A stretch of 64,000 nucleotides of DNA from NCBI RefSeq assembly GCF_050920415.1, contig NZ_CP169309.1; one strand, 5' to 3'. Within the stretch, counting starts at the first letter, position 1, and the number at the start of each line of letters is the position of its first letter. The translations under genes and the position numbers were made by a program. Under the pieces are notes generated by a model, which did no database searches, had not been told where the DNA came from, and saw nothing but the letters and a program-made list of their open reading frames with translations. This DNA comes from Escherichia coli. GTDB lineage: Bacteria; Pseudomonadota; Gammaproteobacteria; Enterobacterales; Enterobacteriaceae. This document shows positions 1 to 64,000 of this stretch, piece after piece.

Positions 1-1033
1 CATGTCCGGTGCTTTTCAGCCCCAGTTTCCGCGCCGAATAGCTGGTCAGCAGCCACTGAGTCAGGATACCATCTTTGACGATATCGCGGCGCTCGGTGCG
101 CACACCTTCGCTGTCGAATGGTGTAGATGCCAGTCCTTTCAGCAGATGCGGATGCTCTTCAATGGTCAGCCAATCCGGCAGAATTTGTTTACCCAGCGAA
201 TCCAGCAGGAAGGTGGATTTACGGTAAACCGATCCACCCGCTATCGCCCCCACCAGATGCCCAAAAAGTCCGGTTGCCACTTCATTGGCAAAAATTACCG
301 GCGCTTTCATGGTGGAAAGTTTACGCGGTGACAGGCGCGATAAAGTACGACGAGCACAATCGGCCCCGACCCACTCTGGCGTCTGCAGATCGCTCATCGC
401 GCGACCAATGGTGTAGGCGTAATCACGCTCCATATCGCCATTTTCTTCGGCAATTACGCAGCTTGAGAGTGAATGACGCGTTGAGCAATAACCCTGCAAC
501 ATGCCGTGGCTGTTGCCAAAAACTTTTACGCCGTAGTGGCTGTTAAAACTGCCACCTTCGGTATTGGTAATACGCTTGTCCGCCTGTAATGCTGCCTGTT
601 CTGCGCGAGCCGCCAGTTCAATAGCTTCATCCGGGGAAACTTCCGCAGGGTGAAACAAGTCGAGATCCGGCGCGTCAAAGGCCAGCAGCTCTTTGTCTGC
701 CACGCCGGCACAGGGATCTGGCGAGGTATAACGGGCAATATCCAGCGCTGCCTGTACGGTGCGGGCAATGGCCTGCGGACTTAAATCGGTAGACGATGCG
801 CTGCCTTTGCGGTTCTGGTGATAAACAGTGATCCCCAGCGCGCCATCGCTATTGAATTCGACATTCTCCACTTCGCCATATCGCGTGCTAACGCTAATGC
901 CGGTGGTCTTGCTGACGGCAACTTCCGCACCGTCCGATTTGCCTGAGGCCAACTCCAGCGCAGTGGAAACTGCTTCTTCCAGAATCTTGCGCTGCGCTTC
1001 AACTTGAGAGATTACTTTCATTGCAAGTGCCAT
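1..1033 (-). CDS. pmbA: Metalloprotease PmbA (TldE), 5' portion; gene runs off the left edge
   Basis: Reverse-strand frame from ATG at 1031-1033 translates [20 protein letters not shown]... with no stop before position 1; divergent from yjgA as in E. coli. Not in ORF track because no stop lies inside the window. Confidence 0.85.
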
Positions 1034-1126
1034 AATGTAGAGAGTTTCTCTGAAGTCTAACAGAGAACCGTTTTTCAGTGCGCATCTTAACTGGTAACAT
1101 TAGCCTCTTTTTTTAAGGAGCCTGAG

Positions 1127-1678
1127 ATGACTAAGCAGCCCGAAGACTGGCTCGACGACGTTCCCGGTGATGACATCGAAGACGAAGACGATGAAATTAT
1201 CTGGGTCAGTAAAAGTGAAATTAAACGTGATGCCGAGGAGCTAAAACGCCTTGGCGCAGAAATTGTTGATCTGGGGAAAAACGCGCTGGATAAGATCCCG
1301 TTAGACGCGGATCTGCGCGCGGCTATTGAGCTCGCCCAGCGTATTAAGATGGAAGGTCGCCGCCGCCAGTTGCAGCTCATCGGTAAGATGCTGCGCCAGC
1401 GCGACGTAGAACCGATCCGTCAGGCGCTGGATAAGCTGAAAAACCGCCACAACCAGCAAGTGGTGTTGTTCCATAAACTGGAAAACCTGCGCGATCGTCT
1501 GATCGAGCAAGGTGATGACGCCATCGCTGAAGTATTGAATCTGTGGCCCGATGCCGATCGTCAGCAACTGCGAACTCTGATCCGCAACGCGAAGAAAGAG
1601 AAAGAAGGGAATAAGCCGCCGAAATCCGCGCGCCAGATTTTCCAGTATCTGCGTGAGTTAGCGGAAAACGAAGGGTAA
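1127..1678 (+). CDS. yjgA: Ribosome-associated DUF615 protein YjgA
   Basis: 183 aa [19 protein letters not shown]...; AAGGAG Shine-Dalgarno 7 nt upstream of ATG 1127; acidic N-terminus typical of YjgA. Confidence 0.93.
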
Positions 1679-1704
1679 TTTTCGTTGTTGATGTGAGTAT
1701 GGTT

Positions 1705-1812
1705 TGCCGGATGCGGTGCACCTGTAGGCCTGATAAGACGCATCAAGCGTCGCATCAGGCACTATGCTCAAATGCCGGATGCGGCGTGAACGCCTTATCC
1801 GGCCTACACACA
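1705..1812. repeat. REP/BIME cluster (repetitive extragenic palindromes)
   Basis: Repeated GCCGGATGCGG...CGCATCAGGC...CCTTATCCGGCCTAC motifs in alternating orientation between yjgA and mpl. Confidence 0.85.
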
Positions 1813-1833
1813 CTATATCAGGCTGAGGCCGAA

Positions 1834-3207
1834 TTACTGCGCGGCTTCCGCTTTCTTCGCTAGCCCATCCAGCAGTTTCTGATGAATTCCACCAAAACCG
1901 CCGTTGCTCATCACCAGAATATGGTCGCCAGGCTGAGCGGTTTTCACCACCATATCTGCCAGCGTATCAACATCGCCACTCCAGTGTGCAGGCTGAACGC
2001 AGGCTTCTGCCACTTCTGCGACCTGCCACGGAATATGCGCCGGTTGCAGCAGGAAGACTTCATCGGCACGACCTAATGAAGGTGCCAAATCGTCTTTGCA
2101 GATCCCCATTTTCATGGTGTTTGAGCGCGGTTCCAGCACGGCAATAATGCGCGCCGTACCGCCAACTTTGCCGCGCAGCGCAGCCAGCGTTGCCAGAATC
2201 GCCGTCGGGTGATGGGCAAAATCGTCATACACCGTCACGCCATTTGCTTCACCGCGCAACTCCAGACGACGACGAGCGTTAATAAACGAACCCAGCGCGT
2301 TAGCAGCATCTGCCGGCGCTACGCCAACATGACGGGCCGCCGCAATCGCCATCAGGCCGTTATGCATATTATGTTCGCCCACCAGCGACCATTTCACTTC
2401 GCCCACTTTTTCGCCATCCAGCAAGACTTCCCATTCGGAAGCGTCAGTGGTCAGCTTTTTCGCCTGCCAGTGCCCCTGCTCGCCCACCAGCTCCTGCTCG
2501 CTCCAGCAGCCCATCGCCATGGTTTGTTTCAGGTTGATGTCGTTTTCCGGCCAGATAATACGCCCCTGCCCCGGAACGATACGCACCAGATGGTGGAACT
2601 GTTTCTGGATCGCTTTCAGGTCGTCAAAGATATCGGCATGATCGAACTCAAGGTTGTTGAGGATCAGCGTACGCGGGCAGTAATGGACAAATTTAGAGCG
2701 TTTGTCGAAGAAGGCGCAGTCATACTCATCCGCTTCGATAACAAAGAAGTCGCTTTCGCCTAAACGTGCCGAAACGTCAAAGTTCCCCGGAACACCGCCG
2801 ATCACAAAACCCGGTTTATAGCCACACTGTTCCAGAATCCAGGTCGCCATTCCCGCGGTGGTGGTTTTGCCGTGTGTACCGGCAACGGCCAACACCCAGC
2901 GGTCACGCAGCACAAAATCGTGCAGCCACTGCGGGCCAGACATATAAGGGATGTTTTTTTCCAGTACCGCTTCCACACACGGATTTCCACGGGTCATGGC
3001 GTTGCCAATGATCACCAGATCCGGCTGCGGGTCGAGCTGGCTGGCATCGTAACCCTGAATCAGTTCAATGCCTTGCTTCTCAAGTAAGGTGCTCATCGGC
3101 GGATACACATTGGCGTCCGAACCCGTTACTTCATGGCCTAACTGGCGCGCCAGCATCGCCAGACCGCCCATAAATGTGCCACAAATTCCTAAAATATGAA
3201 TGCGCAT
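1834..3207 (-). CDS. mpl: UDP-N-acetylmuramate:L-alanyl-gamma-D-glutamyl-meso-DAP ligase (murein peptide ligase)
   Basis: 457 aa ORF MRIHILGICGTFMGGLAMLA..., Mur-ligase P-loop GTHGKTTT; expected neighbour of fbp. Confidence 0.95.
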   Translation of the reverse strand: MRIHILGICGTFMGGLAMLARQLGHEVTGSDANVYPPMSTLLEKQGIELIQGYDASQLDPQPDLVIIGNAMTRGNPCVEAVLEKNIPYMSGPQWLHDFVLRDRWVLAVAGTHGKTTTAGMATWILEQCGYKPGFVIGGVPGNFDVSARLGESDFFVIEADEYDCAFFDKRSKFVHYCPRTLILNNLEFDHADIFDDLKAIQKQFHHLVRIVPGQGRIIWPENDINLKQTMAMGCWSEQELVGEQGHWQAKKLTTDASEWEVLLDGEKVGEVKWSLVGEHNMHNGLMAIAAARHVGVAPADAANALGSFINARRRLELRGEANGVTVYDDFAHHPTAILATLAALRGKVGGTARIIAVLEPRSNTMKMGICKDDLAPSLGRADEVFLLQPAHIPWQVAEVAEACVQPAHWSGDVDTLADMVVKTAQPGDHILVMSNGGFGGIHQKLLDGLAKKAEAAQ

Positions 3208-3382
3208 ACGTCACTATCCTTTTTTAATCTGCCGCTCATTTTACGCATATGTCGGGCAAGTGAGAAACGCATTTCAGGATAATCCGTAATTTGCTGGCGC
3301 GATTCACCTGAGCGCGACATTGAGATTATTTGTTAAGATTGTTGCGGTCGCTTTACTCCATAAACATTGCAGGGAAAGTTTT

Positions 3383-4381
3383 ATGAAAACGTTAGGTGAA
3401 TTTATTGTCGAAAAGCAGCACGAGTTTTCTCATGCTACCGGTGAGCTCACTGCTTTGCTGTCGGCAATAAAACTGGGCGCCAAGATTATCCATCGCGATA
3501 TCAACAAAGCAGGACTGGTTGATATCCTGGGTGCCAGCGGTGCTGAGAACGTGCAGGGCGAGGTTCAGCAGAAACTCGACTTGTTCGCTAATGAAAAACT
3601 GAAAGCCGCACTGAAAGCACGCGATATCGTTGCGGGCATTGCCTCTGAAGAAGAAGATGAGATTGTCGTCTTTGAAGGCTGTGAACACGCAAAATACGTG
3701 GTGCTGATGGACCCACTGGATGGCTCGTCCAACATCGATGTTAACGTCTCTGTCGGTACCATTTTCTCCATTTACCGCCGCGTTACGCCTGTTGGTACGC
3801 CGGTAACGGAAGAAGACTTCCTCCAGCCTGGTAACAAACAGGTTGCGGCAGGTTACGTGGTATACGGCTCCTCTACCATGTTGGTTTACACCACCGGATG
3901 CGGTGTTCACGCCTTTACTTACGATCCTTCGCTTGGCGTTTTCTGCCTGTGCCAGGAACGGATGCGCTTCCCGGAGAAAGGCAAAACCTACTCCATCAAC
4001 GAAGGGAACTACATTAAGTTTCCAAACGGGGTGAAGAAGTACATTAAATTCTGCCAGGAAGAAGATAAGTCTACCAACCGCCCGTATACCTCACGTTATA
4101 TCGGTTCACTGGTCGCGGATTTCCACCGTAACCTGCTGAAAGGTGGGATTTATCTCTACCCAAGCACCGCCAGCCACCCGGACGGTAAACTGCGTTTACT
4201 GTATGAGTGCAACCCGATGGCGTTCCTCGCGGAACAAGCGGGCGGTAAAGCGAGCGATGGCAAAGAGCGTATTCTGGATATCATCCCGGAAACCCTGCAC
4301 CAGCGCCGTTCGTTCTTTGTCGGCAATGACCATATGGTTGAAGATGTCGAACGCTTTATCCGTGAGTTCCCGGACGCGTAA
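3383..4381 (+). CDS. fbp: Fructose-1,6-bisphosphatase class I
   Basis: ORF track begins at 3320, but ATG 3383 ([12 protein letters not shown]...) gives the 332 aa Fbp I remember; FBPase motifs present. Confidence 0.95.
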
Positions 4382-4413
4382 TCTCCTGCGCCTCTCCACA
4401 CGGAGAGGCGTTA

Positions 4414-5409
4414 TTATTCCTGCGCAATATTGATTCTTGTCACTGGCGAACTCTGGCGATTCTCCCACAGCACCGTTAATCCACGCTGTAAGGCAATAAA
4501 AATGAACAGCAAAATGCCGATAGCGATTTTCGTCCACCATGAGCTCAGCGTGCCATCAAAGTTTATGTAAGTCTGAATTAGCCCCTGAATCGCCACGCCA
4601 AAAAGCGTCCCTAATACCGTTCCAACGCCGCCGCTCAAAAGTGTACCGCCAATCACCACCGACGCGATAGCGTCCAGTTCCACACCTACGCCCGCCAGCG
4701 CATATCCAGCCTGGGTATAAATCGAGAAGACTATCCCCGCCAGTGTTGCCAGCCCGGTGGAGAGCATATAAATGCGTATAGTGGTGCTGCGAGTGGAAAT
4801 CCCCATCAGGTTCGCCGACGTCGCGTTGCCACCAATGGCATATACCTGATTACCAAAACGGGTACGATGCGCGAGGAATATGCCGATAACTACCACCGCC
4901 AGCATCAGTAGCCCCATCGCACTTAAGCGACCGCCGCCAGGGATTTTCCATGCAAGGCTTGAGAGCGTGTCATAAACAGGATGGTTTATCGGGATCGATT
5001 CTTCCGAAACGAGATAGCTGACGCCGCGCAAAAAGAACATTCCTGCCAGGGTAATGATAAACGCCGGGATCTTCAGGGCGTCGATCAGAAGCCCCATAAA
5101 TGCGCCGAAGGCACAGCCCATCACCAGCACCAGTGGAAACGCCAGCAGCGGCGAGAGGCCGAAATCGCCAATCACTTTTGCCAGAAACACGCCGGTAAAG
5201 GCGATCACCGAACCGACGGAGAGATCGATCCCACCGGAGAGGATCACAAAGGTCATGCCAACGGCGATGATCCCCAGAAAAGCGTTATCGGTCAGGATAT
5301 TGCAGATCACTCTTGTGGAAGCAAAACCGGGAAACTGCGTCAGACAGTAGAGATAACCCAGCACAAAGACGCCGATGGTGATCATAAGCGGCAGGTTACG
5401 TTTTATCAC
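4414..5409 (-). CDS. yjfF: Galactofuranose ABC transporter permease
   Basis: 331 aa polytopic membrane ORF, ABC sugar-permease family; 14 nt overlap with ytfT upstream. Confidence 0.92.
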   Translation of the reverse strand: MIKRNLPLMITIGVFVLGYLYCLTQFPGFASTRVICNILTDNAFLGIIAVGMTFVILSGGIDLSVGSVIAFTGVFLAKVIGDFGLSPLLAFPLVLVMGCAFGAFMGLLIDALKIPAFIITLAGMFFLRGVSYLVSEESIPINHPVYDTLSSLAWKIPGGGRLSAMGLLMLAVVVIGIFLAHRTRFGNQVYAIGGNATSANLMGISTRSTTIRIYMLSTGLATLAGIVFSIYTQAGYALAGVGVELDAIASVVIGGTLLSGGVGTVLGTLFGVAIQGLIQTYINFDGTLSSWWTKIAIGILLFIFIALQRGLTVLWENRQSSPVTRINIAQE

Positions 5410-6418
5410 GGCTACGCACTCCTTTAATCAGACTGATAAAGCGTTGCGACTGAACAATCAGCACGCAAAGCACCACCACTGCTTTCACTACCTGGTTCAT
5501 CTCTGGCGGAAAGCCAGAAAGTAAAATTCCGGTGTTCATCCCCTGAATAATCAGCGCCCCTACCACTGAGAGCAGCAGGTTAAAACGCCCGCCCATCAGC
5601 GATCCACCGCCAATCACCACCGCAAGAATGGCGTCCAGCTCCAGCCATAATCCGGCGTTGTTGGCATCGGCACCGCGAATATCCGCCGCCACGATAATGC
5701 CCGCAATCGCCGCACACAGCCCGCTCAACACATAAGTGAGCATGACGATGATTCGTGTGTTGACTCCGGCATTTTTTGCCGCCCGAATGTTGATACCAAC
5801 GGCTTCGATAAACATCCCCAGTGCCGTTTTGCGGGTCAACAGCCAGAAGAGGAGAAGCGTCAGTACCGCAATAATGACTGGTGTTGGCAGGAACACCAGC
5901 GATCCGCTGCCAAACCATGAGAGATCCGGCGAGTTAAACGTGACGATCTGTCCGGAGGTGATCAGTTGCGCCACGCCGCGCCCGGCGACCATCAGGATCA
6001 GGGTGGCGACAAACGGCTGAATTTTGAGGATCGCTACAAGTATGCCGTTCCACAACCCCGCCAGGATGCCGGTGCCCAGGGCGCTTAACAAAACAATCGG
6101 CAGGCTGAATCCCGCGACCGTCATCGCAGCCGTTGTGGCTCCGGCGATAGCCATCACCGCCCCTACGGAGAGATCGATACCACCGGTGGCGATAACCAGC
6201 GTCATACCGATAGCCAACAGCGCAACGGGTGCCGCACGGTTAAGAATGTCGATGGGGCTACCGAACAAACGCCCATCCTGAAGCACGACCTGCCAGAAAT
6301 GCGGGGCCACCAGGCTATCGACCAGCAGCACCAGCAATAGCGCCGCCAGCTGCGGCATTCCCGTTGGCCAGCGAAAGCGCCTTTTCGGCGGCGTAGTGTC
6401 CGGGAGAGATTGAGGCAT
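5396..6418 (-). CDS. ytfT: Galactofuranose ABC transporter permease
   Basis: ORF track start at 6442 is TTG; AAGGAG Shine-Dalgarno followed by ATG at 6416-6418 gives MPQSLPDTTPPKRR... (340 aa). Confidence 0.9.
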   Translation of the reverse strand: MPQSLPDTTPPKRRFRWPTGMPQLAALLLVLLVDSLVAPHFWQVVLQDGRLFGSPIDILNRAAPVALLAIGMTLVIATGGIDLSVGAVMAIAGATTAAMTVAGFSLPIVLLSALGTGILAGLWNGILVAILKIQPFVATLILMVAGRGVAQLITSGQIVTFNSPDLSWFGSGSLVFLPTPVIIAVLTLLLFWLLTRKTALGMFIEAVGINIRAAKNAGVNTRIIVMLTYVLSGLCAAIAGIIVAADIRGADANNAGLWLELDAILAVVIGGGSLMGGRFNLLLSVVGALIIQGMNTGILLSGFPPEMNQVVKAVVVLCVLIVQSQRFISLIKGVRSRDKT

Positions 6419-6431
6419 CACACAGTTCTCC

Positions 6432-7934
6432 TTACGCCGCAATGGCGTTCATGATCGCCGGAACGGAAAGCTCTGCCAACGGGATCTCCGCAACCTGTTT
6501 GCGATCGCGCATGATAATCACCCGGTCGGCATAGCCCACCAGCTCTTCCAGTTCGGAGGAGATCACCAGCAGCGCCAGACCATCGGCGCATAGCGTTTCG
6601 ATCAGGCGGATGATCTCAGCGTGGGCGCCAACGTCAATGCCACGCGTTGGCTCGTCGAGGATCAGAAATTGCGGCCGGGTCAGTAGCCAGCGTGAGAGCA
6701 GCACTTTTTGCTGATTGCCACCGGAGAGAAACTCAATCGGCTGTTCGCTGGAAGGTGTGCGAATGCCAAGCTGGCGGATAAAGCGTTCGGCAATCTCTTG
6801 CTGTTCTTTGCGCGAAATTGGCCGTAACCAGCCGCGCTGGGCCTGGAGAGCGAGGATGATATTTTCCCGCACCGAGGCGGCGGCGATGATGCCATCGGTT
6901 TTCCTGTCTTCCGGGCAGAAGCCGATACCCAGTACCGAAGCCTGATGTGGCGATCGCAGGGTTTGCTGTTTGCCTTTGATCAACGCCGTGCCGCTGTCAG
7001 CAGGTTTGATCCCGAAGATCACTTCGGCGGTTTCGGTACGTCCTGATCCCAGCAAGCCTGCCAGGCCAACGATCTCGCCGGGGCGTACTTCGAGATCAAA
7101 CGGTGCGATCGTTCCTTTTTTGCCGTAATTTTTGAACGCGGCAACGGGTTTGTCGCTCAGCAATGTTCGTCCGGCACGCTGTAGCGCGTGGGTGTCCAGC
7201 TCGCGCCCCAGCATCATTTTTACCAGTTCGATCTGCGGTAGCTCGCGGGTTTCCCGACAGCCTACGAAACTGCCGTTGCGTAAGACGGTGATCCGATCGC
7301 TGACCTGATAGACCTGATCGAGAAAGTGAGTGACAAAGATCAGGCTGACGCCGCGATCGCGCAATTGACGCATCAGGCCAAACAGTAACTCTACTTCCTG
7401 AGTGTCGAGGCTGGCGGTGGGTTCATCGAGGATCAGCACTTTGGCGGAGAGATCGATGGCCCGGCAAATGGCGACGATTTGCTGCATCGCGACTGAAAAG
7501 CGGTTGAGCGGTTCCCGCACGTCGAGGGAGAAACCGTAAGATGCCATCAGTTCGGTGGCGCGCTTTTCCATCTCTTTACGGCGTAGAAGGCCGAAACGTT
7601 TGGGTTCGCGACCTATGAATAGATTATCAGCGACCGACATATTGGGTAGCAGGTTGACTTCCTGATAGACGGTGCCGATGCCGAGTTGTTGTGCGTGGGC
7701 GGTATTTTTCGGTGAGATAGTCTGGCCTTCCAGCCAGATGGTGCCACGATCGGCGTGGTAGACACCGGTTAATGCTTTGATTAGCGTTGATTTTCCCGCC
7801 CCGTTTTCACCGAGCAGCGCCATAATTTCACCACGGCGCAGGCTGAAATCAACGTTGTCTAACGCTTTGACGCCGGGGAAAAATTTACTTAATCCTTCGG
7901 TGCGGAGGATTTCCTGGTGTTGGTTAGTATTCAT
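6432..7934 (-). CDS. ytfR: Galactofuranose ABC transporter ATP-binding protein (duplicated ABC domains)
   Basis: Start reassigned to ATG 7932-7934 (MNTNQHQEILRTEGL..., 500 aa); two Walker A motifs (GENGAGKST, GLLGSGRTE) and an LSGGNQQK signature. Confidence 0.92.
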   Translation of the reverse strand: MNTNQHQEILRTEGLSKFFPGVKALDNVDFSLRRGEIMALLGENGAGKSTLIKALTGVYHADRGTIWLEGQTISPKNTAHAQQLGIGTVYQEVNLLPNMSVADNLFIGREPKRFGLLRRKEMEKRATELMASYGFSLDVREPLNRFSVAMQQIVAICRAIDLSAKVLILDEPTASLDTQEVELLFGLMRQLRDRGVSLIFVTHFLDQVYQVSDRITVLRNGSFVGCRETRELPQIELVKMMLGRELDTHALQRAGRTLLSDKPVAAFKNYGKKGTIAPFDLEVRPGEIVGLAGLLGSGRTETAEVIFGIKPADSGTALIKGKQQTLRSPHQASVLGIGFCPEDRKTDGIIAAASVRENIILALQAQRGWLRPISRKEQQEIAERFIRQLGIRTPSSEQPIEFLSGGNQQKVLLSRWLLTRPQFLILDEPTRGIDVGAHAEIIRLIETLCADGLALLVISSELEELVGYADRVIIMRDRKQVAEIPLAELSVPAIMNAIAA

Positions 7935-7957
7935 AGTTTCCCCCGTAGTAAAGCGTG

Positions 7958-8062
7958 CGCCAGATAAGACACAACAGCGTCGCATCAGGCATCTCGCACA
8001 ACCGCCGGATGCGGCGTGAATGCCTTATCCGGCGGCCCACAAGTCGGCATCAGGCATTGATG
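7958..8062. repeat. REP/BIME cluster
   Basis: CGCATCAGGCAT...GCCGGATGCGGCGTGAATGCCTTATCCGGCGG...GGCATCAGGCATTGATGCC palindromic units between ytfR and ytfQ. Confidence 0.85.
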
Positions 8063-8066
8063 CCCC

Positions 8067-9023
8067 TCAATACCCCATGTTTTTCTTCTTCTCTAACTCT
8101 TCTTTTGCAGTATCAGGCAGATAAAGGGTGGACTTGGTCAGGGTCAGCTTTTCAGGCAGGGTGCCGTCTTTTTTATATTTCTCCAGCGCATCAAAAGCGG
8201 GGCCTGCCATGTTCGGCGTCAGTTCAACGCTGGCGTTCGCTTCGCCATCAATCATCGCTTTGTAGATGTCCGGCACGCCGTCGATAGAGCCTGTCAGGAT
8301 ATCTTTGCCCGGTTTCAGGCCCGCTTCTTTAATTGCCTGAATTGCACCAATCACCATGTCATCGTTATGGGCGTAAACCATGCAGATGTTTTTGCCGTTG
8401 TTTTCCGCTTTGATAAAGCTCTCCATCACTTCTTTGCCTTTACTACGGGTAAAGTCACCTGACTGCGAGCGGATAATTTTGATATTTGGCGCATTCTTAA
8501 TGGCTTCGGCAAAGCCTTTCTTACGGTCAATGGCGACACTGGCCCCAACGGTGCCCTGCAGCTCCACCACGTTACACGGTTTGCCATTCACTTCTTTTAC
8601 CAGCCAGTCACCGATCAATTTGCCTTCGAGGATGTTGTCGGCAGTGACGGTGGTCATATAGAGAGATTTGTCTTTCACATCGATGGAACGGTCAAGCAAG
8701 AAGACCGGGATTTCGGCATCTTTCGCCTCTTTTAATACCGGCTCCCAACCGGTCGCTACCACCGGAGCGATAAAGATCGCATCCACCCCTTGCGCGACGA
8801 AGGAACGTACCGCTTTAATCTGGTTTTCCTGCTTTTGCTGACCATCGGCAATTTTCAACGTAATTCCGCGCTTTTCGGCTTCACTTTTCGCCACATTGGT
8901 TTCTGCGGCGCGCCAGCCGGATTCCGATCCGACCTGCGAAAATCCAACGGTTAATGGAGCAGCCAACGCCATAGACGACATGGCTGCCGAGACTGCAGAG
9001 ACTACAAGTAAGCGTTTCCACAT
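8067..9023 (-). CDS. ytfQ: Periplasmic galactofuranose-binding protein
   Basis: 318 aa ORF with signal peptide MWKRLLVVSAVSAAMSSMALA; periplasmic sugar-binding fold; heads the ytfQRT-yjfF cluster. Confidence 0.94.
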   Translation of the reverse strand: MWKRLLVVSAVSAAMSSMALAAPLTVGFSQVGSESGWRAAETNVAKSEAEKRGITLKIADGQQKQENQIKAVRSFVAQGVDAIFIAPVVATGWEPVLKEAKDAEIPVFLLDRSIDVKDKSLYMTTVTADNILEGKLIGDWLVKEVNGKPCNVVELQGTVGASVAIDRKKGFAEAIKNAPNIKIIRSQSGDFTRSKGKEVMESFIKAENNGKNICMVYAHNDDMVIGAIQAIKEAGLKPGKDILTGSIDGVPDIYKAMIDGEANASVELTPNMAGPAFDALEKYKKDGTLPEKLTLTKSTLYLPDTAKEELEKKKNMGY

Positions 9024-9332
9024 AGGGTTGTCCTCGTCGGGGTAATTATTATTGGTGAAAAGATGTTCGCGAAAAAACTATAGACAATTCGTTATGTAAC
9101 GGATTGCGTTACATCACACTTCAAAAAAGTAAATAAAACGTTAATCACAAGTTTGTAATCGCTTTCATCTCACTATGAAAAATGCGGCTACGGTTATGGA
9201 TTTTCCTGCTCTGTAAACCTTCTTAAAACTGGCGAAAAAGGAAAATGAAGACGAAAACAAGCGAAGACATTCGGCGCGAGTTGGCTATAATACTCGGCAC
9301 TTGTTTGCCACATATTTTTAAAGGAAACAGAC

Positions 9333-9863
9333 ATGAGCTTACTCAACGTCCCTGCGGGTAAAGATCTGCCGGAAGACATCTACGTTGTTATTGAGATCCC
9401 GGCTAACGCAGATCCGATCAAATACGAAATCGACAAAGAGAGCGGCGCACTGTTCGTTGACCGCTTCATGTCCACCGCGATGTTCTATCCGTGCAACTAC
9501 GGTTACATCAACCACACCCTGTCTCTGGACGGTGACCCGGTTGACGTACTGGTCCCGACTCCGTACCCGCTGCAGCCGGGTTCCGTGATTCGCTGCCGTC
9601 CGGTTGGCGTTCTGAAAATGACCGACGAAGCCGGTGAAGATGCGAAACTGATTGCTGTTCCGCACACCAAGCTGAGCAAAGAATACGATCACATCAAAGA
9701 CGTTAACGATCTGCCTGAACTGCTGAAAGCACAGATCGCTCACTTCTTCGAGCACTACAAAGACCTCGAAAAAGGCAAGTGGGTGAAAGTTGAAGGCTGG
9801 GAAAACGCAGAAGCCGCTAAAGCTGAAATCGTTGCCTCCTTCGAGCGCGCAAAGAATAAATAA
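9333..9863 (+). CDS. ppa: Inorganic pyrophosphatase
   Basis: 176 aa [37 protein letters not shown]...; AGGAAA Shine-Dalgarno; divergent from ytfQ. Confidence 0.97.
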
Positions 9864-9879
9864 GTTCTTCTAGTGCCAT

Positions 9880-9917
9880 AACCCTGAACGCCGGGCTTCG
9901 GTTAGTAAGGGTTTTTT
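9880..9917 (+). terminator. Probable ppa terminator (imperfect hairpin with T6 run)
   Basis: AACCCT...AGGGTT inverted arms followed by TTTTTT at 9912-9917, directly after the ppa stop; stem is imperfect. Confidence 0.4.
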
Positions 9918-10210
9918 ATGCCCGCGATAAATAAACTGTCTATTCCCCTATCATTATTCTCAGCGCTTGCAAGGCTTGAACGGTAAGAACAAGCAAACAC
10001 GACCACCATTTTGCTGTTCATAGCCGCTTGCTGGAAATTAGCCGACCTCACTCATTCTCACCGTTCAAAGCATGCCCCCGTTTTACCCCTACGTAATTGT
10101 GAACGCCAGCAGAGTTTTTTATGCGTTTACGGATATGGAAAGCGGCTCGGAGAGAAAAGCTAAAGATAGGGAAGTTACAAAAAAAATCGCGAGATACATC
10201 GCATAAAACA

Positions 10211-10238
10211 ACGCCACCCGAAGGTGGCGTGCTTTTAT
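10211..10238. terminator. Rho-independent terminator hairpin (ytfP side; symmetric flanks)
   Basis: ACGCCACC-CGAA-GGTGGCGT stem-loop with a T-rich tract on the minus strand just past the ytfP stop and CTTTTATT on the plus strand. Confidence 0.75.
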
Positions 10239-10240
10239 TA

Positions 10241-10582
10241 TTACTTATCCCTGTCTAACCAGTCGCCGCTTTCAATTAGCTTTAATCCATCGACGGGTCG
10301 TTGATAAACGTACATCCATGCACTCCCGTACGGCGTCTGAATCAACTGGCGCGCGTATTCACCGCCCCTGGTGCGCAAGGCATCAAGTTCGGCCAGCGTG
10401 GCGTTGTCAATACGATAAACTTCACCGTGTACTGTTCCGTTCCCCGGAACTGCGCCTGGATAGTGGCCCAGGCTATACAACTGGTAGTTATCGATACTGA
10501 AATCGCCCAGTAACTGGGCATTGGTCATCCAGTGACTGTTGCCTTGTTTGTGGCGTAAACTGCCGTAGACAAATATTCGCAT
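10241..10582 (-). CDS. ytfP: Gamma-glutamylcyclotransferase-family protein YtfP
   Basis: 113 aa ORF MRIFVYGSLRHKQGNSHWM... (YGSL motif of the GGCT fold); adjacent to tamB. Confidence 0.93.
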   Translation of the reverse strand: MRIFVYGSLRHKQGNSHWMTNAQLLGDFSIDNYQLYSLGHYPGAVPGNGTVHGEVYRIDNATLAELDALRTRGGEYARQLIQTPYGSAWMYVYQRPVDGLKLIESGDWLDRDK

Positions 10583-10584
10583 TG

Positions 10585-16133
<5,549 letters not shown>

Positions 16134-16296
16134 TTAAACGGCTTAACAAAAATCCAGTAATATGGATTAAAAAGCAGACTAAACCCCAAATATTTCTTAT
16201 GTTTTACTTTAGACCTATTCACGGTGGTTATTGTGTGCAAATACGTCTCTTGTTACAACCTTAACCCCAATGACCGATTTTCGGGAGAGCGACACC

Positions 16297-16935
16297 ATGA
16301 GTTTATTTGATAAAAAGCATCTGGTTTCCCCCGCCGATGCCCTGCCTGGACGTAACACCCCGATGCCCGTAGCCACGCTGCATGCGGTCAATGGTCACTC
16401 AATGACCAATGTACCTGACGGAATGGAGATTGCCATTTTTGCGATGGGTTGTTTCTGGGGTGTGGAGCGTCTGTTCTGGCAGTTACCCGGCGTTTACAGC
16501 ACCGCCGCAGGTTACACCGGCGGATATACGCCAAACCCCACTTATCGGGAAGTGTGCTCCGGTGATACTGGTCATGCCGAAGCGGTACGCATTGTTTACG
16601 ATCCTTCCGTCATCAGCTATGAGCAGTTGCTACAGGTATTTTGGGAGAATCACGATCCCGCCCAGGGAATGCGTCAGGGCAATGACCACGGCACGCAGTA
16701 TCGTTCAGCGATTTATCCGCTGACCCCAGAACAGGATGCCGCCGCTCGTGCCAGTCTGGAGCGTTTTCAGGCGGCGATGCTTGCCGCCGATGACGATCGT
16801 CACATCACCACGGAAATCGCTAACGCCTCACCATTTTATTATGCCGAAGATGACCACCAGCAATATCTGCATAAAAACCCATATGGTTACTGTGGAATTG
16901 GCGGAATTGGCGTCTGTCTGCCGCCGGAAGCATAG
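16297..16935 (+). CDS. msrA: Peptide methionine sulfoxide reductase A
   Basis: ORF track starts at 16231; ATG 16297 gives [20 protein letters not shown]... (212 aa) with the catalytic GCFWG motif. Confidence 0.95.
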
Positions 16936-16981
16936 CGTTACGGTTACAAATTCAGATTGTTGATAAAGTGAGCTTTGTATA

Positions 16982-17092
16982 TGCCGGATGCGGCGTAAAC
17001 GCCTTGCCAGGCCTACAAAACCCTCAAAATTCAATGCATTGCAGAGACTTCGTAGGCCTGAACAGCATAGCGCATCAGGCAGTTTTGCATTT
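16982..17092. repeat. REP/BIME cluster
   Basis: GCCGGATGCGGCGTAAACGCCTT...AGGCCTAC and GTAGGCCTG...CGCATCAGGC units between msrA and ytfL. Confidence 0.85.
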
Positions 17093-17257
17093 ATCAGTCG
17101 TCTGAATTTTAACCCTCTGGCGACTTTACAGTACCTTACGCTATACTAGCCACTGAAAATGCCGGTTCACTTTCTTCGAATCGGCTTTCAATGTGTATTT
17201 CACACAAATTAATCAACTTCCCCTTCCGAGGATCTGGCCTGAAAGGTCGGATAAGAT

Positions 17258-18601
17258 ATGTTAAACAGTATTTTTGTCATACTCTGCTTGATCGCTGTAA
17301 GTGCGTTCTTCTCGATGTCCGAGATCTCACTTGCCGCTTCACGCAAAATCAAACTAAAACTGCTGGCTGATGAAGGCAATATAAATGCCCAACGCGTTCT
17401 GAATATGCAAGAAAATCCTGGCATGTTCTTTACCGTGGTACAAATCGGTCTTAACGCAGTGGCGATTCTCGGCGGTATTGTCGGTGATGCGGCGTTTTCT
17501 CCAGCTTTTCACAGCCTGTTCTCCCGCTATATGTCGGCGGAACTCTCTGAGCAACTGAGCTTTATTCTCTCTTTCTCGTTAGTAACTGGCATGTTTATCC
17601 TGTTTGCGGATTTAACTCCGAAACGCATCGGTATGATTGCGCCAGAAGCGGTGGCTTTGCGTATCATCAACCCGATGCGCTTCTGCCTGTACGTTTGCAC
17701 CCCGTTGGTGTGGTTCTTCAACGGCCTGGCGAACATGATCTTCCGTATCTTTAAACTGCCAATGGTACGTAAAGATGACATCACTTCTGATGACATCTAT
17801 GCAGTTGTGGAAGCAGGTGCACTGGCGGGCGTGTTACGTAAACAGGAACACGAGCTGATAGAAAACGTCTTTGAGCTGGAATCCCGTACCGTTCCGTCGT
17901 CAATGACACCGCGTGAAAACGTGATTTGGTTTGATCTCCACGAAGATGAGCAAAGTCTGAAGAATAAGGTGGCGGAACATCCGCACTCGAAATTTCTCGT
18001 CTGTAATGAAGATATTGACCACATCATCGGCTATGTCGATTCTAAAGACCTGCTGAACCGCGTGCTGGCTAACCAAAGCCTGGCACTGAACAGCGGCGTA
18101 CAAATTCGCAACACACTGATTGTGCCGGATACATTAACCCTTTCAGAGGCATTGGAAAGTTTTAAAACTGCGGGTGAAGACTTCGCGGTGATCATGAACG
18201 AGTACGCGCTGGTCGTTGGGATCATCACCCTCAACGACGTAATGACCACACTAATGGGCGATCTGGTCGGTCAGGGACTGGAAGAGCAGATTGTCGCCCG
18301 TGATGAGAACTCATGGTTGATTGATGGCGGCACCCCGATTGACGACGTAATGCGTGTGCTGGATATTGATGAGTTCCCGCAGTCAGGCAACTACGAAACC
18401 ATCGGCGGCTTTATGATGTTTATGCTGCGTAAAATCCCGAAACGCACCGACTCGGTGAAATTCGCCGGCTACAAATTTGAAGTGGTGGATATCGATAACT
18501 ACCGCATCGACCAGTTGCTGGTAACGCGGATCGACAGCAAGGCCACCGCCCTTTCGCCCAAACTGCCTGACGTTAAAGATAAAGAAGAAAACGTCGCGTA
18601 A
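17258..18601 (+). CDS. ytfL: Inner-membrane CNNM/CorC-family protein (DUF21-CBS-CorC) YtfL
   Basis: 447 aa ORF with N-terminal TM helices followed by a soluble C-terminal region. Confidence 0.93.
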   Translation: MLNSIFVILCLIAVSAFFSMSEISLAASRKIKLKLLADEGNINAQRVLNMQENPGMFFTVVQIGLNAVAILGGIVGDAAFSPAFHSLFSRYMSAELSEQLSFILSFSLVTGMFILFADLTPKRIGMIAPEAVALRIINPMRFCLYVCTPLVWFFNGLANMIFRIFKLPMVRKDDITSDDIYAVVEAGALAGVLRKQEHELIENVFELESRTVPSSMTPRENVIWFDLHEDEQSLKNKVAEHPHSKFLVCNEDIDHIIGYVDSKDLLNRVLANQSLALNSGVQIRNTLIVPDTLTLSEALESFKTAGEDFAVIMNEYALVVGIITLNDVMTTLMGDLVGQGLEEQIVARDENSWLIDGGTPIDDVMRVLDIDEFPQSGNYETIGGFMMFMLRKIPKRTDSVKFAGYKFEVVDIDNYRIDQLLVTRIDSKATALSPKLPDVKDKEENVA

Positions 18602-18616
18602 CCCCAAGAAACATCA

Positions 18617-18647
18617 ACGGCTCCTGAATCAGGAGCCGTCTTATTTA
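18617..18647 (+). terminator. Rho-independent terminator of ytfL
   Basis: ACGGCTCCTGA-A-TCAGGAGCCGT perfect hairpin followed by CTTATTT. Confidence 0.8.
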
Positions 18648-18663
18648 CTGCATAGCACTTTGG

Positions 18664-18870
18664 TTAAGCCATCTCTGTTTGCAGACGCATAACCTGACGG
18701 TTAACTTCGGACATCACTGACAAATGCAGCTTATCCTTCACTTTTGGGATAAGAATCTTACCCTTATCAAATTCAAAAGCGCCAACGTCCTTGATGTATA
18801 ACCGTCCACGGAACAGGATCTTTACGTACTTCGCCACCTGCAGTGGGTTGTACCGTTGGAAAATTTTCAT
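18664..18870 (-). CDS. ytfK: Small DUF1107 protein YtfK
   Basis: Start set to ATG 18868-18870 ([20 protein letters not shown]..., 68 aa) rather than the ORF-track extension. Confidence 0.88.
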
Positions 18871-19195
18871 TGTTATCTCCTGCTGAGTATTACGCCTTTG
18901 CGGTGCCACAATCGGCCCAACTATTATGAGGCGCAAATTTTAATGCTTAGTGACTATAGACTATCCGGGTAATGTTTCCACCGCGTATAACTTTTTTTAC
19001 CTAAAGGTTACAATTATTCAGAATTATCTTTTTACCGAAGCGCGGTCTTCAGTATAAGCATTCATTTTTCATATGATTTGTGCGCTTGACCGCAAACTGG
19101 CATCACACTTGCGGGAAATTCGATAAATAGCACATATGATTAAAATTCAGACCCCAAGTGGTCGGATCACCTGCATATCATAAGAAGGATACACC

Positions 19196-19750
19196 ATGAC
19201 CCTACGTAAGATTCTGGCACTCACCTGCCTGCTGTTGCCGATGATGGCTTCCGCACATCAGTTTGAAACCGGTCAACGAGTGCCACCGATAGGCATTACC
19301 GATCGGGGCGAGTTGGTGCTTGATAAAGATCAGTTTAGCTACAAAACCTGGAACAGCGCGCAGTTAGTGGGAAAAGTGCGAGTACTGCAACATATTGCTG
19401 GTCGCACCTCTGCAAAAGAGAAAAACGCGACGCTGATTGAAGCGATTAAATCAGCAAAGTTACCGCACGATCGTTACCAGACCACCACCATTGTGAACAC
19501 CGACGACGCGATTCCGGGTTCTGGCATGTTTGTGCGCAGCAGTCTGGAGAGTAATAAAAAGCTTTATCCCTGGTCGCAGTTTATTGTCGATAGCAATGGC
19601 ATCGCGCGCGGTGCCTGGCAGCTAGATGAAGAAAGTTCCGCTGTAGCGGTGCTGGACAAAGACGGTCGAGTGCAATGGGCCAAAGACGGTGCGCTCACTC
19701 AGGAAGAGGTGCAGCAAGTGATGAACCTGCTGCAAAAGTTGCTCAAATAA
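19196..19750 (+). CDS. ytfJ: Periplasmic protein YtfJ
   Basis: 184 aa ORF with signal peptide MTLRKILALTCLLLPMMASA; AAGGAT Shine-Dalgarno. Confidence 0.92.
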   Translation: MTLRKILALTCLLLPMMASAHQFETGQRVPPIGITDRGELVLDKDQFSYKTWNSAQLVGKVRVLQHIAGRTSAKEKNATLIEAIKSAKLPHDRYQTTTIVNTDDAIPGSGMFVRSSLESNKKLYPWSQFIVDSNGIARGAWQLDEESSAVAVLDKDGRVQWAKDGALTQEEVQQVMNLLQKLLK

Positions 19751-19783
19751 TGTTAATAACATAAATTCTGGAAAAATAAATTT

Positions 19784-19810
19784 CCCCTATCGATATATAT
19801 GGGATAGGGG
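19784..19810. terminator. Hairpin terminator between convergent ytfJ and ytfI
   Basis: CCCCTATC-loop-GATAGGGG stem with an A/T-rich tract on the minus-strand side. Confidence 0.6.
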
Positions 19811-19850
19811 AATTAAGTCTCTGAGTTTTTACGCCGAACTCATACTAGTA

Positions 19851-20774
19851 TCAATAACCCTTATTCGCGTTTAACGGTTTTACCTCTTTTTTAAACGCTT
19901 CAATGGTAGATTTATATTTCTTGTGAATCTTGTCTTCGGTATAATTACCGTTTGCGGCCAGATTTGCACTTACAATCGCTTCCACTTGCTCGGTTATTTC
20001 CACTTGTTGGTAACCTGCATTAACCAGAAAATTATAAATAAGAGAGTAATCTTCACCCTGCAAAAAAATATAAGAGCCAGTTCGAAGTTCCTCATCCCCT
20101 CCATAGATTTTAAGAGCAAAGCCCAAAGATTCTATGACCATGGCATAATTTCCATTATTTATTTTCTCGCAAAAATACCATCCTTCACATTCTTTAATGC
20201 TACCTCCTGGCCCTTCAAGTTCAAATTTACCCCGTTTTAATTTGCTTACTACATTCTCCAAATAAGCAGAATCGTAAGATAAGTTACCCGCCGCCTTCCG
20301 AAAATAACCGTTAATCCTTTCAGGTATGTCAGACTGTTTTTTCTGCAAAATATCATAGGCATACAATCTTCTATTTTGTGCTAGTGGAAATTCACGGTTT
20401 TTAAAGTCTATAAATGAGTTATACTCATTTATTGTTATAGGGATTTCTTCGTATTCAAATCCAGTGCCTCGCAATGTCATTGTATATTCGGCACCGTTAT
20501 CTTTAAGGCGGAAGCTGATAAGAAAATTATCCATGGAGTGAACGGTTTCATCTTTTAATGAAAGCACCTGATAACTATTTTTATCGATCTGTGTTGCTCT
20601 AAGAAAGAACTCCCTTAAAATTAACAGACTATCATAATTCGAAATCCAATCCCTTTTCTTAAATGCATGCTGAATATTATTAAAGAAATTATTTGAATGT
20701 ATTTTTGTATGCGATGACTTTACAAATAACTCCACTGCACCAAAAAAATTATTGTGTCTAATCTTGGGTAACAT
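19851..20774 (-). CDS. ytfI: Uncharacterized protein YtfI (AT-rich gene)
   Basis: 307 aa ORF, markedly AT-rich, flanked by AT-rich intergenic DNA; no recognisable domain. Confidence 0.8.
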   Translation of the reverse strand: MLPKIRHNNFFGAVELFVKSSHTKIHSNNFFNNIQHAFKKRDWISNYDSLLILREFFLRATQIDKNSYQVLSLKDETVHSMDNFLISFRLKDNGAEYTMTLRGTGFEYEEIPITINEYNSFIDFKNREFPLAQNRRLYAYDILQKKQSDIPERINGYFRKAAGNLSYDSAYLENVVSKLKRGKFELEGPGGSIKECEGWYFCEKINNGNYAMVIESLGFALKIYGGDEELRTGSYIFLQGEDYSLIYNFLVNAGYQQVEITEQVEAIVSANLAANGNYTEDKIHKKYKSTIEAFKKEVKPLNANKGY

Positions 20775-20986
20775 ATGACAACCTTATTATATTTGGTTAT
20801 TCTATGTCGCCATTAAATATCTTGTTAAAGAAGTAAACTATCAAAAAATGCTCATTATTAAGATATAACTCATTAGCGTTAGAATATTTACACTTTAAAT
20901 ACAATCCCTTTATATCTATAACTTTTTAGGTTGGAAACAAATCAGGATGGCAGAATCAGGAAATACACTGTTTCTGCCATATATAT

Positions 20987-21727
20987 TTAATAAATAGAGA
21001 CTCTGAACCCAGGATTCAGGAACGACTCGCGCGGGGTATAATCCAGCGGTTTACCCTGCCAGTCGTGAACGTGCGCTCCGGCCGCTGCCGCAACTGCGTG
21101 ACCGGCGGCGGTGTCCCAAATATTGGTTGGCCCGAAACGCGGGTAAAGCTGCGCCTGCCCTTCCGCCACCAGGCAGAATTTCAGCGAAGAGCCGATAGAC
21201 GTGGTTTGATGTTCGCCAAGCTGTTGCAGATACTCTTTCAGCTCCGCATCCGCATGGGAACGGCTGATCACCACCAGCGGCGGGCGCGCATCGCGGACCT
21301 GAATCTGCTTGCGTACACCGCACTCTTCTTTCCAGGCTTTGCCGTCTGCCGCGCTGTACATTACGTTCATTACCGGCGCATACACCACACCTAAAATCGG
21401 TTTGCCGTGGTCGATGAGCGCAATATTAACGGTGAATTCACCATTACGTTTAATAAACTCTTTAGTACCATCCAGCGGGTCTACCAGCCAGTAACGCTGC
21501 CAGTGTTGACGGACTTCCCAACCGGGAGGATCTTCTTCAGAAAGGACCGGAATATCCGGTGTCAGCGTACGTAAACCGTCCATGATAACGGTGTGTGCGG
21601 CAATATCCGCTGCCGTTACCGGAGAATTGTCCGCTTTGCTGACGACGTCCATCGGTTTCGTCCCGTCGTAGACCTGCATAATGGCATCGCCTGCATTCCG
21701 TGCAAGCTGGCATACTTGATCTAACAT
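20987..21727 (-). CDS. cysQ: 3'(2'),5'-bisphosphate nucleotidase
   Basis: 246 aa [23 protein letters not shown]...; inositol-monophosphatase-family motifs (DPLDGT, WDTAAG). Confidence 0.95.
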
Positions 21728-21916
21728 TTCTCCACCTCGTCTCTGTGAGCGGTGTTAACTTATTGTTTTACTTATACCCTATCGTTAAAGAATGCGCCAA
21801 CTGTGATAGTGTCATCATTTTCAAAGCGTTAAATTGTGGCATTCTTCACTGTTCTAAAAGTAAGAGGTTTATTCTCCCTTTTCTTTCGAATTCCCGATGA
21901 TAAAAGGATGTCCCTG

Positions 21917-23860
21917 ATGATTAAGTTTAGCGCAACGCTCCTGGCCACGCTGATTGCCGCGAGTGTGAATGCAGCGACGGTCGATCTGCGTATCATGGAA
22001 ACCACTGATTTGCATAGCAACATGATGGATTTCGATTATTACAAAGACACCGCCACGGAAAAATTCGGACTGGTACGTACGGCAAGCCTGATTAACGATG
22101 CCCGCAATGAAGTGAAAAACAGCGTACTGGTCGATAATGGCGATTTGATTCAGGGGAGTCCGCTGGCCGATTACATGTCGGCGAAAGGATTAAAAGCCGG
22201 AGATATTCATCCGGTCTATAAGGCATTGAATACGCTGGACTATACCGTCGGCACACTCGGTAACCACGAGTTTAACTACGGTCTGGATTACCTGAAAAAT
22301 GCACTGGCAGGAGCGAAATTCCCTTATGTAAACGCCAACGTCATTGACGCTAAAACCAAACAGCCCATGTTTACACCGTATTTGATTAAAGACACCGAAG
22401 TGGTCGATAAAGACGGAAAAAAACAGACGCTGAAGATTGGCTATATTGGCGTCGTACCGCCGCAGATTATGGGATGGGATAAAGCTAATTTATCTGGCAA
22501 AGTCACCGTTAACGATATAACGGAAACTGTGCGCAAGTACGTACCTGAAATGCGCGAGAAAGGTGCCGATCTCGTTGTCGTTTTGGCGCATTCTGGTCTC
22601 TCTGCCGATCCGTATAAAGTGATGGCAGAAAACTCAGTTTATTACCTCAGTGAAATTCCGGGCGTTGATGCCATTATGTTTGGCCATGCTCACGCCGTCT
22701 TCCCGAGTAAAGATTTTGCGAATATCAAAGGGGCTGATATCGCCAAAGGCACGCTGAACGGCGTTCCGGCGGTAATGCCGGGCATGTGGGGCGATCATCT
22801 CGGCGTGGTCGATCTGCAACTCAATAATGACAGCGGAAAATGGCAGGTGACGCAGGCGAAAGCGGAAGCACGGCCAATTTACGATATCGCCAATAAAAAA
22901 TCCCTCGCGGCGGAAGACAGCAAGCTGGTAGAAACACTTAAAGCCGATCACAACGCCACACGCCAGTTTGTCAGCAAACCAATCGGTAAATCTGCCGACA
23001 ATATGTATAGCTATTTGGCGCTGGTGCAGGACGATCCGACCGTGCAGGTGGTGAATAATGCACAAAAAGCGTATGTCGAACATTACATTCAGGGCGATCC
23101 GGATCTGGCAAAACTGCCGGTGCTTTCAGCTGCCGCACCGTTTAAAGTCGGTGGTCGCAAAAATGATCCGGCAAGCTATGTGGAGGTGGAAAAAGGTCAG
23201 CTGACTTTCCGTAATGCTGCCGATCTTTATCTCTATCCCAATACGCTGATTGTGGTGAAAGCCAGCGGTAAAGAGGTGAAAGAGTGGCTGGAGTGCTCCG
23301 CCGGACAGTTTAACCAGATTGATCCTAACAGCACGAAACCGCAGTCACTCATCAACTGGGATAGTTTCCGCACCTATAACTTTGACGTCATTGATGGTGT
23401 GAATTATCAGATTGATGTTACTCAGCCCGCCCGCTATGACGGCGAGTGCCAGGTGGTTAATGCCAATGCGGAAAGAATTAAGAACCTGACCTTTAACGGC
23501 AAGCCGATTGATCCGAACGCGATGTTCCTCGTTGCCACCAATAACTATCGCGCTTACGGCGGCAAATTTGCAGGTACGGGCGATAGCCATATCGCTTTTG
23601 CTTCACCGGATGAGAACCGCTCGGTGCTGGCAGCGTGGATTGCAGATGAGTCGAAGCGTGCGGGAGAAATTCACCCGGCGGCAGATAACAACTGGCGTTT
23701 AGCACCGATTCCCGGCGATAAGAAACTGGATATCCGTTTCGAAACCTCTCCGTCAGATAAAGCCGCAGAGTTTATTAAAGAGAAAGGGCAGTATCCGATG
23801 AATAAAGTCGCGACCGATGATATCGGCTTTGCGATTTATCAGGTGGATTTGAGTAAGTAA
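21917..23860 (+). CDS. cpdB: 2',3'-cyclic-nucleotide 2'-phosphodiesterase / 3'-nucleotidase
   Basis: ORF track starts at 21836; ATG 21917 ([19 protein letters not shown]..., 647 aa) with signal peptide and metallophosphoesterase GNHEF motif. Confidence 0.95.
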
Positions 23861-23887
23861 AACACTTTTCCCGTCTATAGATATGAA

Positions 23888-23982
23888 CCGCATCCGGCAT
23901 TTATTGGCGGATGCGGTGCTGCTGCATCTTATCCGCCCTACAGGTCATGAACCGTAGGCCGAATAAGCGCAGCGCATCCGGC
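23888..23982. repeat. REP/BIME cluster
   Basis: CGCATCCGGCA...GCGGATGCGGTG...CCGTAGGCCGAATAAGCGCAGCGCATCCGGC units between cpdB and the ytfH stop. Confidence 0.8.
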
Positions 23983-23984
23983 TG

Positions 23985-24365
23985 TTATGCCGCACGTTCA
24001 TCCCGCACTGCCAACACCTCAGGCAAATTCAACTCAATCCAGTCCGCCAGTGCAGCAACCTTTTCGCTCACCTGCTCGCCCAGCGGCGTGAGGCTGTATT
24101 CCACATGCGGCGGCACCACCGGATAAGAGATACGGTTAAGAAACCCATCCTGCTCTAACGCCTGTAACGACTGCGCAAGCATCTTTTCACTCACCCCACC
24201 CATCTTGCGGCGCAGGTCGCTAAAACGGTGCGTACCTTCGCGAAGCGCGACCAGAATCAATACCCCCCAACGGCTGGTGACGTGTTTCAACACCTCGCGC
24301 GACGGGCACTGTTCGGCGAAGAGGTTACCCTCTTTCAGTTGTTGCGACAGGCTAGCCTGGCTCAT
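23985..24365 (-). CDS. ytfH: HxlR-type winged-helix transcriptional regulator
   Basis: 126 aa ORF MSQASLSQQLKEGNLFAEQCPSREVLKHVTSRWG...; divergent from ytfG. Confidence 0.9.
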   Translation of the reverse strand: MSQASLSQQLKEGNLFAEQCPSREVLKHVTSRWGVLILVALREGTHRFSDLRRKMGGVSEKMLAQSLQALEQDGFLNRISYPVVPPHVEYSLTPLGEQVSEKVAALADWIELNLPEVLAVRDERAA

Positions 24366-24387
24366 TCATACTTACCTTTTTGTACGT

Positions 24388-24404
24388 ACTTACTAAAAGT
24401 AAGT
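24388..24404. promoter_or_regulatory. Perfect palindrome ACTTAC-TAAAA-GTAAGT in the ytfH/ytfG divergent region (candidate operator)
   Basis: 6 bp perfect inverted arms with a 5 bp A/T spacer, centred between the two divergent start codons. Confidence 0.3.
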
Positions 24405-24452
24405 TTAGGTGGTAGCGTATTTAAACACAAGACAAACCGATGGAGGCTTCCC

Positions 24453-25313
24453 ATGATCGCAATTACCGGCGCAACCGGCCAACTTGGTCACCATGTTATT
24501 AACTCCTTACTGAAAACCGTTCCTGCCAGCCAAATAGTGGCTATCGCGCGTAACCCGGCAAAAGCACACGCACTGACAGCACAAGGCATTACTGTACGTC
24601 AGGCTGACTACGGCGATGAAGCCGCACTGACATCTGCGCTTCAGGGTGTGGAAAAACTGCTGCTGATCTCTTCCAGCGAAGTGGGGCAACGTGCCCTGCA
24701 GCATCGAAATGTTATTAATGCCGCTAAGGCGGCGGGCGTGAAATTTATCGCTTATACCAGCCTGCTACATGCTGATACCTCCCCGCTCGGCCTCGCCGAT
24801 GAGCACATCGAGACGGAGAAAATGCTGGCTGTTTCTGGCATCGCTTACACCTTGCTGCGCAACGGCTGGTACACCGAAAACTATCTCGCCAGCGCCCCGG
24901 CAGCACTGGAGCACGGCGTATTTATCGGTGCCGCGGGCGATGGCAAAATTGCCTCAGCTACGCGAGCTGATTATGCGGTAGCTGCGGCGCGCGTAATTAG
25001 CGAAGCAGGTCACGAAGGCAAGGTTTATGAACTGGCAGGTGATAGCGCCTGGACACTGACACAGTTAGCGGCGGAACTCACCAAACAGAGCGGCAAACAG
25101 GTTACCTATCAAAACCTGAGCGAAGCTGATTTCGCCGCGGCGCTGAAAAGCGTCGGTCTGCCTGACGGGCTGGCGGATATGCTGGCAGATTCTGACGTTG
25201 GCGCATCGAAAGGCGGCCTGTTTGATGACAGCAAAACGCTGAGCAAATTGATTGGCCGCCCAACGACAACATTAGCCGAGAGCGTAAGCCATCTTTTTAA
25301 TGTTAATAACTAG
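24453..25313 (+). CDS. ytfG: NAD(P)H:quinone oxidoreductase (NmrA-like)
   Basis: ORF track starts at 24228; GGAGG Shine-Dalgarno then ATG 24453 gives MIAITGATGQLGHHVINSL... (286 aa) with a Rossmann GATGQLG motif. Confidence 0.93.
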   Translation: MIAITGATGQLGHHVINSLLKTVPASQIVAIARNPAKAHALTAQGITVRQADYGDEAALTSALQGVEKLLLISSSEVGQRALQHRNVINAAKAAGVKFIAYTSLLHADTSPLGLADEHIETEKMLAVSGIAYTLLRNGWYTENYLASAPAALEHGVFIGAAGDGKIASATRADYAVAAARVISEAGHEGKVYELAGDSAWTLTQLAAELTKQSGKQVTYQNLSEADFAAALKSVGLPDGLADMLADSDVGASKGGLFDDSKTLSKLIGRPTTTLAESVSHLFNVNN

Positions 25314-25411
25314 TTAATTAAAGTGGCATCCTCCCGTATCCTCTCTGATAATGACGGGATGCGGGGAGCAATCATGTCTGCTTCCTGAACTTTCTTCTGA
25401 CAGACCAATGG

Positions 25412-26386
25412 ATGCCAGTAATGATTAGCGGCGTGCTGTACGCCCTGTTAGCAGGGTTGATGTGGGGGCTTATATTTGTCGGGCCGTTGATCGTGCCGGA
25501 ATACCCGGCGATGTTGCAGTCGATGGGGCGTTATCTGGCGTTAGGGTTAATTGCGCTACCCATTGCCTGGCTGGGGCGCGTGCGTCTGCGTCAGTTAGCG
25601 CGTCGCGACTGGCTTACGGCCTTGATGCTCACTATGATGGGCAACCTTATCTATTACTTCTGTCTTGCCAGTGCCATTCAACGTACTGGCGCGCCTGTTT
25701 CCACGATGATTATCGGCACCCTGCCGGTGGTTATTCCTGTCTTCGCCAATCTGCTTTATAGCCAGCGTGACGGTAAACTCGCGTGGGGGAAACTCGCCCC
25801 GGCGCTGGTTTGTATTGGCATCGGCCTGGCATGTGTAAATATTGCTGAGTTAGACCACGGACTCCCCGATTTTGACTGGGTACGTTATGCCTCAGGCATC
25901 GTACTGGCGCTAGTCTCCGTGGTCTGCTGGGCGTGGTATGCCTTGCGCAACGCCCGTTGGCTGCGGGAAAACCCAGACAAACATCCGATGATGTGGGCGA
26001 CGGCGCAGGCGCTGGTCACGCTGCCGGTTTCGCTCATCGGTTATCTTGTCGCCTGTTACTGGCTGAATACGCAAACGCCGGACTTCTCCCTACCTTTTGG
26101 CCCCCGTCCGCTGGTGTTTATTAGTCTGATGATTGCGATAGCCGTGCTTTGCTCATGGGTTGGCGCACTTTGCTGGAACGTCGCCAGCCAGCGATTACCA
26201 ACGGTGATTCTCGGGCCGCTGATTGTCTTCGAAACGCTGGCAGGTTTGCTGTACACCTTTTTGTTACGCCAGCAAATGCCGCCGCTGATGACGCTGAGCG
26301 GTATCGCGCTGTTAGTGGTTGGCGTGGTCATTGCGGTCAGAGCAAAACCGGAAAAACCCTTAATTGAACCTGTCTCTGAAAGTTGA
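25412..26386 (+). CDS. ytfF: Inner-membrane EamA/DMT-family transporter
   Basis: 324 aa polytopic membrane ORF; the start may be the ATG 9 nt downstream (MISGVLYALLAG...). Confidence 0.88.
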   Translation: MPVMISGVLYALLAGLMWGLIFVGPLIVPEYPAMLQSMGRYLALGLIALPIAWLGRVRLRQLARRDWLTALMLTMMGNLIYYFCLASAIQRTGAPVSTMIIGTLPVVIPVFANLLYSQRDGKLAWGKLAPALVCIGIGLACVNIAELDHGLPDFDWVRYASGIVLALVSVVCWAWYALRNARWLRENPDKHPMMWATAQALVTLPVSLIGYLVACYWLNTQTPDFSLPFGPRPLVFISLMIAIAVLCSWVGALCWNVASQRLPTVILGPLIVFETLAGLLYTFLLRQQMPPLMTLSGIALLVVGVVIAVRAKPEKPLIEPVSES

Positions 26387-26444
26387 CACGCTTGCAGTGA
26401 GTTAAATAAGCCTCTGCTACGTAAGGGTTATAGCATTCACCTTA

Positions 26445-26467
26445 AAGATGCATTTAAAATACATCTT
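26445..26467. promoter_or_regulatory. NsrR operator in the ytfE promoter
   Basis: AAGATGCATTTAAAATACATCTT: 11-1-11 inverted repeat with one mismatch, matching the NsrR box, about 27 nt upstream of the ytfE ATG. Confidence 0.85.
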
Positions 26468-26493
26468 ATCTTATTAAGAATGAGGTATCAGCT

Positions 26494-27156
26494 ATGGCTT
26501 ATCGCGACCAACCTTTAGGTGAACTGGCGCTCTCTATTCCTCGCGCTTCGGCTCTGTTTCGTAAATATGATATGGATTACTGCTGTGGCGGTAAGCAAAC
26601 GCTGGCGCGCGCGGCGGCACGTAAAGAACTGGATGTTGAGGTCATTGAAGCCGAACTGGCAAAGCTTGCTGAACAACCGATTGAGAAAGACTGGCGTAGC
26701 GCCCCACTGGCAGAAATCATCGACCATATCATCGTGCGCTACCACGATCGTCACCGTGAACAACTGCCGGAACTGATTCTGCAAGCGACTAAAGTCGAAC
26801 GCGTTCACGCCGACAAACCGAGCGTGCCAAAAGGGCTGACAAAATACCTGACCATGCTGCATGAAGAGCTTTCCAGCCACATGATGAAAGAAGAGCAGAT
26901 CCTCTTCCCGATGCTCAAACAAGGCATGGGTAGCCAGGCGATGGGGCCAATTAGCGTAATGGAAAGCGAGCACGATGAAGCGGGTGAACTGCTGGAAGTA
27001 ATCAAACACACTACCAATAACGTCACACCGCCGCCGGAAGCCTGCACCACCTGGAAAGCGATGTATAACGGTATTAATGAACTGATTGATGACCTGATGG
27101 AGCACATCAGTCTGGAAAACAATGTGCTGTTCCCGCGCGCGCTGGCGGGTGAGTGA
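26494..27156 (+). CDS. ytfE: Iron-sulfur cluster repair di-iron protein (RIC)
   Basis: 220 aa [36 protein letters not shown]... with hemerythrin-like His/Glu residues; NsrR box upstream. Confidence 0.95.
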
Positions 27157-27188
27157 TCTAAAAGCTGGATGGCATTGCGCCATCCAGC
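27155..27188. terminator. Hairpin terminator between convergent ytfE and cycA
   Basis: GCTGGATGGC-ATTGC-GCCATCCAGC perfect 10 bp stem with TTTTAG on the minus-strand side. Confidence 0.7.
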
Positions 27189-27200
27189 ATGATAAAGCCG

Positions 27201-28613
27201 TTACTTCCGCAGTTCAGCAGTCCGCTTCTTACCAATAAACAACCAGCCCAACCCCAGCGCGATAAACCACAGCGGGGTAACCAGCAGCGCCTGGCGAGTG
27301 TCATCTTCCAGTGTCAGCAGCACGATCACGAACACAAAGAACGCCATACATACCCAGCACATCAGCTTACCGAGCGGCATCTTGTAGATTGATTTCTCAT
27401 GCAGGTGCGGACGCTGTTTGCGATACACCAGGTATGAGCAAAGGATAATCGTCCAGACGAACATAAACAGAATCGCGGAAACAGTCGTGATCATCGTGAA
27501 CGCGCCAATTACACTTGGATTCACATACAACATCACCACGCCGCCGAGCAGACAGATACAAGAGAAGGTCAGCCCTTTCGCTGGTACGGCGCGCTTAGAA
27601 AGTTTAGCGAACGCTTTCGGCGCAACACCTTCCTGGGCCAGACCAAACAGCATACGGCTGGTAGAGAAGACGCCGCTGTTAGCGGAAGACGCCGCAGAGG
27701 TCAGCACCACAAAGTTGATTACGCTGGCAGCCGCAGGCAAACCCACCAATACAAAAAGTTCAACGAACGGGCTTTTCTCCGGGACTACCGAACTCCACGG
27801 CGTCACGGACATAATCACAATCAGCGCGAAGACGTAGAACATAATGATACGGATCGGAATGGAGTTAATCGCACGTGGCAGTGATTTCTCCGGATCTTTC
27901 GTTTCCGCAGCGGTTGTACCGACCAGCTCAATCCCCACGAAAGCGAAAACCGCTATCTGGAATCCGGCAAAGAAGCCACTTAAACCTTTCGGGAACCAGC
28001 CGCCGTCATTCCACAAATGCGCAAACGACGCTTCCACACCGGTCGGTGACTGGAAGTGCATCATGACCATGACCAGGCCGACGACAATCAGTGACACGAT
28101 GGCGACAATTTTGATCATCGCAAACCAGAACTCCATCTCACCGAACATTTTCACGGTAGCGAGGTTGAGCGTCAGCAGCAGCACTATCACCGCCAGCGAG
28201 GCAACCCAGTCGGAGAGATCGGGGAACCAGAACTGAGCATAGGCAGTGATGGCCACCACGTCCGCCATACCGGTAACCACCCAGCAGAACCAGTAGGTCC
28301 AGCCAGTGAAATATCCCGCCCATGGCCCCAGTAAATCGGAAGCGAAGTCACTAAAAGATTTGTATTCCAGATTCGAAAGCAGCAATTCCCCCATTGCCCG
28401 CATCACGAAAAAGAGCATAAAACCGATGATCATATAAACGAAGATGATCGACGGTCCGGCAAGGCTGATTGTTTTACCGGACCCCATAAACAACCCCGTA
28501 CCAATGGCCCCACCAATGGCAATAAGCTGAATATGTCGGTTTGTGAGATTGCGCCGTAGCGACTGTTCAGCCGGAGCCTGATCATCGGCAACGACTTTTA
28601 CCTGATCTACCAT
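27201..28613 (-). CDS. cycA: D-serine/D-alanine/glycine:H+ symporter (APC family)
   Basis: 470 aa ORF MVDQVKVVADDQAPAEQSLRRNLTNRHIQLIAIGGAIGTGLF...; 12-TM amino-acid permease. Confidence 0.95.
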   Translation of the reverse strand: MVDQVKVVADDQAPAEQSLRRNLTNRHIQLIAIGGAIGTGLFMGSGKTISLAGPSIIFVYMIIGFMLFFVMRAMGELLLSNLEYKSFSDFASDLLGPWAGYFTGWTYWFCWVVTGMADVVAITAYAQFWFPDLSDWVASLAVIVLLLTLNLATVKMFGEMEFWFAMIKIVAIVSLIVVGLVMVMMHFQSPTGVEASFAHLWNDGGWFPKGLSGFFAGFQIAVFAFVGIELVGTTAAETKDPEKSLPRAINSIPIRIIMFYVFALIVIMSVTPWSSVVPEKSPFVELFVLVGLPAAASVINFVVLTSAASSANSGVFSTSRMLFGLAQEGVAPKAFAKLSKRAVPAKGLTFSCICLLGGVVMLYVNPSVIGAFTMITTVSAILFMFVWTIILCSYLVYRKQRPHLHEKSIYKMPLGKLMCWVCMAFFVFVIVLLTLEDDTRQALLVTPLWFIALGLGWLFIGKKRTAELRK

Positions 28614-28921
28614 GTTTTTTTCTTCCTGTACCTGTCTGTGTTGTTCAGGCTCTGCGGCCTTTAGTCAGTCTATGATACGACGAATCTGTATCGGGACTCA
28701 TCGATATTAGGTAACAATACGCGGGATGAATACTAAGATTTAGATCTAATGTTAATTTTATGTTTAAAGTGAGTGTCATATCACGGTGATAACGCGAAAC
28801 AGCTCACAAAAATACACGCTTACGTGGTCTTTGCAACACAAAATAGCGCCATTTGGCAAACTGAAGGGTTTATTGCTGAATGCCTGCTCCCCTCTGGCTC
28901 GAGGGGAACAGAATGCGCTGC

Positions 28922-29542
28922 TTAGAGGATTTCCAGCAGTTCGACTTCAAACACCAGGGTGCTGAACGGAGGGATGGACGCGCCTGCGCCACGCTCGCCA
29001 TAGGCCAGTTCCTGCGGGATAGTCAGTTCCCATTTAGAACCTACCGGCATCAGAGTCAGTGCTTCAATCCAGCCAGGGATCACGCCGTTAACCGGGAATT
29101 CAGCTGGCTCGCCACGGGCAACAGAGCTGTCAAACACAGTGCCGTCGATCAGTTTACCGGTGTAATGAACACGAACGCGGTCAGTGCGTGCCGGAATTGC
29201 GCCTTCCCCCTGATTGATCACGCGGAATTGCAGGCCAGATTCGGTGCTATTCACACCTTCTTTTTTGGCGTTTTCTTCCAGGTATTTCACACCTTCAGCA
29301 GCCATCGCCTGGAAACGCTGACGACGAACGGCATCGGCGCGTTCGTGGATTTCACGCAGCGCGCGGTGCACCACATCAACCGGAACAGCCGGATGTTTGC
29401 CTTCCAGCGCATCGGCAATGCCTGCAACCAGGGCTTCTGGCAGCAGCCCTTCCAGGCCTGATTCACTCAGTTGTTGCCCTACCTGCAAACCAATGCCGTA
29501 GCTTGCTTGCGCTTCGATGGTGTCAAAAGTTGGGGTGGTCAT
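28922..29542 (-). CDS. fklB: FKBP-type peptidyl-prolyl cis-trans isomerase
   Basis: ORF track begins at 29701; ATG 29540-29542 gives [18 protein letters not shown]... (206 aa) with a C-terminal FKBP domain. Confidence 0.93.
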
Positions 29543-29759
29543 CGTATTTCCTTTCTTAGGGTATAAAGTAGCGGGCAGCATATCAGCCACACTTCTTTGG
29601 GTAAAACTTTGTCGCGGGAATGATGACAAATCCCGGGGAAAAAGAAACAATAGCAATATCCCGTATGAATATAATAAAGGCGGGTTTACCACGGACATCA
29701 TAGCGTTAGCTTATTCATAGGCTATGATTGAGGAACAAGACGCGGAGCAGGAGGAAACC

Positions 29760-30398
29760 ATGCCCGGGCGCTTTGAACTAAAACCAACCCTGGAGAAAGT
29801 CTGGCACGCGCCGGACAATTTTCGCTTCATGGACCCGCTACCGCCGATGCATCGTCGGGGGATCATTATTGCCGCTATTGTATTGGTGGTCGGATTTCTA
29901 CTCCCGTCGGATGATACGCCAAACGCGCCGGTGGTGACGCGTGAAGCACAGTTAGATATTCAGTCGCAATCACAACCGCCGACAGAAGAACAGCTGCGGG
30001 CGCAATTAGTCACACCACAAAATGATCCTGATCAGGTGGCTCCGGTCGCTCCAGAACCGATACAGGAAGGCCAACCGGAAGAGCAGCCGCAAACCTCGCA
30101 AGTGCAACCTTTCCAGCCAGATAGCGGAATTGACAATCAATGGCGCTCTTATCGTGTCGAACCCGGTAAAACAATGGCGCAGCTGTTCCGCGACCACGGA
30201 CTGCCCGCTACCGATGTCTATGCAATGGCGCAGGTAGAAGGCGCGGATAAGCCACTGAGTAATTTGCAAAATGGGCAGATGGTGAAAATCCGCCAGAACG
30301 CCAGCGGCGTGGTGACGGGCTTAACCATTGATACGGGAAATAATCAACAGGTTCTGTTTACCCGCCAGCCGGATGGCAGTTTTATTCGCGCGCGGTAG
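29760..30398 (+). CDS. ytfB: OapA-domain cell-division/envelope protein YtfB
   Basis: GAGGAA Shine-Dalgarno then ATG 29760 ([19 protein letters not shown]..., 212 aa); TM anchor and Pro/Gln-rich linker. Confidence 0.9.
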
Positions 30399-31029
30399 AT
30401 GAAGGGTCAACCAGAAGCCAGCTAAGGATCGTCTCTTTGATGACCTTACGCCTGGCTTCCAGTGCCTGCGGTGAAACCATACTGATGTGATAAACCAGGC
30501 CAAGCGTATGTTGGTTGATCAAATAATATCCTCCAAGAGCAGCAATATTAATATTCACCTGCAACGGGTCGATATCTGGCTTAAAAATATTGCGCCGTTT
30601 GCCTTCAGCTAATAATGACTCCATTAACTGTAAGTGTGCGTGGTTAATTTCTAAAAGGCGCTGTGATTTTGCATAATGCACCCCTTTACTCTGGTTTTCA
30701 CTATGCACAATTTTTAAAAACCAGGGGTTAGCAATGTAATAATCCCAGGTGAAATCGATAATTTTCTCAATGGCTTTTTGTGGCGGAAGACCTGAGAAAT
30801 CAAGGGATTTTTCTTTTTGCCGAATATCATTCCAGGTATATTCCAGCACTTCGATAAATAAATTTTCTTTATTACCAAAGTGATGATAAACCGTCTGTTT
30901 ACTGCACTCCGCGGCCTTGACGATATTATCGACTCTGGCCCCTTCGTAACCATATTCGGCAAATTCATTAACCGCACATAACAACAGCTTTTCCTTCAGG
31001 CTTTGTACGTTGCTGGTATCAAGATACAT
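30382..31029 (-). CDS. TetR/AcrR-family transcriptional regulator (islet regulator)
   Basis: ORF track start 31089 is GTG; ATG 31027-31029 gives [58 protein letters not shown] (TetR N-terminal HTH), 215 aa. Divergent from the downstream operon; 3' end overlaps the ytfB 3' end by 17 bp. Confidence 0.85.
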
Positions 31030-31151
31030 TCCGCTTCCCCACGTCTTCTTCGTGATGACTATCTTAACCCGATTTGTTAGAAGCTCCACTAAAATGGCTA
31101 AAAACTCGCAATTTCATCGGGTTATCAAATGCTCTGTGATCATTATCGCAT

Positions 31152-31173
31152 ATCAACCAACTAGATGGTTGAT
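31152..31173. promoter_or_regulatory. Candidate TetR operator (22 bp palindrome) in the islet divergent promoter
   Basis: ATCAACCA-ACTAGA-TGGTTGAT: perfect 8 bp inverted arms with a 6 bp spacer, between the regulator start (31029) and the operon start (31241). Confidence 0.4.
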
Positions 31174-31240
31174 CTTTCTTGCCACACATTGCAAGCTAAT
31201 CGTCACTTAAGGAAATAATATTCAAAAAGAGGGTTATTGT

Positions 31241-32032
31241 ATGAAGTCAACACGTCCTGTTGCTGTCATCACTGGAGCCGCACGTGGTATTGGAAAGGGC
31301 TGTGCACTGGAACTTGCGCGTGGCGGATTTAATCTGCTGATTAATGATCGTCCGGATGCCGACAGCGTAGAAAAATTACATGCCACACAACAAGAATGTC
31401 TGGCGGAAGGCGTGGAAGTGATTTGCTTCCCTGCTGATGTTGGCGATCTCTCCCTTCATGAAGAGATGCTCGACGCGGCGCAAAACCAGTGGGGACGTCT
31501 GGACTGTCTACTCAACAACGCAGGCATTTCAGTGAAAAAACGCGGTGACCTCCTCGACCTCGAACCAGACAGCTTCGACCAAAACATTGCCATTAACACC
31601 CGTGCGCCGTTCTTCCTTGCTCAGGCATTCAGTAAGCGATTACTGGCACAGCCGAAACCGGAAGCAGAACTGCCGCACCGCTCGATTATTTTTGTCAGTT
31701 CCATAAACGCCATCATGCTGGCGATGAATCGCGGCGAATATACCATTGCAAAAACTGCCGTCTCCGCCGCAGCTCGTCTGTTTGCCGCTCGCCTTTGCAA
31801 TGAACAAATTGGCGTTTATGAAGTGCGCCCTGGCCTAATCAAAACCGATATGACCATTCCGGCAACGGCTTATTACGACGAACTGATTGCTAAGGGGTTA
31901 GTGCCGTGGGGACGTTGGGGTTATCCGGCTGATATTGCCTCAACGGTCCGCGCGATGGCGGAAGGCAAACTGATTTACACCTGTGGTCAGGCGGTCGCCA
32001 TCGACGGCGGCTTAAGTATGCCGCGCTTCTGA
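31241..32032 (+). CDS. Short-chain dehydrogenase/reductase (SDR) family oxidoreductase
   Basis: 263 aa ORF; TGAARGIG cofactor-binding motif, NNAG, and catalytic Y-x3-K (EYTIAK); AGAGGG Shine-Dalgarno. Confidence 0.85.
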   Translation: MKSTRPVAVITGAARGIGKGCALELARGGFNLLINDRPDADSVEKLHATQQECLAEGVEVICFPADVGDLSLHEEMLDAAQNQWGRLDCLLNNAGISVKKRGDLLDLEPDSFDQNIAINTRAPFFLAQAFSKRLLAQPKPEAELPHRSIIFVSSINAIMLAMNRGEYTIAKTAVSAAARLFAARLCNEQIGVYEVRPGLIKTDMTIPATAYYDELIAKGLVPWGRWGYPADIASTVRAMAEGKLIYTCGQAVAIDGGLSMPRF

Positions 32033-32041
32033 GGCTGAATC

Positions 32042-32884
32042 ATGAGAGATCTGTTACAACGCCCGGATTTATTCAGTATCAATACTGCGACACTGGGCTA
32101 TAAAACGCCGCTACCTGCCATTATTGATGCCTGCGCCGCACGCGGTATTGGCGCGATTGCCCCCTGGCGCAGGGAGTTGCAGGGTGAAGATCTCCAGCAA
32201 ATCGCCCGCCAGCTTGCTGCCAGTAACATGAGCGTTTCCGGTTTGTGTCGTAGCACCTATTACACCGCGCCGACGCTGACGGAACGCAAACTGGCGATTG
32301 ATGATAACCGCCGGGCGCTGGACGACGCCGCTGTACTGAACGCCGCCTGTTATATGCAGGTGGTTGGCGGTCTGCCAATGGGAACAAAAGATCTGTACGA
32401 AGCACGGGAACAGGTGAAACAAGGGATTCGCCAGTTGCTGCCACATTCGAAAGAGGTCGGCGTGCCAATTGCACTGGAGCCACTGCACCCGATGACTGCT
32501 GCCGATCGTTCTTGTCTGTGCACATTACGTCAGGCGCTGGACTGGTGTGATGAACTCGATCCCGATGGCGAATTTGGCCTCGGCGTGGCGGTAGATGTCT
32601 ACCATGTCTGGTGGGACCCGGATCTCGCCAGTCAGATCCTGCGTGCCGGAAAACGCATCCTCGCGTTTCATGTTTCCGACTGGCTGGTGCCAACCACCGA
32701 TTTAGTCAATGATCGGGGAATGCCGGGAGATGGCGTCATTAATATTCCCTCTATTCGTCGGCTGGTTGAAAACGCCGGATTTAATGGCGCTATTGAACTG
32801 GAAATATTCTCGCCGTACTGGTGGCAGAAAGATATTAACAGCACGCTGGATATTAGCGTCGATCGCATCGCGCATTATTGCTAA
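32042..32884 (+). CDS. Sugar-phosphate isomerase/epimerase-like TIM-barrel enzyme (xylose-isomerase-like fold)
   Basis: 280 aa ORF with the LEP / FHVSD signature pattern typical of this fold; 9 nt downstream of the SDR stop. Confidence 0.7.
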   Translation: MRDLLQRPDLFSINTATLGYKTPLPAIIDACAARGIGAIAPWRRELQGEDLQQIARQLAASNMSVSGLCRSTYYTAPTLTERKLAIDDNRRALDDAAVLNAACYMQVVGGLPMGTKDLYEAREQVKQGIRQLLPHSKEVGVPIALEPLHPMTAADRSCLCTLRQALDWCDELDPDGEFGLGVAVDVYHVWWDPDLASQILRAGKRILAFHVSDWLVPTTDLVNDRGMPGDGVINIPSIRRLVENAGFNGAIELEIFSPYWWQKDINSTLDISVDRIAHYC

Positions 32885-32893
32885 GGAATGATC

Positions 32894-33670
32894 ATGAGTG
32901 ACCAACCCGTTCTGTTCAGCAGAGCGGCGGCTTCCTGCCGCCTGACATTGAACCGTGAAGATAAATGTCATGCTATTAATGAAGAAATGATCGAATCTCT
33001 CGACCATTATTTAAATGAAATTGAAAACGACACCACATTACGATTAGTCGAATTAACGGCAACCGGCGATAAATTCTTTTGTGCGGGCGGCGATATTAAA
33101 TCGTGGTCAGCCTATTCGCCATTAGATATGGGCAGAAAATGGATTAAACGCGGCAATGACGTTTTTAATCGCCTGCGCAATTTACCTCAATTAACGGTTG
33201 CGAATCTCAACGGTCATACTATCGGCGGTGGTATTGAACTTGCCTTGTGCTGCGATATTCGTATTGCCCGCCCCAGTGCGAAATTCTCTAATCCGGAAGT
33301 AATGCTCGGCATGGTGCCTGGCTGGATGGGCATTGAACGCGTGCTTAATCAGGTCGGTCCGGTGGTCGGTCGCCAGATGCTGATGCTGGGTAAACGCCTG
33401 ACGGCGCAGGAAGCTCAGGCGGCGAATTTAATTGATGAAGTGGTAGAAAAAGAACAGGTGGAAAGCTGGATGGCGAATCAGTTAGCGCAGCTGGAAAAAT
33501 GCGGTCCGGTGGCGCTCGCACATATCAAGCAACTGATTCTGGCTCTAGAAAATAAACATGCTGATTACCCGCACCAGTTACTGGCTGGATTAATGTCCGC
33601 CACTCAGGATTGCCAGCAGGCGACGCGCGCATTTGCCGAAAAAAGTAGCGTGAGCTTCCAAAATCAATAA
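32894..33670 (+). CDS. Enoyl-CoA hydratase/isomerase (crotonase) family protein
   Basis: Crotonase hallmarks FFCAGGDIKSW and GHTIGGGIELALCCDIRIA; ATG 32894 is preferred over 32888 on Shine-Dalgarno spacing. Confidence 0.85.
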   Translation: MSDQPVLFSRAAASCRLTLNREDKCHAINEEMIESLDHYLNEIENDTTLRLVELTATGDKFFCAGGDIKSWSAYSPLDMGRKWIKRGNDVFNRLRNLPQLTVANLNGHTIGGGIELALCCDIRIARPSAKFSNPEVMLGMVPGWMGIERVLNQVGPVVGRQMLMLGKRLTAQEAQAANLIDEVVEKEQVESWMANQLAQLEKCGPVALAHIKQLILALENKHADYPHQLLAGLMSATQDCQQATRAFAEKSSVSFQNQ

Positions 33671-33679
33671 GGAAATTGT

Positions 33680-35221
33680 ATGCGTAAGATAACAACCGCC
33701 GAGACACTGGCGGCGCAAATTCAGGACGGCGCAACCATTGCCATTAGCGGTAATGGCGGCGGCATGGTGGAAGCGGACCATATTCTGGCTGCTATTGAAG
33801 CGCGTTTCCTGCAAACCGGACACCCGCGCGATCTGACATTAATCCACTCGCTGGGCATTGGCGATCGCGACTGCAAAGGCACTAACCGCTTCGCTCATGC
33901 AGATATGCTCAAACGCATCATTGCCGGACATTTTACCTGGTCGCCCAAGATGCAGGATCTGGTGAAAAACAATGCTATTGAAGCCTACTGCTTCCCTGGT
34001 GGCGTAATTCAGGCACTGCTGCGGGAGATCGGTGCCGGACGTCCAGGGCTTTTTACCCACGTTGGACTGGGATCGTTTGTTGATCCGCGCAACGGCGGCG
34101 GTAAGTCGAACGCCAGCACCACTGAGGATCTGGTAGAACTGATTGAAATCGACGGTGAAACCAAACTTCGTTATCGCCCTTTCAAAGTGGATTACGCGAT
34201 TTTGCGTGGCACTTATGCTGATCCGCGTGGCAACGTCAGCCTCGAAGAAGAGGCGATTGATATGGATAGCTATTCCATGGCGCTGGCAGCACACAACAGC
34301 GGCGGCAAAGTGTTCGTACAGGTGCGCGATGTGCTGGAAGCTGGTGCCATTGAACCACGCCGGGTCAAATTACCGGGCATTCTGGTTGATGGCATCGTTG
34401 AACACCGCGAACAACCACAAACCTATCTTGGCGGTTACGATCTGACCATTAGCGGTCAGCATCGCCGTCTAAGTTCTAACGACGCAATTGAACTGGTTAG
34501 TCATCCGGTGCGCCGCCTGATTGCCCGTCGGGCAGCACGCGAACTGGTAGCTGGCGCTTCAACCAACTTTGGCTTTGGCATTCCCGGCGGCATTCCTGGG
34601 GTTGCACTGCGCGAAGGCGTGCCTTATCAAAGTTTATGGCTGAGCGTCGAGCAAGGCGTGCATAACGGTATGATGCTGGATGATGCTCTGTTCGGCTGCG
34701 CCCGTAACGCCGATGCCATTATTCCATCACTCGATCAATTCGAATTCTACAGTGGCGGAGGGATCGATATCACCTTCCTCGGCATGGGAGAGATGGATCA
34801 GCATGGTAACGTCAACGTCTCCCATCTCAATGGCAATCTCATTGGCCCCGGCGGATTTCTCGAAATTGCGCAAAACGCCCGTAAAGTGGTGTTCTGTGGC
34901 ACGTTCGACGCCAAAGGTAGCAAGATTGATGTAACACCAGATGGCTTGCATATCGCCCAGTCAGGTCAAATCCCTAAACTGGTTACCCAGGTGGAAAAAA
35001 TCACTTTTAGCGCCGCCTACGCACAGCAAAGCGGTCAGGAAGTGTTGTATATCACTGAACGTGCAGTATTCCAGTTAACGGCAGAAGGCGTTGAATTAAT
35101 TGAAATCGCGCCGGGTGTGGAGATTGAACGCGACATTCTGCCGCATATGGCTTTCCGTCCAATTATCAATCAGCCACGCCTGATGGAAAGTAGCCTGTTT
35201 ACGCCGATGGAGGATGCATGA
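33680..35221 (+). CDS. Fused family-I CoA-transferase (acyl-CoA:acetate/3-ketoacid CoA-transferase-like)
   Basis: 513 aa ORF about the size of fused alpha/beta family-I CoA-transferases, with glycine-rich loops (ISGNGGG, SGGGIDITFLGMGE); AAGGA Shine-Dalgarno. Confidence 0.7.
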   Translation: MRKITTAETLAAQIQDGATIAISGNGGGMVEADHILAAIEARFLQTGHPRDLTLIHSLGIGDRDCKGTNRFAHADMLKRIIAGHFTWSPKMQDLVKNNAIEAYCFPGGVIQALLREIGAGRPGLFTHVGLGSFVDPRNGGGKSNASTTEDLVELIEIDGETKLRYRPFKVDYAILRGTYADPRGNVSLEEEAIDMDSYSMALAAHNSGGKVFVQVRDVLEAGAIEPRRVKLPGILVDGIVEHREQPQTYLGGYDLTISGQHRRLSSNDAIELVSHPVRRLIARRAARELVAGASTNFGFGIPGGIPGVALREGVPYQSLWLSVEQGVHNGMMLDDALFGCARNADAIIPSLDQFEFYSGGGIDITFLGMGEMDQHGNVNVSHLNGNLIGPGGFLEIAQNARKVVFCGTFDAKGSKIDVTPDGLHIAQSGQIPKLVTQVEKITFSAAYAQQSGQEVLYITERAVFQLTAEGVELIEIAPGVEIERDILPHMAFRPIINQPRLMESSLFTPMEDA

Positions 35222-37299
35222 GTCAGCTTGATGACACCCTCCTTGATGCGCTGACGCACGTCACTTTCCCGAAGGGTTTTGTGTCAGCAGAGCCAGCGTC
35301 AATTGTCACGGTTGAAGATGTCGATTACCCGATCTGGCAAGTTGATGCGCTAGTCGTTGGTAGCGGCGCGGCAGGGCTGCGCGCAGCGGTTGAACTTAAG
35401 CGCCGCCAGCAAAATGTGCTGATCGCCACCGCCGGGTTATATATGGGGACATCGGCATGTTCTGGTTCCGATAAACAGACGCTGTTTACCGCCGCTACCG
35501 CGGGCAACGGCGATAACTTCGCTAAACTGGCGGAAGCACTGGCGAGCGGTGGGGCGATGGATCACGACACCGCTTATGTCGAAGCGGTAGGTTCTCTGCA
35601 CACTCTTGGCGGGTTGCAATATCTTGGTCTGGAATTACCGGAAGATCGCTATGGCGCAATTCTTCGTTATCAAACCGACCATGACGAAGCCGGGCGAGCA
35701 ACCTCGTGTGGGCCGCGTACTTCTCGCCTAATGGTGAAAGTATTGCTGGAGGAAGTGCAGCGTCTTGCCATACCACTACTGACCAGTGCAACGGTGATTA
35801 AGCTCCTGCATCAGCACGGAGAGAATGGCGAAGATCGCGTTGCGGGGGCTATTCTCGCAACCGGTTCCCGCGCCTATAACCCTTGGGGGCTGGCTATTGT
35901 GACGGCGCCCAATGTGGTACTGGCAACGGGCGGACCGGGCGAGCTTTATCGCGACAGTGTTTATCCACATAAATGCTTCGGCTCGCTGGGGCTGGCGCTG
36001 GAAGAAGGTCTGACGCTAACCAATCTGACCGAAAGCCAGTTTGGTATAGGCACGCCGCGCAGCACGTTTCCGTGGAATTTGTCCGGCACCTATGTACAGG
36101 TGATCCCATATATCTATTCCGTGGATGCCGGGGGCAACGAGTATAACTTCCTCGCAGATTACTATCGCACCACCCAGGAGCTGGCTTCAAACATCTTCCG
36201 TAAAGGCTATCAGTGGCCGTTTCACGCCACACGAGTGATGGATTTTGGCTCCAGCTTGTTAGATATGGCAGTAGCGCAAGAGCAGCAATCAGGGCGTCAG
36301 GTATTTATGGATTTCAATCGCAATCCTGAACCTGTGCCGGGTGACCTGCCGTTCTCATTAGATCGACTGGACGACGACGTTCGCGCGTATCTGGAAAATA
36401 ACGACGCTCTGGCACCATCGCCCATCGAACGACTGCAACGAATGAATCCGCTGTCTATCTCGCTGTATAAGATGCACGGTTACGATCTCACCACGCAGCC
36501 ATTGCAGTTTGCCATGAATAATCAGCATATGAATGGCGGCATTGAAGTGGATATCTGGGGGCAAACCTCCCTGTCCGGCTGTTTCGCCGTGGGGGAAGTT
36601 GCTGGCACACACGGCGTCACTCGCCCTGGTGGTGCGGCATTGAATGCCGGGCAGGTTTTTGCTGTTCGTCTGGCACGTTTTATTGGTTGCACGCAAAAGC
36701 GGTCCGTTGAGGATGATGTCGCGCAGCTAGTAGCCTCACCTCTGCATACAATCAGAGAAGTTATCGCTCAGGCACTGGCAAACGAGAACGGAATGACGCT
36801 GGCAACGGTAAAAGAAAAAATCCAGGCGCGAATGTCTGATTACGCGGGATTTATTTGCCATGCTGATAAAGTTCGTCACGCCGCCCGTGACGCCATGCTG
36901 TTAAATGAATTTGCGCAGCAACATGGTCTAACTATCAACCACGCCGGTGAAATTGCCGAGCTATTTATGTGGCGGCATATGGCATTAACATCCGCTGCGG
37001 TGTTAAGCCAGCTATCACATTATATTGATGCTGGCGGTGGTAGTCGTGGAGCGCGGATGATTATTGATCCACAAGGAGAATATCTTCCACAAACTCGTCG
37101 CGGCGCAATCGAAGATTGGCGTTTTCGCTCTGAACAAGCTGAAGATAAAAATCACAGACTAACTCTCTCCTTTTCACAAGGTTTATTTATTAATGAAATT
37201 AAGTTCTTGAGAAACTTACCGCATATTAAAGGTATTTACTTTGAGAAGAATTGGCCTGATTTTCTTAACGGAACAATTTATCAGACACGGCATGAATAA
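35218..37299 (+). CDS. FAD-binding flavoprotein of the fumarate reductase / succinate dehydrogenase / L-aspartate oxidase superfamily
   Basis: 693 aa ORF; N-terminal dinucleotide-binding motif DALVVGSGAAGLRAAVEL; ATG overlaps the CoA-transferase stop (ATGA); the last ~300 nt are AT-rich. Confidence 0.75.
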   Translation: MSQLDDTLLDALTHVTFPKGFVSAEPASIVTVEDVDYPIWQVDALVVGSGAAGLRAAVELKRRQQNVLIATAGLYMGTSACSGSDKQTLFTAATAGNGDNFAKLAEALASGGAMDHDTAYVEAVGSLHTLGGLQYLGLELPEDRYGAILRYQTDHDEAGRATSCGPRTSRLMVKVLLEEVQRLAIPLLTSATVIKLLHQHGENGEDRVAGAILATGSRAYNPWGLAIVTAPNVVLATGGPGELYRDSVYPHKCFGSLGLALEEGLTLTNLTESQFGIGTPRSTFPWNLSGTYVQVIPYIYSVDAGGNEYNFLADYYRTTQELASNIFRKGYQWPFHATRVMDFGSSLLDMAVAQEQQSGRQVFMDFNRNPEPVPGDLPFSLDRLDDDVRAYLENNDALAPSPIERLQRMNPLSISLYKMHGYDLTTQPLQFAMNNQHMNGGIEVDIWGQTSLSGCFAVGEVAGTHGVTRPGGAALNAGQVFAVRLARFIGCTQKRSVEDDVAQLVASPLHTIREVIAQALANENGMTLATVKEKIQARMSDYAGFICHADKVRHAARDAMLLNEFAQQHGLTINHAGEIAELFMWRHMALTSAAVLSQLSHYIDAGGGSRGARMIIDPQGEYLPQTRRGAIEDWRFRSEQAEDKNHRLTLSFSQGLFINEIKFLRNLPHIKGIYFEKNWPDFLNGTIYQTRHE

Positions 37300-37319
37300 T
37301 ATTGCAAAGGTTAATCACT

Positions 37320-37796
37320 ATGCGAAATATAATCAGATCTATTAATTCATTGCTTTCCACATTGAACATTACCATTTTGGCAATTATTGTGATGTGCGTT
37401 ACATGGCAAGTAGTAGCACGATTTATCTTTAAAAGCCCCAGCATTTTTACAGATGAACTTAGTCGTTTACTATTTATTTGTCTTGGACTTTTTGGTGGTG
37501 CTTATACTGCCGGACAAAACCGACATCTGGCCATTGATCTTCTGCCAATGATGCTAAAAGGAAAATCCCGACGTTATTTATTCTTATGTATTCAGGCCAT
37601 TGTTATTCTTTTTGCCTCTATCATTATGGTTTATGGTGGCGGGTTATTAACACTGGACACATTTGATTCAGGGCAAACTTCTCCGGCTTTAGGCTGGCAG
37701 ATGGGATATATTTACATGAGCATTCCAATAAGTGGCATCCTTATTATTATATACACCATAGATACAGTTTTAACCGAACTTAAACAACCACTCTAA
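37320..37796 (+). CDS. TRAP transporter small permease (DctQ-like)
   Basis: ORF track start 37302 is TTG; ATG 37320 with AAGG Shine-Dalgarno gives a ~158 aa four-TM protein; strongly AT-rich. Confidence 0.8.
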   Translation: MRNIIRSINSLLSTLNITILAIIVMCVTWQVVARFIFKSPSIFTDELSRLLFICLGLFGGAYTAGQNRHLAIDLLPMMLKGKSRRYLFLCIQAIVILFASIIMVYGGGLLTLDTFDSGQTSPALGWQMGYIYMSIPISGILIIIYTIDTVLTELKQPL

Positions 37797-37818
37797 AATA
37801 AGTAGGGATGGAGAAAAC

Positions 37819-39120
37819 ATGGATTACTGGTTACCGATCATTGTGTTATTTGGTGCTTTCTTTTTTATGTTGGCATTAGGTGTTCCTATTGTCTATGCTA
37901 TTGGTTTATCAACACTGGCATCAATTACTACACAACTCGATTTCAACTCAGCGTTAAGTGTGGTTTCCCAAAAGTTAGCCTCCGGGTTAGATAGTTTTAC
38001 GTTGTTGGCAATCCCATTTTTTATTTTGTCTGGCAACATTATGAATCACGGAGGAATAGCGCGACGATTAATCAACTTTGCCCGAATTCTCGGCGGTCGT
38101 CTGCCAGGCTCACTTGCCCACTGTAATATTCTTGCCAATATGCTGTTCGGGGCAATTTCTGGTTCAGCCGTGGCTTCGGCGGCTGCGATGGGCGGCGTCA
38201 TGCATCCGCAACAGGTTAAAGAGGGCTACGACCCGGCATTCAGTACTGCAGTTAACGTTGCCTCTGCCCCGACGGGTTTGCTTATTCCACCCAGTAATAC
38301 GTTAATCGTCTATTCACTGGTCAGTGGTGGTACTTCTATTGCCGCACTGTTCCTGGCAGGATATGTCCCGGGAATTTTATTGGGCCTGGCGCTGATGACT
38401 GTGGCTGGTATTATCGCGGTACGCCGGGGTTATCCAAAACCAGAACGTCCGACTTTGCGCCAGGCTGGAGTGGCAATATGGATGGCGATCCCCAGTATTT
38501 TCCTGATTGTATTAATTATGGGTGGTGTACTAAGCGGTATTTTTACCCCGACAGAAGCATCTGCAATTGCGGTAATTTATACCCTTTTCCTTGCACTGGT
38601 TCTTTATCGTGAAATATCAGTTAAAGATTTACCTAAGATATTTCTGGAGTCCGTCATTACCACTGCAATTGTCTTGTTGTTAATTGGTTCTTCAATGGGA
38701 ATGTCATGGGCAATGTCAAACGCTGACGTTCCCTTCCTGATTCTCGATTTGCTTAACACTATTTCTGACAATCCAATAATCATCCTGCTTATTATCAATA
38801 TTATCCTGTTGATTATCGGCACATTTATGGATATGACACCGGCAGTACTGATTTTTACGCCGATATTTTTACCCGTTGTCACCGAACTGGGTATGGACCC
38901 GATTCACTTTGGTATTGTCATGGTACTGAACATGTGTATCGGTATTTGTACTCCGCCTGTAGGCAGTGTGTTATTTGTCGGTTGTAGTGTATCTAAATTA
39001 CCGATTAATAAAATTATCAAACCTATGCTGCCATTCTATGCCGTGATGGTATTGGTGCTGGCAATGGTTACCTATATTCCGCAAATCAGTATGGCATTGC
39101 CAAGAGCACTGGGCTACTGA
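37819..39120 (+). CDS. TRAP transporter large permease (DctM-like)
   Basis: 433 aa polytopic membrane ORF MDYWLPIIVLFGAFFFMLALGVPIVYAIGL...; AT-rich. Confidence 0.88.
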   Translation: MDYWLPIIVLFGAFFFMLALGVPIVYAIGLSTLASITTQLDFNSALSVVSQKLASGLDSFTLLAIPFFILSGNIMNHGGIARRLINFARILGGRLPGSLAHCNILANMLFGAISGSAVASAAAMGGVMHPQQVKEGYDPAFSTAVNVASAPTGLLIPPSNTLIVYSLVSGGTSIAALFLAGYVPGILLGLALMTVAGIIAVRRGYPKPERPTLRQAGVAIWMAIPSIFLIVLIMGGVLSGIFTPTEASAIAVIYTLFLALVLYREISVKDLPKIFLESVITTAIVLLLIGSSMGMSWAMSNADVPFLILDLLNTISDNPIIILLIINIILLIIGTFMDMTPAVLIFTPIFLPVVTELGMDPIHFGIVMVLNMCIGICTPPVGSVLFVGCSVSKLPINKIIKPMLPFYAVMVLVLAMVTYIPQISMALPRALGY

Positions 39121-39172
39121 TATGCATTAACTGGCGGCACCTGCCGCCATATTTATTAGAAAAGGAACATCT

Positions 39173-40144
39173 ATGAAAATAAAAGTATCCGCTGGCATTA
39201 TCGGTGCTGTTCTTATGCTATCCGCAAGCCAGTCCTGGGCAGTAACATTAAAACTTAGCCATAATCAGGATAAATCTCATCCTGTTCATAAAGCGATGGA
39301 GTTCTTTGCGAAAAAGAGCAAAGAGTACTCTAACGGTGATATTACTATTCGTATTTATCCAAATGGAACATTGGGTACTCAACGAGAAACAATGGAGCTG
39401 ATTCGTTCTGGTGCTATTCCGCTGGTAAAAACCAATGCGGCGGAGATGGAAGCCTTCGAGAGTTCGTATAAAATATTTAGCCTGCCTTATTTGTTCCGCG
39501 ATCGTGATCATTATTATCAGGTCATGCAAGGCGATATCGGAAGGAAAATCCTCGACTCAACGAAAAGCAAAGGTTATTTCGGGCTGACTTTCTATGATGG
39601 AGGCGCCCGCAGTTTCTACGGTAATAAACCGGTACTGAAACCAGACGATCTGAAAGGCATGAAAGTCCGTGTCCAGCCAAGTCCTGGCGCAGTTGAAATG
39701 ATCAAAGTCATGGGCGGTAACCCGACGCCACTGGATTACGGCGAGCTGTATACGGCCTTACAGCAGGGCGTGGTCGATATGGCAGAAAACAGCGTGATGG
39801 CACTGACCACTATGCGTCACGGTGAAGTGGCAAAATCCTTTAGCCTTGATGAGCACACCATGGTGCCCGATGTGGTTCTGATGAGTAATGCTGCATTTGA
39901 TAAACTCAGCCCTGAAAATCAGGCAGTTATATTAAAAGCAGCGAAAGAATCGATGAGTTACATGAAGGAGTTATGGAGCGAGCAAGAGAAACAAGAATTT
40001 GCAAAACTGGATAAAATGGGCGTAAAAGTCTACCCGGTTGATAAAGCACCGTTTATCGAGAAAGTACAACCGATGTACGCAAACTTCGCTAAAGATAACC
40101 CTGCCCTTGCCCCAATGCTGGCTGATATTCAGGCGGCTAAGTAA
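39173..40144 (+). CDS. TRAP transporter periplasmic solute-binding protein (DctP-like)
   Basis: 323 aa ORF with signal peptide MKIKVSAGIIGAVLMLSASQSWA; last gene of the operon. Confidence 0.88.
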   Translation: MKIKVSAGIIGAVLMLSASQSWAVTLKLSHNQDKSHPVHKAMEFFAKKSKEYSNGDITIRIYPNGTLGTQRETMELIRSGAIPLVKTNAAEMEAFESSYKIFSLPYLFRDRDHYYQVMQGDIGRKILDSTKSKGYFGLTFYDGGARSFYGNKPVLKPDDLKGMKVRVQPSPGAVEMIKVMGGNPTPLDYGELYTALQQGVVDMAENSVMALTTMRHGEVAKSFSLDEHTMVPDVVLMSNAAFDKLSPENQAVILKAAKESMSYMKELWSEQEKQEFAKLDKMGVKVYPVDKAPFIEKVQPMYANFAKDNPALAPMLADIQAAK

Positions 40145-40201
40145 TTACCTTCATGGGGCTGCTTATTGTGGCCCTTATCGATATCAGCAAGTGCTCGCTA
40201 T

Positions 40202-40236
40202 AAAAGCAAAACGCCGACCAATGGTCGGCGTTTTTA
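40202..40236. terminator. Bidirectional rho-independent terminator (islet operon / rplI)
   Basis: ACGCCGACCA-A-TGGTCGGCGT perfect hairpin flanked by AAAAGCAAA upstream and TTTTT downstream; sits between the convergent TRAP binding-protein gene and rplI. Confidence 0.85.
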
Positions 40237-40255
40237 CGTCTCGTTGAATAACGAA

Positions 40256-40717
<462 letters not shown>

Positions 40718-40746
40718 TCAAAGTCGTATTAATGGACCGTGACCGA

Positions 40747-41293
<547 letters not shown>

Positions 41294-41299
41294 CAGAAA

Positions 41300-41713
<414 letters not shown>

Positions 41714-42022
41714 TTATTCAGCCTCCTGTCTGGGTCAGCCGAATCCCGGGGAGGCAAGGAACGTGTTAAAGGTCGGCTGAAAAATGACGCGTTATAGTAC
41801 TGACATACCCCGTTAAACTCAAGGCCAGCCGACAAATAAATCTCATCTTTCACCAAATCGTACTAACACGCTGATTTGAAGTTCATCACACTTCATCATG
41901 GTGTTTTTTTGAACAACTGCATCAGAAATGGTCACCATCAACTTCTTTATCATTGATTAAAATTAAATCAGAAGATCACCACAAGAGGAGAGCACACAAA
42001 GTCAGCCGTCGAGGAGGTATCT

Positions 42023-42298
42023 ATGTTCAGCCGTGTTTTAGCCCTTCTGGCTGTGCTTTTGCTAAGTGCAAATACATGGGCAGCCATTGAAATTAATAAC
42101 CACCAGGCCAGAAATATGGACGATGTGCAAAGCTTAGGCGTGATTTATATCAATCATAATTTCGCCACTGAAAGCGAAGCGCGTCAGGCATTAAATGAAG
42201 AGACAAATGCGCAGGGCGCAACGTACTACCACGTGATTCTGATGCGGGAACCGGGGAGTAACGGCAACATGCACGCCAGCGCGGATATTTATCGCTAG
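42023..42298 (+). CDS. yjfY: DUF1471 (YdgH/BhsA/McbA-family) small periplasmic protein
   Basis: 91 aa ORF with signal peptide MFSRVLALLAVLLLSANTWA; GAGGAGG Shine-Dalgarno. Confidence 0.9.
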   Translation: MFSRVLALLAVLLLSANTWAAIEINNHQARNMDDVQSLGVIYINHNFATESEARQALNEETNAQGATYYHVILMREPGSNGNMHASADIYR

Positions 42299-42338
42299 CA
42301 CCAGGTATAACCAACGAAACATTGCCATAGTTTGCTTT

Positions 42339-42363
42339 GCCCCCTTCTCAGGGGGCTTTTTTT
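42339..42363 (+). terminator. Rho-independent terminator of yjfY
   Basis: GCCCCC-TTCTCA-GGGGGC hairpin followed by TTTTTTT. Confidence 0.85.
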
Positions 42364-42426
42364 GAAAAACGGCTGCGGACTTAGACCAGTTATCTCCCGA
42401 AGAAGGAAATTTCCGCAGCGCGTGTT

Positions 42427-43113
42427 TTACTTCTGCCCGTAATAGGCGTTAGGACCGTGCTTACGCATGAAGTGTTTATTCATGAGATAGCTGTCGATGT
42501 GATTCAGTTGTGGGTTAATGCCGCGGGCAATCCACGCCATTTTCGCCACTTCTTCCATCACCACCGCGTTATGCACCGCATCGTGAGCATCTTTCCCCCA
42601 GGCGAACGGCCCGTGCTGATACACCACAATTCCCGGCGTATGCAGCGGCTCGGCGTCACCCAGCGTTTCGATAATCACTTTGCCTGTGTTTAGCTCGTAT
42701 TCCCCCTGCACTTCTTCTTCACTTAACCCACGCGTACACGGGATATCGCCAAAGAAGTAGTCAGCATGCGTGGTGCCTAATGCCGGGATCGCCAGCCCCG
42801 CTTGCGCCCATGCGGTGGCATGCGTGGAATGGGTATGGACAATGCCGCCAAGCGACGGATAACGACGGTAGAGTTCAAGATGCGTCGCAGTGTCGGAAGA
42901 CGGACGATACTCCCCTTCCACCACCTTGCCGCTAATATCAACCACCACCATATCGTCTGCTTTCATGGTTTCGTAGGCGACACCGCTGGGCTTGATCACC
43001 ACCAGCCCGCGTTCGCGGTCAATGGCGCTGACGTTACCCCAGGTAAAGGTCACCAGCCCGTAACGCGGCAGATCCATGTTGGCTTCAAATACCTGCTGTT
43101 TCAGCTTTTGCAT
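42427..43113 (-). CDS. ulaF: L-ribulose-5-phosphate 4-epimerase
   Basis: 228 aa class-II aldolase-fold [32 protein letters not shown]...; last gene of the ula operon. Confidence 0.95.
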
Positions 43114-43967
43114 TATGCCGCCTCCACCATGCCTGCTTTAGCCATGCGCGCTTTCACCCAATCACGCGCTTTCGCCACTTCTGCCGCCGGGTCTTCCGCC
43201 GTTTCGCTCCACATCTCAATCAGGTACGGCCCGCAATAGCCACTCTGTTTGAGCGTTTCAAAGCAACGTTCGAAATCCACCACACCCTCGCCAAACGGCA
43301 CGTTTTTGAAGACGCCTGGTTTAGTGTCTTTCACATGCACCGCGACGATATGCCCGATTCCGGCCTGCAATTCCATCTGCACGTCGTTGTCCCACGCCGA
43401 CAAGTTGCCGATATCCGGGTAGAGCTGGAACCACGGGTTGTTAAGATAGTGCGCGTAACCCAGCGCCTTGCTGATGGAGTTCATCAACGGGTAATCCATG
43501 ATCTCCATTGCCAGCGTCACCTGCGCGCGGCTCGCCATCTCAACGCTCTCTTTCAGGCCGTCACGGAAACGACGACGCGTTTCGTTATTGGCTTCCTGAT
43601 AGTAAACGTCGTAGCCCGCCAGTTGGATCACGCGAATACCGACATCCTGGGCGAACTGGATAGCTTTTCGCATAATCTCAAGCCCCTGCGCCCGCACTGC
43701 GTCATCTTCGCTGCCCAGCGGGAAACGACGATGAGCAGAAAGGCACATGGATGGTACGCGCACGCCGGTTTCAACAATCGCGTTCACCAGCGCCAGACGC
43801 TGCTCGCGGCTCCAGTCAAGGCGCGAGAGGCGATCGTCCGTTTCATCTACCGACATCTCGACAAAATCGAAGCCTAACGTTTTTGCCAGTTGCAGCCGTT
43901 CCAGCCAGCACTCCCCGGCGGGGAGCGCTTTTTCGTAGATGCCAAGCGGGATTTGTTTGGACAACAT
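43113..43967 (-). CDS. ulaE: L-ribulose-5-phosphate 3-epimerase
   Basis: 284 aa TIM-barrel [30 protein letters not shown]...; 1 nt overlap with ulaF. Confidence 0.95.
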
Positions 43968-43976
43968 ATCCGCTCC

Positions 43977-44627
43977 TTAGCCCCACAGTTCGGCGATGGA
44001 ACGTTTGAACTGACGCGCGGCTTCAACCGGAGAGGCGGCATCACGGATACTACGCCCAGCGATAAACACATGAATCGGAATGCCTTTGAACAGCGGCAGG
44101 TCTTCCAGCGCCAGGCCACCGGTGACGGTGACTTTGAAGCCCATATCGGAAAGACGTTTGATCGCGGTGATATCCGCTTCGCCCCACGCCACGCCTGCGG
44201 CCTGCGCGTCACGGCTGCGGTGATAAACCACCTGCTGGATACCTGCGTCGCGCCACTGCTGCGCCTGTTCCCAGGTCCAGTAACCGGTCAGTTCGATCTG
44301 CACGTCGCCATTAAACTCTTTTGCCACGTCCAGCGCGCCTTTGGCGGTGTTGATATCTGCACAGCAAATTACGGTCACCCAGTCAGCGTTGGCTTCAAAG
44401 CACATACGAGAAAGGATTTTTCCGGCATCGGCGATTTTGGCGTCTGCCAGCACGATTTTGTGCGGATAAAGCGCTTTCAGATCGCGAACCGCACGCACAC
44501 CTTCGCCCACGCACAGAATGGTGCCCACTTCGATAATGTCGACTTCTTCGGCAATCAGGCGAGTAGTTTCGTAGGCGCTAGCCATAGTCTGGTTGTCCAG
44601 CGCGACTTGCAACATCGGTAATGACAT
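43977..44627 (-). CDS. ulaD: 3-keto-L-gulonate-6-phosphate decarboxylase
   Basis: ORF track starts at 44780; ATG 44625-44627 gives [15 protein letters not shown]... (216 aa). Confidence 0.95.
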
Positions 44628-44640
44628 TTTCAATTCCTTC

Positions 44641-45105
44641 TTAAGCAGCCGCGTTGGTGCGGTCAATGAGATCCAGGATTTCCTGCTCGGTACGGCAGGC
44701 GCGTAAACGGTCGAAATTCTCTTCATCTTCAAACAGGTTGACGATCTGCATGATGCCCACTTCCTGATGCGTGTTGGCATCGACCGCCGCCATCGTGATG
44801 AGGATATCCACCGGGTCGTTATCTTCGTGGTTGAACTCCAGCGGCTTTTTCAGCGTCACCAGCGCAAAACCGGTTTTCTTAACGCCCTCTTCCGGGCGAC
44901 CATGCGGCATTGCCAGGCCCGGTGCGAGCACAAAGTACGGACCGTGCTGTTCAACCGCATCCAGAATCGCCTGGTAGTAACGCGGCTCTACCACATCTGC
45001 CGCCACCAGCAGGTCAACGCCGATTTTCACTGCGTCCTGCCATGTCTCAGCTTCAGCCTGCAGACGGATAGATTTATTCTCCGCCAGCGAATCACGTAAT
45101 TTCAT
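44641..45105 (-). CDS. ulaC: Ascorbate-specific PTS enzyme IIA
   Basis: 154 aa [32 protein letters not shown]... Confidence 0.95.
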
Positions 45106-45114
45106 AGGGCGCCC

Positions 45115-45420
45115 TTACTTCACGTCCTGCGGGAAATGTTCTTTGATCACTTCCAGCAGTTTCGGGCCAAAGTCAGCAGGAGAGAGCATGTTGCGCACGC
45201 CAACGACATATTTGTTGCCGGTCACGGTGATCTCGCCCGCGATGTGCGTAGAAGCGATGATGATATCCGCGCCGCTCAACTCGCTTTTGTATTCACCAAC
45301 CGCGCAGCTGTTTACCGTATGGTCGATGTTCGACTGGGTTAAAAACTGGTCCACTTTCATTTTCATGATCATGGAACTGCCTTGTCCGTTACCACACACA
45401 GCCAGAATACGTACGGTCAT
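45115..45420 (-). CDS. ulaB: Ascorbate-specific PTS enzyme IIB
   Basis: ATG 45418-45420 gives [19 protein letters not shown]... (101 aa) with the CGNG phosphocysteine motif. Confidence 0.95.
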
Positions 45421-45435
45421 AATCAAAACTCCTTA

Positions 45436-47187
<1,752 letters not shown>

Positions 47188-48252
47188 ATGAGTAAAGTGA
47201 AAAGTATCACCCGTGAATCCTGGATCCTGAGCACTTTCCCGGAGTGGGGTAGCTGGCTGAATGAAGAAATTGAACAAGAACAGGTAGCTCCTGGCACATT
47301 CGCGATGTGGTGGCTAGGCTGTACCGGGATCTGGCTGAAATCTGAAGGTGGCACCAACGTTTGCGTCGATTTCTGGTGTGGTACTGGCAAACAAAGTCAC
47401 GGTAACCCACTAATGAAACAGGGTCACCAGATGCAGCGCATGGCTGGCGTGAAAAAACTGCAACCGAACCTGCGTACCACCCCATTTGTTCTTGATCCGT
47501 TTGCGATTCGCCAGATCGACGCGGTACTGGCAACTCACGATCACAACGATCATATCGACGTCAACGTCGCTGCTGCCGTGATGCAGAACTGCGCTGATGA
47601 CGTGCCATTTATCGGGCCGAAAACCTGCGTGGATTTGTGGATTGGCTGGGGTGTGCCGAAAGAACGTTGCATCGTGGTCAAACCGGGCGATGTCGTTAAA
47701 GTGAAAGACATTGAAATTCATGCCCTTGACGCGTTTGACCGTACTGCACTGATCACTTTGCCTGCCGATCAAAAAGCGGCTGGCGTACTGCCAGACGGCA
47801 TGGACGATCGCGCGGTAAACTACCTGTTCAAAACGCCGGGCGGTACCCTGTATCACAGTGGCGATTCCCACTACTCTAACTACTATGCGAAGCACGGTAA
47901 CGAGCATCAGATCGACGTGGCATTAGGTTCATACGGTGAAAACCCACGTGGTATCACCGACAAAATGACCAGTGCTGATATCCTGCGTATGGCAGAAGCG
48001 CTGAATACAAAAGTGGTTATCCCGTTCCACCATGATATCTGGTCAAACTTCCAGGCCGATCCGCAAGAGATCCGCGTACTGTGGGAGATGAAAAAAGATC
48101 GCCTGAAGTATGGCTTCAAGCCGTTTATCTGGCAGGTCGGTGGCAAATTTACCTGGCCGCTGGATAAAGACAACTTCGAGTACCACTATCCACGCGGTTT
48201 TGACGATTGCTTCACCATTGAACCGGATCTGCCGTTCAAGTCGTTCCTGTAA
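47188..48252 (+). CDS. ulaG: L-ascorbate-6-phosphate lactonase (metallo-beta-lactamase fold)
   Basis: ATG 47188 gives [21 protein letters not shown]... (354 aa) with HDHNDH metal-binding motif. Confidence 0.95.
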
Positions 48253-48359
48253 TCTGTCGTTTATACCGGATGGCGTGGAGAAGTTCGCGCTATCCGGCGT
48301 AGTATTTCCTGGCTATTTCAAATATCATCTAAAAAAATCAAATTTTATCGGAATAGCTC

Positions 48360-49115
48360 ATGACTGAAGCACAAAGACATCAAATTCTCCTGGAAATGCT
48401 CGCACAATTGGGCTTTGTGACCGTTGAGAAAGTCGTTGAGCGTCTGGGAATTTCGCCTGCTACCGCTCGACGCGATATCAATAAACTTGACGAAAGCGGC
48501 AAACTGAAAAAAGTGCGCAATGGCGCAGAAGCCATTACCCAGCAGCGCCCACGCTGGACGCCGATGAATCTGCATCAGGCGCAGAACCATGATGAAAAAG
48601 TACGTATCGCTAAAGCAGCCTCGCAGCTGGTTAATCCGGGCGAAAGCGTCGTCATCAACTGCGGTTCCACCGCGTTTCTGCTTGGGCGGGAAATGTGTGG
48701 CAAGCCAGTGCAAATCATTACTAATTATCTACCGCTGGCGAATTACCTGATCGATCAGGAGCATGACAGCGTGATTATCATGGGCGGCCAATACAACAAA
48801 AGCCAGTCCATCACCTTAAGTCCACAGGGCAGCGAAAACAGTCTCTATGCCGGGCACTGGATGTTTACCAGCGGCAAAGGACTGACCGCAGAAGGGTTGT
48901 ATAAAACCGATATGCTGACGGCAATGGCAGAGCAGAAGATGTTGAGCGTGGTAGGGAAACTGGTGGTACTGGTTGATAGCAGTAAGATCGGCGAACGTGC
49001 GGGGATGCTCTTTAGTCGTTCAGATCAAATCGATATGCTGATCACCGGCAAAAATGCTAACCCGGAAATCCTGCAACAACTGGAAGCGCAAGGGGTCAGC
49101 ATTCTGCGTGTTTAA
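48360..49115 (+). CDS. ulaR: DeoR-family repressor of the ula regulon
   Basis: 251 aa [46 protein letters not shown] (HTH) with a DeoR C-terminal sugar-phosphate-binding domain. Confidence 0.95.
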
Positions 49116-49861
49116 AGATGCTGGCGGAAAAATGTCACGGCGGTCTCTAACGCCTCGGGCGTAATGCGGTGACGCACGCCTGGCTGCCATGAACAGGTTA
49201 GCTGTTTATCCCGTCCCACCTCGCTTAAGGCCTGCTGCAAACGTAGTGATTCGTCGGCGGGGACGACATCATCGTCAAGGCCATGCCATAAGAGCAGAGG
49301 TCTGTTTCCCAACTCTTCCAGGTGGTTTGTCGCTTCCCACTCTGCCAGTGGCGCGATAATGTTATTAAATTCGTTCTGCTGTCCTGTCGTTTCAGATATC
49401 AGCGGTGGAAACAGTGAACGGGCGAGTGATGTAAAATAGCCCGATCCCATCATGCTGGCGGTACATTTCACCGTGGGGTAGCGAGCGGTAATTCCCAGAG
49501 CCGTCATCGCGCCCATCGATGCACCACCGATTGCCAGACGGTCATCAAGCAGCCAGTTTTCTTCAGCTACTGCCGCACGTAAAGTAATGAATTCCTGCAT
49601 ACTTTGTAGCAAGATTTGCCAAAATTGATTTAACCGCCGCGCTGCGTCGCCCCTAAAACGGCTACCGTGATCGGGCGCATCCGGCATGATCACCCGCAAA
49701 CCAGCCTGCGCCAGCGCAACGGCAAAATAGCTATACACCAGACTGGACGAAGTAAAGCCGTGATAAAAAATCACGCACGGTAACGGGGTATCTTTTTGCC
49801 CGACAGGATAAGCATGAAGAACGGGAATATCTGCCAGCACGCGCGAGTCTATTTCAATCAT
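49112..49861 (-). CDS. yjfP: Alpha/beta-hydrolase esterase YjfP
   Basis: 249 aa ORF with nucleophile-elbow GASMG; convergent 4 nt overlap with ulaR. Confidence 0.93.
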
Positions 49862-50042
49862 CTGTCTCTCCTTTTTGTCTGGTATGACATGAAGAAATCC
49901 TTAGCACAAGTTTCTGCTGGCGGTATTAGTTCATAATGTTGAGATGTGGGTTACGCTTTCATCACGTTTTCATTCGAAAATCGCGTACCAGGTAACAATT
50001 CGGGAACATTCCCCCAAAGTTAAATTAATAAGGCACTACACT

Positions 50043-50372
50043 ATGGTTAGCAGGAAACGTAATAGCGTTATTTACCGGTTTGCCAGTTTATTATTGGTGT
50101 TGATGTTAAGTGCCTGTAGCGCACTGCAAGGTACGCCACAGCCAGCACCGCCAGTAACGGACCATCCGCAAGAGATTCGCCGCGACCAGACGCAAGGGTT
50201 ACAGCGAATAGGTAGCGTAAGCACGATGGTTCGGGGTTCTCCGGATGACGCATTAGCAGAAATCAGAGCGAAAGCTGTCGCTGCAAAAGCTGATTATTAC
50301 GTTGTCGTCATGGTGGACGAAACCATCGTGACAGGACAGTGGTATTCACAAGCCATTTTGTACCGTAAATAA
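50043..50372 (+). CDS. bsmA: Biofilm stress and motility protein A (DUF1471 lipoprotein)
   Basis: ORF track starts at 49944; ATG 50043 gives MVSRKRNSVIYRFASLLLVLMLSACSA... (109 aa) with a lipobox LSAC. Confidence 0.9.
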   Translation: MVSRKRNSVIYRFASLLLVLMLSACSALQGTPQPAPPVTDHPQEIRRDQTQGLQRIGSVSTMVRGSPDDALAEIRAKAVAAKADYYVVVMVDETIVTGQWYSQAILYRK

Positions 50373-50520
50373 ATCAGACAACTTACATAGTCAGCTTTAC
50401 ATTGCTTTGCGTCCCTATGCGTTTACCTGTGCACAATAAATTACCAGCTGGAAGCTCGGGCGTTTATTACCGCGATGGAATGCCCTGCAACATGTGGGGA
50501 AACGAAAAATGGAGCTGACG

Positions 50521-50796
50521 ATGAAACAATTACTTGCCTCACCCTCGCTGCAATTAGTGACTTATCCTGCGAGCACCACGGCACAGTCTGCAGAATTCGC
50601 CAGTGCTGACTGCGTAACGGGCCTGAATGAAATAGGTCAGATCTCGGTTAGCAATATTTCAGGGGATCCGCAGGACGTGGAACGTATCGTGGCGTTAAAG
50701 GCCGATGAACAAGGTGCATCATGGTACCGCATTATTACCATGTACGAAGACCAGCAGCCTGATAACTGGCGCGTACAGGCGATCCTGTATGCGTGA
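50521..50796 (+). CDS. yjfN: DUF1471 small periplasmic protein YjfN
   Basis: GGAG Shine-Dalgarno then ATG 50521 gives MKQLLASPSLQLVTYPASTTAQSA... (91 aa); C-terminus resembles yjfY and bsmA. Confidence 0.88.
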   Translation: MKQLLASPSLQLVTYPASTTAQSAEFASADCVTGLNEIGQISVSNISGDPQDVERIVALKADEQGASWYRIITMYEDQQPDNWRVQAILYA

Positions 50797-50820
50797 GTGT
50801 CATCTACAGCAAATGAACAA

Positions 50821-50856
50821 TGCCGGATGCGGCACCTGTGCCTTATCCGGCCAACA
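50821..50856. repeat. REP element
   Basis: TGCCGGATGCGGCACCTGTGCCTTATCCGGCCAAC palindromic unit after yjfN. Confidence 0.8.
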
Positions 50857-50945
50857 GTTCCTGAAATTTCATTGTGTTAGTTGATAACACGTAATGCTGC
50901 TGTTGCCATTATAAGACGCGCTAGCATCACATCTGGCTGACTCGT

Positions 50946-52571
50946 TTATAAACATACTCCCCCCGTCGCCCGCAGCAATAAATCATTCTGGATCTGCTCT
51001 GACAACCGCACGCCGCCGCGCGTATCAAACATCATCTGACACCACGCCTGCGCCATTGGCGGAGAGGCATATTTCAACATTTGCGCGCCGCAACCCAGCA
51101 GGAATAGCTGACGAGTAATCTCTCGCCCCATTTCTTCAGCTGGCTTACGCAGTTGCTGCTGCAAACGACGAACCGCGCGATCAAAATAGCGATCCTGTCC
51201 TTTCACTTCCACAAATGCTTCTGTCAGCAAATCGTATACCCCAGCCTGCTTATTGAGAACGCGCAGCACATCGAGGCACATAATATTGCCAGAACCTTCC
51301 CAGATGCTGTTCACTGGCATTTCCCGATAAAGTCGCGGTAGTTCGCTCTCTTCGCAATAGCCAATACCGCCCAGCACCTCCATCGCTTCAGCCACAAACG
51401 GAATGCCACGTTTGCAGATAACAAATTTCGCCGCAGGCGTAAATAAGCGCGCCCACAGGGCTTCTTTGGCATCGGCACGCCGATCCCACGCTCGCGCAAG
51501 ACGAAACAGCAACGCTGTTTGCCCTTCAAGTTGGAGCGCCATGCGGCTTAAGACATGACGCATCAAAGGCTGTTGGATCAATGGATTACCAAAAACATGG
51601 CGTTGATGGGCATGATAAATCGCCAGCGAAAATGCACGGCGCATCATGGCATGGCTACCCAGGGCGCAATCAAAACGCGTCATCCCACCCATTTTCAGGA
51701 TCAGACGAACTCCTTCCCCTTCCTGCCCCAACAACCAGCCAATGGCATCCTGAAACTCCACTTCGCAGCTGGCGTTAGAGCGATTACCCAGCTTATCTTT
51801 CAGCCGCTCGAGGCGAATCGCGTTGCGTTGCCCGTCAGGCAAAAAGCGCGGCACAAAAAAGCAGGACAAACCGCCCGTAGTCTGCGCCAGCACCAGATGC
51901 GCATCGCTTTGCGGCACCGAGAAAAACCATTTATGCCCCACCAGCCGATAAGAGCCATCGTCCAGACGCTCTGCGCGGGTAGTGTTGCTCATCACATCGG
52001 AACCGCCCTGCTTTTCCGTCATGCCCATGCCAATCAACAAACCGCGTTTTTGCCCACCTGGCAATAAGTGGGAATCGTAGCGATCGCTCAACAGCGGCGT
52101 GGTCCAGTCCTGAAACGGCGCGGGTAACATCTGTAACAGCAATGGCGTGGCGGCAAAGGTCATGGTTATCGGACATAACGACCCTGCCTCAACCTGTGCG
52201 TGCAACATAAAACGCGCCGCGCGCGCCACAAATGCGCCGGAGCGAGCGTCTTCTTCCCAGGCAAGATTGTGCACCCGATTGGTACATAGCGCCTGCATCA
52301 GCAAGTGCCAGGCGGGGTGAAAACGCACATCGTCCAGACGGCGTCCTTGCGCATCGTAGCGCAATAATTCAGGCGGATTCACATTCGCCAGCCGCCCCAG
52401 TTCAAGAGATTCAGCCGTTCCTAACTGCTGACCAATACTGGCGAGAAAATCGCTATCCCAGCCAGCACCTTCACGCGTTACCGCTTCGCAGAGCGCGCCA
52501 TCAGACAGGTATAAGTTGCTGTTATTTAATGGTATAGGTTGATTAAAAACGGTGTGAGTTTGCCAGTGCAC
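50946..52571 (-). CDS. aidB: Acyl-CoA-dehydrogenase-like adaptive-response protein AidB
   Basis: ACAD-fold ORF; start taken at GTG 52569-52571 (..HWQTHTVFNQPIPLNN.., 541 aa) to match the length I remember; an in-frame ATG at 52584-52586 would add 5 residues. Confidence 0.9.
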   Translation of the reverse strand: MHWQTHTVFNQPIPLNNSNLYLSDGALCEAVTREGAGWDSDFLASIGQQLGTAESLELGRLANVNPPELLRYDAQGRRLDDVRFHPAWHLLMQALCTNRVHNLAWEEDARSGAFVARAARFMLHAQVEAGSLCPITMTFAATPLLLQMLPAPFQDWTTPLLSDRYDSHLLPGGQKRGLLIGMGMTEKQGGSDVMSNTTRAERLDDGSYRLVGHKWFFSVPQSDAHLVLAQTTGGLSCFFVPRFLPDGQRNAIRLERLKDKLGNRSNASCEVEFQDAIGWLLGQEGEGVRLILKMGGMTRFDCALGSHAMMRRAFSLAIYHAHQRHVFGNPLIQQPLMRHVLSRMALQLEGQTALLFRLARAWDRRADAKEALWARLFTPAAKFVICKRGIPFVAEAMEVLGGIGYCEESELPRLYREMPVNSIWEGSGNIMCLDVLRVLNKQAGVYDLLTEAFVEVKGQDRYFDRAVRRLQQQLRKPAEEMGREITRQLFLLGCGAQMLKYASPPMAQAWCQMMFDTRGGVRLSEQIQNDLLLRATGGVCL

Positions 52572-52654
52572 TGTGTCTCCCTCCATCAATGGCAGTCACC
52601 CTTAGTATGGTCACTGCCATGGATTCCTGACAGAAAGAGATTGCTAAAACATTC

Positions 52655-53818
52655 TTACCCAGCAATGTAATGCGGAACGAAACGTGAGGTGTCTTTGGTG
52701 ATCAGCGTGTTATCTTCACGGATTCCCATTCCGCACGCTTCATCATCGACAATCCAGCTACCGATGAGTGTGTAGCTATCGCCAAATCGCGGCAGAGGTT
52801 GAAACGCCTGATAGATCATCGGTTCATCGGCGTAATCACCCTCAGCGTGGTCAACGACGTTATTCTGACCGTCGAAAATGGTGACGTTTCCGCCTTCGCG
52901 TGAGTAGATCGGTTTACGCACATAGCTTTCGCCAGCGGCAATCTGCGGTTTTTCGCCATCAAACCAGGATGCAAGTAGGTTAGGATGACCAGGAAAGAAG
53001 CGCCAAAGCAGCGGCATTAACCCTTTGTTGCTCAAGATACTTTTCCATAACGGCTCCACCCATTGCTCGCGGCGCTTGCGCAGCAGAGGACCGTTATCGT
53101 CACGCATCATCCATTCCAGCGGATACAGCTTAAATGCACGCTGGATGACATTATCATCAAGATCGGTCAGTACACCGCCGACGCCCAAACCGAGATCTTC
53201 AATGTAGATAAACCGTGACTCCTGCCCAGCCTGCTGAGCGCAGTCCTGCAAGTACAGCACAGTACTCCTGTCTTCGTCGGTATCCTGACAACAGCAGAAA
53301 TAAAACGGTTCCCGACTGTAAAGCTCGCTAAAACGCGAAATCAGGCGTTCCTGAATGGCATTGTACTGATCGGCATCACGCGGAATAATGCCGCTACGCC
53401 GCGCATCTTCCAGCCACAGCCACTGGAAATAAGCCGATTCATACAACGAGGTTGGCGTATCGGCGTTGTACTCCAGCAGCTTCACCGGCGCATTGCCACA
53501 CCAGGCAAAATCCATCCGACCATACAGCGAAGGATCGCGTGCGCGCCAGCTTTCAGCGATCACATCCCAGTACAGCGGGGGGATCGCCAGTTGCGTCAGG
53601 ATTTCTTCGTCTTGAACCGCACGATCCACCACCTCAAGGCACATCTGATGCAGTTCCGCAGTTGGTTTTTCGATCTGCTCTTCTATCTGACGCAGAGTAA
53701 AGCGGTAAGCCCGACTCTCATCCCAATAGATTTCATTGTCGATGATATGAAAGTCGAAACCGTTGTCGGCGGCGATCTGGTCCAGATCCCGTCGTACAGG
53801 AACGTTGTGTCTCAGCAT
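52655..53818 (-). CDS. yjfC: Glutathionylspermidine-synthase-like ATP-grasp protein YjfC
   Basis: 387 aa ORF MLRHNVPVRRDLDQIAADNGFDFHIIDNEIYWDES...; last gene of the yjfI-yjfC cluster. Confidence 0.92.
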   Translation of the reverse strand: MLRHNVPVRRDLDQIAADNGFDFHIIDNEIYWDESRAYRFTLRQIEEQIEKPTAELHQMCLEVVDRAVQDEEILTQLAIPPLYWDVIAESWRARDPSLYGRMDFAWCGNAPVKLLEYNADTPTSLYESAYFQWLWLEDARRSGIIPRDADQYNAIQERLISRFSELYSREPFYFCCCQDTDEDRSTVLYLQDCAQQAGQESRFIYIEDLGLGVGGVLTDLDDNVIQRAFKLYPLEWMMRDDNGPLLRKRREQWVEPLWKSILSNKGLMPLLWRFFPGHPNLLASWFDGEKPQIAAGESYVRKPIYSREGGNVTIFDGQNNVVDHAEGDYADEPMIYQAFQPLPRFGDSYTLIGSWIVDDEACGMGIREDNTLITKDTSRFVPHYIAG

Positions 53819-53820
53819 GA

Positions 53821-54459
53821 TTAGCCTCCCCAGTGCCCACGGGCGCTGGAAGAACGACCATAGCCGCCGCGAGAAACAGTTGACGCTTTTCTGGTGGTAA
53901 AGCCGCCCGAGGAGTAAGACTCTTTTTTGCCAGAACCGGAGCGCCAGGAGTAATCACCGGAAGTATTGCGCCAGACGGGGCGGGAAGCAAATGAGGATCC
54001 ACCGCTGTTATAAACGAACGGCTCATCGCGATCTTTACGAATAACCCGGCTTAATAAAAATCCAGAAATGACCGGGATCCAACTCTGTTCAACATTGTCG
54101 TAGTAGCAATTTTCGTACTTAGACTGACAATTCTGCTGAGTCATATTCTTCGGAACATCGGCATAAAATGCCGCTTTGGCATTGTTCCAGCCATGAGCAC
54201 AGATATCTGAATTATTACCGTCATCAATACAATCCTGCACTGTCGAGTAAAACGTTCCGTCACCGTCGTTATCGACATCACCACTATCGCCACAACCTTT
54301 CAATACAAAAAAAGCTGCACCGCCCATTAGCGCCAACGTTAAGTATTTTTGTGCGTAGCGATTGCGTCGCGGCTCAAAAGGATTATTAGGTCTTCCAATG
54401 CGACTGATCGCTCCGTGACCAATTTTACTGTTATTTCTTGATTTGCGTTTTCTGGCCAT
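53821..54459 (-). CDS. yjfM: DUF1190 protein YjfM
   Basis: 212 aa ORF with basic N-terminus MARKRKSRNNSK..., one TM segment and a Gly/Ser/Tyr-rich tail. Confidence 0.9.
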   Translation of the reverse strand: MARKRKSRNNSKIGHGAISRIGRPNNPFEPRRNRYAQKYLTLALMGGAAFFVLKGCGDSGDVDNDGDGTFYSTVQDCIDDGNNSDICAHGWNNAKAAFYADVPKNMTQQNCQSKYENCYYDNVEQSWIPVISGFLLSRVIRKDRDEPFVYNSGGSSFASRPVWRNTSGDYSWRSGSGKKESYSSGGFTTRKASTVSRGGYGRSSSARGHWGG

Positions 54460-54468
54460 GATCGTCCA

Positions 54469-54867
54469 TTACCATGTCATACAAGCTGCGTTAAAAATAC
54501 CGCCAGCCAGCGCGGCGGTTCCCATAAACATTCCTGCTGCGGTATTGTGATTAATAATTTTTTCGCTTAATGCTGGCATATAAAGTCTGACGCCAGCAAA
54601 AACGAGTAACTGAATCACCAGTGCGATCCCGCCCCAGGCAAAATAATCCGGAATACTCACCGCATTGATTGCCGCACTAGATAATGGGATCACGTAACCC
54701 AACAATGTACCACTGAACGCCAGTGCCGCCGCGGTATTATTGTTTTTAATTAACTGCCATTCGTTGTGCGGTGTAATTTTGGAGTAGATAAACAGAAAAA
54801 TAATCACCATAGCCACGCCAATAAAAAAATAGGCGCTAAAGGCAAGAAGTGAATCCAGTATATGCAT
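54469..54867 (-). CDS. yjfL: DUF350 inner-membrane protein YjfL
   Basis: 132 aa hydrophobic ORF with about four TM helices. Confidence 0.9.
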   Translation of the reverse strand: MHILDSLLAFSAYFFIGVAMVIIFLFIYSKITPHNEWQLIKNNNTAAALAFSGTLLGYVIPLSSAAINAVSIPDYFAWGGIALVIQLLVFAGVRLYMPALSEKIINHNTAAGMFMGTAALAGGIFNAACMTW

Positions 54868-54884
54868 CGTAAACGTCCTTGTAA

Positions 54885-55544
54885 TTAACCAATAATATGA
54901 AGTGATGTCAGTGGGATATCAACACCCAGTGCGCGCGAAAATAACCACTCCGGCTCGCCGAGATCGTTAAAAGATTCCTCACCATTTAACAGCAAATATT
55001 CACAGGTATCTTCGGTCACCTGCCGTTCATAGCCCATGGTAAAATTATGCACTTCCCATTTGGCGTGGTTTTGATTTTCAACTTTTTCCAGCATATAGAC
55101 GGGTTCGATATTCCCCGGTTCTTCGCTGTTAAAAAATCGCTGCCAGCGTTTTTCCTGCCAGTTTAATGTCATTGCCCCCATCGCTTTGGCGTTGATCGCT
55201 TCGCGCCAGTGGCTCTCTTTGCTGATACCGTAGCTCTCTTCATAGACAAAGAGCTTTATATCATCAATGTCATCAATATCTTCGCCGCCGGTGGTATTGA
55301 TTTGCAGAAATTCATCGCCCGAAGTGTAGTAGCGGAAAATCTGACTACCGCCGCCCAGATCGATGTGGCTGACAGCGGCTACCGTAAATTCTTCACCCGG
55401 CAGCGCAATCAGCAATTCATCTTCCAGCAAACGAAACGCTAACGTGTCGAGCGTAAAGCCGCTATTGAGATGAAGTCCCAGCGGGCCACGTGCGGTTACA
55501 GGTTTATCATCCTTACCAAACAGACGCTTGAAAAAACTTGTCAT
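54885..55544 (-). CDS. yjfK: DUF2491 protein YjfK
   Basis: 219 aa ORF MTSFFKRLFGKDDKPVTARGPLGLHLNSG...; start overlaps the stop of the upstream channel-like gene (ATGA). Confidence 0.9.
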   Translation of the reverse strand: MTSFFKRLFGKDDKPVTARGPLGLHLNSGFTLDTLAFRLLEDELLIALPGEEFTVAAVSHIDLGGGSQIFRYYTSGDEFLQINTTGGEDIDDIDDIKLFVYEESYGISKESHWREAINAKAMGAMTLNWQEKRWQRFFNSEEPGNIEPVYMLEKVENQNHAKWEVHNFTMGYERQVTEDTCEYLLLNGEESFNDLGEPEWLFSRALGVDIPLTSLHIIG

Positions 55545-56611
55545 ATGCTTCCCTCAATGTCCTGCCATACCACTTCTTCAGCCAAAATACGGTTATTGCC
55601 AATAAGATGCAGCCACATACCGCCTTTAACTTCCGTTGCAATGACTGGATTCAGTTCCATTCCCCTACCATTTTTACAACTGCTTATTCCCAGGACGGTG
55701 GCATCATGATGAAGTTTCATATAATGCATCAATGCGCCATAACGCATCGAGGTAACCCGTTCAGGAATCGGTAAAACAAACCCCGTATCCCCCAGCATTG
55801 GATTCATAATCGATGCCACTGATTGAGATGAACCGGGATCTTGTATTGAACGGGAAAGTTGTTCTGCTGAAATATTTCGCACTATTTCAATACGTTGACA
55901 ATGAACCTCTAATAAACGAGCGTAGCGTTCATCTTCCAGATAAGCGACGATATGGCATCTTTCAGGAATAAAATCCGCCAGGGATAGTGCGGTCGTGAAC
56001 GTCTGCTCATCTGTTTGCGAAAAGATGATGACACTTTGGCAATTTGCCAGTCCCATGCGGGTATGTTCATGCGGATCATTAAAATTACTAATACGAATGA
56101 AATCGACCCAATTATTTCCAGGCATCGGATGTTGAATATCATCCCGCTCACACAAAAGTACCCGGCCAAATGCTCTTCGGGAATCAAACAACAATAATGA
56201 AATCATCTTTTCAGTCTGATGCCCGCGCCATCCAATGACCAGCATATGGTTGCGCAAATTGCTGTAGTCGCCCATTCCCGTCATTCCTTTCGCCAATATG
56301 TCTTGCACTAATGCAATGACTTTTCCCATTAAAGCGCCAAATAAACCAACACTCACAGGAATCTGCCAGAGCGCTGTGAACAGACGTCCCCCAACCGTTT
56401 GGGGTGTGATATCACCAAACCCCAGCGTTGATCCCACAACCGAGCAGTAATAAATAAAATTACTCAGTTGACCTACCAACGCCTCTTCATGCAACGCAGT
56501 TAACACCAGATAACAAAACAGATACTGTCCTGTAAATAATCCAGTCAATGCCGGCCAGGTAAGCCTGGAAAGGTGACGTCGGCAGGTTTTAATGATCCAG
56601 GAGAAGAACAT
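55541..56611 (-). CDS. Two-TM potassium-channel-like protein with C-terminal RCK/TrkA-N-like domain
   Basis: 356 aa ORF: TM1 (LTGLFTGQYLFCYLVLTAL), pore helix with selectivity-filter-like TLGFGD, TM2 (LFTALWQIPVSVGLFGALMG), then an RCK-type segment starting HMLVIGWRGHQTEK. Start ATG shares its A with the yjfJ TAA stop; stop overlaps the yjfK ATG. Confidence 0.8.
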   Translation of the reverse strand: MFFSWIIKTCRRHLSRLTWPALTGLFTGQYLFCYLVLTALHEEALVGQLSNFIYYCSVVGSTLGFGDITPQTVGGRLFTALWQIPVSVGLFGALMGKVIALVQDILAKGMTGMGDYSNLRNHMLVIGWRGHQTEKMISLLLFDSRRAFGRVLLCERDDIQHPMPGNNWVDFIRISNFNDPHEHTRMGLANCQSVIIFSQTDEQTFTTALSLADFIPERCHIVAYLEDERYARLLEVHCQRIEIVRNISAEQLSRSIQDPGSSQSVASIMNPMLGDTGFVLPIPERVTSMRYGALMHYMKLHHDATVLGISSCKNGRGMELNPVIATEVKGGMWLHLIGNNRILAEEVVWQDIEGSI

Positions 56612-57309
56612 TACTCGCCCTGTTGGCGTTGCAGTCTTGCTAATACATCCTGGGCGCTACTTTTGTTGCTACCGCCAATTCCGGCTTCCGCCAGTTTTTC
56701 ATCAAGATCGCGACCATCTGCCACTTTTTCCAGCTGTGCGGCAGCATCCAGGCGAGCTTGACGTTCGGCCTGACGCGTTTGCAGACGCTTTAAGGATTCT
56801 GCCGCTGTCGAAACGCTGGAAGATGCGCCAACAGTAGAGGTCGTTACGGCCTGTTGTGCACGCTGCATGGCTTCAGTAGCTTTAACGACTTCCATTTGTT
56901 GCTCAAATTGAGCGATACGCTGTGCTGTCGCTGTAACCGCTTTTTCCACACCATCGCGAGAGACCTCCAGATTCGACAACACTTGCTCTTCAGCGGTAAT
57001 GAGATTCTCAAGACGGGCGATTTCTTCAGCAACTTCGTTAATCAACGACGGATTAACATTCTTGCTTAACGCTTCCAGCGCGCGAGCTTCCAGACTGGCT
57101 TTACGCTCACGTAAATCTTTCAGTTTATCGTTGCTCAATTTCACTCTTGCCAGTAGATCGACACGTGATTTACCGGCCTTATCCAGTTCTGCTTTGGCAT
57201 CGCGTATATGCTGTTCAAGCATTCTAACGCCCTGTGCTTCTTCAATGGATTCTTCCGCTTGCGAGATCACCGATTTACCCAGCGTAAATAAAGTTTTTAA
57301 AATTCCCAT
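56611..57309 (-). CDS. yjfJ: PspA/IM30 (ESCRT-III-like) family protein YjfJ
   Basis: 232 aa predicted coiled-coil ORF MGILKTLFTLGKSVISQAEESIEEAQGVRMLEQHIRDAKAELDKA... Confidence 0.92.
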   Translation of the reverse strand: MGILKTLFTLGKSVISQAEESIEEAQGVRMLEQHIRDAKAELDKAGKSRVDLLARVKLSNDKLKDLRERKASLEARALEALSKNVNPSLINEVAEEIARLENLITAEEQVLSNLEVSRDGVEKAVTATAQRIAQFEQQMEVVKATEAMQRAQQAVTTSTVGASSSVSTAAESLKRLQTRQAERQARLDAAAQLEKVADGRDLDEKLAEAGIGGSNKSSAQDVLARLQRQQGE

Positions 57310-57327
57310 AAATACCTGTCCTTGTAA

Positions 57328-57729
57328 TTAGTGTGAATATTCTTCTGTAATTTCAGCAAGATCCAAAGCGTTATCTACCAGCGTGGTTATTTCCAGCAGG
57401 ATATCTTCAAGAGAAGATTTAAGCGATAACGCCCCGAAAACAATGTAATACTCTTCCTCTTGCACGCTGGAGATCCCTACCGATGACAACGGCATCATCT
57501 TCTGATTTCTTAATAAGAAGGTATTAAATTCATCTGGATTGCTGATACTACTTACCGGACAAATAAAGGTTTCGATAATCATTTGGCGGGAAGTAAAAAG
57601 AATATTGATTTGCAAATCGCCATAATCATTCATTTTAATAATTAATGCGTTTTCATTATTTGTTATATCAATATTTTGTTCAGGTACAGTTTGCAGCGCC
57701 GTCGCCAGCGCCAACGGATTCCATGTCAT
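57328..57729 (-). CDS. yjfI: DUF2170 protein YjfI
   Basis: 133 aa ORF MTWNPLALATALQTVPEQNIDITNNENALIIKMNDYG...; first gene of the cluster. Confidence 0.9.
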   Translation of the reverse strand: MTWNPLALATALQTVPEQNIDITNNENALIIKMNDYGDLQINILFTSRQMIIETFICPVSSISNPDEFNTFLLRNQKMMPLSSVGISSVQEEEYYIVFGALSLKSSLEDILLEITTLVDNALDLAEITEEYSH

Positions 57730-57807
57730 ATATTATTCCATATAAATTAAGTTTAAATATTAATAAAATGAATATTTGTAGTACGTAATTATCTTACCAG
57801 CTATAGA

Positions 57808-57840
57808 CAAAAAAAAACCATCCAAATATGGATGGTTTTT
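57808..57840. terminator. Bidirectional hairpin terminator after rlmB
   Basis: AACCATCCA-AATA-TGGATGGTT perfect stem flanked by A9 upstream and T5 downstream; a T-run follows on the minus strand after the rlmB stop. Confidence 0.85.
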
Positions 57841-57855
57841 CATAATTCAGAGAAA

Positions 57856-58587
57856 TTAGCTACGCTGGCGTACCGCTTCAAATAAGCAAATGCCTGTCGC
57901 CACAGAAACGTTCAGCGAAGAAACACTTCCTGCCATTGGGATGCTGATCAACTCATCGCAATGTTCACGGGTCAGGCGACGCATGCCTTCACCTTCTGCG
58001 CCCATCACCAGTGCCAGCCGTCCGGTCATTTTGCTCTGATAGAGCGTATGATCCGCCTCTCCTGCCGTACCGACGATCCAAATATTCTCTTCCTGCAACA
58101 TACGCATGGTGCGCGCCAGGTTAGTCACCCGAATCAGCGGAACGCTTTCTGCCGCGCCGCAGGCCACTTTTTTCGCCGTGGCGTTGAGCTGTGCGGAGCG
58201 ATCTTTCGGCACAATCACCGCATGAACGCCAGCGGCGTCCGCGCTGCGCAGGCACGCGCCGAGGTTGTGCGGATCGGTCACACCGTCGAGGATCAGCAGG
58301 AACGGTTGATCGAGCGAAGCGATCAGATCCGGCAGATCGTTTTCCTGATACTGACGTCCTGGCTTCACACGGGCGATAATGCCCTGATGCACGGCACCGT
58401 CGCTTTTCTCGTCGAGATATTGGCGGTTTGCCAGCTGGATAACCACGCCCTGGGACTCAAGGGCGTGAATCAGCGGCAACAGACGTTTATCTTCACGGCC
58501 TTTTAAAATAAAGACTTCCTGAAAACGTTCAGGGGCGCGCTCCAGCAGGGCCTGCACTGCGTGGATGCCGTAAATCATTTCACTCAT
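57856..58587 (-). CDS. rlmB: 23S rRNA (guanosine-2'-O)-methyltransferase (SpoU/TrmH family)
   Basis: 243 aa [36 protein letters not shown]...; downstream of rnr. Confidence 0.95.
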
Positions 58588-58609
58588 TAATGTACTCGTT
58601 GTTTACGTT

Positions 58610-58712
58610 TTGCCTGATGCGCTACGCTTATCAGGCCTACATGATCCCTGCAATGTATTGAATTTGCGTGATTATGTAGGCCGGATAAGGCGTTCACGCC
58701 GCATCCGGCATG
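58610..58712. repeat. REP/BIME cluster
   Basis: GCCTGATGCGCTACGCTTATCAGGCCTAC ... GTAGGCCGGATAAGGCGTTCACGCCGCATCCGGCA units between rnr and rlmB. Confidence 0.85.
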
Positions 58713-58767
58713 AACAAAGCGCATTTTGTCAGCAATCTGACCCTCTTCTGTTTGAAGGGGGTAATGA

Positions 58768-61209
58768 TCACTCTGCCACTTTTTTCTTCGCCGCACGCTT
58801 CGCTTTAGTTGCAGCGGCTATTTTCTGCGTTTTCGCCGATGGCTTTTTCGCTTTTCTCGCGTCTTTCTTCGCCGCTTTCGGCTTCGGTTTTTTCTCGCCA
58901 CGGAAGGCGCTGTCTGGCTCAAAGTTTACCTTTTTACCGACCTGGCGACGCTTGCCACCTTTTTTACCTGCATCGCCTTTTTTCGCTTTCTCGCGCGCGG
59001 TTTTACCGACGTTGCGCGGTGCGCGTTCGCTGGAGATCAGGCTAAAGTCGATTTTGCGCTCGTCCATATTAACCGCTTCGACGCGCACTTCCACGCGATC
59101 GCCCAGGCGATAAGTCTGGCCGCTGGATTCACCCATCAGGCGTTGTCCTACCTGGTCAAAGCGATAGTAGTCATTGTCCAGAGAAGAGACATGGACCAGA
59201 CCATCGATGAACAAGTCATCCAGGCGAACAAAGAAGCCAAAACCAGTGACGCTGGAAATCACGCCTTTAAAGACGTTACCTACCTGGTCGAGCATGAAGT
59301 CACACTTCAGCCAGTCAGCCACATCGCGCGTTGCTTCGTCGGCACGACGTTCCGCCATCGAACAGTGCTGACCCAGTTGCAGCATTTCTTCCATCGAATA
59401 ATGGTAGCCGCCGGTTTCAGTGGTGTTGCCCTGATGCCCCTGCTCTTTCGCCAGCAGATACTTAATGGCGCGGTGTAGCGTCAGATCAGGATAACGACGA
59501 ATCGGCGAAGTAAAGTGCGCATAGGACTGCAATGCCAGACCGAAGTGACCGCGGTTTTCCGGATCGTAAATCGCTTGTTTCATCGAGCGCAACAGCATGG
59601 TTTGCAGCATTTCTGCGTCAGGACGGTCAGCAACCGATTCCAGCAGTTCCGCGTAGTCACGCGGTTCCGGCTTGTTACCGCCAGGCAATTCCAGCCCCAG
59701 TTCCGCCAGCACTGAACGGAAAGAGGTTATCGCTTCAGTGCTCGGCTTGTCGTGAATACGGAACAGTGCCGGTTCTTTGGCCTTCTCAACGAAACGCGCC
59801 GCCGAGATATTCGCCAGAATCATGCACTCTTCAATTAACTTGTGTGCGTCGTTACGCTGGGTCTGTTCGATACGCTCAATACGGCGTTCAGCGTTGAAAA
59901 TGAACTTCGCTTCTTCGCTCTCAAACGAGATCCCGCCGCGTTCTTCACGGGCTTTATCCAGCACTTTATAGAGGTTATGCAGCTCTTCGAGGTGCTTAAC
60001 CAGCGGGGAGTACTGCTCGCGCAGATCCTGATCGCCCTGCAGAATATGCCAGACTTTGGTGTAGGTCAGACGCGCGTGAGAGCTCATCACCGCTTCATAG
60101 AATTTGTAGCCCGTCAGGCGACCTTTCGACGAAATGGTCATCTCACACACCATACACAGGCGGTCTACCTGCGGGTTGAGCGAGCACAGGCCGTTAGAGA
60201 GCACTTCCGGCAGCATCGGGATAACCTGCGAAGGGAAGTACACCGACGTGCCACGGTTACGCGCTTCCCTGTCCAGCGGCGTTGGCGGACGCACATAGTA
60301 GCTGACGTCGGCAATCGCGACCCATAAACGCCAGCCGCCGCCGCGTTTTTTCTCGCAGTAAACTGCATCGTCAAAGTCACGGGCGTCTTCGCCATCAATG
60401 GTGACCAGCGGTAAATCGCGCAGATCGACACGGCCAGCTTTCGCCTCTTCCGGCACTTCTTCTTTCAGCCCGGCAACCTGTTGCTCAACAGCCTGCGGCC
60501 AGATGTACGGAATTTCATGGGTACGCAGGGCGATATCAACCGCCATGCCGGTGCCCATATTATCGCCCAGCACTTCGACGATTTTACCCACTGCTTTGGT
60601 ACGGCGAGTCGGGCGTTGGGTCAGTTCAACCACCACCACAAAGCCCATCCGCGCGCCCATGATCTGATCGGGCGGGATTAAGATATCGAAGCTCAAACGA
60701 CTGTCGTCAGGAACCACAAAGCCGACACCCGCTTCGGTAAAGTAGCGACCAACAATCTGGCTGGTTTTTGGCACCAGTACGCGGACAATACGCGCTTCAC
60801 GGCGGCCTTTACGGTCAGCGCCCAGCGGCTGCGCCAGCACCTGATCGCCATGAATGCATGTTTTCATCTGCTCGCTGGAGAGATACAAATCATCTTTACG
60901 TCCTTCAACCCGCAGAAAGCCGTAGCCATCACGGTGGCCAATAACGGTACCTTTCACCAGGTCGAGGCGTTCCGGCAGCGCATAGCACTGACGGCGAGTA
61001 AAGACCAGTTGACCATCGCGCTCCATCGCGCGCAGGCGGCGACGCAGGCCTTCAAGCTGCTCTTCGCCTTCAATGTGCAGTTCTACCGCCAGCTCATCAC
61101 GGCTGGCCGGTTTTTCACGTTTGGTTAAATGTTCGAGGATAAATTCCCGACTAGGGATGGGATTCGCGTATTTTTCAGCTTCGCGTTCCTGGAAAGGATC
61201 TTGTGACAT
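58768..61209 (-). CDS. rnr: Ribonuclease R
   Basis: ORF track starts at 61251; ATG 61207-61209 gives [20 protein letters not shown]... (813 aa) with RNB and S1 domains and a Lys-rich C-terminal tail. Confidence 0.95.
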
Positions 61210-61247
61210 CTCGGTTCCTCCGTTGTCATCTCTGATGAAGATTTTCG

Positions 61248-61673
61248 TCACTCCACCAGCAATAATTTATAAAGCGGTTGATTCTCTTCAACCAAATCGG
61301 CAAGCGTGTAGTTATCCAGTTCCGTAAGAAAACTTTGCACGGCCTTAGAAAGTGCCTGTTTCAACCGACAGGCAGGTGTAATGTGGCAAAACTCACTGCT
61401 GCAATTCACCAGCGATAAGGGCTCCAGCTCGCGCACCACATCACCAATACGTATCGCACTCGCCGGTTTACCCAGACGAATGCCGCCATTTTTTCCACGA
61501 ACAGCAGTCACGTAGCCGGCACGACTAAGTTGATTGATTATTTTGACCATATGATTACGGGAGACGCCGTAGACGTCAGTCACTTCAGAAATACTGGTCA
61601 TCCGCCCTTCTGGCAATGACGCCATGTAGATCAGCGCACGTAATCCGTAATCAGTGAAACTCGTTAACTGCAC
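61248..61673 (-). CDS. nsrR: Nitric-oxide-sensing Rrf2-family repressor NsrR
   Basis: 141 aa ORF (GTG start) [31 protein letters not shown]... with a C-x6-C-x5-C cluster ligand motif. Confidence 0.93.
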
Positions 61674-61877
61674 ATCAACCTCAAAAGGGAAAGCGGGAAA
61701 AAATACATTTATATTGATGATAAACCAGCCACAAGCTGTGTCGCTAATTTATTTCAGTTCGGGGAAGGAAAAAAGCGAGGATTTAACACTGTGTCGGATA
61801 GCATAATGGCTAACCCGACACAGCAATGTATCACACTGTTAGCCCGGCAGGCAAAATATCTGCCAGGCGTACCAGAA

Positions 61878-63179
<1,302 letters not shown>

Positions 63180-63279
63180 TCAAAATCACCGTTTGCTTAA
63201 AAATGGATTCTACCATCGCTTTTTCAGAGTTACAGCACTTTTTGCACTCAAAAATGACCTCGATCAGTCTGTTTTTTGT

Positions 63280-63477
63280 TCAGCCAATCGTTTTCCTCAA
63301 CATGTAGTAGACCACAACGCCCGCAACCACAAGTCCACCGCCAAAACGACGTAAAATATTATCGGGCAAATTGGTCATCGCAGCGATCATCTTCTTCCAT
63401 GCCTTCGGGTAAAGCATCGGCCCTAAACCTTCCAGCACCAAAACCAGGGCAAGCGCCAGCCAGATTGTCGAATTCAT
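63280..63477 (-). CDS. yjeT: DUF2065 small membrane protein YjeT
   Basis: 65 aa ORF MNSTIWLALALVLVLEGLGPMLYPKAWKKMIAAM...; between hflC and purA. Confidence 0.88.
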   Translation of the reverse strand: MNSTIWLALALVLVLEGLGPMLYPKAWKKMIAAMTNLPDNILRRFGGGLVVAGVVVYYMLRKTIG

Positions 63478-63558
63478 TCATTATCCTTATAGAAAAAGAA
63501 AACCACCGACATCCCTGAGGATGCGGTGGCTTTATTGACCTGTACCGCAGTCGTTATA

Positions 63559-64000
63559 TTAACGCGTTGCGGAAGTCGGCGTCTTCATGTAGCGGAAGAA
63601 ATCGCTGTCCGGGCTCATGACCATCACGTCCTGATTGCCGGAGAAGCTGTTCTCATAAGCACGCAGGCTACGGATGAATGCGTAGAAGTCCGGATCTTTA
63701 CTGAATGCATCAGCAAACAGTTTAGCTGCTTCTGCATCGCCTTCACCACGCATGATGCGGCCCTGACGCTCAGCTTCTGCCAACGTTCTGGTCACTTCAT
63801 AGTCGGCAGTCGCGCGCAGTTTTTCCGCTTCTTCCTGACCTTGTGAACGGTGACGACGTGCTACCGCTTCACGCTCGGCGCGCATACGGTTGTAGATCGC
63901 TTCAGACACCTCGGTCGGCAGGTTGATCTGCTTGATACGCACATCGACAACTTCAATACCCAGCGCCGCCATACTGTTCGGGTTGATGACCGGTACTTTA
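63559..64000 (-). CDS. hflC: Modulator of FtsH protease HflC, 3' portion; 5' end lies beyond the right edge
   Basis: Reverse-strand frame ending ...FFRYMKTPTSATR at 63559 with no in-window start; band-7/SPFH sequence upstream of yjeT-purA. Confidence 0.88.
   Translation of the reverse strand, partial: KVPVINPNSMAALGIEVVDVRIKQINLPTEVSEAIYNRMRAEREAVARRHRSQGQEEAEKLRATADYEVTRTLAEAERQGRIMRGEGDAEAAKLFADAFSKDPDFYAFIRSLRAYENSFSGNQDVMVMSPDSDFFRYMKTPTSATR

Follow-up and report, generated by a model that had tools for sequence, protein, structure and literature searches.

Operons that pair a CesT/Tir-like protein with a PspA homolog have been sorted into groups by comparative genomics, and the third group already contains the seven components discussed here, including a potassium channel (Ravi et al. 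2024, mSystems 9:e00847-23; PMC11237479). In Escherichia coli K-12, yjfI-yjfJ-yjfK-yjfL-yjfM-yjfC lie between rlmB and aidB, and yjfIJKL (without yjfM or yjfC) form one iModulon (Rychel et al. 2025, PMC12492005). In Pseudomonas aeruginosa, the "biofilm-associated cluster" bacABCDEF begins, like yjfI-yjfJ, with a DUF2170 protein (BacA, with a crystal structure) followed by a PspA homolog (BacB). Its six genes are co-transcribed (by RT-PCR), BacA negatively controls the rest, and they are de-repressed 6- to 13-fold in a mutant of bacA. As for the last gene, YjfC and its paralog YgiC are reported to be peptide-spermidine ligases in vitro (Pederick et al. 2023, as cited by later sources); YgiC carries this name in RefSeq, and YjfC is reported not to make glutathionylspermidine. 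Crystal structures are known for both (7UK6 and 7UK7 for YjfC; 7UK8 and 7UKA for YgiC).

A sequence-only reading of the locus had called its biochemical function not established. This still applies to the system taken together, though not to each of its parts, given the reported ligase activity and the structures of YjfC, YgiC, and a DUF2170 protein. Two of the checks it proposed are at least partly done: an activity assay for YjfC, by the ligase report, and a study of co-expression, by the K-12 iModulon and by RT-PCR of the bac genes, which share the first two gene families.

Gene content and order

We analyzed a 64,000-nucleotide stretch of an E. coli chromosome (the window). The operon runs yjfI, yjfJ, a K+ channel gene, yjfK, yjfL, yjfM, yjfC; all seven genes, and all of the features given below by window position, are on the minus strand. 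The seven ORFs are intact, and the junctions, in transcription order, are 18, -1, -4, 17, 9, and 2 nt. The Pfam families, in the same order, are DUF2170, PspA_IM30, Ion_trans_2, DUF2491, DUF350, DUF1190, and GSP_synth (precomputed on an identical contig), and the RefSeq annotation of a 100%-identical chromosome (NZ_CP169399.1) has the same seven genes. These results bear out the sequence-only reading in its seven co-directional genes, in its gaps of 18 nt or less or overlaps, and in the identity of every gene. (It left out the strand; its head-to-tail list runs right to left in window coordinates.) The same order is found in the same rlmB-aidB slot in Salmonella enterica and Atlantibacter hermannii, and Hahella and Corallincola also have the seven genes in this order, so the arrangement exceeds chance. 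The cluster is thus not new: it belongs to the third CesT/Tir-PspA group of Ravi et al. 2024, from which it does not differ in composition, in a divergent Escherichia lineage that kept the channel.

The upstream boundary of the transcription unit is marked by the intrinsic terminator of rlmB (57812-57841; terminator scan and sequence), which has a 13-bp stem and a T9 run at 57817-57809. The last T of this run is at -80 from the ATG of yjfI. An activating 1-nt deletion in K-12 was placed 80 bp upstream of yjfI (Rychel et al. 2025), and it probably falls within the T-run. Between the terminator and yjfI is an AT-rich leader and putative promoter region (57730-57811, within a 500-nt segment, 57500-57999, of 36% GC), in which we found neither a sigma-54-type site nor a strong sigma-70 consensus.

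The first gene, yjfI (57328-57729), encodes a DUF2170 protein of 133 aa (PF09938). It matches PDB 8Q8O, the crystal structure of a "DUF2170 family protein" (E=2e-17), and it matches the NCBIfam BacA model below that model's cut-off; Ravi et al. 2024 assigned YjfI a CesT/Tir-like chaperone fold. Next is yjfJ (56611-57309), a PspA/IM30 (bacterial ESCRT-III) homolog of 232 aa (PF04012) with 98.3% amino acid identity to K-12-type YjfJ and a dN/dS of 0.02-0.08. Beyond the channel, yjfK (54885-55544; Pfam) encodes a soluble, almost all-beta DUF2491 protein of 219 aa, and yjfL (54469-54867) encodes a small integral membrane protein of the DUF350 family (132 aa, PF03994), described as having four transmembrane segments (Ravi et al. 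2024). The DUF350 gene lies directly 5' of the DUF1190 gene in one three-gene module as well as in six- and seven-gene operons.

The channel is ancestral

The third gene (55541-56611; Pfam and alignment to MthK) encodes an MthK-type potassium channel of 356 aa, in which a pore domain is joined to a cytoplasmic RCK domain. The first nucleotide of the gene is the last of the yjfJ stop codon, and its final 4 nt overlap the start of yjfK. The Pfam matches are Ion_trans_2 (1.7e-10) and TrkA_N (0.039), and residues 6-300 align to residues 4-285 of MthK, which is nearly the full length (E=1.4e-7). This alignment supports the layout of MthK, a Ca2+-gated K+ channel from Methanothermobacter, in which the RCK domain in the cytoplasm comes after a short pore; the filter is of the TxGxGD type. 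The selectivity filter is T62-L-G-F-G-D67 (56411-56428); the T, both Gs, and the D are the same in all eight aligned orthologs, which come from three orders, with TVGYGD in the distant ones. The RCK-type gating domain (about residues 120-300, 55712-56254, from the MthK and ortholog alignments) has a beta-A strand, VIGWRG, without the GxGxxG motif, and an invariant PGSS motif. Two of the three Ca2+-site residues of MthK are matched (E210 and E212 align with EDERY, while D184 aligns with Phe), in Enterobacteriaceae only: this acidic site is not kept in Hahella or Corallincola. The channel gene is under purifying selection, with a dN/dS of 0.08 against the other channel-bearing Escherichia lineage.

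The sequence-only reading took the channel for an extra, but it is part of the published operon and is ancestral in Enterobacteriaceae; the channel-less state of K-12-type strains is derived. A recent horizontal insertion of an accessory gene might be suspected because just 18 of 5,426 complete E. coli genomes have the channel, all of them from one divergent lineage, and because there is recombination mosaicism at the locus. We consider this explanation essentially refuted. The same gene is at the same position in Salmonella, Atlantibacter, Hahella, and Corallincola, which makes it ancestral; orthologs across Enterobacteriaceae are 58-87% identical. In the window, the flanking yjfJ and yjfK are Escherichia-like, and the housekeeping genes that adjoin the operon depart from typical E. 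coli to the same degree, as does a locus about 30 kb away, so the strain is divergent throughout and this form of the operon is not an island. We found no mobile-element features, the junctions are overlapping codons, and the GC content is unremarkable. Finally, other E. coli have a 50-nt hairpin spacer in the channel's place, between yjfJ and yjfK. A single such spacer is common to channel-less Escherichia, and at both ends it is similar to the termini of the channel ORF (25 of 50 matches, p ~0.002). It looks like a deletion scar and supports a deletion as the origin of the channel-less form.

The tail of YjfM and the YjfC ligase

The last gene, yjfC (52655-53818), encodes an ATP-grasp protein of 387 aa (PF03738) that matches PDB 7UK6 ("acid-amine ligase YjfC") along its entire length (E=7e-274) and has a dN/dS of 0.01-0.03. 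It belongs to the glutathionylspermidine-synthetase family and shares the synthetase fold of GspS (glutathionylspermidine synthetase/amidase) but lacks the amidase domain. GspS joins spermidine to the C-terminal Gly carboxylate of glutathione. Other ATP-grasp enzymes act on the C-termini of proteins, as RimK does on ribosomal protein S6 and as does tubulin-tyrosine ligase; a protein substrate for YjfC is what we hypothesize here.

The candidate is the product of the preceding gene, yjfM (53821-54459), a DUF1190 protein of 212 aa (PF06693, sequence, and family analysis). Its N-terminus is basic and leads into a hydrophobic signal or anchor that includes LKGC; then come a Cys-rich domain of acidic character, a hydrophobic segment that is conserved, and a tail that is basic and rich in Gly, Ser, and Arg. 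The tail, recognized by its conservation, ends S-T-V-S-R-G-G-Y-G-R-S-S-S-A-R-G-H-W-G-G-COOH (53824-53883). It is kept across Escherichia, Salmonella, and Atlantibacter and in the paralog YgiB, which likewise has an RGGFG motif and ends in Gly-Gly. Among 116 diverse DUF1190 representatives, 94 end in GG, where about 6-15 would be expected and the maximum in 2,000 shuffles was 27. A DUF1190 gene lies directly upstream of a GSP_synth gene in all five loci seeded with distant DUF1190 proteins and in all three seeded with distant ligases. Both yjfMC and ygiBC have this order too, and the pairing held in every locus that we examined, two of which are bare pairs on phage-like contigs. In an AlphaFold2 (AF2) prediction for a chimera, made from 10 paired sequences only and without a control or coordinates, 'TRKASTVSRGGYGR' of the YjfM tail is placed on YjfC (mean pLDDT 79 for residues 431-440 of the chimera). 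The conserved motif is ordered and the linker is disordered in this prediction, and the terminal Gly-Gly is not placed (pLDDT 22-35). The adjacency to the ligase, the Gly-Gly tail, and the docking are new here.

We propose that the tail of YjfM is a partner of the YjfC ligase, and possibly YjfM is its substrate; the predicted topology counts against both. [quoted passage not shown] It also counts against the substrate idea that the hydrophobic segment in the middle of YjfM qualifies as transmembrane by the Wimley-White scale only, not by Kyte-Doolittle. Export and the reading of DUF1190 as a metal-chelating lipoprotein (Ravi et al. 2024) would suit a different account, in which YjfC makes a free, small-molecule peptidyl-polyamine and the tail is either wholly periplasmic or serves only to tether the ligase to the membrane or to regulate it there. 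The published in vitro activity on peptides also agrees with it, as does the docking of an internal motif rather than the C-terminus. A wholly periplasmic tail, however, leaves unexplained both the predicted contact with a cytoplasmic enzyme and a near-invariant terminal Gly-Gly, which suits the carboxylate chemistry of the enzyme family. The charges, -6 for the acidic part (outside) and +7 for the basic tail, fit a cytoplasmic tail. We regard the free-product account as rather unlikely, though a serious contender.

One system or adjacent units

On balance, and with a little better than even confidence, we think that the cluster is an ancestral seven-gene operon that most likely encodes one inner-membrane stress or homeostasis system of nested modules. 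The mechanism that we infer would begin with YjfI, a CesT-like chaperone or regulator that probably controls YjfJ; YjfJ would in turn polymerize on the stressed inner membrane and stabilize it, as PspA/ESCRT-III-type proteins are expected to (by homology and the BacA data from P. aeruginosa). The RCK-gated channel, whose translation is coupled to that of yjfJ on its upstream side and of yjfK on its downstream side, would tie membrane status to K+ flux and membrane potential. Cytoplasmic YjfC would bind YjfM, a membrane protein, at the conserved motif in its tail and, most conjecturally of all, may ligate spermidine to the invariant C-terminal Gly of YjfM, by analogy with the YjfC homolog GspS and glutathione. 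That the genes form a membrane-associated stress or remodeling module, as the sequence-only reading had it, fits the comparative genomics of Ravi et al. 2024 and the heat-adaptation data for yjfIJKL of Rychel et al. 2025.

The genes might instead be two or three separable units that are adjacent but share no mechanism: YjfI-YjfJ as a PspA-type unit, with or without the channel, and YjfK/L/M/C as a polyamine-ligase unit. The DUF1190-ligase pair does occur alone, beside tolC, beside mreBCD in Terasakiella, and on phage-like contigs, and DUF350-DUF1190-ligase is found alone as well. Between yjfJ and yjfK, K-12-type strains have a stable, terminator-like hairpin (-18.5 kcal/mol, z = -3.6), and the literature has spoken of a "yjfIJ operon." Yet the iModulon bridges the K-12 hairpin, with yjfK and yjfL varying together with yjfI and yjfJ, even though yjfM and yjfC are outside it. 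At least three orders of Gammaproteobacteria keep the full gene order, and the junctions are tight or overlap; the overlap of the channel and DUF2491 genes is itself conserved in three orders. In the window, stop and start codons overlap where the channel gene meets yjfJ on one side and yjfK on the other. The co-transcription of the bac genes and their de-repression in the bacA mutant also speak for one system. Separate units strike us as unlikely, and we prefer a single system.

Comparison with known systems

Beyond Ravi et al. 2024, our analysis adds the distribution of the operon within Escherichia, the deletion evidence for its channel-less form, and the analysis of the DUF1190 tail. The six proteins shared with K-12 are 95-99% identical to those in the window; K-12-type strains have the 50-nt hairpin spacer where the window has the channel gene and its overlapping codons. 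The yjf composition without the channel is also seen in a six-gene metagenomic locus, whose DUF2170 protein is 205 aa long. The bac paper does not name the families of BacC-F, so orthology of bac and yjf beyond the first two genes is only inferred, and the bac promoter is reported to be sigma-54-dependent, unlike what we found upstream of yjfI. The tolC-ygiB-ygiC locus of E. coli has the paralogous DUF1190 and ligase genes without those for PspA, the chaperone, the channel, DUF2491, or DUF350. According to a second-hand citation of Dhamdhere and Zgurskaya 2010, ygiBC and yjfMC are genetically redundant in a tolC mutant, whose growth defect worsens when both are lost; in Citrobacter rodentium, ygiB is under Cpx regulation. 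The yjf operon resembles the classical pspF-pspABCDE system in having an effector of the PspA/IM30 family and in its presumed protection of the inner membrane. It lacks the PspF activator, PspB, PspC, and the sigma-54 promoter, and its partners, unlike those of the phage-shock system, are a CesT-like protein, a channel, and a polyamine ligase.

Seven intact genes on one strand

The window carries a run of seven genes at 52655-57729, all on the minus strand and all with intact ORFs (7 of 7). In transcription order, these are yjfI (57729..57328; DUF2170, PF09938), yjfJ (57309..56611; PspA_IM30, PF04012), a gene for a 356-aa channel (56611..55541; Ion_trans_2), yjfK (55544..54885; DUF2491, PF10679), yjfL (54867..54469; DUF350, PF03994), yjfM (54459..53821; DUF1190, PF06693), and yjfC (53818..52655; GSP_synth, PF03738). 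The spacings between them are 18, -1, -4, 17, 9, and 2 nt. The sequence-only reading had described a co-directional cluster of seven genes that overlap or are at most 18 nt apart, and both the ORFs and the spacings bear this out; the strand was absent from that description. The Pfam assignments are precomputed hits on an identical contig. NCBIfam gave matches below threshold for four of the seven proteins, and all of these are in line with the Pfam families.

The operon is directly preceded by rlmB, whose strong intrinsic terminator (57841..57812, minus strand) is followed by an AT-rich leader, and aidB follows 83 nt downstream in the same orientation. A scan for sigma-70 promoters upstream of yjfI gave no score above background, and no Rfam families were found in the window between 50000 and 60000. 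The U-tract of the rlmB terminator is a run of nine T (57809-57817, minus strand), and its last T is exactly 80 nt upstream of the yjfI start codon. In K-12, yjfIJKL form one iModulon that was strongly induced in heat-adapted lines, apparently because a single nucleotide had been deleted 80 bp upstream of yjfI (Rychel et al. 2025, PMC12492005). This activating deletion arose in a mutL background and was placed at the same 80-nt distance, so it may be a homopolymer slip in the T9 run.

The channel is predicted to be of the MthK type

The channel aligns over nearly its full length with MthK, the Ca2+-gated K+ channel of Methanothermobacter (residues 6-300 with MthK 4-285, E = 1.4e-7), which implies a short pore domain with an RCK gating domain after it. 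(Besides Ion_trans_2, Pfam reports just a weak match to TrkA_N, at 0.039.) The selectivity filter, T62-L-G-F-G-D67, fits the pattern TxGxGD, and its T, both glycines, and D are invariant in eight orthologues. Across three orders, the filter (as T-x-G-[FY]-G-D), the "IGW" strand of the RCK domain, and a "PGSS" motif are all invariant. We predict that this protein is an MthK-type, RCK-gated K+ channel, in both conduction and gating. We rejected MthK-like gating by Ca2+ as a trait of the family: of the Ca2+ triad in MthK (D184, E210, and E212), E210 and E212 are matched in the channel while D184 aligns with a phenylalanine, and the acidic motif is absent from the orthologues in Hahella and Corallincola. 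The next protein in the operon, YjfK, was modeled as almost all-beta (pLDDT 90, pTM 0.85). The conserved translational coupling of the two genes suggests that YjfK and the channel act together.

An ancestral channel, and a reduced operon in K-12

The chromosome of E. coli MFDS1022581 carries the operon region with 100% identity, and the region also matches 5,425 of 5,426 other complete E. coli genomes. In most of these, the match covers 81% of the query at about 94% identity; coverage stops there because the channel gene is missing. With the channel gene alone as the query, just 18 of the 5,426 genomes have it, with at least 99.3% identity and on the chromosome in every case. The channel gene is not on an island, since divergence is seen throughout this strain. 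The flanking genes aidB, rlmB, and rnr have 95-96% nucleotide identity to a K-12-type strain, which is the same range as for the operon genes, and some 30 kb away in the window, another locus has 97-99% identity to the same few genomes and about 93% to the remaining 5,395. Given that the whole strain is divergent, the channel characterizes a divergent lineage of Escherichia classified as E. coli. Our guess is that this lineage is a cryptic clade.

Insertions of IS1 interrupt the yjf cluster in some E. coli strains (chromosome matches H19 and H22). In strain SCPM-O-B-7615 (H30), only 15% of the query was matched, which suggests that most of the cluster has been deleted there. In at least some E. 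coli backgrounds, the operon is dispensable.

Orthologues of the channel (58-87% identity) are found in Citrobacter, Salmonella, Enterobacter, Atlantibacter, Buttiauxella, and Scandinavium. All seven genes lie between rlmB and aidB, with their order unchanged, in Salmonella enterica and Atlantibacter hermannii. They also occur in this order, at another genomic site, in Hahella (Oceanospirillales) and Corallincola (Alteromonadales), and both of these genera retain the overlap between the channel gene and the DUF2491 gene. Within Escherichia, the channel is present in a second divergent lineage, SCPM-O-B-8794, and missing from four: E. coli sensu stricto, E. whittamii, Escherichia sp. MOD1-EC7003, and E. 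fergusonii. Gene order across these genomes shows that the channel is ancestral and that K-12 has a reduced form of the operon. The sequence-only reading had taken the channel to be an addition to the cluster, which reverses this history. The channel gene is also under purifying selection: between the two channel-bearing Escherichia lineages, its dN/dS is 0.08, as compared to 0.01-0.11 for its neighbors in comparisons within Escherichia (computed with our own Nei-Gojobori code).

What remains where the channel is missing? E. coli sensu stricto, E. whittamii, and MOD1-EC7003 share a 50-nt spacer between yjfJ and yjfK. In an alignment anchored at both ends, 25 of the 50 spacer positions agree with the channel ORF, taken as its first 33 nt plus its last 17 nt (15.7 +/- 2.8 in shuffles; p ~0.002). 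With free local alignment, the K-12 spacer and the channel gene score no better than shuffles. Because only the end-anchored test is significant, we consider the evidence for a scar to be moderate, and with that degree of confidence we view the spacer as the putative product of an internal deletion in situ. The spacer of E. fergusonii shares both the hairpin and the ribosome-binding region, with about 115 extra nt between them, and these extra nt have no significant similarity to the channel gene. The hairpin in the spacer folds at -18.5 kcal/mol (z = -3.6; no shuffle folded as well) and is the top terminator-like match in the K-12-type locus. Loss of the channel would thus have replaced overlapping codons with a potential attenuator.

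The window's yjfI (57328-57729) has 97% nucleotide identity to that of E. coli sensu stricto and 77% (dS >1.6) to those of SCPM-O-B-8794 (L005:1958-2350) and E. fergusonii (L018:3723-4118); in the same comparisons, the adjoining rlmB has 95-98% identity. Sequence divergence of this kind indicates two deeply divergent classes of yjfI alleles within Escherichia, and the locus is a recombination mosaic.

A scan of species-representative genomes with peptide patterns from YjfK returned just five loci because the patterns were too specific; these were in Escherichia except for one 237-base contig under a Bacillus name. We considered whether P0033, a protein that joins a channel fragment to DUF2491, might be an intermediate in the deletion, and rejected this because it is a frameshifted gene call from Salmonella. 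In Hahella and Corallincola, a small gene for a DUF6471 protein of 88-99 aa, with divergent transcription, lies just upstream of the DUF2170 gene (L019:2647-2946 and L021:2560-2826, respectively). This gene is absent in the Enterobacteriaceae, and its product may regulate the operon. At a metagenomic locus, a six-gene operon without the channel lies beside a SIR2/TIR gene and an nSTAND1 NTPase gene, which are a typical anti-phage defense pair; this proximity may be a coincidence.

A conserved tail on DUF1190 proteins and its link to the ligase

An exhaustive search with YjfM found 155 representatives, each standing for a cluster at 50% identity or above. To analyze the tails, we used the 116 representatives of 150 aa or more with no obvious frameshift or fusion. 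Gly-Gly is the C-terminus in 94 of these, as compared to 6-15 expected if the last 12-30 residues are shuffled (maximum of 27 in 2,000 trials). Another feature, an "SRGGFG"-type motif at a median of 16 residues from the C-terminus, is present in 110 of the 116. YgiB, the paralogue of YjfM, has both the motif and the terminal Gly-Gly.

The gene for the DUF1190 protein also keeps company with the gene for the ligase. A GSP_synth gene is immediately downstream of the DUF1190 gene in all five loci that were seeded with distant DUF1190 proteins, and a DUF1190 gene is immediately upstream of the GSP_synth gene in all three loci that were seeded with distant ligases, as is also the case in yjfMC and ygiBC. 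Three of the pairs are bare two-gene units: two on phage-like contigs and one near mreBCD in an alphaproteobacterium. The phage-like contigs, of 170 kb and 21 kb, each have a lone pair (L014:7001-8802 and L016:7001-8759) along with dozens of small unannotated ORFs, NAMPT, and Band_7; L016 also has CTP_transf_like/NUDIX. The pair may serve large phages as an auxiliary module. In Terasakiella brassicae (L020:221-8161), the pair follows mreB-mreC-mreD-pbp2-rodA, and a greA-like gene in the opposite orientation separates the two groups.

In several E. coli assemblies, there are proteins of 548-601 aa with both DUF1190 and GSP_synth (P0303-P0307, P0349, and P0354; corresponding to about 53818-53900 in the window), and one cluster of such proteins has 130 members. 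We rejected P0303 and P0304 as fusions because they are frameshift read-throughs of the yjfM tail into yjfC. Such frameshifted alleles of yjfM would abolish the conserved tail; they could be errors in sequencing or knock-outs that arose naturally.

To see how the tail might meet the ligase, we folded a chimera of YjfC, a 20-residue Gly-Ser linker, and the last 45 residues of YjfM, with an alignment of 10 pairs and 70 unpaired ligase homologues. The linker and most of the tail are disordered in the model (pLDDT 28-38). Residues 429-442 (TRKASTVSRGGYGR), with the TVSRGGYG motif, are ordered, with a mean pLDDT of 79 for 431-440 and a beta-strand at TVSR (AF2, without a control or coordinates), and the last ten residues, including the Gly-Gly, are unplaced (pLDDT 22-35). 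From this model, our reading is that the conserved motif is a putative docking element for the ligase. A peptide with the tail sequence of YjfM would read STVSRGGYGRSSSARGHWGG.

GspS acts on the glycine carboxylate of glutathione, and the ATP-grasp enzymes RimK and tubulin-tyrosine ligase modify the C-termini of proteins. Because of the analogy with these three enzymes, it is plausible that the terminal glycine of the tail is the acceptor.

The topology of YjfM is the main obstacle to the idea that it is a substrate. Most DUF1190 proteins have a classical lipobox, and YgiB has been described as a predicted outer-membrane lipoprotein; together, these would put the tail outside the cytoplasm. 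Arguing the other way is the family's conserved hydrophobic segment, W-[FW]-M-P-A-M-A-G-F-M-L-G-R. The median net charge is -6 before this segment and +7 in the tail after it, which is the pattern expected of a cytoplasmic tail. The segment is membrane-favorable on the Wimley-White scale (median of -2.4 kcal/mol, negative in 86% of members) and weak on the Kyte-Doolittle scale (19-residue mean of 0.76). The enterobacterial YjfM (53821-54459 in the window) has an unusually long basic N-terminal extension, with about 38 residues before the hydrophobic segment, and its lipobox is atypical ("LKGC", with Lys at -2). In most DUF1190 proteins, the sequence begins with "MKRS..." and a canonical lipobox, L-[AT]-[GA]-C, comes at around residue 20. 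Rather than being processed as a lipoprotein, YjfM may stay in the membrane by means of a signal anchor.

A tentative proposal and why it matters

We put forward, as a proposal that we think is unlikely to be correct, that YjfC and YgiC are protein-modifying enzymes, which would bind the RGGFG motif in the tail of the neighboring DUF1190 protein and add spermidine to its Gly-Gly. Under the same doubtful proposal, repair or homeostasis of the inner membrane would, in the full operon, be a joint task of the PspA-type scaffold, the K+ channel, and the membrane protein with its polyamine tag, and large phages with the two-gene pair would bring spermidine modification into their hosts. If this is true, then spermidine on the C-terminal Gly-Gly of a protein would be a type of post-translational modification not described before in bacteria. 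In any case, the DUF1190 tail is a concrete and quickly testable candidate for the physiological partner of YjfC and YgiC.

The yjf operon is among the better-conserved blocks of unknown function in the Gammaproteobacteria. It is tied to heat adaptation in E. coli, and the yjfMC pair is tied to envelope stress in tolC mutants: Dhamdhere and Zgurskaya (2010), as cited in later work, reported that the growth defect of a tolC mutant is worsened by the loss of ygiBC plus yjfMC. The reduced operon of K-12 is relevant to the design of experiments: studies confined to K-12 leave out the ion channel, which has been kept by Salmonella and by natural channel-bearing E. coli strains such as MFDS1022581 and EC42405.

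Comparison with known systems

YjfC aligns with the ATP-grasp synthetase domain of GspS (residues 253-445) and with residues ~501-626 of trypanothione synthetase. Unlike GspS, which has an N-terminal amidase domain, YjfC is just 387 aa (versus 619), and none of it aligns to residues 1-250 of GspS. Structures are available for YjfC (PDB 7UK6 and 7UK7), YgiC (7UK8 and 7UKA), and a DUF2170 protein (8Q8O), which YjfI matches. Pederick et al. (2023) are cited as reporting that YgiC and YjfC have peptide-spermidine ligase activity and that the physiological substrate is unknown; likewise, Sui et al. (2012) are cited as reporting that YgiC did not make glutathionylspermidine.

Although the operon includes a PspA homologue, it differs from the classical Psp system, which has a sigma-54 promoter and the activator PspF as well as the partners PspB and PspC. 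Upstream of yjfI, we did not find a sigma-54 site (TGGCAC-N5-TTGCW-like, with up to 2 mismatches); PspF was not found among the nearby genes; and there is no PspB or PspC among the seven genes or their flanks. The co-transcribed bacABCDEF operon of Pseudomonas aeruginosa also opens with a DUF2170 protein and a PspA homologue. The bac operon affects biofilm formation, rhamnolipid secretion, and virulence, and in a bacA mutant, the other five Bac proteins were up by 6-13-fold; the domain families of BacC-F are not stated in that paper.

The type of cluster is already known, and the composition is as described by Ravi et al. (2024; PMC11237479) for the "third group" of CesT/Tir-PspA operons, which includes a GspS-related ATP-grasp ligase. 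Where these operons have a CesT/Tir-like DUF2170 protein and then PspA/IM30, the window has PF09938 and then PF04012, 18 nt apart. Their ligase corresponds to PF03738, with a full-length match to PDB 7UK6, and their K+ channel with an intracellular ligand-sensing domain corresponds to Ion_trans_2 plus RCK. DUF2491, DUF350, and DUF1190 are in these operons as well, and their order in the window agrees with that in Salmonella, Atlantibacter, Hahella, and Corallincola. Ravi et al. credit Li et al. (2019) with an earlier observation of an association with polyamine-metabolism genes. The sequence-only reading, which had proposed a membrane-associated stress or remodeling module whose biochemical function is not established, was thus right in spirit and understated what has been published. 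What is specific to the window is that a minority lineage of Escherichia keeps the ancestral, channel-bearing form of this operon and that K-12-type strains have a probable deletion scar.

Follow-up and report, generated by a model that had tools for sequence, protein, structure and literature searches.

A predicted MthK-type potassium channel gene in the yjf operon, probably an ancestral member kept by Escherichia cryptic clade I

The yjf operon and its third gene

The window that we analyzed, a stretch of DNA 64,000 nucleotides long, carries a cluster of seven genes, yjfI, yjfJ, a gene for a predicted potassium channel, yjfK, yjfL, yjfM and yjfC, all of them on the minus strand and tightly spaced. 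From the 5′ end of the operon, the genes and the two junctions of the channel gene are:

57328..57729, minus strand: yjfI, DUF2170, classed as CesT/Tir-like by Ravi et al. (2024)
56611..57309, minus strand: yjfJ, PspA/IM30 family, 232 aa
56609..56613, minus strand: yjfJ/channel junction, TAATG, in which the last A of the yjfJ stop codon TAA is also the first base of the channel start codon
55541..56611, minus strand: channel gene, potassium channel family protein, 356 aa, with a two-TM pore and a cytoplasmic RCK domain (from the ORF, RefSeq, Pfam and a match to MthK in sequence and fold)
55541..55544, minus strand: channel/yjfK junction, ATGA, a 4-nt overlap between the start of yjfK (ATG) and the end of the channel gene (TGA)
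54885..55544, minus strand: yjfK, DUF2491, 219 aa
54469..54867, minus strand: yjfL, DUF350 membrane protein
53821..54459, minus strand: yjfM, DUF1190, lipoprotein-like
52655..53818, minus strand: yjfC, glutathionylspermidine-synthetase-like ATP-grasp ligase

The initial annotation of this DNA had reported an ORF of 356 aa between yjfJ and yjfK with overlapping stop and start codons on both flanks, and both points hold: the ORF list and the raw sequence give an intact, ATG-initiated frame, and TAATG and ATGA can be read on the minus strand. A Shine-Dalgarno-like run, GAGGGAAG, lies directly upstream of the overlap between the yjfK start and the channel stop (55541..55544, minus strand). Such junctions are not peculiar to the window: of 11 enterobacterial loci that we inspected, 10 have TAATG between yjfJ and the channel gene, and the 3′ junction of the channel gene is ATGA, of the TAATG/TGATG type or abutting in most of them. 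Stop/start overlaps on both sides imply translational coupling to YjfJ upstream and to YjfK downstream, and the channel is probably co-translated with both. Within the gene, Met113 is a candidate internal start with an AAGGA run 9 nt upstream, a methionine that is conserved in the enteric clade only; channels of the MthK type use such an internal start to make the soluble RCK of an octameric gating ring.

Because the gene is already annotated and its association with the operon has been published, the novelty of the observation itself is low. RefSeq names the product a potassium channel family protein (WP_000466339.1 in NZ_CP169399.1, a genome 100% identical), while some nr entries label it “two pore domain”, a misnomer since the protein has one pore domain. 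Ravi et al. described a “third group” of operons of CesT/Tir (YjfI) and PspA (YjfJ) with a potassium channel, and in their supplementary table Alteromonas addita (AMJ95269.1) has exactly the gene order of the window, with a channel-less gammaproteobacterial version listed beside it and an E. coli-type row that lacks the channel (Ravi et al., 2024, mSystems, PMC11237479). The Pfam content of the orthologous loci that we examined agrees with that row in both the order and the domains of all seven genes. In K-12, yjfIJKL is one co-regulated operon that is up-regulated in heat-adapted lines, and the yjf system has been flagged as a possible heat-tolerance operon (PMC12492005). Our literature search found no paper with experiments on the channel itself.

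Pore, selectivity filter and cytoplasmic domain

Three parts of the predicted protein are considered below:

56303..56488, minus strand: pore module, residues 42-103, comprising the end of the outer helix, the pore helix, the filter and the inner helix
56411..56428, minus strand: selectivity-filter motif T62-L-G-F-G-D67, encoded by ACG CTG GGG TTT GGT GAT, which aligns with the family consensus TVGYGD
55562..56254, minus strand: RCK cytoplasmic domain, residues ~120-350, TrkA_N plus a C-lobe-like part, assigned from Rossmann-like strand/helix alternation in the model, Foldseek matches to RCK-containing chains of MthK and Slo1, a weak TrkA_N match and conservation

That the protein has a two-TM pore module with a TLGFGD motif, as was first proposed, is borne out by a Pfam match of residues 42-103 to Ion_trans_2 (E 1.7e-10), by the location of the motif at residues 62-67 and by the P-loop topology of an AlphaFold2 model, in which helices at residues 19-39, 49-61 and 73-111 represent two TM helices and a pore helix. 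The motif satisfies the filter signature T-[VIL]-G-[YF]-G-D and, in a PDB sequence search, aligns with TIGYGD/TVGLGD of TOK1 and TVGYGD of MthK. A multiple alignment of 69 family members gives the same picture: G64, G66 and D67 occur in 69 of 69 sequences and T62 in 65, position 63 is mostly V (45 sequences), I (15) or L (7), and position 65 has either Y (51) or F (18). By these alignments TLGFGD lines up squarely with K+ selectivity filters and F at position 65 appears as a common variant of the family, and we judge the earlier remark that this F leaves ion selectivity open to have been overcautious.

Could the protein nevertheless have the fold of a channel without being selective for K+, operating as a non-selective cation channel or as a non-conducting sensor as a result of the L and F that replace V and Y? 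The filter does differ from the canonical TVGYGD at two positions. However, its other four residues are invariant or nearly so, and the F has the precedents in the family just described. Filters with GFG also occur in the K+-selective K2P and EAG/hERG channels, and it is the carbonyls of the filter, not its side chains, that coordinate K+. Strong purifying selection on the gene, described below, also speaks against this alternative, which we regard as quite unlikely; the channel is probably K+-selective.

The initial annotation had further proposed the two-TM plus RCK architecture of MthK. When Pfam models were applied, this was clear for the pore (Ion_trans_2, above) and faint for the cytoplasmic domain, where TrkA_N matched residues 180-235 with an E of 0.039, which alone is not significant. 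Despite this weak match the RCK domain is supported, because the full-length protein aligns with MthK in sequence and the predicted fold matches it as well. A phmmer search of PDB sequences aligned channel residues 6-300 with MthK residues 4-285 (E 1.4e-7), the N-terminal peptide included, while the pore region alone also matches TOK1, K2P, NaK and BK channels. The AlphaFold2 model, which was built on the 69-sequence family alignment (mean pLDDT 94.4, pTM 0.85), starts with an N-terminal helix, continues with the outer, pore and long inner helices, and ends in a Rossmann-like strand/helix domain with a C-terminal lobe. When it was compared with the PDB by Foldseek, MthK chains were the top seven matches (E about 1e-16), followed by Slo1/BK, and the best TM score was that of 6u68_A (E 2.8e-16, TM 0.68/0.74, 353 aligned columns). 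Taken together, phmmer and Foldseek indicate that the inner helix leads into one C-terminal RCK domain and that the overall fold is equivalent to that of MthK, and since sequence and fold agree in this, the proposed MthK-type architecture is well supported. We also considered whether the protein could be Kch. This was ruled out, as the match to the Kch model of NCBIfam (PRK10537) is partial and sub-threshold (residues 45-256, E 1.2e-8, 34.4 bits versus a cut-off of 425), there are two TM helices and not six, and the locus is a different one; beyond that match, NCBIfam offered no family-level name for the channel.

What might the RCK domain bind? The GxGxxG dinucleotide loop expected after β1 is absent; the sequence there is VIGWRGHQ (V-I-G127-W-R-G130-H-Q), and the family consensus is VIxGWxxxxT. 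A QDPGSS motif at residues 257-262 is conserved in the family alignment. The counterparts of the Ca2+ ligands of MthK, D184, E210 and E212, are F197, E226 and E228, positions that vary across the family, and because F197 takes the place of D184 and only two of the three acidic residues are aligned, the gating ligand may differ from that of MthK.

Distribution of the channel gene, and loss versus gain

Among complete E. coli genomes the channel gene is rare: 18 of 5426 have it, always on the chromosome and always between yjfJ and yjfK. The statement in the initial annotation that K-12 has no gene between yjfJ and yjfK is correct: genomes of the K-12 type have there a 50-bp spacer with a stable hairpin. 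The 18 copies are 99.3-100% identical, and the loci compared show 100% identity between the window and strain MFDS1022581.

Five carriers and the window diverge from K-12 by 3-7% throughout 36 kb and differ among themselves mostly by 0.2-2%, and at the cpdB-cysQ locus, 35 kb away, the same approximately 20 genomes have at least 97.9% identity and all others at most 92.6%. Two of the carriers, EC42405 and 2013C-4282, have been identified as Escherichia cryptic clade I (Okuno et al., 2023, PMC10100065). Because the carriers form one divergent lineage at both places and two of them are named members of clade I, we assign the window, by its sequence, to a cryptic clade I strain that kept the channel gene. 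A local recombination import of ~10 kb was considered as well, yjfJ and yjfK being 7-8% from typical E. coli. It is ruled out by the divergence over the whole 36 kb and by the distinctness of the same genomes 35 kb away, so that the divergence of the flanking genes is attributable to the lineage and not to a patch.

Outside E. coli, orthologs with 56-87% identity are present in Citrobacter, Salmonella, Enterobacter, Atlantibacter, Buttiauxella, Scandinavium, Dryocola and a strain labelled Serratia microhaemolytica. Contigs of Salmonella and Atlantibacter have the channel gene flanked by PspA_IM30 and DUF2491 genes, which it overlaps by 1 nt and 4 nt as in the window. In all, this slot with its overlaps recurs in at least five genera other than Escherichia, among them Salmonella, Citrobacter, Atlantibacter and Buttiauxella, and in another cryptic Escherichia. 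A scan of one genome per species, with a 15-sequence alignment as the query, recovered 12 enterobacterial loci, among them that of this other cryptic Escherichia (97% protein identity), and in every one of these loci where the contig shows it the order is yjfI-yjfJ-channel-yjfK-yjfL-yjfM-yjfC. Identity to the window falls in parallel for the channel and its neighbors, with YjfJ, channel and YjfK at 88, 82 and 79% in Salmonella and at 69, 63 and 54% in Atlantibacter. Salmonella proteins match the search patterns, yet the scan yielded no Salmonella among its species representatives, and presence of the channel is therefore patchy within genera.

The family extends well beyond these bacteria: when 1.84 billion representative proteins were searched exhaustively, they yielded a coherent set of full-length relatives of ~350 aa in 108 clusters below an E of 1e-30. 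Three metagenomic relatives with 30-32% identity retain links to the operon. In one (L088) the channel gene adjoins a YjfJ homolog and a YjfK-like N-terminus; in the other two (L091 and L092) it heads a DUF2491-DUF350-DUF1190(-GSP_synth) operon that is divergent from DUF2170, and in L091 a PspA_IM30 gene is also on the divergent side with DUF2170. The operon link is not true of the whole family, however, since 71 marine gammaproteobacterial relatives with 34-42% identity (Pseudoalteromonas, Psychromonas, Shewanella and allied genera) stand alone among genus-specific housekeeping genes, and a tblastn search of these 71 loci with the six Yjf proteins gave no match. Near some stand-alone relatives there is a gamma-glutamyltranspeptidase gene (in Catenovulum and on two contigs from metagenomes, one of them with a fragmented copy), and in three unrelated contexts gamma-glutamyltranspeptidase and aminotransferase genes lie beside family members outside the operon. 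As gamma-glutamyltranspeptidase is absent from the other loci, any glutathione connection is a hint only.

Was the channel gene, then, gained by a few strains or lost by all the others? The initial annotation took it for an accessory gene, and if it had entered the yjfJ-yjfK slot of a few E. coli strains by recent horizontal transfer, its absence from K-12 and from ~99.7% of complete E. coli genomes, the lack of a recognizable deletion scar in the K-12 spacer and its patchiness within genera such as Salmonella and Enterobacter would all be readily understood. Such a history is nonetheless very improbable in our view. The carriers belong to cryptic clade I and are not scattered strains, the slot and both overlaps are identical in the other genera listed above, the divergence of the channel parallels that of the flanking genes, homologs with about 30% identity are linked to the same partners, and among the ORFs and annotation of the window there are no mobile-element genes or repeats beside the channel gene. 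The gene is absent from K-12 and present in many of its relatives, which is half of the pattern that would have spoken against an accessory gene. The part of the initial annotation that held it to be absent from K-12 stands, whereas the reading as a gene added to the cluster is not supported.

That the carriers are one lineage, that slot and overlaps are common to other genera and that relatives with 30-32% identity are linked to operon genes make loss the better reading, and most likely the channel belonged to the ancestral operon and was lost by E. coli sensu stricto but kept by cryptic clade I. The simplest reading of the wider distribution is that it is an old component of this type of operon and that several lineages have lost it, the sensu stricto ancestor being one of them. 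A deletion scar in the K-12 spacer was sought and rejected: alignment of the 50 bp between yjfJ and yjfK with the 5′ and 3′ ends of the channel gene gave no significant remnant, shuffled sequences reaching the same score in 1518 of 5000 (5′) and 2983 of 5000 (3′) cases. With no detectable remnant, it is from phylogenetic distribution alone that we infer the direction of the event, loss and not gain.

If other lineages have discarded the gene, is the clade I copy simply a decaying relic, without current function and on its way to the loss already seen in sensu stricto? In WL297, one of the 18 carriers, an internal stop interrupts the channel gene, loss has occurred repeatedly in the Enterobacteriaceae, and the K-12 operon works without the channel. 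Against this, no disruption was found in the other carriers inspected, the 18 copies are nearly identical, the junction overlaps are intact, and dN/dS relative to the cryptic Escherichia ortholog is 0.083 at a dS of 0.146. When the comparison is extended to other genera, dS reaches very large values (2.85 for one Citrobacter) or saturation, with dN of 0.11-0.32. The gene is under purifying selection, and we hold out scarcely any probability for a relic.

A possible role, and comparison with known systems

From the above, we consider it likely that the ORF encodes a predicted MthK-type K+ channel that is the ancestral third gene of the enterobacterial yjf operon, kept by clade I and lost by E. 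coli sensu stricto. The protein would form a tetramer in which each subunit contributes an N-terminal helix, a two-helix pore with the T-L-G-F-G-D filter and a C-terminal RCK domain to a gating ring. The operon would have had the order yjfI-yjfJ-(channel)-yjfK-yjfL-yjfM-yjfC, with the channel gene in its original third place, until the sensu stricto ancestor lost it and the 50-bp hairpin-containing spacer came to stand there instead. Upon expression of the operon, a cytoplasmic ligand would bind the RCK ring and open the pore. This ligand is presumably not a dinucleotide, and it could be a divalent cation or a polyamine- or glutathione-related product of the operon's ATP-grasp ligase. The resulting K+ flux would adjust membrane potential, turgor and cation balance alongside membrane stabilization by YjfJ and polyamine modification, a pairing that is plausible because the exchangeable cations of the cell are chiefly K+ and polyamines. 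Because it has been lost repeatedly, the channel would be a dispensable modulator of the yjf system.

A more specific proposal, that the RCK domain is gated by a substrate or product of the operon (a polyamine, or a glutathione-derived conjugate made by YjfC) or directly by the PspA-like YjfJ, is speculative and we think it unlikely; the gamma-glutamyltranspeptidase and aminotransferase genes beside family members outside the operon are a weak hint in its favor. If either form of gating were true, membrane-damage sensing and polyamine modification would be coupled to K+ flux, and channel-plus (clade I) and channel-minus (sensu stricto) strains would be a ready-made genetic contrast for study of the yjf system.

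More generally, yjfIJKLMC appears to be a widespread PspA-family module of envelope stress and polyamine metabolism whose ancestral form probably carried a predicted ligand-gated K+ channel. E. coli sensu stricto would accordingly be a natural deletion mutant relative to its sister lineage clade I, offering a practical route to yjf function, and presence or absence of the channel gene is a simple marker by which the clade I genomes of this study can be told from sensu stricto. Neither retention by clade I nor use as a marker alters current understanding.

Among known systems, the closest is MthK, the Ca2+-gated K+ channel of Methanothermobacter (PDB 1LNQ, 6U68). The two proteins align over their full length and share an N-terminal helix, a 2TM pore, a P-loop filter and one C-terminal RCK domain, a GW-type β1-αA turn replaces GxGxxG in both, and even the N-terminal peptide is similar (CRRHLSR in the channel, IRKHLPR in MthK). 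They differ in that identity is ~17-18%, that the filter is TLGFGD in the channel and TVGYGD in MthK, that the channel has F197 at the position of MthK D184 with two of three Ca2+-binding acidic residues aligned, and that the channel gene sits in a PspA/polyamine operon. E. coli Kch (PRK10537), which is 6TM and voltage-gated-like, also combines a pore with an RCK domain, but the channel has two TM helices and a different locus. The KTN/RCK regulators TrkA, KtrA and KefC, which bind nucleotides or glutathione, have a Rossmann-like RCK cytoplasmic domain like that of the channel, in which, unlike in those regulators, GxGxxG is lacking and the domain is fused to a P-loop channel and not associated with a Trk, Ktr or Kef transporter. 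Finally, whereas the operon of Ravi et al. (2024) was defined by comparative genomics in other taxa, the locus described here places its full form inside the E. coli species complex, in what we take to be cryptic clade I.

Lineage of the window and variation within clade I

The window diverges from K-12 by 3-7% over its whole length, well beyond the yjf locus (the region compared being about 28500..64000 of 1..64000), and only about 20 of 5426 complete genomes labelled 'E. coli' have an identity to it of at least 97.9%. Because two of these roughly 20 genomes are published as cryptic clade I strains, we conclude that the source of the window is a clade I Escherichia.

Within this clade the channel gene is not uniformly intact. 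In one of the 18 carriers, strain WL297 (locus L096, 20001-21071), it is an annotated pseudogene with an internal stop, and loss of the channel is therefore still under way inside clade I. Two further strains, STN0717-20 and E04, group with clade I at cpdB-cysQ. In STN0717-20 (locus L099, 1-5500) a megablast search returned no match to the channel, yjfI is an annotated pseudogene and the rlmB-yjfI interval holds a four-gene block encoding a UxaA-family hydrolase, an MFS transporter, a DHDPS-family protein and an IclR regulator. E04 (locus L100, 9800-11300) has a yjfJ of K-12 type, identical at the protein level, and a junction without the channel; this combination with a clade I-like cpdB-cysQ suggests that clade I and sensu stricto alleles have recombined in the yjf region.

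The channel-less junction of E. coli sensu stricto

What occupies the place of the channel in E. coli sensu stricto is a short spacer:

L002 (comparison locus), 6700-6749: K-12-type yjfJ-yjfK spacer, 50 bp

Inside it lies a hairpin with a 10-bp stem (core arms GCCAGCCT/AGGCTGGC; MFE -18.6 kcal/mol and z -2.6 for the 65-nt stretch folded), followed by a T-rich run and then the yjfK Shine-Dalgarno sequence. The spacer may be an intra-operon attenuator or an RNA-stability element.

Neighbors and names of the family

Stand-alone family members lie close to gamma-glutamyltranspeptidase genes in three unrelated contexts (L087 9162-10949, L089 4835-6397 and L090 5769-7281), two of which also have aminotransferase genes nearby; the association was not found at the other 68 marine loci. 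It may point to a connection with glutathione or gamma-glutamyl compounds. Several nr/NCBI records of orthologs (P0001, P0003, P0004) carry the name 'two pore domain potassium channel family protein', a misleading label because the channel protein has one pore domain.

Resemblance to the bac cluster and to MthK

YjfI (window 57328..57729) matches NF050185, the NCBIfam model of the Pseudomonas biofilm regulator BacA, at E 3e-27, which is below the cut-off. The match connects the yjfI-yjfJ pair with the bac cluster of P. aeruginosa, which PMC10948618 discusses.

The channel itself recalls MthK, to whose 'open-inactivated' structure (6u68) its model has the top TM-score match, and two features are relevant here:

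56273..56289, minus strand: candidate internal start, Met113, with AAGGA 9 nt upstream
56560..56611: N-terminal peptide, residues 1-17, MFFSWIIKTCRRHLSRL

Met113 lies in the linker that runs from the inner helix to the RCK domain, and is kept (as GMG) in most of the enteric orthologs inspected, though not across the wider family. Its arrangement with AAGGA is similar to that of MthK, which produces a soluble RCK from an internal start. The N-terminal peptide, in turn, aligns with the N-terminal segment of MthK (VIEIIRKHLPRV), which is the inactivation ball of that channel.
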